The notes beneath the pieces are model-generated. The model was given only the letters and a program-made list of their open reading frames with translations. It did no database searches and was not told where the DNA came from. From an uncultured Erysipelotrichaceae bacterium (lineage in GTDB: Bacteria; Bacillota_I; Bacilli_A; Erysipelotrichales; Erysipelotrichaceae): DNA of 32,000 nucleotides. The translations under genes and the position numbers were made by a program. Of this stretch, positions 1 through 32,000 are shown piece after piece (the stretch's first letter is position 1; each line of letters begins with the position of its first letter). Location of the stretch: positions 1 through 32,000 of the forward strand of contig CAYWGS010000001.1 in the NCBI GenBank assembly GCA_964457525.1. The letters run 5' to 3'.

Positions 1-106
1 TCTTTTCGTTTCTTAAAATTACTTCTGGAGCTTTTATATCAATTAATCTTTTTATCACTTAATCATATAGAAAGAATAAGTTTCTTAGCTCCTGAGCGTT
101 TAAATA

Positions 107-133
107 TTACGAAATATATGTTTATGTTAGAAT
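107..133 (+). promoter_or_regulatory. Candidate extended -10 promoter for the DUF1295 gene
   Basis: TGtTAGAAT (hexamer 128-133 with a TG one base upstream). The only -35-like hexamer, TTACGA (107-112), sits at a short 15-nt spacing. The element lies 25 nt upstream of the ATG at 159. Confidence 0.35.
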
Positions 134-158
134 GATGTACAAATAAAAGGGGAACCAT

Positions 159-1037
159 ATGGATAAGAAAAGAATACTAATTTACATTATTTTGTTAGCA
201 TTAACATTCGCTATCGCAACTCAAGGATTTACAAACATTGGACTCGATGGATTACTCATTCCACTACTCTTTACCTTTGCGTATTTCACCGCTATTTTTA
301 TTGTCGCTACGAAAATTAAAAACAACTCAATCGTTGATATCGGCTGGGGGTTTGGCTTTGTGGTAGGTAGTTGGTTAACATTACTGGTCACAGAAAATCC
401 TACGATTCTATCCTATGTAATTGTTGCATTTATAACAATTTGGGGACTACGATTATCCATTCGTCTATTAAAACGTAATTGGGGAAAACCAGAAGATTTC
501 AGATACGCTGATTGGCGAAAAGAATGGGGGAAAGATGTAGTTATCATCGCATTCTTTAGAGTCTTCATGATTCAAGGTATTATTAACTTTATTGTTGGGG
601 CCGCAAGTTATACAGTAATTAAGTACAATCAATTTGTATTAGGTTCTACTGAACAATACTTTGTTTATCTAGCATTGTTTATTGCGATAGTTGGTTTGTT
701 CTTCGAAGTGGTTGGGGATGAACAATTAAGAAGACACATCAATAAAAGAACCAAATCCCTCTTAACAACAGGATTATGGTCCATAACACGTCATCCAAAC
801 TATTTTGGTGAAATATTGATTTGGGTAGGATTGTATTTAACAGGTATTACACTTGTTTATACTCAATCCGTTAACCTATTGTATTATGCATTGCTCATCG
901 TATCACCACTTGTGATGAGTACCGTACTGATTAAGATTTCTACACCACTTCTAGAAAAGAACATGGAGAAATACGCTGGTTGGAAAGAATATACACAACG
1001 TGTTCCAATGATCTTCCCTTGGGGTAAAAAAGCTTAG
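159..1037 (+). CDS. DUF1295 / steroid-5-alpha-reductase-like polytopic membrane protein
   Basis: 292-aa ORF with multiple hydrophobic segments. The C-terminal ITRHPNYFGEILIWVGLY motif is characteristic of DUF1295/ICMT-fold membrane proteins. A purine-rich RBS (AAAAGGGG) precedes the ATG. Confidence 0.75.
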   Translation: MDKKRILIYIILLALTFAIATQGFTNIGLDGLLIPLLFTFAYFTAIFIVATKIKNNSIVDIGWGFGFVVGSWLTLLVTENPTILSYVIVAFITIWGLRLSIRLLKRNWGKPEDFRYADWRKEWGKDVVIIAFFRVFMIQGIINFIVGAASYTVIKYNQFVLGSTEQYFVYLALFIAIVGLFFEVVGDEQLRRHINKRTKSLLTTGLWSITRHPNYFGEILIWVGLYLTGITLVYTQSVNLLYYALLIVSPLVMSTVLIKISTPLLEKNMEKYAGWKEYTQRVPMIFPWGKKA

Positions 1038-1771
1038 TTATTGTCGATTAATCGTTCGATTTCATGAACCATCATAGGATTCAATTCTGTGATGGTTTTT
1101 ATATACTCTAATATATTTCTTGATGATTCAATGATGTTGGAATAACCTAAAATGGATGATTCTAAGAGGGGTACTAATTCAGGGTGATTAAACTCAACTC
1201 TTCGATCATAAGAAAATTTATCTGTATCCATTTCGTTTCGATTCATTGCGAGAATACGATCAATCGCATGTACTTGAATTAAACGAAAAGCAGATAAATG
1301 TTCACCTCTTCGATATCGACATAATCCTACATAGAGGTTCGTTAGTATTTCATTGATTGCATAATCTGTAGTTTGATTTAGAATTGGATACTTCACAATA
1401 GGAGAACTTGATAAAGGATAACCATCCTTTTTAAAGATAAAGTTACCCTTAGAAAATGGAATATCGTGTAACTGATCTATTTCAAATACTGCATACTCAG
1501 CGTAGATTCCATCTTCCCACATGATTTTATGCCCATCTTTTGTGTTTCTAAAAGTATAGGCTAGAGGTGCACATTCTTCTAACCAATCAAGATGGTATAG
1601 ATATTTATCTTGTTTATCTTTTTCAACGATTACAAAAAAGTCTAAATCCGAATAATCATCCATTCGTTCTAAGTCAGCACAAGAACCCAATGCAAGTAAA
1701 GCGATACAATCTTCTCTATTTTGTAAGACATTTCCAAGTTGATTCAAACGATTGATTAGTTTCAAGTTCAT
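1034..1771 (-). CDS. Pol-beta-superfamily nucleotidyltransferase domain protein (substrate unknown)
   Basis: 245 aa. The N-terminal LALGSCADLERMDDYSDLDFFVIVE carries the G-S...D-x-D nucleotidyltransferase signature. A GAGGAG RBS lies upstream. The stop overlaps the convergent DUF1295 stop by 4 nt. Confidence 0.6.
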   Translation of the reverse strand: MNLKLINRLNQLGNVLQNREDCIALLALGSCADLERMDDYSDLDFFVIVEKDKQDKYLYHLDWLEECAPLAYTFRNTKDGHKIMWEDGIYAEYAVFEIDQLHDIPFSKGNFIFKKDGYPLSSSPIVKYPILNQTTDYAINEILTNLYVGLCRYRRGEHLSAFRLIQVHAIDRILAMNRNEMDTDKFSYDRRVEFNHPELVPLLESSILGYSNIIESSRNILEYIKTITELNPMMVHEIERLIDNN

Positions 1772-1826
1772 AATTTGCTCCTCTTATTAAGCATAAACCA
1801 GTTTCTTTATGAGTTAAAGTGGACCA

Positions 1827-1855
1827 TTGATAAACCTAATGCACAAGCCTATAAT
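1827..1855 (+). promoter_or_regulatory. Near-consensus sigma-70/sigA-type promoter
   Basis: TTGATA (1827-1832), a 17-nt spacer, then TATAAT (1850-1855). An AAGGAGGA RBS and the ATG at 1878 follow. Confidence 0.6.
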
Positions 1856-1877
1856 TTGCTTGAAGGAGGATTCACTC

Positions 1878-1976
1878 ATGTTTGACATTGTGGATTTTCT
1901 GGAGCCAATTATACAAGGAAATTGGAAGTATCTTGGTGGACTAGTACTTGGAATCTTACTTTTATTGATAATATGA
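1878..1976 (+). CDS. 32-aa hydrophobic peptide (MFDIVDFLEPIIQGNWKYLGGLVLGILLLLII), possibly the N-terminal fragment of a longer gene
   Basis: Not in the ORF track because it is too short. It has a strong promoter and an AAGGAGGA RBS 8 nt upstream. It ends at TGA 1974-1976, in the same frame as ORF 1989..2291. Confidence 0.4.
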   Translation: MFDIVDFLEPIIQGNWKYLGGLVLGILLLLII

Positions 1977-1988
1977 GTTGTTCGTCTT

Positions 1989-2291
1989 TTGTGGGTTGAA
2001 AGACAAACAAAAAAAGATGATGAGTTTATCGAATCACATCAAAGTACTCCAATAAAATCACTTCAGAAAAGGGTATGGATTATATTTTTATCGATTGTGA
2101 TATTGATTATAATTGTATTACCTTTATCGATGTGGATAACAGTTGAAATATTAAAAAGTGTAGATTCAATTGAGCCTGGTATTGCATTTTTGTTTATCTT
2201 CATTTTATTTATACTTATCTTAGTATTATCATCCATTCAAGCAGTTAGATTAAGACGATTAAGACGTAGATTTAAGAAGTTAAGTGTTTAA
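1989..2291 (+). CDS. Small membrane protein (2 TM) with an RRLRRRFKK tail, possibly the C-terminal part of a gene interrupted by TGA at 1974
   Basis: 100-aa ORF from a TTG start with no recognisable RBS of its own. It is in frame (mod 3) with the 1878 ORF. Confidence 0.35.
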   Translation: MWVERQTKKDDEFIESHQSTPIKSLQKRVWIIFLSIVILIIIVLPLSMWITVEILKSVDSIEPGIAFLFIFILFILILVLSSIQAVRLRRLRRRFKKLSV

Positions 2292-2638
2292 GGTTTGATA
2301 TATGCATAACCTTCATGTTGCTTAATCATCAGTTCCTTAACACCAGTTGGTACGATGTGGACATTTTGGATTAATAAACTTGGATCTATCTTATTCGATC
2401 TTAGTGAATTATTGCATAGACTAAAAATTACGCCTTTGTTAATTAGATTTTGTACATTCGTATGTTCAACTTCATTAATATCATTTAATACAAATAGCTT
2501 CACTGCTTCTGAATTCGCAAGAACTTCAATGGTAATCGGTTCTTGATCCATCGATTGAATTAAATTGTTTACATTTGCGAGTAAAAGTTTAAATTTACTA
2601 GTCTCATCAATGTGAAATATCGTTCTATAAGTGTTCAT
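2288..2638 (-). CDS. DsrE/DsrF-like (COG1416-type) small protein
   Basis: 116 aa. The pattern FHIDE...LANVNNL...IEVLANSEAV...LCNNSL...VHIVPTGVKELMIKQHEGYAYIKP matches the conserved layout of DsrE-related COG1416 proteins. An AAGGAG RBS is present. Confidence 0.6.
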   Translation of the reverse strand: MNTYRTIFHIDETSKFKLLLANVNNLIQSMDQEPITIEVLANSEAVKLFVLNDINEVEHTNVQNLINKGVIFSLCNNSLRSNKIDPSLLIQNVHIVPTGVKELMIKQHEGYAYIKP

Positions 2639-2814
2639 ATTTTCTCCTTATTTGTGTGAAAATAACTATCACATACTGTTCACTTAAGTGTCACCGTAGA
2701 TTATTGTATTTCTAGATATAAGTGCTATGATGAAGATACCCTTTAGGAAGATTGATTTGCTCGATAAAATAATGCGATATCGATGAGCGTTCAACATAGT
2801 ACCTAAAGAGCTGG

Positions 2815-2845
2815 GCATCTAATGTAAAAGTTAGATGCTCTTTTC
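2815..2845 (-). terminator. Candidate terminator hairpin downstream of the permease gene
   Basis: GCATCTAA (2815-2822), an 8-nt loop, then TTAGATGC (2831-2838). The stronger T-run is on the plus side and the minus-side U tract is weak, so the assignment is tentative. Confidence 0.35.
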
Positions 2846-4248
2846 TATTGCTTGATAATAAGTTGATTTAAATCTTCATTGGATAAATTACGATATTTCT
2901 TGATTGACATTAAGTAGAATACAATTCCGAGCATAACCCATACAAATAGAGCAACTCTAGACTGAATAGCCAAAGAAGTTGGAAGTCCAGGTAGTACCAG
3001 TAGAAGTACAAATCCAATGGATAAGATAGAACCTAATAAACTAATCCATTTCAATCTTAATTTAGATTTCTCACGATAAAGTAATAAGAATGTAGATGAT
3101 GAAGTATAGAAATAGCCAATGGCTGCTCCTATGGATGCCATATCTACGATCCATAATAAGACTTGACGACCAAACCAAGGAGCGAGTAATGAAATAATCA
3201 TCACAAACAAAATGGAGTTCTTAGGTGTTAATGTTTTTGGGTCAAGATAAGCAAACCAATCAGGTAAAGCACTTGCTCTTGCGATAGAATAAAGTAATCG
3301 GCTGGATGCCATATAGAATCCAATAATACCAGTTAATACAGCAGCTACTAGAGCGATACTCAATATAAATAATCCAGTTTTACCCATCAATACTTCTACG
3401 GCATAGCCAGTTGCCCAAACAGGATTAGAATTGATCAAATCTTGCCAAGGTAATACAAGTGCAGTAATCGTATTCAATGATATGTACATTAATCCACCAA
3501 GAATAATCGCAATAATCATTATTCGTAGTGATTTCTTACTTGAGAAATTAAACTCCTCTGCAGCTTGAGGAATCGCATCAAAACCGACATAAGCCCATGG
3601 AGCAATCGCAATAATACTCAAGATACCACTTATTGGGCTTTGTTTAGGTGAGAATAATGGGGTTAAATGATTAAAATCTGTGCTAGGACTAAATAACGCA
3701 ACAATCGTTAGTAATAAAATACTTGAAACAAGGGTTAGAGCTAAAACGGTTTGAAGTTTACCTGATACTTTGATTCCTTTGATATTGGTATAGCCAAATA
3801 GAATTAAAGCGAAACTTGAGAGTAGGACTTCACCAAGGTAGACATCCCACCCAGCGATGGTATATAAAAAGCCAAATTGTAATAACCCAGGAAATAATGT
3901 GCGAAACATTAAGGCAAGAGCTGTCGTATTGAGTGGCACAATCGATAAATAAGAAAGACCTAGAAACCATGCACATATATATGCATGTGTTCTGCCATAA
4001 CTCGTATATGCATAAGCAAACTCTCCACCTGCAACTGGGAATCGTTGAATCATGTATCCATAACTAAGCGAAATAATAATCATGATAATTGCGCCTATAC
4101 TTAGACCAATCGCTGTTCCTAATGGGCCAGCAGAATCTAAGAATAAGTTGCCAGGCATTACAAATGCACCCCAACCAATAATACAACCTAATGCGATCGA
4201 CCATACATTTAAAGGACTTAAACTTCTATTTAACTTCTTCTCTTCCAT
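2845..4248 (-). CDS. APC-superfamily amino acid permease
   Basis: 467 aa with about 12 hydrophobic helices. The N-terminal LSPLNVWSIALGCIIGWGAFVMPG is typical of APC transporters. An AGAGGGGGA RBS is present. The start lies 23 nt inside the upstream ATP-grasp gene. Confidence 0.8.
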   Translation of the reverse strand: MEEKKLNRSLSPLNVWSIALGCIIGWGAFVMPGNLFLDSAGPLGTAIGLSIGAIIMIIISLSYGYMIQRFPVAGGEFAYAYTSYGRTHAYICAWFLGLSYLSIVPLNTTALALMFRTLFPGLLQFGFLYTIAGWDVYLGEVLLSSFALILFGYTNIKGIKVSGKLQTVLALTLVSSILLLTIVALFSPSTDFNHLTPLFSPKQSPISGILSIIAIAPWAYVGFDAIPQAAEEFNFSSKKSLRIMIIAIILGGLMYISLNTITALVLPWQDLINSNPVWATGYAVEVLMGKTGLFILSIALVAAVLTGIIGFYMASSRLLYSIARASALPDWFAYLDPKTLTPKNSILFVMIISLLAPWFGRQVLLWIVDMASIGAAIGYFYTSSSTFLLLYREKSKLRLKWISLLGSILSIGFVLLLVLPGLPTSLAIQSRVALFVWVMLGIVFYLMSIKKYRNLSNEDLNQLIIKQ

Positions 4249-5197
4249 AAAATTCCCCCTCTTTATTTATTGTACTTAAGTCTAACCAAGAGCCCATCTC
4301 AAGTTCTAATTCGTGATCAATAAAGGGCATAAAACCATTAAGATGGAAAAAAGTTAATTCGCCAAAGATTATTTCTCCATCTAGATTATATAAGTCTACT
4401 CTAACATGCGGGAATGATTGTGATAATTGTGTTGCGATCTTAATCATTTGATCAAAGTTTACTGGTTTAGGTAAAATCAGGTTTTGATCATTCTCACACC
4501 AAATATGTACATCTCTGAAGTTCCAATCACAGTCATAGAAATTCTGTTTGTGTTGTCCAAAACGATCTATATCAACTTGGATCAATTTTGGTTGTCCATT
4601 GAAACAATATATCTTATAATCCATCGGAGGATTACCTTGATCATCCGATAAGTATTTCTCAACTACAATTCTTGGTTGAATCGTTTTATAGACCCACTCT
4701 CTACCTTTATAGAAGTAGTTTACCTTCTTCCAGTAATTGATTTTCTTGGTAATGTTTTCAATACTCAACTTAGTCTTATCTTTCACGATAATATTAAATC
4801 CAGAACCATGTGTAGCTTTAATCACAAAGCTTTGTGGTAACTTCTCGATTGGAATGTCTTTCGAATCTGCCACAACACAATAGAGTTCATTGAGATAACG
4901 CTCACCAATGGTTTGTTTAATGTAATCTCTCACGGCATATTTATCTGCACACTTAGGCGCTAGATTATCTCTCCAATAGAGTTTTAACCATTGAAGTTTA
5001 TCGTTGTATAGAATAGGGGACTCTAAATTAACACGTCTTTTTAAACTCAATAGAAATTTTATTCGTATAAAGAATTCATCAGTGATGAAGGTTTTATTAA
5101 ACCATTGAACGATAAGAATCATTTGATGATATATACTCTCTGATTTCTTTAGAATGATTTTTAATTGATTTAGAATTTTCATATCCTTATAATACAA
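4226..5197 (-). CDS. TupA-like ATP-grasp (amidoligase-type) protein
   Basis: 323 aa. YNDKLQWLKLYWRD...KYAVRDYI...IKATHGSGFNIIVKDK matches the ATP-grasp_TupA family layout. The start is either TTG 5197 or ATG 5182. Confidence 0.7.
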   Translation of the reverse strand: MYYKDMKILNQLKIILKKSESIYHQMILIVQWFNKTFITDEFFIRIKFLLSLKRRVNLESPILYNDKLQWLKLYWRDNLAPKCADKYAVRDYIKQTIGERYLNELYCVVADSKDIPIEKLPQSFVIKATHGSGFNIIVKDKTKLSIENITKKINYWKKVNYFYKGREWVYKTIQPRIVVEKYLSDDQGNPPMDYKIYCFNGQPKLIQVDIDRFGQHKQNFYDCDWNFRDVHIWCENDQNLILPKPVNFDQMIKIATQLSQSFPHVRVDLYNLDGEIIFGELTFFHLNGFMPFIDHELELEMGSWLDLSTINKEGEFYGREEVK

Positions 5198-5253
5198 TAT
5201 AGTACTTTACTTAAGGAATTACATATAAATAACATAAGCATTAATCAAATTAA

Positions 5254-5282
5254 TAAGTAATCTAAACAAGATAAGGTATAAT
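5254..5282 (+). promoter_or_regulatory. Candidate promoter for the epimerase gene
   Basis: Perfect TATAAT at 5277-5282, 25 nt upstream of the ATG. The -35 region (TAAGTA) is poor. Confidence 0.3.
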
Positions 5283-5307
5283 AGGAACAATGAAAATGGT
5301 GGGATAA

Positions 5308-6408
5308 ATGAAGAAAATACTAGTAATATTTGGTACTCGACCAGAGGCAATAAAAATGTGTCCACTGGTACTCGAATTAAAAAAACGTACAGAATTTCAA
5401 ACGCTTGTATGTGTAACAGGTCAACATAAACAAATGTTGGATCAAGTGTTAGAGGTTTTTAATGTTGTGCCAGATTATGATTTAGCTATTATGAAAAACA
5501 ATCAAACCTTATTTGATGTGACAACTTCAATTCTTGAACACATCAAAGATATATTAGATGAAGTAAAACCTGATTTAGTGCTTGTCCATGGAGATACAAC
5601 AACAGCGTTCGCAAGTGCACTCGCAAGTTTCTACAATCAAATACCGGTTGGACATGTGGAAGCGGGACTACGAACATTTGATGTCTATTCGCCTTTTCCA
5701 GAAGAGTTTAATCGTCAAGCGATATCCATTATTTCAAAGTTTAATTTCGCGCCTACAGAATCTGCCTATCAGAATCTCATCAATGAAGGCTCTAAGAAAG
5801 AAAGCATTTTTATTACAGGAAATACAGCAATCGATGCGCTAAAATATACCGTTAATCGTACGTATCATCATGAAATATTTGATTGGCTACAAAATGATCG
5901 TCTTATATTAATTACGGCTCATCGAAGAGAAAATTTGGGTCAACCTTTAGTCAATATGTTTAAAGCGATTAAACGAGTCATGGATGAGTATCCGGATTTA
6001 AAAGCGGTTTATCCGATTCATATGAATCCAAAAGTTAGAAAAGTTGCGAATGAAATATTGGGAGATTCAGATCGAATTCGAATTATTGAACCACTCGATG
6101 TATTAGGTTTTCATCAATTTATGGCAAAGTCCTACCTCATTTTAACAGACAGTGGCGGTATACAAGAAGAAGCCCCAAGTTTAGGCAAACCTGTATTAGT
6201 GATGCGTGATACAACAGAAAGACCAGAAGGGATTCAGGCTGGAACACTTAAATTAGTGGGTACAGAAGAAGAATATATTTATCATTCTTTCAAGGAATTG
6301 ATCACAAATCCTGAAGCGTATAATCGAATGGCAAATGCCAATAATCCATATGGAGATGGTTTCGCAAGTCAGAAGATTGCGGATATCATCATTGAAAAAC
6401 TTATTTAG
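5308..6408 (+). CDS. wecB: UDP-N-acetylglucosamine 2-epimerase (non-hydrolysing)
   Basis: 366 aa. MKKILVIFGTRPEAIKMCPLV, VHGDTTT, HVEAGLRT, LILTDSGGIQEEAPSLGKPVLVMRDTTERPEG are hallmark WecB/MnaA motifs. Confidence 0.92.
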   Translation: MKKILVIFGTRPEAIKMCPLVLELKKRTEFQTLVCVTGQHKQMLDQVLEVFNVVPDYDLAIMKNNQTLFDVTTSILEHIKDILDEVKPDLVLVHGDTTTAFASALASFYNQIPVGHVEAGLRTFDVYSPFPEEFNRQAISIISKFNFAPTESAYQNLINEGSKKESIFITGNTAIDALKYTVNRTYHHEIFDWLQNDRLILITAHRRENLGQPLVNMFKAIKRVMDEYPDLKAVYPIHMNPKVRKVANEILGDSDRIRIIEPLDVLGFHQFMAKSYLILTDSGGIQEEAPSLGKPVLVMRDTTERPEGIQAGTLKLVGTEEEYIYHSFKELITNPEAYNRMANANNPYGDGFASQKIADIIIEKLI

Positions 6409-6431
6409 AAGGCAATATTTGTCTTCTTTTT
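6407..6431 (+). terminator. Rho-independent terminator after wecB
   Basis: 8-bp stem AGAAGGCA/TGTCTTCT with one G-U pair, a 5-nt loop and a T-run through 6431. Confidence 0.6.
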
Positions 6432-6441
6432 AATGTATAAA

Positions 6442-6472
6442 TTTACACCGTTTATTAGTAGTATGGTATAAT
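6442..6472 (+). promoter_or_regulatory. Extended -10 promoter of the nine-gene envelope operon
   Basis: TTTACA (6442-6447), a 19-nt spacer, then TGgTATAAT (TG 6464-6465, hexamer 6467-6472). Confidence 0.5.
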
Positions 6473-6526
6473 TCAAAAAATAAGTCATATTAAACGTATA
6501 TATGAGATAAGGGATCTGGGGGATCA

Positions 6527-7327
6527 ATGAAGAAAGAAAGAGAAACGCTTAAAAGACAAATACGTTTTTCACATACGTATCGACATTTAAGAGTAGAGAA
6601 GCTAAAACAAAACCTGTATTTATGGTTTGTAATATTGCCATTATTTATTGTGCTTTTATTGAATTATGACAAACTAAGCTTATTTATCTCTGAGTTTGTT
6701 AGAAATATATTATCGACAGTTATTCCTCTATCGGATATGACGATCGTATCTTCATCGTTTATTCCGTATCTAGGAGATATCCATTACATTAGTCTACCAA
6801 CTGCGATTTATCAAAGCGGTTTAAATCTAATTACATTATTGATATCAGTTCTATTGTTTATCTTTGTATCAACAGGTAGAAGAAAAGGGCATCCATTTAG
6901 TATCTTTATTGAGATGGGTTTGTTTGTACAAATTATATCTTGTATCTTTTTTCTTTTTGCCTCAAATGATTTTCCTTATACAGCTACCATTTATTCAGAA
7001 CTCTACATTAAGCAACAAATCAGTTTATGGTTGTTCTTTTTTGTGATTATTGGATTGGTAACCGTATTATTAGGAAGTGGTTATTTTGTTTATAATCTGG
7101 TGTTTGTCCTTAAAATTATCAGTTACTCGTTCATTTATGGCGTACTACGATACATCACGTATTTATTTATTGTGAGCCAGATTTCAACCATCTATATGGC
7201 AACCTTATTCTTTACGCTTGGGCCATTATTTGATTTCTTGTATATTACTTATTTCTATGGTCGATATGTCAGTCGTATTATTGAGGTCAATGAGTCTAAA
7301 GAAAGTGAGGATATTTGGCAATGGTAA
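6527..7327 (+). CDS. Polytopic membrane protein (about 6-7 TM), family not recognised
   Basis: 266 aa and strongly hydrophobic. A GGGGGA RBS is present. The 3' end overlaps the GT2 start by 13 nt. Confidence 0.7.
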   Translation: MKKERETLKRQIRFSHTYRHLRVEKLKQNLYLWFVILPLFIVLLLNYDKLSLFISEFVRNILSTVIPLSDMTIVSSSFIPYLGDIHYISLPTAIYQSGLNLITLLISVLLFIFVSTGRRKGHPFSIFIEMGLFVQIISCIFFLFASNDFPYTATIYSELYIKQQISLWLFFFVIIGLVTVLLGSGYFVYNLVFVLKIISYSFIYGVLRYITYLFIVSQISTIYMATLFFTLGPLFDFLYITYFYGRYVSRIIEVNESKESEDIWQW

Positions 7328-8592
7328 TCAACTTTCTAAAGGGCTTTATGATCTTCTCTGTTATTTATATGTTAATTTATGCCATTCGACATATGGTGTA
7401 TTCTTTTAGTCGTATGTTTGGTAAACAACGTAAATACTATGATGATATTTATACCAGCGAAATGCCAAGTATATCGGTACTTATCCCAATGTATAACGAA
7501 GAAAAAGTATTGGATAATGTTCTCGATTCATTGGTTGCCTGTGAATATGATCGTGATCGTTTAGAGATTATTCCAATCAATGATTCATCTACAGATCGTA
7601 CAAAAGAATTGTTGGATGCTTATCATGCACGATATGAATTTATTCGTCCAATTCATCGTAATTCAAGTTTAAGAGGTAAACCTGCTGCGCTTAATGATGC
7701 GATGAAGATTGCTAAAGGTGACATTATTATCGTGTTTGATGCGGATTATCGTCCCAATAAGTATATGTTAAAACAGTTAGCTCTTGCCTTTTTAGATCCT
7801 GCGACAGGTGCGGTAATGGGACGTGTTATTCCATACAATTCCAGTAAGAATTTACTCACTCGTTTGCTTAGTTTAGAAAGAGCGGGTGGATATCAAGCTG
7901 ACCAACAAGCACGATACAACATGGGAACACTTCCACAATATGGGGGTACCGTTGGTGGTTTTAGACGTGAACTCGTTATGGAATCCGGTGGATTTAACCC
8001 ATATGTATTAGCAGAGGATACAGAACTAACCTTTAGACTTTACTTAAATGGTTGGAAGATTGTGTATGCGAATTCCGCTGAATGTTATGAAGAGGTACCT
8101 GAGACCTATGCAATTCGCGGTAAACAAGTTCGTCGATGGTCGCGTGGTCATAATAATGTGGCAATTCGATATTTCTTCCCGTTGTTGTTTTCAAAGAATC
8201 TAAAATTATTTGAGAAGTTGGACGGTTTATTACTCCTACTTATTTATATGGGTCCAACCATCTTTATGTTTAGTTTTATTATTTCATTGATTCTATTCTT
8301 CAGTGGTGAGATGAACTTAATCTCTACATGGTGGGTTCTTATATTCATTGGTGCGACCAATTCACTGGGCAACTTTGCGCCTTTCTATGAGATTTCTGTT
8401 GCGGTAATTGTCGATGGTAAGAATAACGATATTAAACTCGTTCATTTAATGTTATTTAGTTTCTATTATTATGTATGGCATATCTCACTTGGTTTCTTTG
8501 AAGCAATCATCGATCTCGTCACAAAACGACATGTTAAGTGGAATAAAACGGATCGATTCTTGGTTAAACCTAAAGATGGAGGTGCAAAATGA
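7315..8592 (+). CDS. Processive family-2 glycosyltransferase (membrane-embedded polysaccharide synthase, PgaC/IcaA/BcsA-core-like)
   Basis: 425 aa. One N-terminal TM and several C-terminal TM segments. Motifs: VLIPMYNEE, NDSSTDRT, FDAD (DAD 7738-7746), LAEDTELTFRL, QVRRWSRG (Q-x-x-R-W at 8125-8139). Confidence 0.88.
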   Translation: MAMVINFLKGFMIFSVIYMLIYAIRHMVYSFSRMFGKQRKYYDDIYTSEMPSISVLIPMYNEEKVLDNVLDSLVACEYDRDRLEIIPINDSSTDRTKELLDAYHARYEFIRPIHRNSSLRGKPAALNDAMKIAKGDIIIVFDADYRPNKYMLKQLALAFLDPATGAVMGRVIPYNSSKNLLTRLLSLERAGGYQADQQARYNMGTLPQYGGTVGGFRRELVMESGGFNPYVLAEDTELTFRLYLNGWKIVYANSAECYEEVPETYAIRGKQVRRWSRGHNNVAIRYFFPLLFSKNLKLFEKLDGLLLLLIYMGPTIFMFSFIISLILFFSGEMNLISTWWVLIFIGATNSLGNFAPFYEISVAVIVDGKNNDIKLVHLMLFSFYYYVWHISLGFFEAIIDLVTKRHVKWNKTDRFLVKPKDGGAK

Positions 8593-10340
8593 TTTTAATC
8601 TATGGACTTATCATTATCTATGTCATTTTATTAATCCTACCCTTGTTAGGTGGTTTAATTTCGTATCTTAAGGATAAAGCTCAACCAATTCATATTGATC
8701 AAACTCGTATAAAAGATCCACGTTATTTTGCGAAGTCGTTTACGCGTTTATTTAATGAAAAATGGGAGAATTATGATCGTAAAAGTGATTTGTTCTTCTC
8801 CAAGAAAGAGAAAGTCATCTTAGCAGATGAAACAGAAATCTTTGAAGAAGAGTGTAATGGAATCGTAGTGGCAGAACGTCATGACTTTATTCCAAATCAA
8901 AATATTAATTTTAATAAGGAAATAATGTCATTAAATCACGCATATGTTTATGGTGATATTCAACTACGTGCCTTAAAATCCCAAAAGGATTGTGTCTTAG
9001 GCAAAGGTATTAATGTCGTTCGTTGGGTGGATGCGGAAGGTTATCTTCTGGTTCATGATCACTGTAATCTTGGATTAAGTGCGAGTAGTGCAAGTGTATT
9101 AACAGTTGGCAAGAATGTAAACTTTAAGCGACTTTATGCCCCTATTATTAACTTAGGGATGACTAAAATCGTTCCTCACGGTCATTCAAGTTATAAGTAT
9201 GCATTAGTTCCTTCATTAGTACGCAAACATGAACATGACATAAATGATTCTATGGTTGATGAAAATCGCATAGCGAACTTTTCTGTTGTATCCAAGAAGG
9301 AAGTTCTAATTCATGAAAATATAACCTTACAAGGACATATCCATTCGGACAAAGGAATAAGAATTCAAGATAACAGTTTTATCTGTGGGAATGTTTTCGC
9401 AAATAGAGATATTTATGTTGGAAAGAATGTTGTGATACTCGGGAATGTATTTACCCATGGGAATATCTATTGTGAAGATGGCGTTACCATCGGTCAGGAA
9501 CATCACACCAGTTCGATTGTTGCTGGTGGTAGAATTGATTTCAGCTTAAATTCAATGGTTTATGGTTATGTTCACAGTGAAGAAGGTGGAGTTGTTTATA
9601 AACTAAGTATTTCTGATGATGATATTCGAAATGAAGTGGCGAATGAGGAACGTCGTTATGGAATTAGTGAAGAAGATAAACTTCATCATGTTGCACATAC
9701 GATGAATGAATATAATTATGAACATCCTGTTGGATTTAGGTATGATTTATCCTTAACTGAAGTCATTATTCCAGAAGGTGTTGAGTTCATACGCAGAAGT
9801 ATGTTCTTTGGTTGTAAAAATCTTGTAAAAGTTGTTATTCCAAAAAGTGTTAGAGTCATTGAAGACTATGCCTTTTTCGGTTGTGAAAGTTTAAAAGAGA
9901 TTGAGTTTGAATCATCCATTCATATTCAATCAATTGGTAAATCTGCTTTTGAGAATTGTACATCTTTAGAGAATTTTGTTCTTCCTGAGTTTGTAAGAAA
10001 AATAGAATCCAGTACATTTTCAAATTGTAGAAATCTCAAAAACATAACCATTCATAAAGACGCTTATCTAGACACAATTGATAGTCATGCCTTTAAGGAT
10101 TGTGTTAGCTTAGAACAATTTATCTGTCCAGATTTTGTAAGTTCACTTGGACAAAGTGTTTTCTATGGCTGTATTAATTTAAAAGAGATTCATTTACCTA
10201 AAGCCTTATTGTGCTTGGGTGATTATGCGTTCTATCAATGTGATCAAGTCAATTCTAAAAATATAAGTAAAGAAATACTTAATCTTATGAAAAAATCAAA
10301 AGGAAATCCAGATTGGGCAGAGGAAGTTAATTATGCTTAA
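8589..10340 (+). CDS. Single-TM protein with a bactofilin-like beta-helical middle region and seven C-terminal BspA-type leucine-rich repeats
   Basis: 583 aa. N-terminal TM MILIYGLIIIYVILLILPLLGGLISYL. The middle region reads GNVFANRDIYVGKNVVILGNVFTHGNIYCEDGVTIG. LRR units follow. A GGAGG RBS is present and the ATGA start overlaps the GT2 stop. Confidence 0.75.
   Translation: MILIYGLIIIYVILLILPLLGGLISYLKDKAQPIHIDQTRIKDPRYFAKSFTRLFNEKWENYDRKSDLFFSKKEKVILADETEIFEEECNGIVVAERHDFIPNQNINFNKEIMSLNHAYVYGDIQLRALKSQKDCVLGKGINVVRWVDAEGYLLVHDHCNLGLSASSASVLTVGKNVNFKRLYAPIINLGMTKIVPHGHSSYKYALVPSLVRKHEHDINDSMVDENRIANFSVVSKKEVLIHENITLQGHIHSDKGIRIQDNSFICGNVFANRDIYVGKNVVILGNVFTHGNIYCEDGVTIGQEHHTSSIVAGGRIDFSLNSMVYGYVHSEEGGVVYKLSISDDDIRNEVANEERRYGISEEDKLHHVAHTMNEYNYEHPVGFRYDLSLTEVIIPEGVEFIRRSMFFGCKNLVKVVIPKSVRVIEDYAFFGCESLKEIEFESSIHIQSIGKSAFENCTSLENFVLPEFVRKIESSTFSNCRNLKNITIHKDAYLDTIDSHAFKDCVSLEQFICPDFVSSLGQSVFYGCINLKEIHLPKALLCLGDYAFYQCDQVNSKNISKEILNLMKKSKGNPDWAEEVNYA
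9762..10250 (+). repeat. Seven tandem 23-25-aa BspA/LRR_5-type repeats encoded inside CDS 8589..10340
   Basis: Units: VIIPEGVEFIRRSMFFGCKNLVK / VVIPKSVRVIEDYAFFGCESLKE / IEFESSIHIQSIGKSAFENCTSLEN / FVLPEFVRKIESSTFSNCRNLKN / ITIHKDAYLDTIDSHAFKDCVSLEQ / FICPDFVSSLGQSVFYGCINLKE / IHLPKALLCLGDYAFYQCDQV. Confidence 0.8.
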
Positions 10341-11382
10341 ATCTAAAACGATGAGTTTTATACTCCTTATCCTATTTCTTGGTGTAAGTGTCCTATTCAC
10401 GATGGTTAATAATTCGATGAAACTAAGCTCTCCAGAAAATACGATTATTGAGGAAAAAGTTGGATTAAAGGGATTACCCTACGGTGTTGAGTTATCCCAA
10501 ACGATTCTATTAGAAGATGATTTATATATCTATTATGAAGATCGAATTGTGGAGAAGTATTTTAATGATTCTAGTATCAATAAAGAATCGATTGAACGTA
10601 TAAATTTGTTCTTCAATTCATTACCTGATTCCATTCATAAAACAATTTCTTTAACCCCAATGGCAATAACCTATGAGAATGTTAAGGTAAATCAAGATTC
10701 TATTGAAGCACAATCTGAGATAAAAGAAGGTTTAAACTCAAACATCAATTGGATTGATATTCATCCAATATATGAATCAAAAAAGGAAGAGTACTTATAC
10801 TTCCGTACAGATCCCCGAATTACGAGTTTAGCCGCGTATTATATTGCTCAAGAGTTTCTATCTACGAAAGGCATTAACATCATTCCTTTATCCGATTATC
10901 GAGAAGATCGTAGGGCAAAGGTATCTGGTATTTATATGTATTTACCAGGCTCACCTTTAAACCCAAGTCATGAAGATACAGTAGTGAGTTATTTCCTTGA
11001 TGGAGCCACAAACCATCAGCTTGTGACAACTCGTAAATCGGATGATGTGACTGAAACCTTTGAATCCCCAACGATTGCGATTTCTCGACGAGGTTTAGAT
11101 ATATTTGTTGAGAGTAACTTATCAGATTCAATTCTCTATGGAGATGGAACAGATAATACAATTATCGTGATTGGAGATTACAACGCAAAAGTAGTGAGCA
11201 CTTGGTTAACACCTTACTATGAACATGTGATTGTGATTAACTCTGCTTTCTATACAAAGTCACAATCAGAATTCTTTGAATTATTTGAAACGTATAATAT
11301 TACAGATGTATTGTTAGTAGAATCGATTAAGAATATCGGTGATTTGAGTGAGAATAGTAAATTGAAACGTATCTATGAGTAG
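10333..11382 (+). CDS. Membrane-anchored exported protein, DHHW/AlgX-AlgJ-like with a degenerate catalytic motif
   Basis: 349 aa with an N-terminal anchor SFILLILFLGVSVLFTMV. LYFRTDPRITSLAAYYIAQEF aligns by eye to the family signature Y-x-K-T-D-H-H-W-T-x-x-G-A-Y-x-A, with DHHW replaced by DPRI (10810-10821). Confidence 0.6.
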   Translation: MLKSKTMSFILLILFLGVSVLFTMVNNSMKLSSPENTIIEEKVGLKGLPYGVELSQTILLEDDLYIYYEDRIVEKYFNDSSINKESIERINLFFNSLPDSIHKTISLTPMAITYENVKVNQDSIEAQSEIKEGLNSNINWIDIHPIYESKKEEYLYFRTDPRITSLAAYYIAQEFLSTKGINIIPLSDYREDRRAKVSGIYMYLPGSPLNPSHEDTVVSYFLDGATNHQLVTTRKSDDVTETFESPTIAISRRGLDIFVESNLSDSILYGDGTDNTIIVIGDYNAKVVSTWLTPYYEHVIVINSAFYTKSQSEFFELFETYNITDVLLVESIKNIGDLSENSKLKRIYE

Positions 11383-11397
11383 TAATAGGAGCTTATT

Positions 11398-12006
11398 ATG
11401 AGTCAAAGTCTTATTGAATTATTCCACTATTTTAGCCAAGTTACACGACTCGATTTAACTTCTTTTAATTCGCTTCCAATCAATTTATTTTTAAGTTTAT
11501 TCTTTTGCTTATGTGCTTTCTTTGGTTATAAATCAGTACGATATCTATTCTCTTTAATAATATTTACTCTCACAATACGACTTATAACCTTCATCTTAGA
11601 AGGTAGAACAGAGTGGATTTACATCGCTACTACATTCTCTGTATTATCCGTTGTGTTTGCATTTATGGCTTATTTCTCAAAACGAATAAGTGTGTTAGTT
11701 GTGGTTGGGTTATTGGTTTTTGGTAGTTTAAATGCATTTAATCTACATTGGATATTTGTTTTATTCATAAGTATTGGTTTAGGTCTTATCGCATATTTCT
11801 ATCCACTGATAACAGTGATACTTATTACAAGTACACTCGGTTCTTATGAATTATTACAGGGTATGGATTATTCAAACTCCAATTACATCTATATGCTTAT
11901 TGGTTTAATCATCATTAGCCTCTTATTTCAGTTTCTAAGTAATCAAGAAGGAAGAGTCTTTCTTAAAAAGATCAAAGGTAAATTGTATGGATCAAGTTTA
12001 TCGTAA
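11398..12006 (+). CDS. Polytopic membrane protein (about 5-6 TM), family not recognised
   Basis: 202 aa and hydrophobic throughout. An AGGAG RBS is present. The 3' end overlaps the VTC gene start by 20 nt. Confidence 0.65.
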   Translation: MSQSLIELFHYFSQVTRLDLTSFNSLPINLFLSLFFCLCAFFGYKSVRYLFSLIIFTLTIRLITFILEGRTEWIYIATTFSVLSVVFAFMAYFSKRISVLVVVGLLVFGSLNAFNLHWIFVLFISIGLGLIAYFYPLITVILITSTLGSYELLQGMDYSNSNYIYMLIGLIIISLLFQFLSNQEGRVFLKKIKGKLYGSSLS

Positions 12007-12664
12007 AGAACTTAAATATGTTATTTCACTTGAGAAAGTGTTTCGAATACGAAACCGATTATCTTCTTTTTTAGACTATGACACCTATTCAAATGAAGAG
12101 GGATATATCGTTCGAAGCTTATATTTTGATTCGATTAACGACAAGGATCTATTTGATACATTATATGGATTAAATGATAAACACAAAATTCGATTACGAA
12201 TTTACTCAGTTCATGATCAACAAGTCAAACTAGAATGGAAACGTAAAACAGGTTCAGATTCACATAAGGTTACTCTAATCATTACAAGAGAGAATGCGGA
12301 ATCGATGATAAATGGAGATTATGAGTTTCTTAGATCGATGGAAAATGATCAAGCACTTTCAATCTATCACATTTTGAAAAGAGAAGCGTATAGTCCAAGA
12401 ACGATTGTGGAATATAAACGTGTTGCGTATGTGCATCCAATAAGCAATATCAGAATATGTTTTGATTATCAACTTAAGGCGAGCTTAACACCCTTTAATT
12501 TCTTTGAAGAAAACATTGGGGTTTTACCAATCTTATCCGTTGATCAAGCTGTATTAGAAGTGAAATACGATGATTATCTACCGACATTGATTAAGGAAGT
12601 TCTATCACCGATGGATGAATTATCACAAGCAAACAGTAAATACGTTCAAGCAAGAATGTTATAA
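11987..12664 (+). CDS. VTC-domain (polyphosphate polymerase-type, triphosphate-tunnel) protein
   Basis: 225 aa with no TM. RKELKYVIS...GYIVRSLYFDS...HKIRLRIY...VKLEWKRKTG...LEVKYD matches the bacterial VTC (PF09359-type) pattern, including alternating acidic/basic tunnel strands. Confidence 0.75.
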   Translation: MDQVYRKELKYVISLEKVFRIRNRLSSFLDYDTYSNEEGYIVRSLYFDSINDKDLFDTLYGLNDKHKIRLRIYSVHDQQVKLEWKRKTGSDSHKVTLIITRENAESMINGDYEFLRSMENDQALSIYHILKREAYSPRTIVEYKRVAYVHPISNIRICFDYQLKASLTPFNFFEENIGVLPILSVDQAVLEVKYDDYLPTLIKEVLSPMDELSQANSKYVQARML

Positions 12665-12676
12665 AAGGAGAAAAAT

Positions 12677-13348
12677 ATGAATGATTTGATACAACAGTTT
12701 TTACTAAATGACCAATCACTTAGTACGACAACAATTCTCATTAATAATAGTGTCGCATTGGTTGGGGCTTTGTTTATTATGTTTACATACAAAGCGAGTT
12801 ATTCAGGTTCAGCGTATAGTCGTAAGTTCAATGTTTCCTTAGGGATGATTACACTCATTATTACAATGATTATGAGTTTAATTAGCAGTAATATTGCATT
12901 GTCCTTAGGTTTAGTTGGTGCTCTTTCCATTATCCGTTTCAGAACAGCGGTTAAGGATGTTAGAGATGCGACATTTATCTTCTGGTCCATTGCTTTAGGG
13001 ATTGGATGTGGTGTATCTGAATATTTACTCGTAAGTATTGGATCTTTATTCATCTTTGTTTTCCTTATTCTTCTTAAACAACTTGGGACAAATGAAAGAC
13101 ATTTACTCGTAGTTCGTTGTCAAGCAAACGCTCAAAGTCGTGTTGAAAGTATCGTAAGTGAAACCTTTAAGAAGGATGCTCGTTTATCAATGAAAAATGC
13201 AACACCAAACAGTGTTGAATATGTTTACGCTTTAGTGGAATGGGATAAGAAGTCTAAAAACAAAGCAAATATTGTGGAAAGCTTGCTTAAAGTTGAAGGC
13301 GTTCTTAATGTAAATCTTGTAGAACAAACGGATGATATTGGTCGTTAA
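12677..13348 (+). CDS. DUF4956-family membrane protein
   Basis: 223 aa. The membrane half carries LGLVGALSIIRFRTAVKDVRDATFIFWSIALGIGCG, the DUF4956 signature as I recognise it, followed by a soluble C-terminal domain. An AAGGAG RBS is present. Confidence 0.7.
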   Translation: MNDLIQQFLLNDQSLSTTTILINNSVALVGALFIMFTYKASYSGSAYSRKFNVSLGMITLIITMIMSLISSNIALSLGLVGALSIIRFRTAVKDVRDATFIFWSIALGIGCGVSEYLLVSIGSLFIFVFLILLKQLGTNERHLLVVRCQANAQSRVESIVSETFKKDARLSMKNATPNSVEYVYALVEWDKKSKNKANIVESLLKVEGVLNVNLVEQTDDIGR

Positions 13349-13351
13349 CAA

Positions 13352-14713
13352 ATGAAAAAAATTATTGGACTCGGTTTGATACTCTTATTTTTAGGAAGCT
13401 CATGGATTGGGGGATTTTTCGTTGCGGAAGATCACAAAACTCAACCTGCTCAAACAGTCCTACCTTGTGATGTTAATTGTACAAATCTTCCAATTATCCT
13501 GATTGATACTAAGGGTGAAGTTATTAAAAAGGATTCTAAGGTCAATGTCGAAGTTAAGGTCATAGATAATGAAGATAAGAATTCGATTGAACTAACACCA
13601 GATTTTATCAGTGACGCAACAATTAAGTATCGTGGTAATTCATCCTATGGTACTTTTGATAAGTTTCAATATCGTGTTGAGTTCTTTGATGATATTGCGA
13701 AAGATGATAAGCGCAATTATCCATTGTTTGGCATGACTAGAGAGAGTGATTGGGTCTTATATGGTCCATTCTTAGATCGAAGTTTATTACGTAATCGACT
13801 CATGTATGGCTTATCCAAAGATTTACTTGAATGGGCACCGGATACACGTTTCTTTGAACTCTATGTAGATGATGAATATCAAGGGGTATATCTTGCGGTT
13901 GAACCCATCACAGCGAGTGAAAATAGAATTGGTTTAAATCAGTTTGGGCTATTATCAGGAGAAACACCTTATATTGTTCGAAGAGATCGTGTTGGGACGA
14001 ATCATCAAGTAATACAAACGTATGGAGAAATAATGGGATACACCTCAAATGAGTTGAGTATCGATTATCCAGGTATAAATAATCTTACATCCCAACAATA
14101 CGATTGGATTACACAGGATGTTAGTCGATTTGAAGAGACACTTTATTCAGATTATTTTGATCATCCTGAACTCGGTTATGAACACTTAATAAATATGTCT
14201 TCATTCGTGGATTACTTTATTCTCAATGAATTTGCGATGATTACGGATTCAAGTGAATTATCTACATATGTATATAAGGATCTTGGTGGTAAATTAACTT
14301 TTACAGTCTGGGACTTTAATAATGGGTTTAATAATTATCAATGGACAGATCAATCGTATGAACGCTATTTTAACTTAGATGCGAACTGGTTTGATCGACT
14401 TATTCAAGATCGTAAGTTTGTCAGTTCTATTGTGGAGCGTTATCGTACATTACGTAAGGGAATACTCAGTGATGCTGCACTCATGAATCGAATTGATCAA
14501 GAGGTCTTAGACTTAGGAGATGCGGTCAATCGCAACTTTGAAGTCTGGGGCTACACGTTTAATCAAAATCTTTTATCTAAGGATAGTAATGGATTAATAC
14601 GTGATCCTAAATCATATGAAGACGCAATCAATCAATTAAAGGATACGATTCTAAAACGACTCAATTATATGGATAATACGATAGAAGATTTGTATACTTA
14701 TTGTATTAACTGA
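13352..14713 (+). CDS. CotH-family atypical kinase-like protein, exported or membrane-anchored
   Basis: 453 aa with an N-terminal hydrophobic anchor KIIGLGLILLFLGSSWIGGFFVA. IKYRGNSSY...FQYRVEF, DWVLYGPFLDRSLLRNRLMYGLS, YVDDEYQGVYLAVEPI, VWDFNNGF are CotH (PF08757-type) blocks. Confidence 0.8.
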   Translation: MKKIIGLGLILLFLGSSWIGGFFVAEDHKTQPAQTVLPCDVNCTNLPIILIDTKGEVIKKDSKVNVEVKVIDNEDKNSIELTPDFISDATIKYRGNSSYGTFDKFQYRVEFFDDIAKDDKRNYPLFGMTRESDWVLYGPFLDRSLLRNRLMYGLSKDLLEWAPDTRFFELYVDDEYQGVYLAVEPITASENRIGLNQFGLLSGETPYIVRRDRVGTNHQVIQTYGEIMGYTSNELSIDYPGINNLTSQQYDWITQDVSRFEETLYSDYFDHPELGYEHLINMSSFVDYFILNEFAMITDSSELSTYVYKDLGGKLTFTVWDFNNGFNNYQWTDQSYERYFNLDANWFDRLIQDRKFVSSIVERYRTLRKGILSDAALMNRIDQEVLDLGDAVNRNFEVWGYTFNQNLLSKDSNGLIRDPKSYEDAINQLKDTILKRLNYMDNTIEDLYTYCIN

Positions 14714-14719
14714 TAAACA

Positions 14720-15913
14720 ATGAGAAAAACAAAAATAAGTGTCACAATTATATTCGTATTACTACTCTTATTGAGTAGTTTTTTCCTTTATCGAAAGAAT
14801 GCTCAAGAAAAGATACCAGTATATCAATTAGAGATTAATTATTATCAAAGTATTATTCATCATGAACAGGCTTGGTTAGATTCAACTCAACTAGATAATG
14901 GAGCGTATCCATTTAGACCCCTTGTAAACAATCGTGCAGATGTAAATCCATATTTCTCATCCATGGCTGCCTATAGTCTATTACTTGGGAACACCTTTTA
15001 TTCAGATAATGTGTATGAATACATGGCTTGGTTATTTACCCAATTGAATACAAGTTCAGAAGATCCTTATCAAATCGATGGAACACTCAGTAATATACGT
15101 ATGACTCAAGAGAATGGTCAAATCAACGAAGAGAAGTTTGACTATGATTCAGTTGATTCCTATACTGCATTATTCATAATTCTGTTAGATTATGCTTATG
15201 ATACCGATCCTAGATATGAGTTCTATCAAACCAATGAAGGATCGATCATACGTTTGTTCAAAGCTTTATTATCAACTCGTGCTGAGAATGGATTATCCTA
15301 TGTGAGTGTTGGAAATAAAACACAATATACCATGGATAATGTGGAAGTAAACTATGCCATTAAAAAGGGGATTAACCTTTTAAACAATTTACTTGAACTA
15401 TCCAATAATCAAGAACTTAAAGAGATACAAATAGAACTTGAAGAATGGTTAATTGATAATACACAAGCCATAGAAACAATTCTATGGAATCCTGCCCAAC
15501 AGAAATATCGTATCGCAATCGATAAGAATGGAAATGAAGTAGAATTTAAATCATGGGATAATTTCTATCCAGATGCGATGGCACAATTATTTCCAATTGT
15601 ATTCAATGTAATCGAACCAGACTCAGAGCGAGCGAAAGAACACTACATACAATTTGTATCGAACTATTCATGGGAAGATTTCAAGTTCAGAGAAGGATTC
15701 TATTGGACTGTTGTTTCAACGATTGGCGCAATGATGGATGATACTGAGAGAGTTAAGACTTATTTAGATTACTATCAAGAACATATTATGAGTAATCATG
15801 ATTATCCAATCTACAATGCGGAAGTTGCTTGGATTATTCAGACTTGTCAAATTATGATCGATAAGTATGAAGATAAAATTGACCAAGTCGATCCATTAAA
15901 ACTCTTTCACTAA
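14720..15913 (+). CDS. Membrane-anchored exported protein of unknown function (possibly an alpha/alpha-toroid, glycan-active fold)
   Basis: 397 aa with an N-terminal anchor ISVTIIFVLLLLLSSFFLY. The AWLDSTQLDNGAYPF motif is reminiscent of alpha/alpha-barrel repeats, so the fold call is weak. It is the last gene before the hairpin at 15912. Confidence 0.6.
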   Translation: MRKTKISVTIIFVLLLLLSSFFLYRKNAQEKIPVYQLEINYYQSIIHHEQAWLDSTQLDNGAYPFRPLVNNRADVNPYFSSMAAYSLLLGNTFYSDNVYEYMAWLFTQLNTSSEDPYQIDGTLSNIRMTQENGQINEEKFDYDSVDSYTALFIILLDYAYDTDPRYEFYQTNEGSIIRLFKALLSTRAENGLSYVSVGNKTQYTMDNVEVNYAIKKGINLLNNLLELSNNQELKEIQIELEEWLIDNTQAIETILWNPAQQKYRIAIDKNGNEVEFKSWDNFYPDAMAQLFPIVFNVIEPDSERAKEHYIQFVSNYSWEDFKFREGFYWTVVSTIGAMMDDTERVKTYLDYYQEHIMSNHDYPIYNAEVAWIIQTCQIMIDKYEDKIDQVDPLKLFH

Positions 15914-15936
15914 AAGATATTGAAAAATATCTTTTT
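15912..15936 (+). terminator. AT-rich terminator hairpin closing the nine-gene operon
   Basis: AAAAGATAT (15912-15920), a 6-nt loop, then ATATCTTTT (15927-15935). The T tract is largely inside the stem and there is only one G-C pair, so the terminator is of modest strength. Confidence 0.4.
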
Positions 15937-15992
15937 AAATATAGAGTGTTATGTTACTATATCACTATACGATATATCACGAGGCGAGTGTC

Positions 15993-16310
15993 ATGGAAAT
16001 TTCACCATCATTATTTTATTTTCTATTAGTACTCAGTAATCCACTCCATGGATATCAAATCATGCAAGAAGTGGAGAAAGCATCTGGTGGGCAAATCACG
16101 ATGGGGGCAGGTACCTGTTATGGGCTAATTGCTCGTTGTCAAAGTGAGAAACTCATTGATTTAATCGAGGAAGTGGATCGAAAAAAGATCTATCGAATTA
16201 CGAGTAAGGGGAGAGCTTTACTTCAGGGTGAAATTAATCGATTAAATAAGCAATTAGAGATGACTCGAAAATATGCGGAGGAAAATCATGTTAGAAGTCT
16301 TAAAGTATGA
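15993..16310 (+). CDS. PadR-family transcriptional regulator
   Basis: LLVLSNPLHGYQIMQEV...GTCYGLIARC...IYRITSKGRALL is a typical PadR winged helix. I prefer ATG 15993 (GAGG RBS 7 nt upstream) over the ORF-track start at 15951, which lies in the promoter region. Confidence 0.8.
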   Translation: MEISPSLFYFLLVLSNPLHGYQIMQEVEKASGGQITMGAGTCYGLIARCQSEKLIDLIEEVDRKKIYRITSKGRALLQGEINRLNKQLEMTRKYAEENHVRSLKV

Positions 16311-17331
16311 CCCTTATTTACAAACTGAACAATGTGAGAAATGGCTAAGAGAAAAAGCAGCACAAGGTTACTTTATACGTAAGCTAAATTCGGACAGTAT
16401 TTATGTTCAATTTGATCAAGCTGAACCCAAACAGGTTTATTACGCTATTTTCTATGATTCGAGTCGAAAATTTAACACTTCAGAATTTATCGATGTTTTA
16501 TTTGAACAAGGATGGGACTTAGTTGGAAAGAGTAAATCTTACAACCCAATCTACTTATTCATGAATGAGTCAGAACATCCTATACCAATTGAAACGGATC
16601 TATCCGTAATGGAGTTTAAACAAAAGAAATTACTTAAGTCATTTGTATTAAACTTTATTCTTGCGCTAATCGTTATACTTATGAACATGTATACCTGGTA
16701 TAAGGGGATATACAATTACTTCTCAATCCTTATTTATGTCTATCTCAGTTATAGTTACTTTCTTGATTTATTTCGTTTCATCATGATTCGTAAGTCTCAA
16801 GAAATAAAAGATAAAGCAGTAAAAATAATTCGAATTGGACGAAGAGTTGCGGGATTTGTATCCATCATCGCATTTATTCTAATCTCATTAAGATACATGG
16901 AAGTTAAACAAATAAATGTGAATGAGAATAACTTAGTTCATCTTGATAATAAATCGTTAATCAATGAGACGTATACAAAGAGTATGTTTAGTCTTAATCC
17001 AAACTATACATCCTTCTATATTATTGAAAATGACAATAGTTTAAATCAAATTGTATATCAAACAAAATTGAACGTTTCATGGTTAAATCCTACAAACTTT
17101 GAGAAATATGTAAGTGATCAAACACCCTATCTAAAGTATGGAAATCCACAAAAATATGATCGTATTGAAAGTGATTTGGACCAGTTTGATGACATAATCA
17201 TGTACCAATCAGAAAATAAACAAGAATTTTATACATTTATTCAGTTAAACAAGGTAATTTATACACTACATACGATTAATCTAAATCAAGATGAACATCA
17301 AAAGTTATTATTAGAATTAGGGGAAAAGTAA
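16288..17331 (+). CDS. DUF2812-type membrane protein (the usual PadR partner) with a C-terminal extracellular extension
   Basis: YDPYLQTEQCEKWLREKAAQGYFIRKLN is the DUF2812 N-terminal signature, and there are central TM helices. I prefer ATG 16288 (GGAGG RBS), which overlaps the padR 3' end. Confidence 0.7.
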   Translation: MLEVLKYDPYLQTEQCEKWLREKAAQGYFIRKLNSDSIYVQFDQAEPKQVYYAIFYDSSRKFNTSEFIDVLFEQGWDLVGKSKSYNPIYLFMNESEHPIPIETDLSVMEFKQKKLLKSFVLNFILALIVILMNMYTWYKGIYNYFSILIYVYLSYSYFLDLFRFIMIRKSQEIKDKAVKIIRIGRRVAGFVSIIAFILISLRYMEVKQINVNENNLVHLDNKSLINETYTKSMFSLNPNYTSFYIIENDNSLNQIVYQTKLNVSWLNPTNFEKYVSDQTPYLKYGNPQKYDRIESDLDQFDDIIMYQSENKQEFYTFIQLNKVIYTLHTINLNQDEHQKLLLELGEK

Positions 17332-17964
17332 ATGAGACAAACAATTAATATTGTGCTTGTTGTGATTATGTCATTTATCTTGAGTTCAACACGTTTCTTT
17401 AATACCAATGTCTATGATGTGACTACGGGTAGAGATTATAATTTGAAATATCAAATACGACCTACAACAGATTCATTTCTTAATACGGATAGTCCTTGGT
17501 CATCCATTGATTTTACCCCGGTAGAATATGATATGAGTTGCTTGATTTCTCGTGATCGATGGATGAGTAATAACTTAGTAGATGAATCAAATAAGAAGAT
17601 AATCTGGAGTCGTGTTTATGAATACGATCACAACAATTGCCCGCCACAAGTACTTCCGAGCATCTATGAACAAGTAAATATTATGGTGAGTGATAATCCG
17701 ATGGCGGGATATCCAAGCTATACTAATTTCAAAGAAGAGAGTACATATATCAGTGATTTAGGGATACCAGTATGGCTTGATTATGATAATGAAAATTTTA
17801 CCAATCAAGGTAAGATGTATACCTATAAAAAATATAAGTATAGCTTTATCATTGATCAACACTATTTCTTTATGGATACGGTAACAATGAACTCAGATTG
17901 GCCTATTGAGTATCTTCTGGATACAGTGGATCATGTCTACGAACAAATCAATCAATCTAAATAA
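17332..17964 (+). CDS. Membrane-anchored or secreted hypothetical protein
   Basis: 210 aa with an N-terminal hydrophobic segment INIVLVVIMSFILSS. The ATG directly abuts the preceding TAA. No family recognised. Confidence 0.55.
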   Translation: MRQTINIVLVVIMSFILSSTRFFNTNVYDVTTGRDYNLKYQIRPTTDSFLNTDSPWSSIDFTPVEYDMSCLISRDRWMSNNLVDESNKKIIWSRVYEYDHNNCPPQVLPSIYEQVNIMVSDNPMAGYPSYTNFKEESTYISDLGIPVWLDYDNENFTNQGKMYTYKKYKYSFIIDQHYFFMDTVTMNSDWPIEYLLDTVDHVYEQINQSK

Positions 17965-17991
17965 CATTACCTTTGAGTAATGTTATTTATT
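17962..17991 (+). terminator. Rho-independent terminator
   Basis: TAACATTAC (17962-17970), a 6-nt loop, GTAATGTTA (17977-17985), then TTTATT. Confidence 0.5.
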
Positions 17992-18035
17992 GTAAAGAGA
18001 AAAAGTGATAAAGTAGTAAAAAGAGGATACTGTAT

Positions 18036-19694
18036 ATGACAAAAGTAACACGAAGTCGATTGACTACAAGTGCTTTATTGATTTTGCTTATTGTCTTTTT
18101 TTATTTCGTTAGTCAAATCGACACTCGAGAAGATTTTTCGTTACGGTCACATAATGCATACGAGTTAAATGAAGGGTGGACAGTTACTTATGATGACGAA
18201 ACATTAAGTAATATTTCCCTTCCTTATGACCTCAATTTGAAACCTAGTACGAAATACAGTATTCGTACTGAATTACCTAATCTTGAACCGGATCGAAATA
18301 CACTACTAATACGGTCATCCATGCAAGATATGTGGGTCTATCTCGATAATAAATTGATTTATGAACAGATTAAACCTGAGAAAGGATTAATCGATACACC
18401 ATCCGCAAGTGTTTGGTTAACTGTAAATTTACCTGTTAATTATCAAGGTAAAGAATTAAGAATTGATATTAGTTCACCGATATCATCCTTTTCTGGAGTC
18501 ATTAATTCCATTAAATTAGATTCCAAAGATGTCTTATTATTCGGTTTAATAGAGGAACAACTTTTCGGATTAGTTGTGATTAGTTTGCTTCTATTTACAG
18601 GAGCAGGATTGATTCTTTTATCGCTTTTCCTAAAAATAAGTGAAGATTCAAGAATATTGTACTTAGGCTTTGTGGCCTTTACTACCAGTTTATGGTTATT
18701 GGCAGAAAGTCGATTATTGCAATTCATAACAGGTAACCGATTTATATTAGGTTCTTTTGCGTATATTATGATTCCACTCATGTCAATTTTCTTTGCGCTT
18801 TATGTTAGAGAAGCAGTAATTACAGATAAACGATTTAAAAAATATATCTCGTATTTTGTCTATGTTATGCAAGTATCTATCTTGTTAAGTATTCTTTTAC
18901 AGGTTTTAGGGATACAATCATATATTCAAAGTATGAATTATGAGTTAATAATGATTTTGATTGGAGCGATAACTGCGTGTGGATTTATGATTGTGGAAGT
19001 AAGAAATTATCAAAATTTAACCGCAAAGCGATTAGCTAAATTTACAATTGTATTATTGGTCAGCTTACTCTTGGAAGTTGTGTCTTTCTACTTAGGGACA
19101 TTTCAATTTACCTCTTCTTTCTTAAGAGTAGGTAGTTTTATCTTCTTCTTATTACTCACAATCGATACGATCAGTTATGTTCGTGAAAGTATGCAACAAA
19201 GAAGTGAAACTGCTTTACTCGAAAAGTTAGCATATAAGGATTTCTTAACAGGTGGGTTAAACCGGACTTCGTATGAGAAAGGCCTTGAAAAGAGAATTGA
19301 TTCTAAACAAAGTTTTAGACTTAATTTGATGGATTTAAACTATCTAAAGTACATAAATGATAACTTTGGTCATAATGTAGGGGATGAAGCGATCAAACAT
19401 GTTTATGAATCTCTCGAGTTAGCTTTCAAGGATATTGGAACATGTTATCGAATTGGTGGGGATGAATTTTCAGTTATTATGGATAATATTGATCCTATCA
19501 TCAATCAAGAAGCGATCAATCGATTTAATCAATTGTTAGATGAAATCAATCAAACCTTTGTATTCCAACTTGAAGTCGCAATTGGTACAGATATTTATAT
19601 GGTAGACAAGTGGGAACAATTCTCCAAGTTCTATCATCATGTGGATCAAAAAATGTACGAAGATAAAACAAAAATAAAATCAGCGAAGAGCTGA
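18036..19694 (+). CDS. Diguanylate cyclase: 7TMR-DISMED2-like extracellular domain, seven TM segments and a GGDEF domain
   Basis: 552 aa with a signal anchor. LNEGWTVTYDD...LLIRSSMQDMWVYLDNKLIYE is DISMED2-like. Seven hydrophobic helices follow. The C-terminal FLTGGLNR...GHNVGDEAIK...YRIGGDEFSVIM has an intact GGDEF. Confidence 0.85.
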   Translation: MTKVTRSRLTTSALLILLIVFFYFVSQIDTREDFSLRSHNAYELNEGWTVTYDDETLSNISLPYDLNLKPSTKYSIRTELPNLEPDRNTLLIRSSMQDMWVYLDNKLIYEQIKPEKGLIDTPSASVWLTVNLPVNYQGKELRIDISSPISSFSGVINSIKLDSKDVLLFGLIEEQLFGLVVISLLLFTGAGLILLSLFLKISEDSRILYLGFVAFTTSLWLLAESRLLQFITGNRFILGSFAYIMIPLMSIFFALYVREAVITDKRFKKYISYFVYVMQVSILLSILLQVLGIQSYIQSMNYELIMILIGAITACGFMIVEVRNYQNLTAKRLAKFTIVLLVSLLLEVVSFYLGTFQFTSSFLRVGSFIFFLLLTIDTISYVRESMQQRSETALLEKLAYKDFLTGGLNRTSYEKGLEKRIDSKQSFRLNLMDLNYLKYINDNFGHNVGDEAIKHVYESLELAFKDIGTCYRIGGDEFSVIMDNIDPIINQEAINRFNQLLDEINQTFVFQLEVAIGTDIYMVDKWEQFSKFYHHVDQKMYEDKTKIKSAKS

Positions 19695-19701
19695 TTTTAT
19701 T
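19673..19701. terminator. Bidirectional terminator spanning both convergent stop codons
   Basis: 12-bp perfect stem AATAAAATCAGC (19673-19684) / GCTGATTTTATT (19690-19701) with a GAAGA loop. T-rich tracts follow on both strands. Confidence 0.6.
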
Positions 19702-20293
19702 CTTTATTTAACCATTTTTTAACCGCATTCAATTCAGATTCAGAAATACGATGTCCATTGTTTTCCCAATGAAGGGTTACATTCGCATGTGCTTTCGTTA
19801 ATAATTCATTCATTTGAATGCTTTGTTCAGGTGGACATATTGGATCATTCTTACCAGCCCCAATAAATACAGAAACTAAACTTAAGTCTGGTAGTTCTTT
19901 TCTAATTGGAACCATTGGATGAAGTAGAATTGCTTTACTAAAACCATCCGCATAGTGAAATAGAATACTTGCCGCAATATTTGCGCCATTGGAGTAACCG
20001 AGAGCCACAACCTTAGTACGATCAAACCCATAATCTATCGCAGCTTGATCGACAAATTCTTTTAATTGATGCGTACGATAAACGAGATCTTCCTCATCAA
20101 ATACACCTTCCGCAAGTCGTTTAAAGAATCGATTCATACCATTTTCTTGGACTTCACCACGAACACTTAATACATTGTAGTTGGGTTGAATAAAATGAGC
20201 GAGAGCGAGTAGATCTTTCTCATCTCCTCCTGTACCGTGAAGTAATAAAAAGGTAGGATTACTTAGATTTTCTTTATGAAAAATATGTTTCAT
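19697..20293 (-). CDS. Phospholipase/carboxylesterase-family alpha/beta hydrolase (MhqD-like)
   Basis: 198 aa. FLLLHGTGGDEKDLL and the nucleophile elbow GYSNGA. The ATGA start overlaps the MarR stop. Confidence 0.8.
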   Translation of the reverse strand: MKHIFHKENLSNPTFLLLHGTGGDEKDLLALAHFIQPNYNVLSVRGEVQENGMNRFFKRLAEGVFDEEDLVYRTHQLKEFVDQAAIDYGFDRTKVVALGYSNGANIAASILFHYADGFSKAILLHPMVPIRKELPDLSLVSVFIGAGKNDPICPPEQSIQMNELLTKAHANVTLHWENNGHRISESELNAVKKWLNKE

Positions 20294-20706
20294 TCTTGTT
20301 TACCTAGTTTCTTTAATAGCGTTTGTAAATCACTTTCTTGGTCATGACTTAATATATCAATAACAGACCGTAAACGAGCCACATGTTTAGGATAGATTTC
20401 ACTCATCAATGCTTTTCCTGATTCAGTTAAATGTACAAAGTGAATCCGTTTATCCTCAGTGTTCTTTACCTTAACAATATAGTTCTTCTTGATTAAATTC
20501 TCAATCACATAGCTCATACTCGATGATGCGATTAAAACCTTCTCACAAATCGATTGAACAGGTAAGGGACCTTTATGATAAAGTACTTCAAGTGCACCAA
20601 ATTCAGAAGGATTTAAACCATACTGTGATACATCCTCCGCAATGATCTTTTCAATTTGATTGGTTGCACGAAAGAGAATTGTAATGGTCTTAAGATCGTT
20701 CGTCAT
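20290..20706 (-). CDS. MarR-family transcriptional regulator (MhqR-like by context)
   Basis: LNPSEFGALEVLYHKGPLPVQSICEKVLIASSSMSYVIENLIKKNYIVKV...DKRIHFVHLTESG is a MarR wHTH. I prefer ATG 20706 (MTNDLK...) because the ORF-track extension to 20751 overlaps the dioxygenase C-terminus. Confidence 0.8.
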   Translation of the reverse strand: MTNDLKTITILFRATNQIEKIIAEDVSQYGLNPSEFGALEVLYHKGPLPVQSICEKVLIASSSMSYVIENLIKKNYIVKVKNTEDKRIHFVHLTESGKALMSEIYPKHVARLRSVIDILSHDQESDLQTLLKKLGKQE

Positions 20707-21691
20707 TGAAGTATTCCTTCTTAAATTCTTTTGTACTTCTAACGGTATCAATTGGTCTAACTAGGGATTCAATACGTTCTCTTTGATTTCTGAATTTTGG
20801 AGGTAATGCTAACTTCTCACCTAAGATTTCATATGGTTCTTCATCATCAATGAATCCAGGTCCTTCCGTCGCATATTCAAACAAGATTCCAGGATATAAA
20901 CGAGTATATAAGGATTTAAAATAGAAACGATCCACAAATCCTGAATGACCTGCTTTATACGAATTCAAATGTCTAATCCATGCATCGATATCTTCACGAT
21001 CATCCACCCTAAATGCAACATGGTGTACGCCACCATAACCTTGATAAGCATTTGGTAATAAAGGTTGATAATCTAGGATAACGGATGCGCCATTACCACC
21101 TAAACCCATTTCAAATAAAGTATATTGATTTTGTTTACTGGAATAACGCATTCCCATAATTTCTTCTAAGATACGTTTCATATTTTCAATATTCTTAACT
21201 CTAAAGAAAATAGGACCTAATCCAGTAATGCCATACTCAACAGGTACGGGTCCATTTAACCATGGTGTTCCTGATCCAATACCCTCATTATTTTCATCTG
21301 AGAAGAGGGCGTATTCTTGATCATCAAAGTCATAGAAGAATAAGACTTTCTTGTTGAATAATTCAGTAATCGGTTCAAAACGAACGTTATAATGTTTAAA
21401 ACGTTTAACCCAATATTCTAACGCTTCATCATCCTTTACACGTAAGCCAATTCTTGAGATTTCATCCGTTCCACGAATTGCTTTGTTTATTCCATTGAAA
21501 TCAAAGAAAGTCACATCTGTACCAGCATTCCCACGATCATCCGCGAAGAAAAGGTGGTAGGTATTGATATCATCTTGGTTGATGGTTTTCTTAACCAATC
21601 GCATCCCTAAGATATTTGTAAAAAATTCATAATTTTTCTCTGCGCTGCTCGTAATGGCAGTCACATGATGTATTCCGTTTAATTGTTTCAT
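20690..21691 (-). CDS. Ring-cleaving dioxygenase / glyoxalase (VOC) family protein (MhqA/MhqO-like)
   Basis: MKQLNGIHHVTAITSSAEKNYEFFTNILGMRLVKKTINQDD...YHLFF...GGVHHVAFRV is the duplicated VOC module typical of Mhq-type dioxygenases. I prefer ATG 21691, which has an AAGGAG RBS. Confidence 0.8.
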   Translation of the reverse strand: MKQLNGIHHVTAITSSAEKNYEFFTNILGMRLVKKTINQDDINTYHLFFADDRGNAGTDVTFFDFNGINKAIRGTDEISRIGLRVKDDEALEYWVKRFKHYNVRFEPITELFNKKVLFFYDFDDQEYALFSDENNEGIGSGTPWLNGPVPVEYGITGLGPIFFRVKNIENMKRILEEIMGMRYSSKQNQYTLFEMGLGGNGASVILDYQPLLPNAYQGYGGVHHVAFRVDDREDIDAWIRHLNSYKAGHSGFVDRFYFKSLYTRLYPGILFEYATEGPGFIDDEEPYEILGEKLALPPKFRNQRERIESLVRPIDTVRSTKEFKKEYFNDERS

Positions 21692-21717
21692 GTTAGTCTC
21701 CTTTGTAAGATGATTCA

Positions 21718-21746
21718 ATATTAGTTCGAATTCGAACTATTATCAA
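21718..21746 (-). promoter_or_regulatory. Promoter of the dioxygenase-marR-hydrolase operon
   Basis: On the minus strand: TTGATA (21746-21741), a 17-nt spacer, then TAATAT (21723-21718). Confidence 0.55.
21722..21739. promoter_or_regulatory. Perfect 18-bp palindromic operator TAGTTCGAATTCGAACTA
   Basis: A 9+9 inverted repeat that occupies the -35/-10 spacer of the promoter above. The operon it controls encodes a MarR protein. Confidence 0.6.
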
Positions 21747-21837
21747 TTAATATGCTCACAAAGAGAATGAACTTGTTTCATCTTGACGCAAAAGGTATTA
21801 TTTGAATAAGGAATAAACCAGAAGGGATAACGATACG

Positions 21838-22368
21838 ATGAATCGAAATCATGCATTGGTTTATGGATTTACTCCAGATGAAATAGCTCAATTGAATGTT
21901 CATCTTACTAAGAAAAATTATTTGATTAAGGAATGTAATGAGGAAAATATTAATCATCCTGATTATTCGCTTATACTAATCAAAAATACAATCAATCCAA
22001 AGATTGAACTGTATTTAAAAGAAATTGAAGGAAATTTAGTTGAGATTCGTTTGATTGGATTAAATTGGAAACTTGTATCAAAAAACTTTAAAGAATATTT
22101 AAGTTTTGATGATTATCTCAGAGTGATTGATTATGATTTGGATAAGATTGAAGAAAGTAAAAAATCGATCCAACAAAAAGTAAACAATTTCGAAAAGATT
22201 ATTCGTATTTACTCAATCTTAAAGAAACATAAATCATTATCACTCATAACGTTAGAAAAATTATCAGGATACAAAAAGTTAGAAATAAGACGTTATATTG
22301 AGGTTCTACAATGGATGAATGAACCGATTAAGTATGACTTTGATCTTAATGTTTGGGAATATGAGTAA
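21838..22368 (+). CDS. Hypothetical protein with a C-terminal winged-helix (HTH_11/DeoR-N-like) segment
   Basis: 176 aa. The C-terminal IIRIYSILKKHKSLSLITLEKLSGYKKLEIRRYIEVLQWMNEPIKYD looks like a wHTH. The N-terminal domain is unrecognised and the RBS (GAAGGG) is weak. Confidence 0.5.
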   Translation: MNRNHALVYGFTPDEIAQLNVHLTKKNYLIKECNEENINHPDYSLILIKNTINPKIELYLKEIEGNLVEIRLIGLNWKLVSKNFKEYLSFDDYLRVIDYDLDKIEESKKSIQQKVNNFEKIIRIYSILKKHKSLSLITLEKLSGYKKLEIRRYIEVLQWMNEPIKYDFDLNVWEYE

Positions 22369-22390
22369 AATCAATGCATCAAAACCATTC

Positions 22391-22816
22391 TTATTTTAAG
22401 TTAAATAAGCCCATTCCTTGTTCAGAATCAATAGGAAGTGAAGAATGTTCATGAACAATCCTCCACTCATCATTTATTCGTTTTAATCCAAATGTAAAAC
22501 GATTTGTTACATGCCTGAACTCAGCATTTAGTGTATTAAATTCTGAGAATCTAATAGAGGTATGAATAAATGCGATATCAGAATTTTCAAAGATACTAGT
22601 ATCATTAAAAGTTACTTTTAAAGTTGATGAGTCATTTTTCAAACCATTAAACCAGTTTTCTATTATTTTTCTCCACTCTGATTTAGATTTTATCTCCCAA
22701 ACATTCCAACTATCAAAAATATGAACGGAATCGTCGTATAAACTCATGAATTGATGACTATTTTGGTTTAAGACTGAAGCGGCATAATGATCTAAACAAT
22801 CTTGAATCGTTTTCAT
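22391..22816 (-). CDS. NTF2-like (SnoaL/DUF4440-type) small protein
   Basis: 141 aa. The size and the pattern (YAASVLNQNSHQFMSLYDDSVHIFD...WRIVHEHSS) fit NTF2-fold proteins. An AGAGG RBS is present. Confidence 0.5.
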   Translation of the reverse strand: MKTIQDCLDHYAASVLNQNSHQFMSLYDDSVHIFDSWNVWEIKSKSEWRKIIENWFNGLKNDSSTLKVTFNDTSIFENSDIAFIHTSIRFSEFNTLNAEFRHVTNRFTFGLKRINDEWRIVHEHSSLPIDSEQGMGLFNLK

Positions 22817-22884
22817 AGTTTACCTCTTTTGATTATAGTTTAGTAAAGAAGGACTAATACATCTATTTTAATGCTCAGATTATT

Positions 22885-22919
22885 AAAAGAGACATGCTTA
22901 TTTGGTACATGTCTCTTTT
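22885..22919 (-). terminator. Rho-independent terminator downstream of the dehydrogenase gene
   Basis: 12-bp stem AAAAGAGACATG (22885-22896) / CATGTCTCTTTT (22908-22919) with an 11-nt loop. U-runs are available on both strands. Confidence 0.7.
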
Positions 22920-22922
22920 GAT

Positions 22923-23858
22923 TTATTTATCTTGTTCGAATAGTGTTTTAGCGAGTAAGGTAAACATCTTGTCGCGATAACGGATGACTTCTTCATCTCT
23001 ACCATTTGAGTAGTCGTAGAAACCTGACCCATTCTTAACACCTAATTTATTATTCTCTACACATTCTTTGATTAAACCAAATGGTTCTTTATAGTCGCAT
23101 AGATCAGGGAAGGTATATTTGGAGATATTATTATGAATATCAAGTCCCCCTAAATCACAGATTTCAAATGGACCAAATACTGCATATCTAAAGCCGAGTG
23201 CATACTTCATCACATCATCCACACCTTCAGGGGTTGTTATACCTTCTTGTACGATATAGAGTGCTTCACGAAGGATTGCTTGTTGGAGGCGATTCAATAC
23301 AAAACTTGGCGCATCTTTTACCTTAACCGGTTTCTTTTCAAGTTTGAGCGCGAGTTCATAGACGATATCTACAGTAGAATCACTGGTCAATTGTCCTTGA
23401 ATAACTTCAATTAGGGGAATGATATGTGGAGGGTTCATCCAATGCATACCCGCAAATCGTTCTGGATACATAACAGCTTCCGCAATTTTAGTAATACTTA
23501 ATCCAGAGGTGTTACTACATAAGATTGTATCTTCTCTTACAAGTTCAGATACTTCTTTCCAGAATTTATGCTTAACATCGATGTTCTCAAGAATCGCTTC
23601 AATTAAGAAGTCCACATCTTTAAACGATTGAACATCATTTGAATATGAAATACGTCCTTTTAATTCATTTGATTTTTCTACCGATACAATACCCGATTTA
23701 ATCCATGTTTCTTGGTTAATATCGACAAGTCGTTTTGCCTTATCTAAAGCGGTCTCAAAAATATCATAGACTGTAACCTCATAATTAAACAATGCGAATG
23801 TTTGGGCAATCGAAGCACCCATTGTGCCAGCCCCTGCAATACCTATTTTCTTGATCAT
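22923..23858 (-). CDS. NAD-dependent 3-hydroxyacyl-CoA dehydrogenase family protein (Hbd-like)
   Basis: 311 aa. The N-terminal Rossmann IGIAGAGTMGASIAQTFA, plus SNTSGLSIT, HWMNPPHIIPLIEV and a C-terminal GVKNGSGFYDY. Confidence 0.8.
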   Translation of the reverse strand: MIKKIGIAGAGTMGASIAQTFALFNYEVTVYDIFETALDKAKRLVDINQETWIKSGIVSVEKSNELKGRISYSNDVQSFKDVDFLIEAILENIDVKHKFWKEVSELVREDTILCSNTSGLSITKIAEAVMYPERFAGMHWMNPPHIIPLIEVIQGQLTSDSTVDIVYELALKLEKKPVKVKDAPSFVLNRLQQAILREALYIVQEGITTPEGVDDVMKYALGFRYAVFGPFEICDLGGLDIHNNISKYTFPDLCDYKEPFGLIKECVENNKLGVKNGSGFYDYSNGRDEEVIRYRDKMFTLLAKTLFEQDK

Positions 23859-23870
23859 ATTTTCTCCTTG

Positions 23871-23884
23871 TGTAAGCGCTTAGA
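23871..23884. promoter_or_regulatory. cre-like (CcpA catabolite-responsive element) site
   Basis: TGTAAGCGCTTAGA matches the consensus TGWAANCGNTNWCA at 13 of 14 positions. It lies 13 nt upstream of the Hbd-like start codon. Confidence 0.45.
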
Positions 23885-24018
23885 TTGATTTTAGTCTAAC
23901 AAAGCATCTTGTGAAATTCAATCGATATTGAACAAATGGAGATACTAAAAACTTATAGATGATATAAGAAATGATTATATGGAAACTGTTGAACAATTTA
24001 AATTAAAGACGAGTTACC

Positions 24019-24047
24019 TTGTTTAAAGATGATACAAAGGGTACAAT
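24019..24047 (+). promoter_or_regulatory. Promoter of the hydro-lyase/malic enzyme unit
   Basis: TTGTTT (24019-24024), a 17-nt spacer, then TACAAT (24042-24047). It sits 39 nt upstream of the ATG, which has an AAGGAG RBS. Confidence 0.5.
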
Positions 24048-24085
24048 TTAATCAATAAACGAATAGTTATAGTTAAGGAGAAACC

Positions 24086-24931
24086 ATGCGAACGGTTCAT
24101 ACGAACACAATAAAAGATGCGGTTAAGAACTTATTTATCGAAGCGAATTTTGATATCGGCGAATCGGTATTTAAGGTAATAAAGGATTCCTTACAAAAAG
24201 AGAAATCACAATTAGGTCAATCGGTCTTAGAAAAGATCTATGAGAATAATGAATACGCTAAAAAAGAAAGAATTGCGATTTGTCAGGATACAGGAATGTC
24301 TGTCGTCTTTATTCAAATTGGACAAGAGGTTCATTTTGAAGGAGACTTCATTAATGATGCGATTAACCAAGGCGTAAGAGAAGCGTATGAAGAAGGATAT
24401 CTACGCAAATCAGTCGTAAGAGATCCACTATTTGAACGAGTGAATACCAAAGATAATACACCTGCAGTGATTCATACGAGTTTTATTCCTGGAGATAAAA
24501 TAAAAATTGAAGTCATGCCAAAAGGCTTTGGTAGTGAAAATATGAGCACATTAAAAATGTTTCCACCATCAGCGGGTGTTGAAGGTGTTAAACAGTTTAT
24601 CGTAGAAGCGATTGAAAAAGCAGGTCCGAATGCTTGTCCACCCATGATTGTTGGGGTGGGAATTGGCGGTACCTTTGAATACGCCAGTTATCTAGCGAAG
24701 AAGGCTGTCTTAAGAGGCCCTGATCACAAACATCCTGATTCACGTTATCGTGACTTAGAAGAAGAGATACTAACGAGAGTGAATAAGTCAGGGATTGGAC
24801 CAGCTGGATTAGGTGGACTCACAACTGCATTCGCTGTCAATATCGAAGTTTATCCAACACATATCGCATCGATTCCTGTAGCGATAAATATTAGTTGTCA
24901 CGCATCTCGTCATGCGTCGATTGAAATCTAG
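24086..24931 (+). CDS. Fe-S hydro-lyase, tartrate/fumarate subfamily, alpha subunit (class I fumarase / mesaconase type)
   Basis: 281 aa. ICQDTGM, MPKGFGSENMS and GVGIGGT are conserved blocks of class I fumarate hydratase N-terminal domains. Confidence 0.88.
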   Translation: MRTVHTNTIKDAVKNLFIEANFDIGESVFKVIKDSLQKEKSQLGQSVLEKIYENNEYAKKERIAICQDTGMSVVFIQIGQEVHFEGDFINDAINQGVREAYEEGYLRKSVVRDPLFERVNTKDNTPAVIHTSFIPGDKIKIEVMPKGFGSENMSTLKMFPPSAGVEGVKQFIVEAIEKAGPNACPPMIVGVGIGGTFEYASYLAKKAVLRGPDHKHPDSRYRDLEEEILTRVNKSGIGPAGLGGLTTAFAVNIEVYPTHIASIPVAINISCHASRHASIEI

Positions 24932-24939
24932 GAGAAGTT

Positions 24940-25497
24940 ATGGAAGAACGAAAAGTACAATTGCCTCTTACTGAAGAGACGATTTTGTCTCTCAAAGCAG
25001 GAGATAGTGTTTTATTAACAGGGACAATGATTACAGGTCGAGATGCGGCTCATCAACGATTATTTGAAACAATTCAGAATCACCAACCCTTACCAATTAA
25101 ACTTGAGGGTGAAGTCATTTACTATGTAGGACCCGCTCCAAGTAAACCAGGGATCCCTGTAGGATCTGCAGGACCTACATCCAGTTATCGTATGGATAAA
25201 GTTGCCCCAACCCTTATGGCACATGGACTAAAAGGAATGATTGGTAAAGGAAATCGTAATACTGAAGTTATTGAAGCCATTAAGAAACATAAATGTGTTT
25301 ACTTTGCGGCAATTGGTGGCTTAGGCGCAATGATCTCCAAAAGTATCTTAAGCAGTGAAGTATTATGTTATGAAGATTTAGGAACAGAGGCGATTCACCG
25401 TTTCTGGGTCAAAGATTTTCCAGCCATCGTTGTGATTGACGCAATGGGTAATAATTTATATGAAATTGAACAAGCGAAGTTCAGGGAGTCAGAATAA
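24940..25497 (+). CDS. Fe-S hydro-lyase beta subunit (class I fumarase / mesaconase type)
   Basis: 185 aa. GTMITGRDAAHQRL, GPAPSKPG, GPTSSYRMD and GLKGMIGKG are beta-subunit signatures. Confidence 0.88.
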   Translation: MEERKVQLPLTEETILSLKAGDSVLLTGTMITGRDAAHQRLFETIQNHQPLPIKLEGEVIYYVGPAPSKPGIPVGSAGPTSSYRMDKVAPTLMAHGLKGMIGKGNRNTEVIEAIKKHKCVYFAAIGGLGAMISKSILSSEVLCYEDLGTEAIHRFWVKDFPAIVVIDAMGNNLYEIEQAKFRESE

Positions 25498-25499
25498 TC

Positions 25500-26675
25500 A
25501 TGTCAGATGTCTATCAAAGATCATTAGTTGCGCATAAAGAATGGAGAGGTAAACTTAGAACGGTTTTAAATGCCCCTCTTAACAATAAAGAAGAATTGAG
25601 TTTAGCTTATACACCGGGTGTTGCGGAGCCTTGTCGAGAAATTCATCGTAATCCTGAATCGGTTTATGATTATACTTGGGTGGGCAATACTGTTGCGGTT
25701 ATTACCGATGGTACTGCGGTACTTGGTTTAGGTGATATTGGGCCTAAAGCAAGTTTACCTGTCATGGAAGGGAAATGTGCATTATTCAAATCTTTTGCGG
25801 CTATTGATGCGATTCCAATCGCACTTGATACCAAAGATCCAGATGAAATCATTCGCATCTGTAAAGCGTTAGCCCCAAGTTTTGGTGGAATCAACCTTGA
25901 AGATATTTCTGCGCCACGTTGTGTCAAAATTGAACGTGAACTCAAACAAAGTTTAAATATTCCAGTCTTCCATGATGATCAACACGGAACAGCGATTGTT
26001 GTAGCAGCAGGACTTATCAACGCACTCAAACTCATAAACAAAGAATTCCATGAGTTAAAAGTTGTGGTAAGTGGTGCGGGTGCAGCAGGTAGTTCAATTA
26101 TGATGATGTTGCGGGATTTAGGAGTAAAGAATATTCTTGGGTTTAGAAAAGAAGGAATTATCTTAAAAGAAAATCATGATGATTTCTTAGTACAAGAACT
26201 CAGTGAGTTCATTAATCCAGATCAACTCAATATTACTTTAAGAGAAGCGATGGTAAATGCGGATGTATTCATTGGTGTATCTGCTCCTCGTTTAGTGGAT
26301 CAAGCGATGATTAAGAGTATGAATCCGAAATCCATTGTATTCGCATTAGCAAACCCAGAACCTGAAATCAGTTATGAAGATGCGAAAGCAGCCGGTGCGT
26401 ATATTATTGCGACAGGTCGTAGTGATTTCCCAAATCAAGTGAATAATGTTCTCGCATTTCCAGGTTTATTTAGAGGTGCATTGGATGCTAAGGCAACAAA
26501 GATCTCTGAAGAGATGAAGTTAGCAGCAGCTCAAGGTCTAGCGAGTCTTATCCAAGAAGATGAATTAAGTCCTGAAATGATTATTCCAAGCGTATTTGAT
26601 AAACGAGTTAAGGATGTTGTGGCAGGTGCGGTAAAGGATGTCGCAATCAGACTCGGTTATGTTAGAAATGTTTAA
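25500..26675 (+). CDS. NAD(P)-dependent malic enzyme (short form)
   Basis: 391 aa. LSLAYTPGVAEPC, VITDGTAVLGLGDIGP, FGGINLEDISAPRC, FHDDQHGTA, SGAGAAG, ANPEPEI. Confidence 0.9.
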   Translation: MSDVYQRSLVAHKEWRGKLRTVLNAPLNNKEELSLAYTPGVAEPCREIHRNPESVYDYTWVGNTVAVITDGTAVLGLGDIGPKASLPVMEGKCALFKSFAAIDAIPIALDTKDPDEIIRICKALAPSFGGINLEDISAPRCVKIERELKQSLNIPVFHDDQHGTAIVVAAGLINALKLINKEFHELKVVVSGAGAAGSSIMMMLRDLGVKNILGFRKEGIILKENHDDFLVQELSEFINPDQLNITLREAMVNADVFIGVSAPRLVDQAMIKSMNPKSIVFALANPEPEISYEDAKAAGAYIIATGRSDFPNQVNNVLAFPGLFRGALDAKATKISEEMKLAAAQGLASLIQEDELSPEMIIPSVFDKRVKDVVAGAVKDVAIRLGYVRNV

Positions 26676-26676
26676 T

Positions 26677-26691
26677 TTGTAAGCGCATTCT
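26677..26691. promoter_or_regulatory. cre-like site directly after the malic enzyme stop and upstream of the glm operon
   Basis: tTGTAAGCGCATTCT fits the degenerate cre consensus WTGNAANCGNWNNCW at every position. It shares the TGTAAGCGC half with the site at 23871. Confidence 0.45.
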
Positions 26692-26796
26692 TATGTGAAA
26701 TAGTGTAAACTTAAACTATAGAACAAAACTTGTCTATGCCTAAACTCTTCATGATACAAAATCTGAACCAAGACTACGAGATAATATAAACTAAGC

Positions 26797-26830
26797 AAAT
26801 GATGCACTTTTTCGGGCATCATTTTTGTTT
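26797..26830 (+). terminator. Terminator-like hairpin 13 nt upstream of the first glm-operon start codon (either the mae terminator or a leader attenuator)
   Basis: AAATGATGC (26797-26805), a 10-nt loop, GCATCATTT (26816-26824), then TTGTTT. Confidence 0.5.
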
Positions 26831-26842
26831 GAATGGAGAACT

Positions 26843-27763
26843 ATGACACTCAGTATTGAACAATTTAGATATGCGACTTACTTTGCGCCTAGAGGTAAAG
26901 TACGTATGCAAAACTTGGGAAACCAAGTCAGTCAAAAGTATTTACTACCGAATGACCGAATCATTGGGATTATTGGTGATGCAGGAAGTGGAAAATCACT
27001 CTTTATAAAAGGGATGTTTCCGGGTTTAGAACTCACAAACGATGATGATGGAATCAATGTAAGACCTTCACCCCTCATGCGTGATTATGCTCAACTCAAT
27101 TATCGTGCTCACACCTATCATATTGATGCTCGATTTGAAGCCGCATTTACCCAAATGTTTGAGCTTGTGGATGCGGTCAATCAAGCAGTACAAAATAAGA
27201 AACGTGTGGTAATTGAGCATTTTGATGAGATATATCCTTATCTCAATATGAATGCCGATTTACTAATTGGAATTGGTGAAGAAGTCATTGTATCTCGACC
27301 GAATTTATTTGGACCAATCCCAGAAGATATAAAGATCACAGTCTATAAATCCATTCATTATCGCAGAATGGCACATAGTGCAGAAGACTTACTCGTTCAT
27401 GTTCTTCAAGAGGACTACAATATTACCTGTGATGGACATGGAGATGTTAAACATGGCTTTATCTTATCGTTTAATAAGAAACCTAAAGCATCCATCTCTG
27501 TTTTAGAAAAGAAAGTAAAGTTGTTAATAAAGGATGATTTAACCATTAGTTATCATGACTCTACTCATATCAAGATTGGGGATAAGATTGATCAGTATTG
27601 TACAGGACCACGAACACACGTGAATCATACTGGTCAAATTAAGAACTTTAGATTATTGAAAGATTATATTTATGACCCACAAAAGAAGACCTATGAGTTG
27701 GTTGGAATTGTGAGTGATGAAACCATCGAAGATATTCATAAATTGAATCATTTTGCGGACTAA
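26843..27763 (+). CDS. Uncharacterised P-loop NTPase, first gene of the glutamate mutase operon
   Basis: Walker A GDAGSGKS (26975-26998). A possible Walker B is [10 protein letters not shown] prefer ATG 26843 (GGAG RBS) over the ORF-track TTG at 26825, which lies inside the hairpin. There is an 8-nt gap to glmS. Confidence 0.7.
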
Positions 27764-27771
27764 GGAGCACT

Positions 27772-28197
27772 ATGGAAAAGATCAATGTCGTAATTGGAGT
27801 GATTGGGGCAGATGTACATGCGGTAGGGAATCGTATTATTGATTATGCGTTTACCCAAGCAGGCTTTAATGTGATTAATCTTGGGGTCATGGTATCTCAG
27901 AAGGAATTTATGGATGCGGCGATTGAAACCAACGCAAAGGCTATCATTGTATCCAGTTTATATGGCCATGGTGAATTGGATTGTCGCGGTATGGGGGATA
28001 TGTTAAAAGAAGCTGGATTAGATAATGTATTACTTTATATCGGTGGAAATCTTGTGGTCGGTAAATCCGATTTCAATGAAGTAGAGAAACTCTTTAAATC
28101 GATGGGTTTTCATCGTGTCTATCCGCCTGGAGCAGATATCAATCAAGGCATTGAAGATCTTAAGCATGATTTAAATGAGAAGGGAATTTATGCCTAA
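27772..28197 (+). CDS. glmS: Glutamate (methylaspartate) mutase sigma subunit, the cobalamin-binding component
   Basis: 141 aa. [16 protein letters not shown] contains the D-x-H-x-x-G base-off/His-on B12 motif. It resembles Clostridium MutS over its full length ([27 protein letters not shown]). Confidence 0.92.
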
Positions 28198-29545
28198 TTT
28201 TTATCTATTTGATGTGGGTTCAACCTACACAAAAGGATGTATCGTAGATACAGATTCAGAAGAGATACTTGCGCAAGCAAGTGATTTTACGACTTCAAGT
28301 ACGGATATATCCATTGGAATCGAAAAAGTTAAACATAAAATGATGCAAGGACTAGAATCTATTCATATCGATAAAACCTATGTCTGTAGTTCTGCTAAAG
28401 GTGGTCTCAAGATGATTGCGATTGGACTTGTACCAGACCTAACCCTTAAAGCGGCTCGATTGGCTTGTTATAGCGCAGGGGCAAAAGTCATACAATCCTA
28501 TTCGTTTGAATTAAACCAGAAAGAATTAGATGAAATTGAATCCTCACAATGCGACATATTACTCTTAAGTGGTGGTACAGATGGTGGAAATACAAGTTCT
28601 GTTCGTCATAATGCGAATCAACTCATCAAACTAAGATCACGCTTTCCAATCATCTATGCTGGTAATAAATCGTGTCAGGATGAGATAAGAAACATCTTAG
28701 AATCCAATGGATTTGAATGCATACTATGTTCAAATGTAATGCCAAGTTATGGAGTATTAGAAGTTGATGAATGTAAGGCAAAAATACGTGAGTTGTTTCT
28801 AAAATCTATCGTTAAGGCAAAAGGATTATCAAAGCTCAGTGCAGTCGTCGATGAGATTGTACTCCCGACTCCATCCAGTGTATTTGAAGCACTTAAACTA
28901 CTTTCCAAAGGAACATACAATGAATCAGGTTTAGGAGATTTAATGGCCATCGATATTGGTGGTGCGACAACCGATGTTTATAGTATGAATGAGAAACTCG
29001 TGATTAACGAAGAATTTGGTTATAAAGGACTTCAAGAGCCCATTGAGAAAAGAAGTGTTGAAGGAGATTTAGGCTTACGCTTTAGTGCTTCACATGTCTA
29101 TGAATTGAAGGAAGAGATACATAATCCGATCTTTGATCAATACATACAGGATATAAAACACAATCCACATCTAACGTCTAATCTGGATTTAGATACACAA
29201 CTCGCAAGTGCTTGTGTTGAAATTGCGACAGAACGTCATGTGGGCCGACTTGAAACGAGTTATACTCCTATGGGGATTAACTATTATCAAACGGGTAAGG
29301 ATTGTAGAGAAGTTAAACAGTGTATTGGGATTGGTGGACCGATTATCTATAATCCAAACGCAAAAAGGATTTTAGAGAATTGTTTAATGAAGAGTAATCA
29401 TAAGGAAGTTTTATTGCCAATACAGTGTGAATATTATATCGATAAAGATTATTGTATCAGTTGTTTAGGACTATTGGCTAAACAGTATCCGGATGTTGTG
29501 TTACGAATCTTGAAAAAGAAATTGGAGAAAATAGATCATGTATAA
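28190..29545 (+). CDS. glmL: Glutamate mutase accessory protein GlmL/MutL (ASKHA-fold putative reactivase/chaperone)
   Basis: [16 protein letters not shown]..., [11 protein letters not shown] and [13 protein letters not shown] are actin-like ATPase phosphate motifs typical of MutL. ATG 28190 overlaps the glmS stop. The gene sits between the S and E subunits. Confidence 0.85.
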
Positions 29546-30995
29546 TCGTAAAATCCCATTGGATGAATTTCTTAAACAACGTGAAGAAGTGCTTAAACAA
29601 TGGAATACTGGAAAAGATGTGGATCTTGAAGAAGCAATTGAATACCAAAAATCATTAGATGAATCAAAGCGTTTCAGTAATAAACTAGCTCAAGCCATTG
29701 AGAATAAAGAAACATTGATTCAACCAAGAGCAGGGGTTGCGCTTCCTAATGAACACATCAAACTTCTAAAAACACTACAGGATGAAGGGGGAGCTGATTT
29801 ACTCCCAACAACCATTGATAGTTATACGCGTCACAATCGATATGTGGAAGCACAAACAGGGATTGATGAAAGTATTCGTACCGGGAAATCTCTACTCAAT
29901 GGCTTTCCAGCTGTAAATCATGGGGTACAAGTTTGTCGCTCCATCATCTCTTCACTGAATGTGCCCGTTCAAGTACGTCACGGAACACCGGATGCTCGAC
30001 TCCTTGCGGAGATTACCTGTGCTGGTGGATTTACCTCTTTTGAAGGAGGCGGTATTTCATACAATATTCCTTATGGAAAAAACTACTCCTTAGAAAAAAC
30101 CATTACAGATTGGCAATATGTGGATCGTTTAATTGGTTACTATGAAGAAATGGGTGTAACGATTAATCGTGAACCATTTGGTCCATTAACAGGAACACTT
30201 GTTCCAGCGTGTATTTCACACAGTGTAGCGATCCTCGAAAGCTTACTTGCGGCTGAACAAGGGTGTAAGTGCATTACGGTAGGTTATGGACAATGTGGAA
30301 ATCAGAACCAAGATATCGCCGCAATTCGTACGTTGGATAAATTAACCAAAGAATATTTAGCACGATTTGGCTTTTATGATGTAAGCGTATCAACTGTATT
30401 CCATCAATGGATGGGAGGCTTTCCACAAGATGAAGCGAAAGCTTATGCAGTTATCAGTTGGGGTGCGAGTACAGCAGTATTATCCGGTGCCACAAAGGTA
30501 ATTGTTAAATCACCACACGAAGCCTTTGGAGTCCCAACCGCAGAAGCGAATGCGAATGGATTAAAAACGACTAAACAATTAACGTCCATGTTAAAGGATC
30601 AAGTCTTTACAGAGACAAATGAAATTAAAGCAGAAATGGATATCATCGAGAAAGAAACACGCAGTATCATGGAAGCGGTGTTGAAACTCGGTGAGAATAA
30701 CTTTGGACTCTGTGCAGTACGTGCATTTGAAGCTGGATTGATTGATGTTCCTTTTGCCCCAGCAACCTGCAATGCGGGAAAGATGTTGCCGGCGAGAGAT
30801 AATAATGGCGCGATTCGTATCTATGAATTCGGGAATCTTCCATTCGATGAATCACTTAAAGAGTTCCATCGTCAGAAACTCCAAGAAAGAGCGGATGTGG
30901 AACGTAGACAAGTGAGCTTCCAAATGGTAATTGATGATATATATGCCGTTAGTAAAGGTCGTCTTGTAGGACGTCCAAGTAAGGGGAATGTATGA
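29538..30995 (+). CDS. glmE: Glutamate (methylaspartate) mutase epsilon subunit
   Basis: 485 aa. [58 protein letters not shown] and [15 protein letters not shown] closely resemble Clostridium MutE/GlmE. Confidence 0.93.
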
Positions 30996-32000
30996 AAATA
31001 ATTGATGTTATTAGTAGTTGTGGTAGAACGGGGTTTTTCTTTGATGATCAAAAAGCGATCAAAAAAGGGGCACAATCCGATGGGAACTTCTACTTGGGTA
31101 ATCCTGTCACAGAAGGCTTTACGCGAGTTAGACAAGCGGGAGAATCACTTACGATTATGCTTGTATTAGAAGATGGACAGGTCGCATTTGGGGATTGTTG
31201 CGCTGTGCAATACAGTGGATGTGGTGGTCGTGATCCACTCTTCATCGCCTCAGATTTTCAAAAGATTGTACAAGATAGAATACGACCATTATTACTCAAT
31301 CGTGAATTGACTTCGTTTAAAGAACTTGCCTATGAATTTGACCATCTAGAACTTGATGGCAAACGAATCCATACCGCATTACGCTATGGCATTACTCAAG
31401 CACTCTTAGATGCGGTCGCTAAATCCCAACATACTCAAATGGCTAATATTATTGCGAATGAATATCATACCAATGTTAGTGAACAACTTATCCCAATCTT
31501 TAGTCAAAGTGGGGATAATCGCTATGATAATGTGGATAAGATGATTCTTAAAGAAAGTGCTGTTCTTCCACATGGATTAATTAATCATGTTGAAACAAAG
31601 TTAGGTTATCAAGGTGAGAAATTACTTGAGTATGTTAAGTGGTTAAGAAAACGAATTGATGATTATCGTAATCATGAGGATTACAAACCGGTATTACACA
31701 TCGATGTCTATGGAACATTAGGCATTATATTTAAAGAAGATTATGATGCGATGGTGGATTATCTTAAAACATTAAGAGAAGCAAGTGGCCCCTATCATTT
31801 ACGCATCGAAGGTCCAGTCGATTTTGATGATCGTGAAAAAACCATGATGGGTCTACAAATCATTACACGTATGTTAGATGAGCGTGGAATTGAATGTGAG
31901 ATTGTCGCAGATGAATGGTGTAATACCCTCGAAGATATTAAAGAATTTGCGGATAAAAAAGCAGGTCATATGGTTCAAATCAAAACACCTGATTTAGGTG
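30992..32000 (+). CDS. mal: Methylaspartate ammonia-lyase, 5' partial (runs off the window)
   Basis: Not in the ORF track because it is open-ended. The ATGA start overlaps the glmE stop. My own translation gives [27 protein letters not shown]...[14 protein letters not shown]...[15 protein letters not shown]...HIDVYGTLG...IEGPVD...VADEWCNT...[11 protein letters not shown], with no stop through 32000. These are hallmark methylaspartase blocks. Confidence 0.9.

Follow-up and report, generated by a model that had tools for sequence, protein, structure and literature searches.

A conserved nine-gene operon with a VTC, DUF4956 and CotH module that most likely builds a surface sugar polymer in gut-type Firmicutes

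The window, a 32,000-nucleotide stretch of contig CAYWGS010000001.1 from an uncultured Erysipelotrichaceae bacterium, carries nine consecutive genes that form a real operon, widely conserved in anaerobic gut-type Firmicutes. Its most likely role is to make a surface sugar polymer and export it. We regard it as probable that the nine genes encode a single conserved machine, which makes a surface or matrix polysaccharide in a synthase-dependent manner and has four functional blocks. These would be a synthase core (ORF1, GT2 and ORF3), precursor supply via a linked wecB epimerase, a five-gene accessory module (a decayed DHHW protein, ORF5, VTC, DUF4956 and CotH), and the anchored ORF9, which may trim or free the polymer. 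The VTC, DUF4956 and CotH triad was previously known only beside the Pel machinery; it is now found also with the ORF1-GT2-ORF3 synthase.

Gene neighbourhoods were compared in 61 genome loci anchored on GT2, all fully flanked, and in 36 loci anchored on VTC. First, ORF1, GT2 and ORF3 occur together in 61/61 GT2-anchored loci. Second, VTC, DUF4956 and CotH come next, in the same order, in 44/61 of these loci, and this GT2 is present in 32/36 VTC-anchored loci. The two halves therefore travel together, as the sequence-only reading had supposed, and their adjacency is not a peculiarity of one genome. The DUF4956 gene always lies between VTC and CotH, and a DHHW gene is found in 43 of the 44 triad-bearing loci. 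The core occurs without the triad in 17/61 loci, indicating that the triad is not essential for polymer synthesis. Finally, an ORF9 homologue is present in 39/61 loci. The identical nine-gene order recurs in Bariatricus massiliensis and other genomes, and order and strand are kept across families of Clostridia. Blautia glucerasea and Dorea amylophila are further carriers of the operon.

Gene junctions and transcription signals

The coordinates and overlaps of the nine ORFs, as first read, were all confirmed on the window sequence (Table 1). The overlapping junctions measure 13, 4, 8 and 20 nt and the intergenic gaps 15, 12, 3 and 6 nt. For ORF2, a start at ATG 7321 is more likely than one at 7315, because it is preceded at 10 nt by a GAGGA and would fit the 423-aa length of the closest homologue; from this predicted start, ORF2 still overlaps ORF1 by 7 nt. 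The overlaps suggest that the nine genes are a single transcription unit.

Table 1. Features of the nine-gene unit and its upstream flank in the window.
Feature	Coordinates	Strand	Description
wecB/mnaA-type epimerase gene	5308-6408	+	TIGR00236 match, upstream of the nine genes
Terminator-like hairpin after wecB	6407-6427	+	9-bp stem, then T-run
Promoter-like element	6442-6472	+	TTTACA (6442-6447), 19-nt spacer, extended -10 TGgTATAAT (6464-6472)
ORF1	6527-7327	+	266-aa polytopic membrane protein
ORF2 (GT2)	7315-8592	+	putative processive membrane GT2 synthase
ORF3	8589-10340	+	N-terminal TM helix, beta-helix, LRR
ORF4	10333-11382	+	predicted membrane-anchored extracytoplasmic DHHW protein
ORF5	11398-12006	+	202-aa TM7S3/TM198-like membrane protein (predicted)
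ORF6 (VTC)	11987-12664	+	predicted cytosolic stand-alone VTC protein
ORF7 (DUF4956)	12677-13348	+	DUF4956 / MgtC-like membrane protein
ORF8 (CotH)	13352-14713	+	CotH-family atypical kinase, predicted secreted/anchored
ORF9	14720-15913	+	predicted membrane-anchored (alpha/alpha)6 glycosidase-like protein
Closing AT-rich hairpin	15912-15936	+	direct sequence reading

The promoter-like sequence ahead of ORF1 is present. It is absent from the scan list because its 19-nt spacer exceeds the accepted 16-18 nt, and the region has no more promoter-like matches than its shuffled versions (44 vs a mean of 63). A promoter at this position is plausible. The closing hairpin also exists (dG -8.8 kcal/mol, z = -2.67 vs shuffles); the terminator scan missed it since it demands at least 3 G-C pairs. 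The hairpin behind wecB is stronger (dG -8.9 kcal/mol, z = -4.06), which favours transcription of the nine genes from a start of their own. In the window, wecB is thus a transcription unit of its own. Adjoining it, both here and in a related locus (L005), is a TupA-like ATP-grasp gene of the teichuronopeptide type.

Every domain predicted for the unit was recovered by Pfam (GT2, LRR_5, bactofilin, DHHW, VTC, DUF4956 and CotH), the bactofilin match being weak and below the cut-off. The scanned ORFs of the window include no Wzx, Wzy, chain-length regulator or priming phosphoglycosyltransferase (Pfam/NCBIfam; a few short flanking ORFs of 100-153 aa lay outside the scan). The anatomy of the unit and its synthase-dependent logic were read correctly.

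The accessory module and ORF9

ORF4 has a partial DHHW match (1.7e-12, Pfam), and its profile matches 4NZK at 3e-45 and PatB1 (5V8D) at 3e-13, as well as AlgJ and AlgX. It reads TDPRIT for TDHHWT and GDYNAK for GDSxGN. The catalytic His and Ser are gone, in agreement with the degenerate exported DHHW-like protein first described. By these motifs, ORF4 is a decayed SGNH-like acetyltransferase of the AlgJ/PatB type, predicted to be membrane-anchored and extracytoplasmic. With His and Ser lost, it could not act as an acetyltransferase by the known mechanism; it is probably a glycan-binding adaptor. The same SGNH-like DHHW/AlgJ/PatB family serves in alginate AlgI/AlgJ/AlgF/AlgX and Bacillus cereus PatA/PatB, and an AlgI/AlgJ- and PatA/PatB-like arrangement, with MBOAT followed by an intact DHHW gene, occurs in a minority of related loci. 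The state of the catalytic triad tracks MBOAT exactly. Eight DHHW homologues have an intact triad, and MBOAT is in the locus for 8/8; in the gene maps of L066 and L073, the two that were checked, it immediately precedes the DHHW gene. In contrast to AlgJ and PatB, the DHHW protein is degenerate, with His and Ser lost, in 93/93 MBOAT-less loci. The decayed form tracks the VTC triad, which is present in 87 of these 93 loci.

ORF5 has 6 TM segments, and 10/29 members of its family match PF13886 (best E 1.2e-7), which points to a TM7S3/TM198-like membrane protein. It appears to be translationally coupled to VTC through the 20-nt overlap. In most triad loci, the gene immediately before VTC encodes a protein of about 200 aa with 4-7 TM segments, and the BcsA-like context likewise has a similar small polytopic gene ahead of VTC.

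The VTC protein matches PF09359 at 1.4e-31, and its profile matches Vtc4 (3G3Q) at 2.7e-4. In the alignment, the invariant R6/E8/K10, R69/R71 and E83/K85/K87 sit on matching basic/acidic Vtc4 residues, and a second segment, of low score, places E191/K193 on the EVK motif of Vtc4. We take the aligned positions to be the known catalytic residues of Vtc4. Within the VTC family, R145, R156/D160 and S217/K218 are likewise invariant. These features suggest a cytosolic Vtc4-like triphosphate-tunnel protein, probably a polyphosphate polymerase. The yeast VTC complex, in which the Vtc4 polyphosphate polymerase is coupled to membrane translocation, has the same catalytic domain family; the bacterial protein conserves the tunnel residues and is co-encoded with membrane proteins. 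However, the bacterial protein stands alone, without the SPX and TM domains of Vtc4, and its putative membrane partners, DUF4956 and the TM198-like protein, are unrelated to Vtc1-type TM domains. A lumenal or extracytoplasmic consumer of the product is plausible.

The DUF4956 protein matches PF16316 (2e-15), MgtC (1.2e-5) and NF007431 (1.5e-5 over residues 66-214), and consists of a membrane part and a C-terminal cytoplasmic domain. For its Streptococcus intermedius homologue, an MgtC TM domain joined to an ACT domain has been described (PMC12345266). We consider it a candidate membrane partner or channel for VTC.

CotH matches PF08757 over its full length (6e-51), and its profile matches the solved CotH 5JD9 at 6e-13, the PDB match covering the N-lobe only. 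The family-invariant D299 and D321 are 22 residues apart, compared with 23 for the catalytic D228/D251 of B. subtilis CotH. An N-terminal hydrophobic segment is also present. To our knowledge, the CotH family comprises ATP-using protein kinases, and a glycan substrate or a polyphosphate donor is without precedent.

The sequence-only reading had proposed that the glycan is phosphorylated or that a phosphate polymer is co-produced, and the VTC tunnel residues and CotH aspartates are consistent with this. Given the synteny, the conservation of catalytic residues and the predicted locations of the proteins, a route from VTC through DUF4956/ORF5 and CotH to the glycan can be tentatively proposed. 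Cytosolic VTC would most likely make polyphosphate from ATP. DUF4956, perhaps with ORF5, would partner VTC at the membrane and may move the phosphate polymer to the outside, as in yeast VTC. The secreted CotH kinase would then modify an extracytoplasmic target. The simplest such target is the nascent glycan, which the non-catalytic DHHW protein would hold.

The triad could instead be regulatory, with CotH phosphorylating a machinery or surface protein that switches polymer production or export, and with VTC and DUF4956 serving phosphate or energy sensing. Characterised CotH proteins are all Ser/Thr protein kinases (PMC7821199), and regulation through protein phosphorylation was proposed for Pel by Whitfield et al. 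(PMC7112168). S. intermedius makes less Pel and aggregates less when either the CotH or the MgtC/DUF4956 gene is deleted (2025, PMC12345266), and the DUF4956 protein joins a regulatory-looking C-terminal domain to its MgtC-like part. We nevertheless find this reading rather unlikely. The export/anchor segment of CotH indicates action outside the cell, where ATP is scarce, and the operon has no Ser-rich CotB/CotG-like substrate gene. In addition, the decayed glycan-binding DHHW protein strictly co-occurs with the triad, which fits glycan handling better than signalling.

The AF2 model of ORF9 (pLDDT 92.7, pTM 0.90) gave 61 PDB matches at E <= 1e-3 in Foldseek. Those listed are mainly six-hairpin glycosidases, including MmpH (7QSJ), GH63, GH76 and GH8 CMCax. 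The predicted structure thus has a six-hairpin (alpha/alpha)6 glycosidase-like fold. D143, D146, D206, E209 and D341 are invariant in the family, and ORF9 is probably a resident polymer hydrolase.

Synthase core, precursor supply and polymer identity

GT2 matches Glycos_transf_2 at 1.6e-30 (Pfam), and its family profile finds BcsA (4HG6) at 2e-15 (residues 36-330). The motifs noted at first are confirmed and family-invariant, namely D-x-D (D142/D144), ED (E234/D235) and Q-x-x-R-W (Q271/R274/W275). More than 5600 homologues were found at E <= 1e-20, and the 120 best listed share 63-98% identity, mostly 63-70%.

ORF1 has at least 5 TM segments, and neither Pfam nor PDB yielded a relative, also when a 42-sequence profile was used; it is, as judged from gene content, an obligate synthase partner of an orphan family. 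ORF3 has a conserved beta-helix domain at about 76-336, whose profile gave no significant PDB match, and a BspA/TpLRR-type LRR domain at 380-560 (LRR_5 1e-42). Its AF2 model (pLDDT 87.9) has Foldseek matches for the LRR part only. The LRR is missing in locus L003 and encoded as a separate gene in L066 and L073, and is thus dispensable. A K/R-rich stretch behind the TM helix suggests, by the positive-inside rule only, that the bulk of ORF3 is cytoplasmic. In the proposed core, GT2 would polymerise a UDP-N-acetylhexosamine and move the chain through the membrane, and ORF1 and the membrane-anchored, probably cytoplasmic ORF3 would take the roles of PgaD/IcaD, BcsB or PelD/E/G. We found no description of the ORF1-GT2-ORF3 cluster in the literature.

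The wecB product matches TIGR00236 at 5.6e-155, above the cut-off, and is of the non-hydrolysing UDP-GlcNAc 2-epimerase type, so that wecB is a probable precursor gene for UDP-ManNAc. In 39/61 GT2-anchored loci a linked homologue is found on the same strand; it is often part of the operon itself, placed between CotH and ORF9. This linkage suggests UDP-ManNAc as substrate and a ManNAc-containing polymer, and we lean slightly towards beta-linked ManNAc. The Listeria monocytogenes Pss system (pssA-E, pssZ), compared here by gene content, is likewise a synthase-dependent system of a Firmicute with a PgaC/IcaA-like GT2 and a dedicated glycosidase, and its polymer has a beta-1,4-ManNAc backbone. In contrast, Pss has no VTC, DUF4956, CotH or DHHW genes, and its BcsB-like PssD and in-operon degenerate-GGDEF c-di-GMP receptor PssE are absent here.

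Linkage units of Gram-positive wall polymers typically draw on ManNAc supplied through wecB/mnaA, and wecB also serves those of wall teichoic acid. The product might then be a glycopolymer attached to the cell wall, either a secondary cell wall polysaccharide or a polymer resembling teichoic acid, and not a biofilm matrix exopolysaccharide, the phosphate module giving phosphodiester chemistry or anionic character for attachment or function. The TupA-like gene beside wecB would suit such a product, as would PatB1, the ORF4 relative that decorates secondary cell wall polysaccharide. However, an LCP ligase, priming enzymes of the TagO/TagA type and an ABC/Wzx exporter are all missing from the locus, the closest solved or curated relatives of GT2 are processive synthases of free exopolysaccharides, and Pel, which the triad also accompanies, is a matrix polymer. 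We therefore judge a wall polymer unlikely.

A divergent PNAG system of the Pga/Ica type, making poly-beta-1,6-GlcNAc, is very unlikely. PgaC_IcaA is the best NCBIfam model for GT2 (1.2e-42), aligned over nearly its full length, and homologues are labelled 'poly-beta-1,6-N-acetylglucosamine synthase-like' in the sources, but the score of 146 bits is far under the equivalog cut-off of 422 bits. PgaCD and IcaAD share with the present locus a GT2 with an N-terminal TM segment, a catalytic domain and C-terminal TM segments, and a synthase that relies on a small co-encoded membrane partner. ORF1, compared by size and TM count, is bigger than the two-TM PgaD/IcaD. Furthermore, neither a CE4 deacetylase (PgaB/IcaB) nor IcaC was found in the Pfam scan, and the frequent in-operon UDP-GlcNAc 2-epimerase points to ManNAc.

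Relation to Pel loci and portability of the triad

The sequence-only reading had held that no characterised synthase-dependent system has VTC, DUF4956 or CotH. This is wrong, since Gram-positive pel operons carry contiguous accessory genes for CotH, a 'poly-phosphate polymerase', DUF4956 and DUF4832 (Whitfield et al. 2020, PMC7112168). The Pel locus (pelDEADAFG plus accessory genes; SIR_1591-1594 in S. intermedius) resembles the present one in having a synthase-dependent operon followed by a contiguous VTC-domain protein, a DUF4956/MgtC-like protein and a secreted CotH, in having a membrane-anchored glycoside hydrolase, and in its occurrence in Firmicutes. The two differ in their synthases, which is PelF (GT4) with PelG, PelD, PelE and PelA in one and GT2 with the orphan ORF1 and ORF3 in the other. 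The Pel hydrolase is a DUF4832 TIM barrel, whereas the present one is modelled as an (alpha/alpha)6 barrel, and the present locus adds the decayed DHHW protein and the TM198-like membrane protein.

The view that no functional relation joins the GT2 half to its VTC/DUF4956/CotH neighbours, a view to which the core-only loci and the occurrence of the triad with other synthases might lend weight, is effectively refuted by the order and strand kept in 44/61 and 32/36 loci, the translational coupling of overlapping genes, and the position of the triad beside a polysaccharide synthase in every context found. A third such context has the order VTC-DUF4956-CotH-MBOAT-AlgX-like-GT2+PilZ, in which the synthase is BcsA-like; the triad is therefore a portable accessory module, found in Pel (GT4) loci in the literature and in BcsA-like GT2-PilZ loci here. 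The published claim that synteny of the triad is confined to Pel loci (PMC12345266) is contradicted by the present loci.

Layout of the operon and class of its machinery

Nine consecutive plus-strand ORFs were recovered at coordinates identical to those of the sequence-only reading, and its four overlapping junctions (13, 4, 8, and 20 nt) and remaining gaps (15, 12, 3, and 6 nt) were confirmed. A purine-rich ribosome-binding site lies ahead of most operon starts in the window sequence. Since GAGGA is located 10 nt upstream of ATG 7321 and the closest homologue has 423 aa, the GT2 synthase gene (ORF2) probably starts at ATG 7321 rather than TTG 7315; its overlap with ORF1 is kept with either start. 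The elements of the proposed extended -10 promoter are present but statistically no different from background, and this assignment is plausible. A terminator-like hairpin follows wecB, the gene directly before the operon, and the hairpin proposed to close the operon was borne out. Neither the window nor five relatives gave a riboswitch ahead of the operon.

Cellulose, PNAG, alginate, Pel, and Pss are synthase-dependent exopolysaccharides, a class with a central place in biofilms; new types of synthase machine are, to our knowledge, rare in Gram-positive anaerobes. Every Pfam domain predicted earlier was recovered, namely GT2, LRR_5, bactofilin (weak), DHHW (partial), VTC, DUF4956, and CotH. 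In Pfam, ORF7 matched DUF4956 plus a weak MgtC hit, and ORF1, ORF5, and ORF9 matched no family. As previously noted, no Wzx, Wzy, chain-length regulator (PCP), or priming phosphoglycosyltransferase was matched among the scanned window ORFs (Pfam/NCBIfam; all but a few short flanking ORFs). ORF2 has the generic features of synthase-dependent systems: it is a processive membrane GT2 in which TM segments flank a catalytic domain with D-x-D, ED, and Q-x-x-R-W motifs. These motifs were invariant in an 18-sequence family alignment. BcsA is among the solved relatives, and the GT2 profile aligned to BcsA (4HG6) over residues 36-330, through the QxxRW region. A further generic feature is that ORF9, glycoside hydrolase-like in its predicted fold, is encoded with the synthase. 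A wecB/mnaA-type UDP-GlcNAc 2-epimerase is encoded upstream of the operon. The locus is probably a synthase-dependent machine for a surface polysaccharide.

The AF2 model of ORF9 (pLDDT 92.7) places a membrane helix at the N terminus, ahead of an (alpha/alpha)6 barrel. It gave 61 PDB matches at E <= 1e-3, mainly six-hairpin glycosidases among those listed, and five acidic residues are invariant in the family. We conclude from the model that ORF9 is the putative resident hydrolase of the polymer. The ORF3 model (pLDDT 87.9) consists of a TM helix, two beta-helical blocks, and a TpLRR/BspA-type LRR domain. The beta-helix is the conserved portion, as the LRR domain is absent in the Thermanaerosceptrum locus (L003) and is a separate gene in two others (L066, L073). 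Foldseek matches to ORF3 were confined to the LRR portion, and the beta-helix profile gave sub-threshold matches only, to left-handed beta-helix acyltransferases. ORF3 was not called a bactofilin because the Pfam match is below the cut-off. A K/R-rich stretch after the TM helix suggests that ORF3 is cytoplasmic.

Coordinates of features in the window and in related loci
Feature	Locus	Coordinates	Strand	Remarks
Amino-acid permease gene	window	2845-4248	-	divergent from wecB
TupA-like ATP-grasp gene	window	4226-5197	-	PF14305, 2.2e-55; divergent from wecB
Terminator-like hairpin	window	6407-6427		z = -4.06
Candidate extended -10 promoter	window	6442-6472		TTTACA, 19-nt spacer, TGgTATAAT
Closing hairpin	window	15912-15936		AT-rich; z = -2.67
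PadR-family regulator and DUF2812 genes	window	15951-17331	+	38-nt overlap; directly after closing hairpin
GGDEF gene	window	18036-19694	+	552-aa membrane protein, intact motif; 2.1 kb downstream of operon
Fe-S fumarate hydratase subunit, malic enzyme, and methylaspartate mutase (glmS/glmL/glmE) genes	window	24086-30995	+	GC content climbs from ~0.33 to 0.37-0.41
Tandem c-di-GMP-I aptamers	L004	19156-19243; 19404-19489	+	75 and 70 bits
Intact-DHHW/MBOAT locus	L066	11287-16531
Intact-DHHW/MBOAT locus	L073	11167-15942
Intact-DHHW/MBOAT locus	L063
~700-aa protein gene after CotH	L073	18881-21001		replaces ORF9
~700-aa protein gene after CotH	L033, L039, L060, L063, L066			replaces ORF9
Large gene after ORF9 homologue	L001 (Bariatricus)	19777-21278		at least 553 aa
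Large gene after ORF9 homologue	L010, L016, L023, L046			at least 553 aa
BcsA-like GT2 and PilZ cluster	L156	8001-19735
BcsA-like GT2 and PilZ cluster	L158	8467-18199
BcsA-like GT2 and PilZ cluster	L151, L154, L153, L157, L160

Conservation of the core and of its accessory genes

More than 5600 GT2 homologues were found at E <= 1e-20. Most of the best 120 matches listed are 63-70% identical, indicating a tightly conserved family. A GT2-anchored scan of a one-genome-per-species collection gave 252 matching stretches, the best 80 of which were fetched; they came from Lachnospiraceae, Oscillospiraceae, Blautia, Dorea, Bariatricus, Butyrivibrio, Granulicatella, Negativicutes, and Nitrospirota. Counts were made on 61 loci, those whose sequence extends 8 kb or more downstream from the GT2 gene. 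ORF1 and ORF3 were each present in 61/61. The genes for VTC, DUF4956, and CotH followed one another with order and strand kept (hereafter the VTC triad) in 44/61, and 43 of these 44 loci also carried a DHHW gene. ORF9 and a wecB-type epimerase were each found in 39/61 loci, the epimerase often between CotH and ORF9 within the operon. According to gene calls, the gene order of the window is repeated in Bariatricus massiliensis and in one metagenome contig.

We also scanned metagenome contigs with a VTC alignment as anchor, and this GT2 family was present in 32/36 loci with enough upstream sequence. Given the counts of both scans, the GT2 half and the VTC/DUF4956/CotH half do travel together. 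The three-gene core also stands alone, as evidenced by the loci of Thermanaerosceptrum, Negativicutes, and Nitrospirota, where ORF1-GT2-ORF3 is joined at most by ORF9 and the epimerase. Cultivable carriers include Bariatricus massiliensis AT12, Blautia glucerasea, and Dorea amylophila; two more, Granulicatella balaenopterae and Phascolarctobacterium faecium, have the core only. We concluded that ORF1-GT2-ORF3 is an obligate core and that ORF4-ORF5-VTC-DUF4956-CotH is an optional, portable accessory module. ORF1 (no relatives in Pfam or PDB with a 42-sequence profile) and the ORF3 beta-helix are predicted obligate co-subunits with no detectable relatives.

Loci of the GT2 family also occurred in MAGs labelled Micrarchaeota archaeon, Niabella, Sphaerochaetaceae, and Nitrospirota/Nitrospiraceae (L029, L069, L042, L078, L081, L083, L084). 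Those labelled Micrarchaeota archaeon and Niabella are probably binning contamination; the Nitrospirota loci encode the core, ORF9, and an epimerase of 44-46% identity and appear to be genuine distant carriers or products of horizontal transfer. One contig (L085) was 99.5% identical to window positions 4872-22451. In six loci, a protein of ~700 aa with no Pfam match replaces ORF9. The large gene that follows the ORF9 homologue in other loci has a weak purple-acid-phosphatase N-terminal match; as a phosphoesterase in a phosphate-linked operon, it may be relevant to the module.

The accessory module in known and new contexts

The view that no characterised synthase-dependent system has VTC, DUF4956, or CotH is contradicted by the accessory genes of Gram-positive Pel loci (Whitfield et al. 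2020). In streptococci and clostridia, cotH, a 'poly-phosphate polymerase' gene, DUF4956, and DUF4832 are contiguous with pelDEADAFG, and bifidobacterial Pel loci have a DGC/PDE gene in place of DUF4832 (PMC7112168). In S. intermedius, deletion of either SIR_1594 (CotH) or SIR_1592 (MgtC/DUF4956) led to less Pel and less aggregation, and hydrolase activity was shown for the DUF4832 protein; according to this 2025 study, its authors did not find the three-gene synteny outside Pel loci (PMC12345266). In C. perfringens NELoc-2, VTC-domain proteins and CotH occur together with a glycosyltransferase and a deacetylase. The SH3-CotH protein of a Zetaproteobacteria stalk paper is unrelated, and the other DUF4956 literature found consists of transcriptome table entries only.

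The three genes are contiguous in the present operon as well (PF08757, PF09359, and PF16316 in consecutive genes). However, PelF (GT4), PelG, PelD/E, and the PelA deacetylase are absent, and the sole glycosyltransferase is the GT2 (Pfam, NCBIfam). ORF9 as a Pel-type DUF4832 hydrolase was ruled out, having no Pfam match and an (alpha/alpha)6 rather than a TIM barrel. PNAG membership was rejected on defining features: the GT2 scores 146.3 bits on TIGR03937 (PgaC/IcaA) against a cut-off of 422.3, giving no equivalog, and the CE4 deacetylase family (PgaB/IcaB) is unmatched among the nine proteins. The Listeria Pss operon encodes a BcsB-like PssD and a degenerate-GGDEF receptor, PssE (PMC4125290); neither counterpart is present here, and Pss membership was rejected as the nine proteins have no BcsB or GGDEF domain. 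No description of the ORF1-GT2-ORF3 cluster was found in the literature. The locus is a new ORF1-GT2-ORF3 core sharing a Pel-type phosphate accessory module.

VTC-anchored loci that have no GT2 of this family revealed a third context, in which a small polytopic gene, VTC, DUF4956, CotH, MBOAT, and an AlgX-like protein accompany a 780-aa BcsA-like GT2 with PilZ. This cluster looks like an acetylated cellulose-like system carrying the same phosphate module; a GGDEF gene precedes it in L158, and a second VTC-DUF4956 pair lies behind the synthase in L156. With this third context and the published Pel loci, three unrelated types of synthase are found next to the module: this GT2, Pel, and the BcsA-like GT2-PilZ. 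The CotH/VTC/DUF4956 genes are not Pel-specific but portable, attaching to at least three synthase types. They are known to matter for Pel, an effect that Pel researchers have left without explanation, and their role is now narrowed towards a generic exopolysaccharide-handling step, probably phosphate-related. The loci offer simpler genetic systems and natural comparisons with and without the module, and some occur in common Lachnospiraceae and Oscillospiraceae of the human gut, for example Blautia, Dorea, and Bariatricus.

Family profiles were required for VTC and CotH, as single-sequence queries of the PDB yielded at best a marginal match. The VTC profile matched the Vtc4 catalytic domain (3G3Q). 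Like Vtc4, ORF6 conserves the basic and acidic tunnel residues: the main aligned segment sets the invariant R6/E8/K10, R69/R71, and E83/K85/K87 against matching 3G3Q residues, and a second segment, with a low score, does so for E191/K193. R145, R156/D160, and S217/K218 are also family-invariant. Unlike Vtc4, ORF6 is a VTC domain only (225 aa), with no TM segment and no SPX/TM fusion. The CotH match spans positions 1-322 of the 322-position Pfam HMM (6e-51), and direct alignment of the profile to 5JD9 is limited to the N-lobe. The invariant D299 and D321 (WD motif) of CotH are spaced by 22 residues, and the catalytic pair of B. subtilis CotH, D228 and D251, by 23. The CotH of the operon is probably catalytically competent.

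ORF4 matched PF14286 (1.7e-12) and, by profile, 4NZK (3e-45), PatB1 (3e-13), AlgJ, and AlgX. On these matches, we regard it as a true relative of AlgJ/AlgX/PatB1-type O-acetyltransferases, sharing their SGNH-like DHHW family. In contrast to these enzymes, it has lost the catalytic Asp-His-Ser triad (TDPRIT vs TDHHWT; GDYNAK vs GDSxGN), and MBOAT (AlgI/PatA) is absent from the window. We surveyed 104 DHHW homologues, counts that include redundant metagenome contigs, and the catalytic triad was lost in 96. An MBOAT gene was in the locus of all 8 homologues with the triad intact. In the two of these loci with a checked gene map (L066, L073), it immediately precedes the DHHW gene. In MBOAT-less loci, the catalytic triad was degenerate in 93/93, and the VTC triad was present in 87/93. 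Given the motif loss in the window and the degenerate triads of MBOAT-less loci, most of which have the VTC triad, ORF4 is predicted to be a pseudoenzyme travelling with the phosphate module. The combination of MBOAT loss, DHHW triad decay, and module presence is a concrete example of pseudoenzyme recruitment.

ORF5, a membrane protein of 6 TM segments, evolves fast, and its counterpart lies directly upstream of VTC in most VTC-triad loci. A TM7S3/TM198-like domain was matched by 10/29 family members. The intact-DHHW/MBOAT loci have no ORF5-like gene before VTC, and their ORF3 is split into a protein with TM helix and beta-helix and an LRR_5 protein.

The product of wecB would supply UDP-ManNAc to the synthase, and given this supply, ManNAc is slightly favoured as a constituent of the polymer, as it is of Listeria Pss. 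For the module, we propose that VTC would synthesise polyphosphate at the membrane, that this would be handed over via DUF4956 and perhaps also ORF5, and that CotH would transfer phosphate extracytoplasmically onto the glycan held by ORF4. This putative three-step reading is the most economical one, and we put it forward tentatively. The chief rival reading gives the module a regulatory role, with a protein as the target of CotH phosphorylation; no Ser-rich CotB/CotG-like CotH substrate was found among the operon translations. A more specific form of the three-step reading, rather unlikely as a whole, is that the TM198-like protein, VTC, and DUF4956 form a polyphosphate synthase-translocase, whose exported polymer would serve as phosphoryl donor for CotH or be grafted by it, with CotH phosphorylating the nascent exopolysaccharide held by the DHHW pseudo-acetyltransferase. 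If true, the module would be a portable means of driving modification beyond the membrane, in a compartment that has no ATP, and neutral synthase-made glycans (the polymer of this GT2, Pel, and a cellulose-like polymer) would be made anionic.

Neighbouring genes and c-di-GMP

No PilZ or GGDEF domain was found in the nine operon proteins (Pfam). The PadR and DUF2812 genes and an unknown 210-aa gene lie between the operon and the GGDEF gene of the window; the near-identical contig L085 has kept this GGDEF gene as well. GGDEF genes are also located upstream of ORF1 in the Thermanaerosceptrum and Blautia-like loci and in the BcsA-like context (L158). GGDEF neighbours were found in a minority of loci only. 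Control of the operon by c-di-GMP via neighbouring GGDEF genes is possible, and we do not claim it because the association is too inconsistent. In L004, a related locus, the tandem aptamers lie directly after the nine-gene operon and ahead of Flp/Tad pilus genes, which suggests that surface-structure loci are co-located there under c-di-GMP control. A PadR or DUF2812 gene beside the operon was conserved in no other locus.

The closest genome (L005) is an unclassified 'Bacillota bacterium' MAG with 90% GT2 identity. The ATP-grasp gene adjoins the epimerase there as well (62% identity), a pairing seen in none of the remaining loci; its product might give this lineage an amino-acid decoration. 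The metabolic genes further downstream in the window indicate that the host is probably an anaerobic glutamate fermenter.

What the first reader, a model, noticed from the sequence alone, without database searches (positions are those of the whole stretch)
11987..14713. VTC / DUF4956 / CotH triad: candidate membrane polyphosphate machine feeding an extracytoplasmic kinase
Seen: a 225-aa soluble protein with the VTC (Vtc4-catalytic-type triphosphate tunnel) pattern is followed by a DUF4956 membrane protein. Next comes a CotH-family protein with an N-terminal signal/anchor, so its kinase-like domain is predicted to lie outside the cytoplasm. Established: the yeast VTC complex couples polyP synthesis by a tunnel domain to translocation through associated TM subunits. 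Bacillus CotH is an atypical protein kinase. Inference: VTC plus DUF4956 could be a bacterial analogue of a coupled polyP polymerase/translocon. An exported CotH has no obvious ATP supply, so polyP or another exported phosphodonor might be its co-substrate, with the GT2 product or a surface protein as the target. No function has been demonstrated for this triad as far as I know.
Basis: partly seen in the sequence, partly recalled or inferred. Interest (0 to 1): 0.7.

Follow-up and report, generated by a model that had tools for sequence, protein, structure and literature searches.

The report
Membrane polyphosphate-enzyme plus outward kinase module
Three adjacent genes in a gut-type bacterium encode a yeast-like polyphosphate-making enzyme, its membrane partner and a kinase that faces outside the cell; the trio is real, widespread and already noted in the literature, but its function, possibly supplying phosphate energy to the cell surface, is still untested.

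Summary
Observation confirmed. Window 11987-14713 (an uncultured Erysipelothrix MAG) encodes a VTC-domain protein (Pfam 1.4e-31), a DUF4956 membrane protein (2e-15) and an N-terminally anchored CotH protein (6e-51), separated by 12- and 3-nt gaps.

- **VTC:** keeps every Vtc4 tunnel residue I could map. Its model matches yeast Vtc4 (E 3e-15).
- **CotH:** its model matches B. cereus CotH (E 9e-15). It keeps the catalytic Asp, the metal Asp and a conserved Lys, but has Ser where the kinase Asn sits.
- **Co-occurrence:** in 80 species' loci VTC and DUF4956 co-occur 80/80 (adjacent 77/80). CotH is present in 68-71 of 74 informative loci.
- **Fusions:** DUF4956-VTC, mem202-VTC and DUF4956-TM-CotH polypeptides exist, which argues for a membrane complex.

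The trio is not new. It was published as an accessory set of Gram-positive pel operons, function unknown. New here: it is not Pel-specific. It sits beside cellulose-type, chitin-synthase-type and PgaC-like GT2 systems, or alone beside a two-component system. In this window a fourth membrane protein (11398-12006) belongs with it.

A Streptococcus intermedius VTC deletion had no phenotype, while the other two deletions did. Interest 0.6.

The parts
11398..12006 (+). 202-aa multi-pass membrane protein ('mem202', weakly TM7S3/TM198-like). Probably a second membrane partner of VTC.
   Evidence: About 6 hydrophobic segments. No Pfam or NCBIfam hit. Its stop overlaps the VTC start by 20 nt. Homologous to the N-terminal half of P0222 (BLASTP 2e-7). 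P0222 and P0223 are mem202-VTC fusion proteins inside the same operon type. Its L089 homolog carries a weak PF13886 hit.
11987..12664 (+). Soluble 225-aa VTC-domain protein: a Vtc4-type triphosphate-tunnel enzyme and candidate polyphosphate polymerase.
   Evidence: PF09359 1.4e-31. A profile of 31 homologs hits yeast Vtc4 3g3q at 1e-11 and Vtc2 only at 7e-6. AF2 pLDDT 91.8. The top 13 Foldseek hits are all Vtc4/2/3 (3g3r_B E 3e-15, TM 0.75), with generic TTM enzymes at 1e-8 or weaker. Residue equivalents are R6=R196, K10=K200, R69=R264, R71=R266, K85=K281, K94=K294, R145=R361, R156=R373 and E191=E426, all invariant or nearly so.
12677..13348 (+). DUF4956 membrane protein (223 aa): an MgtC-like TM domain plus a soluble C-terminal domain. 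Obligate partner of VTC.
   Evidence: PF16316 2.1e-15; MgtC PF02308 1.2e-5, below its cut-off; NCBIfam MgtC/SapB 1.5e-5, below cut-off. TM segments at 17-139. Present in 80/80 VTC loci and adjacent in 77/80, with a median gap of 14 nt. Fused to VTC in P0216-18, P0221 and P0239, and to CotH in P0327.
12935..12967 (+). Near-invariant 'RFRTAVKDVRD' loop of DUF4956 (residues 87-97), following the 'LSLGxVGALSI' helix. Predicted to face the cytoplasm if the topology is 5-TM, N-out, C-in.
   Evidence: Alignment of 79 DUF4956 proteins, 24-90% identical to the window protein. The N-out topology is inferred from the signal-peptide + PF06439 + DUF4956 fusions and from the DUF4956-TM-CotH fusion.
13352..14713 (+). 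CotH-family kinase-fold protein (453 aa) with an N-terminal signal peptide or anchor, so the catalytic domain is predicted to lie outside the cytoplasm.
   Evidence: PF08757 6e-51. AF2 pLDDT 87, pTM 0.85. Foldseek 5jda E 8.7e-15, TM 0.76 on the target. Hydrophobic segment 3-26 after MKK. 66/66 triad-linked relatives have an N-terminal hydrophobic segment.
14246..14323 (+). CotH catalytic loop and metal-binding motif: D299, S304/T305, then W320-D321-F-N323-N324.
   Evidence: Global profile alignment to B. cereus CotH 5jd9 and a MAFFT alignment of 69 CotH proteins. D299 = Bc D223 = Bs D228 (catalytic; D228Q is inactive). D321 = Bc D246 = Bs D251 (D251A is inactive). The kinase Asn is replaced by Ser/Thr, and the second Asp of WDYD is Asn. 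All are invariant in the clade.
14720..15913 (+). 397-aa N-terminally anchored protein of unknown family, the last gene of the operon.
   Evidence: No Pfam, NCBIfam or PDB sequence hit. N-terminal TM at 3-26. Homologs follow the trio in L002 and L004. 6-nt gap after CotH.
6527..11382 (+). Upstream half of the same operon: a 266-aa multi-pass membrane protein (6527-7327), a PgaC/IcaA-like processive GT2 (7315-8592), an anchored bactofilin-like + LRR_5 protein (8589-10340) and an anchored DHHW (AlgX/SGNH-like) protein (10333-11382).
   Evidence: Pfam. NCBIfam best hit PgaC_IcaA 1.2e-42, below cut-off. The same gene order occurs in L002, L003, L010, L084, L087, L088 and L090. Terminator-like hairpin at 6407-6427 before it.
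5308..6408 (+). UDP-GlcNAc 2-epimerase, the likely precursor-supply gene for the polysaccharide.
   Evidence: PF02350 1e-122. An epimerase also neighbours the operon in L002, L004, L010, L084 and L088.
18036..19694 (+). Membrane-bound GGDEF diguanylate cyclase, a possible c-di-GMP input to the locus.
   Evidence: PF00990 2.8e-23. GGDEF or GGDEF-EAL genes flank the trio in many loci.

Best explanation
The three genes, together with the 202-aa membrane protein just upstream, form a conserved, portable module that plugs into synthase-type exopolysaccharide (biofilm) loci.

Proposed mechanism:
1. The soluble VTC protein is held at the inner face of the membrane by DUF4956, and here also by mem202. 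It polymerises the gamma-phosphate of ATP into polyphosphate, as yeast Vtc4 does.
2. The membrane partner or partners pass the chain outward.
3. The membrane-anchored, outward-facing CotH enzyme uses the chain as phosphoryl donor to phosphorylate an extracytoplasmic acceptor. The most likely acceptor is the nascent polysaccharide made by the neighbouring GT2, or a surface protein.

Shown here: domain identities, folds, retention of catalytic residues, hydropathy-based topology, operon structure, co-occurrence and gene fusions.
Inferred: polyP synthesis, translocation, use of polyP as donor, and the identity of the acceptor.

My confidence differs by layer. That these proteins work together as one membrane-associated unit: about 0.8. 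That VTC makes polyP: about 0.55. The full chain ending in polyP-driven CotH phosphorylation: about 0.3.
For: - **VTC catalysis:** it keeps the equivalents of Vtc4 K200, R264, R266, K281, K294, R361, R373 and E426. It is structurally closer to Vtc4 than to any other TTM enzyme.
- **VTC-DUF4956 pairing:** 80/80 loci, adjacent in 77/80, median gap 14 nt.
- **Rosetta-stone fusions:** DUF4956-VTC in two independent lineages (P0216-18/21; P0239). mem202-VTC (P0222, P0223) inside window-type operons. DUF4956-TM-CotH (P0327), with the extra helix needed to put CotH outside.
- **CotH linkage:** present in 68-71 of 74 informative loci, median gap 13 nt. In the reciprocal test, 4/4 diverse clade members have VTC and DUF4956 directly upstream. 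In L081 a 1061-aa CotH directly precedes the DUF4956-VTC fusion.
- **CotH location and catalysis:** 66/66 have an N-terminal hydrophobic segment. Lys, catalytic Asp and metal Asp are kept in 66-67 of 69.
- **Independence from glycan type:** the module sits next to four unrelated synthase systems or none. That fits a generic phosphoryl-supply role rather than one glycan's chemistry.
- **Precedent (established knowledge):** in yeast the Vtc4 tunnel domain is fused to TM helices that form the polyP channel (PDB 7ytj and 8i6v appear among the hits).
Against: - **Genetics:** in S. intermedius the VTC deletion (SIR_1593) had no aggregation phenotype. The DUF4956 deletion raised Pel and the CotH deletion lowered it. 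An obligate linear pathway does not predict that.
- **DUF4956 as a pore:** its conserved membrane residues are small or polar (G, S, A, N, T), not a cationic pore lining. Its only detectable relatives, MgtC/SapB, are not known channels. It is not homologous to Vtc1-type TM subunits.
- **Donor chemistry:** to my knowledge no protein-kinase-like fold enzyme is known to use polyP.
- **CotH active site:** the kinase Asn is missing. Two triad-linked CotHs (L023, L026) have lost both Asps.
- **VTC-DUF4956 without CotH:** seen in L049, L056 and L082.
- **Method limits:** topology rests on hydropathy only. No multimer model could be run.
Confidence: 0.3

Rival explanations
1. Regulatory module. VTC and the MgtC-like DUF4956 act on the cytoplasmic side, making or sensing polyP or triphosphate, or titrating ATP and phosphate. 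In that way they tune the activity of the neighbouring polysaccharide synthase. CotH separately phosphorylates surface or secreted proteins, using whatever extracellular nucleotide is available. PolyP never leaves the cell.
For: DUF4956 is weakly MgtC-like, and Salmonella MgtC is a regulator of phosphate and ATP homeostasis (as summarised in PMC12345266). Deleting DUF4956 raised Pel and deleting CotH lowered it, while deleting VTC had no phenotype. That suggests separable, partly opposing roles. The authors of the preprint suggested polyP may stay in the cytoplasm. The loci are rich in c-di-GMP genes and two-component systems.
Against: It does not explain why an outward-facing kinase is genetically locked to two cytoplasm-side proteins in about 92-96% of loci, or why it is fused to DUF4956 in P0327. 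It does not explain why the module also occurs with no synthase nearby (10 loci). It leaves CotH's phosphate donor unexplained.
Confidence: 0.25
2. PolyP exporter whose product is itself the end product. VTC and DUF4956 (with or without mem202) deposit polyphosphate in the wall or matrix as a polyanion, for cation binding, matrix cross-linking or host interaction. CotH does not use it as a donor. Instead it anchors, caps or trims the chain, or phosphorylates something unrelated.
For: The evidence for a membrane VTC complex is the same as above. VTC-DUF4956 can occur without CotH (L082, L049, L056). Extracytoplasmic metallophosphoesterase-like or MBL-fold proteins occur in some loci. The CotH active site is atypical, with Asn replaced by Ser.
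Against: CotH keeps the catalytic Asp, the metal Asp and the Lys under strong conservation, which argues for real phosphotransfer chemistry. The phosphoesterase neighbours are sporadic: PAP-like in 4 loci plus L089, MBL in 12. No measurement of extracellular polyP exists for any carrier.
Confidence: 0.2
3. The VTC-domain protein is not a polymerase but another kind of triphosphate-tunnel enzyme, such as a tripolyphosphatase, a nucleotide cyclase or an NTP phosphohydrolase. The trio would then do something unrelated to polyP, with the membrane partners only localising it.
For: The TTM/CYTH superfamily is functionally diverse, and YgiF, CyaB-type cyclases and thiamine triphosphatase all appear as weaker structural hits. 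No bacterial VTC-domain protein has been characterised in the searched literature. The protein lacks the SPX and TM parts of Vtc4.
Against: It passes the VTC-specific Pfam model at 110 bits. It matches Vtc4 better than Vtc2 (1e-11 against 7e-6). It keeps the Lys equivalent to Vtc4 K200 and all the other tunnel residues. The 13 best structural hits are all Vtc proteins, about seven orders of magnitude ahead of other TTMs.
Confidence: 0.15
4. The adjacency is fortuitous: three unrelated genes that happen to be neighbours in this genome.
For: None found.
Against: The same order and tight spacing hold across 80 species-level genomes, drawn from at least 576 species with a VTC relative and spanning several orders of Bacillota plus a spirochaete and a gammaproteobacterial MAG. 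Fusion proteins exist. The set has been reported independently.
Confidence: 0.01

Closest known systems
CotH / 'polyphosphate polymerase' / DUF4956 (/DUF4832) accessory gene set of Gram-positive pel operons (Whitfield et al. 2020, PLoS Pathog, PMC7112168; S. intermedius SIR_1594/1593/1592, mBio 2025, PMC12345266)
   Same: It contains the same three families, contiguous and co-directional, attached to a synthase-dependent exopolysaccharide locus. CotH is predicted to be secreted or anchored, VTC cytoplasmic, and DUF4956 a 4-5 TM protein with a soluble C-terminal (ACT-like) domain. Function is unknown in both.
   Different: The window contains no pel genes at all. The partner here is a PgaC-like GT2 with LRR_5, DHHW and mem202 proteins. 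The gene order is VTC-DUF4956-CotH, whereas the S. intermedius numbering implies CotH-VTC-DUF4956. This CotH has no FN3 domain, and there is no DUF4832 hydrolase. The mBio paper states the synteny was not found outside Pel loci. In my survey, none of the 68 classifiable loci among the 80 had Pel-type markers: they were cellulose-type, chitin-synthase-type, window-type or had no synthase. I had no dedicated PelF probe, so this rests on Pfam scans of representatives.
Clostridium perfringens NELoc-2 (necrotic-enteritis-associated locus; Lepp et al. 2010, PMC2879425)
   Same: It has VTC-domain proteins, a 222-226-aa membrane protein (annotated 'tubulin/FtsZ', in the DUF4956 position) and CotH, followed by a ~685-aa protein, a HEAT-repeat protein and a GT2 'chitin synthase'. 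That is the commonest architecture in my survey, with 25 loci plus 4 partial.
   Different: The window has a different synthase set: no HEAT protein and no ~700-aa protein. NELoc-2 has a duplicated VTC-membrane pair split by a resolvase.
Yeast VTC complex (Vtc4/Vtc3/Vtc1; PDB 3g3q, 7ytj, 8i6v)
   Same: The catalytic tunnel domain has the same fold and the same basic and acidic tunnel residues. The enzyme is obligatorily tied to membrane-spanning partners, in some bacteria by fusion, as in Vtc4.
   Different: There is no SPX domain. The TM partners (DUF4956 and the TM198-like mem202) are unrelated to the Vtc1-type TM domain. Export would be across the cytoplasmic membrane to the outside rather than into a vacuole. 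No activity has been shown. Sequence identity is about 16-19%.
Bacillus CotH spore-coat kinase (PDB 5jd9/5jda; B. subtilis CotH D228, D251)
   Same: The atypical kinase fold is the same (TM 0.76 on the target). The catalytic Asp, the metal Asp and a conserved N-lobe Lys are retained.
   Different: Identity is 13-14%. The window protein has an N-terminal membrane anchor or signal peptide, so it is extracytoplasmic, whereas Bacillus CotH acts in the mother cell, where ATP is available. The kinase Asn is replaced by Ser/Thr and WDYD by WDFN. The host is not known to sporulate (my own knowledge of Erysipelothrix).
MgtC/SapB family membrane proteins
   Same: Weak sequence similarity over the TM domain and the same overall plan of a TM bundle plus a cytoplasmic ACT-like domain.
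   Different: Scores are below both curated cut-offs (26.1 against 31.4 bits; 24.7 against 214 bits). DUF4956 has its own near-invariant LSLGxVGALSI-RFR-A-KD-D motif. MgtC is not linked to VTC or CotH.

Membership tests
VTC domain / Vtc4-type polyphosphate polymerase | Match to Pfam PF09359 above the gathering score | tested here: met
   110.3 bits against a cut-off of 23, residues 6-222 on profile positions 2-230 of 235.
VTC domain / Vtc4-type polyphosphate polymerase | Triphosphate-tunnel (eight-stranded beta-tunnel) fold closest to Vtc4 | tested here: met
   AF2 pLDDT 91.8. Foldseek ranks 1-13 are all Vtc4/Vtc2/Vtc3 (best E 3.1e-15, TM 0.75). Other TTM enzymes score 1e-8 or weaker.
VTC domain / Vtc4-type polyphosphate polymerase | Tunnel residues of Vtc4: K200, R264, R266, K281, K294, R361, R373, E426 (S457/K458) | tested here: met
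   The profile alignment to 3g3q/8i6v gives K10, R69, R71, K85, K94, R145 and R156. All are invariant or at least 90% conserved in 31 homologs. E191 aligns to E426 only in a sub-threshold HMMER segment. The S217-K218 equivalence to S457-K458 is motif-level only.
VTC domain / Vtc4-type polyphosphate polymerase | Vtc4 architecture: N-terminal SPX domain and C-terminal TM domain, with Vtc1-type TM subunits | tested here: not met
   The protein is 225 aa with a single domain and no hydrophobic segment. No SPX or Vtc1-type (DUF202) protein is encoded in the window. The membrane partners are DUF4956 and mem202 instead.
VTC domain / Vtc4-type polyphosphate polymerase | ATP-dependent polyphosphate synthesis | not testable with these tools
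   Needs an enzyme assay. No bacterial VTC-domain protein has been characterised in the searched literature.
CotH kinase family | Match to Pfam PF08757 above the gathering score, full length | tested here: met
   174.3 bits against 23.8, profile positions 1-322 of 322.
CotH kinase family | Atypical protein-kinase fold as in B. cereus CotH | tested here: met
   AF2 pLDDT 87.2, pTM 0.85. Foldseek 5jda E 8.7e-15, TM 0.61 (query) and 0.76 (target) over 422 columns.
CotH kinase family | Catalytic Asp (B. subtilis D228) and metal-binding Asp (D251) | tested here: met
   D299 and D321 align to B. cereus D223 and D246 in a global hhalign and in MAFFT. The B. subtilis numbering comes from a sequence I recalled from memory, which has Asp at exactly 228 and 251 and matches 5jd9 at E 7e-142. 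The mutant data are cited from PMC7821199. Both residues are invariant in the clade. The C-lobe aligns only in global mode; local HMMER and hhalign cover the N-lobe only.
CotH kinase family | Kinase Asn of the catalytic loop ('HN' in Bacillus CotH) | tested here: not met
   The aligned position is S304 (MAFFT) or T305 (hhalign). It is Ser in about 58 of 69 triad-linked CotHs and Asn only in about 9 long clostridial forms.
CotH kinase family | ATP-binding Lys of the N-lobe | tested here: inconclusive
   Invariant K104 aligns with the first Lys of the Bacillus 'EKKSY' motif. I could not read the structure paper to confirm which Lys binds ATP.
CotH kinase family | Spore-coat (mother-cell cytoplasm) location | tested here: not met
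   N-terminal hydrophobic segment at 3-26 after MKK, and the same in 66/66 relatives. Prediction by hydropathy only; SignalP and DeepTMHMM were not available.
DUF4956 (PF16316) | Pfam match above the gathering score; multi-TM N-terminal domain plus soluble C-terminal domain | tested here: met
   57.3 bits against 30.6. Hydrophobic segments at 17-139 and a soluble part at 140-223. Shares the family's near-invariant motif.
MgtC/SapB family | Match above the curated cut-off | tested here: not met
   Pfam 26.1 bits against 31.4. NCBIfam 24.7 against 214. A distant relative at most.
Pel accessory gene set (Whitfield 2020) | CotH, VTC-type 'polyphosphate polymerase' and DUF4956 genes contiguous in one operon | tested here: met
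Pel accessory gene set (Whitfield 2020) | Contiguity with pelDEA(DA)FG | tested here: not met
   No Pel-type family (GT4 PelF, PelG, PelD, PelE, PelA deacetylase) was found among the ORFs scanned. ORFs 27772-28197 and 29538-30995 were not scanned. The adjacent synthase is a GT2.
Pel accessory gene set (Whitfield 2020) | DUF4832 glycoside hydrolase as fourth gene | tested here: not met
   The gene after CotH (14720-15913) has no Pfam, NCBIfam or PDB match.

The most novel reading that the evidence does not exclude
Bacteria possess a VTC-type polyphosphate polymerase coupled to non-Vtc1 membrane partners (DUF4956, TM198-like) that exports polyP across the cytoplasmic membrane. There it serves as the ATP-independent phosphoryl donor for an outward-facing CotH-fold kinase, which phosphorylates exopolysaccharide or surface proteins. 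This would be a third bacterial polyP synthase, the first bacterial polyP exporter and the first polyP-driven kinase of the protein-kinase fold. It would be a portable module used by at least four kinds of biofilm polysaccharide systems in hundreds of species.
Probability: 0.25. Interest if true: 0.9.

Novelty: new variant of a known kind. Interest (0 to 1): 0.6.

Why it matters
- **PolyP synthesis:** bacterial polyphosphate is currently attributed to PPK1 and PPK2, and VTC is treated as a eukaryotic invention. A Vtc4-like enzyme with all catalytic residues intact is present in at least 576 bacterial species and always paired with a membrane protein. If active, it would change that picture.
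- **Energy outside the cell:** how kinases and other phosphotransferases outside the bacterial cytoplasm obtain a phosphate donor is an open question. This module offers a concrete, testable answer.
- **Biofilms and disease:** the module sits in loci tied to biofilm formation and virulence, namely C. perfringens NELoc-2 and S. intermedius Pel-dependent abscess persistence. Its product could be a previously unnoticed phospho-modification of biofilm polysaccharides.
- **Experimental design:** showing that the trio is not Pel-specific redirects future work. Its role should be sought in something common to cellulose-like, chitin-synthase-like, PNAG-like and Pel systems, and in the stand-alone versions.

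Tried and rejected
- **Direct sequence searches of the PDB:** the VTC protein found nothing; only a profile reached Vtc4. For CotH, phmmer, profile hmmsearch and local hhalign aligned only the N-lobe. The catalytic C-lobe needed a global hhalign and MAFFT, supported by the Foldseek match, so that mapping is less rigorous than a structural superposition. Model coordinates are not exposed by the tools.
- **Nguyen et al. 2016 (CotH structure paper):** it could not be read. I took D228 and D251 from PMC7821199. I obtained the 5jd9 sequence by baiting the PDB with a B. subtilis CotH sequence recalled from memory. Only the database sequence was used for mapping; the recalled one served only for numbering.
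- **An extracytoplasmic phosphatase as a regular fifth component:** rejected. The purple-acid-phosphatase-like protein occurs in only 4 loci plus L089. The common ~600-aa neighbour is a GGDEF-EAL protein.
- **PhoR/PnpS-like annotation of the adjacent two-component system:** below curated cut-offs, so only a hint.
- **P0219 (GT2 1-165 joined to DUF4956 mid-TM1, on a 2-kb contig):** judged a deletion or assembly artefact, not a real fusion.
- **Promoter and terminator scan:** fewer promoter-like sites than in shuffles, so uninformative apart from a hairpin after the epimerase.
- **Pel loci in the survey:** none were seen among the 80 best loci, but I had no dedicated PelF probe. The statement rests on Pfam scans of representatives.
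- **The 397-aa protein:** no match in any library.

Full report
**What is in the window**

Coordinates 11987-14713 hold three co-directional ORFs of 225, 223 and 453 aa, separated by 12 and 3 nt. All three pass Pfam's gathering scores:

| ORF | Family | E-value |
|---|---|---|
| 11987-12664 | VTC (PF09359) | 1.4e-31 |
| 12677-13348 | DUF4956 (PF16316) | 2.1e-15 |
| 13352-14713 | CotH (PF08757), full length | 6e-51 |

They are the distal part of a longer same-strand gene row:

- a 266-aa multi-pass membrane protein (6527-7327)
- a processive GT2 whose best named relative is the PNAG synthase PgaC/IcaA, below cut-off (7315-8592)
- an anchored protein with bactofilin-like repeats and BspA-type LRR_5 repeats (8589-10340)
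- an anchored DHHW protein (10333-11382)
- a 202-aa multi-pass membrane protein, 'mem202' (11398-12006), whose stop overlaps the VTC start by 20 nt
- the trio
- an anchored 397-aa protein with no match anywhere (14720-15913)

A UDP-GlcNAc 2-epimerase lies upstream and a membrane GGDEF protein downstream. The source is an uncultured Erysipelothrix MAG: locus L001 is 100% identical. Among the ORFs scanned, none belongs to a Pel-type family. ORFs 27772-28197 and 29538-30995 were not scanned.

**The VTC protein**

A single-sequence search of the PDB found nothing. A profile of 31 homologs hit yeast Vtc4 at 1e-11 and the inactive paralog Vtc2 only at 7e-6. The chain 8i6v_E carries native numbering, so the alignment can be read directly. 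It gives R6=R196, K10=K200, R69=R264, R71=R266, E83=E279, K85=K281, K94=K294, R145=R361, R156=R373 and D160=D377. E191 pairs with E426, but only in a sub-threshold segment. All these positions are invariant or at least 90% conserved in the bacterial family.

The AlphaFold model is confident (pLDDT 91.8). Its 13 best PDB matches are all Vtc4, Vtc2 or Vtc3 (best E 3e-15, TM 0.75). Generic triphosphate-tunnel enzymes such as YgiF and CyaB follow only at about 1e-8.

The protein has no SPX domain and no TM segment. It is therefore a bare Vtc4-type catalytic tunnel. That it makes polyphosphate is inference. I found no characterised bacterial VTC-domain protein in the literature.

**The CotH protein**

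The model (pLDDT 87, pTM 0.85) matches B. cereus CotH 5jda at E 8.7e-15, with TM 0.76 on the target. The next hits are weak matches to small-molecule and lipid kinases.

Local sequence methods aligned only the N-lobe. To map the catalytic C-lobe I first recovered the deposited 5jd9 sequence, using a B. subtilis CotH sequence recalled from memory as bait (E 7e-142). I then made a global profile alignment and a 69-sequence MAFFT alignment. The two agree:

| Window residue | B. cereus | B. subtilis | Role |
|---|---|---|---|
| D299 | D223 | D228 | catalytic Asp; D228Q is inactive |
| D321 | D246 | D251 | metal-binding Asp; D251A is inactive |
| K104 | first Lys of 'EKKSY' | same motif | conserved N-lobe Lys |
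| S304 / T305 | N228 | N233 | the kinase Asn is lost here |
| N323 | D248 | D253 | second Asp of 'WDYD', here 'WDFNN' |

All of these window residues are invariant in the clade.

Across 69 triad-linked CotHs, the Lys, catalytic Asp and metal Asp are kept in 66-67. The Asn is Ser in about 58, and is retained only in a long clostridial form. Two sequences (L023, L026) have lost both Asps.

The window protein begins MKK followed by a 20-residue hydrophobic stretch. All 66 full-length relatives also have an N-terminal hydrophobic segment. The catalytic domain is thus predicted to lie outside the cytoplasm. This rests on hydropathy only.

**DUF4956**

It has 4-5 hydrophobic segments (17-139) and a soluble C-terminal part. 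Similarity to MgtC/SapB is weak and below cut-off. An alignment of 79 family members (24-90% identity to the window protein) shows a near-invariant LSLGxVGALSI-RFR-A-KD-D motif and FW...G...G.

Two kinds of fusion constrain its topology. Proteins with a signal peptide and a PF06439 domain in front of DUF4956 place its N-terminus outside. A DUF4956-TM-CotH fusion places its C-terminus inside. Together they indicate a 5-TM, N-out, C-in topology like that of MgtC. That would put the basic RFR-KD-D loop on the cytoplasmic face.

**Co-occurrence**

I analysed the best 80 loci.

- DUF4956 is present in 80/80 and directly follows VTC in 77/80, with a median gap of 14 nt.
- CotH directly follows DUF4956 in 60 of the 69 loci with enough sequence.
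- Several apparent exceptions are divergent CotHs by Pfam (L058, L063, L065, L074, L079), or have CotH elsewhere in the operon.
- Overall, 68-71 of 74 informative loci carry CotH. Clear exceptions are L049 (a GH130 fusion protein instead) and L056 (a Cthe_2159 carbohydrate-binding protein instead).
- In the reciprocal test, four diverse members of the window's CotH clade (about 50% identity) all have VTC and DUF4956 immediately upstream. Three of them sit in a complete window-type operon.

**Fusions**

A concatenated VTC+DUF4956 query brought natural fusions to the top of the hit list. I confirmed them by sequence and by Pfam.

- **DUF4956 then VTC in one polypeptide.** Seen in two independent lineages: P0216-18/21 (458 aa) and P0239 (507 aa, found in NCBI and ENA). 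The VTC catalytic motifs are intact.
- **mem202-like TM domain then VTC.** Seen in P0222 (456 aa) and P0223 (536 aa, two samples). These lie inside window-type operons L083-L085. mem202 matches the N-terminus of P0222 at 2e-7.
- **DUF4956, one extra TM helix, then CotH.** Seen in P0327. This is a single partial protein on a 3-kb MAG contig, so it carries low weight.

In L081 a 1061-aa multidomain CotH directly precedes a DUF4956-VTC fusion, which compresses the trio into two genes. In L082 the fusion stands alone among housekeeping genes.

These fusions argue that VTC is a membrane-tethered enzyme, as in eukaryotes, and that DUF4956 bridges it to CotH.

**Genomic company**

The trio is portable. 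The 80 loci classify as follows:

| System next to the trio | Loci |
|---|---|
| BcsA-like GT2-PilZ with MBOAT and AlgX-like genes, often GH5 and an MBL-fold protein (acetyl-cellulose-type) | 26 |
| ~700-aa unknown protein, HEAT-repeat protein, chitin-synthase-like GT2, often a GGDEF-EAL protein (the C. perfringens NELoc-2 order) | 25, plus 4 partial |
| No synthase; trio alone beside an OmpR-type two-component system with unrelated flanks | 10 |
| Window type | about 5 |
| Too short or unclassified | 12 |

The two-component system's best named relatives are the phosphate sensors PnpS and PhoR, but below cut-off. The tested accessory-protein families mostly have an N-terminal hydrophobic segment: 100% for the U705, MBL and PAP-like proteins and 85-89% for the HEAT, GH5 and AlgX-like proteins.

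**What is already known**

- Whitfield et al. 2020 described cotH, a 'polyphosphate polymerase', DUF4956 and DUF4832 as accessory genes contiguous with pelDEA(DA)FG in streptococci, clostridia and bifidobacteria.
- The 2025 mBio paper on S. intermedius describes SIR_1594 (a secreted CotH-FN3 protein), SIR_1593 (Vtc4-like) and SIR_1592 (a 4-TM MgtC-like protein with an ACT domain). It reports that deleting 1592 raised Pel, deleting 1594 lowered Pel, and both reduced aggregation in sputum medium, while deleting 1593 had no phenotype. It also states that the three-gene synteny was not found outside Pel loci.
- NELoc-2 listed the same genes in 2010 without linking them.

The gene set is therefore known and its function is not. 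The claim of Pel exclusivity is contradicted by this window and by the survey.

**Mechanism**

The anatomy best fits a trans-membrane phosphoryl unit. A Vtc4-type enzyme is tethered inside by DUF4956 and mem202, and a kinase-fold enzyme is tethered outside. All are genetically locked together, and the module is independent of which polysaccharide is made.

I give about 0.8 to 'one membrane-associated functional unit', about 0.55 to 'VTC makes polyP', and about 0.3 to the full chain.

The evidence against the full chain:

- The VTC deletion in S. intermedius was silent, and the DUF4956 and CotH deletions had opposite effects on Pel.
- DUF4956 lacks an obviously cationic membrane core, and its only relatives are not channels.
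- No kinase of this fold is known to use polyP (my own knowledge).
- CotH has lost the kinase Asn.
- VTC-DUF4956 occurs without CotH in a few loci.

The rival explanations are a cytoplasm-side regulatory role (0.25), polyP export as an end product in its own right (0.2), and a non-polymerase tunnel enzyme (0.15).

**Verdict**

The finding is a new variant of a known but functionally unexplained gene set. It occurs here in a non-Pel context, with a fourth membrane component and with fusion evidence for a complex. Interest is 0.6.

Noticed in passing
window 8589-10340 (+): A 583-aa N-terminally anchored protein combines bactofilin-like beta-helix repeats (PF04519, sub-threshold) with BspA-type LRR_5 repeats. 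It is conserved directly after the GT2 in every window-type operon seen (L002, L003, L010, L084, L087, L088, L090). Its role in the polysaccharide system is unknown.
   Followed up: partly
window 11398-12006 (+): A 202-aa multi-pass membrane protein overlaps the VTC start by 20 nt. Its homologs are fused to VTC in P0222 and P0223, and it is weakly TM7S3/TM198-like.
   Followed up: yes
window 15951-16310 and 16273-17331 (+): A PadR-family regulator gene overlaps a DUF2812 membrane-protein gene immediately downstream of the operon. It may be a local regulator pair. No link to the operon was tested.
   Followed up: no
window 18036-19694 (+); L083 1-3557: A membrane GGDEF protein lies downstream of the operon. 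In L083 the same operon type sits next to a 1676-aa Pkinase-AAA_16-GAF-GGDEF protein, and chitin-synthase-type loci often carry GGDEF-EAL proteins. This suggests c-di-GMP control of these loci.
   Followed up: partly
P0257 and about 45 related proteins, Anaerolineales/Chloroflexota MAGs: A large family of ~450-aa proteins has a signal peptide, a PF06439 (3-keto-disaccharide hydrolase / LamG-like) domain and a C-terminal DUF4956. DUF4956 therefore also pairs with extracytoplasmic domains other than CotH, and its N-terminus must face outward.
   Followed up: partly
L023 7428-9002 and the CotH gene of L026: Two triad-linked CotH proteins have Gly at both the catalytic and the metal-binding Asp positions, so they are likely pseudokinases. 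Each is followed by an anchored metallo-beta-lactamase-fold protein.
   Followed up: no
L058, L062, L063, L065, L074, L075 (Clostridium, Tissierella, Proteocatella): The trio stands alone with a longer (570-730 aa) CotH that keeps the canonical 'HN' catalytic loop. It lies next to an OmpR-type two-component system whose best (sub-threshold) NCBIfam hits are the phosphate sensors PnpS and PhoR. This hints at phosphate-responsive control.
   Followed up: partly
L018 16468-18336, L021, L022, L032; L089 3570-5504: An anchored Metallophos / purple-acid-phosphatase-like protein of ~620-644 aa lies near the trio in a few loci. It is too sporadic to be a core component, but it could be an extracytoplasmic (poly)phosphatase.
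   Followed up: partly
window 4226-5197 (-) and 5308-6408 (+): A TupA-like ATP-grasp gene is divergently placed next to the UDP-GlcNAc 2-epimerase. It may be a further cell-surface polymer modification gene.
   Followed up: no
P0219: An apparent GT2(1-165)-DUF4956 chimera on a 2-kb contig. The junction falls mid-domain in both parts, so it is probably a deletion or an assembly artefact rather than a real fusion.
   Followed up: yes
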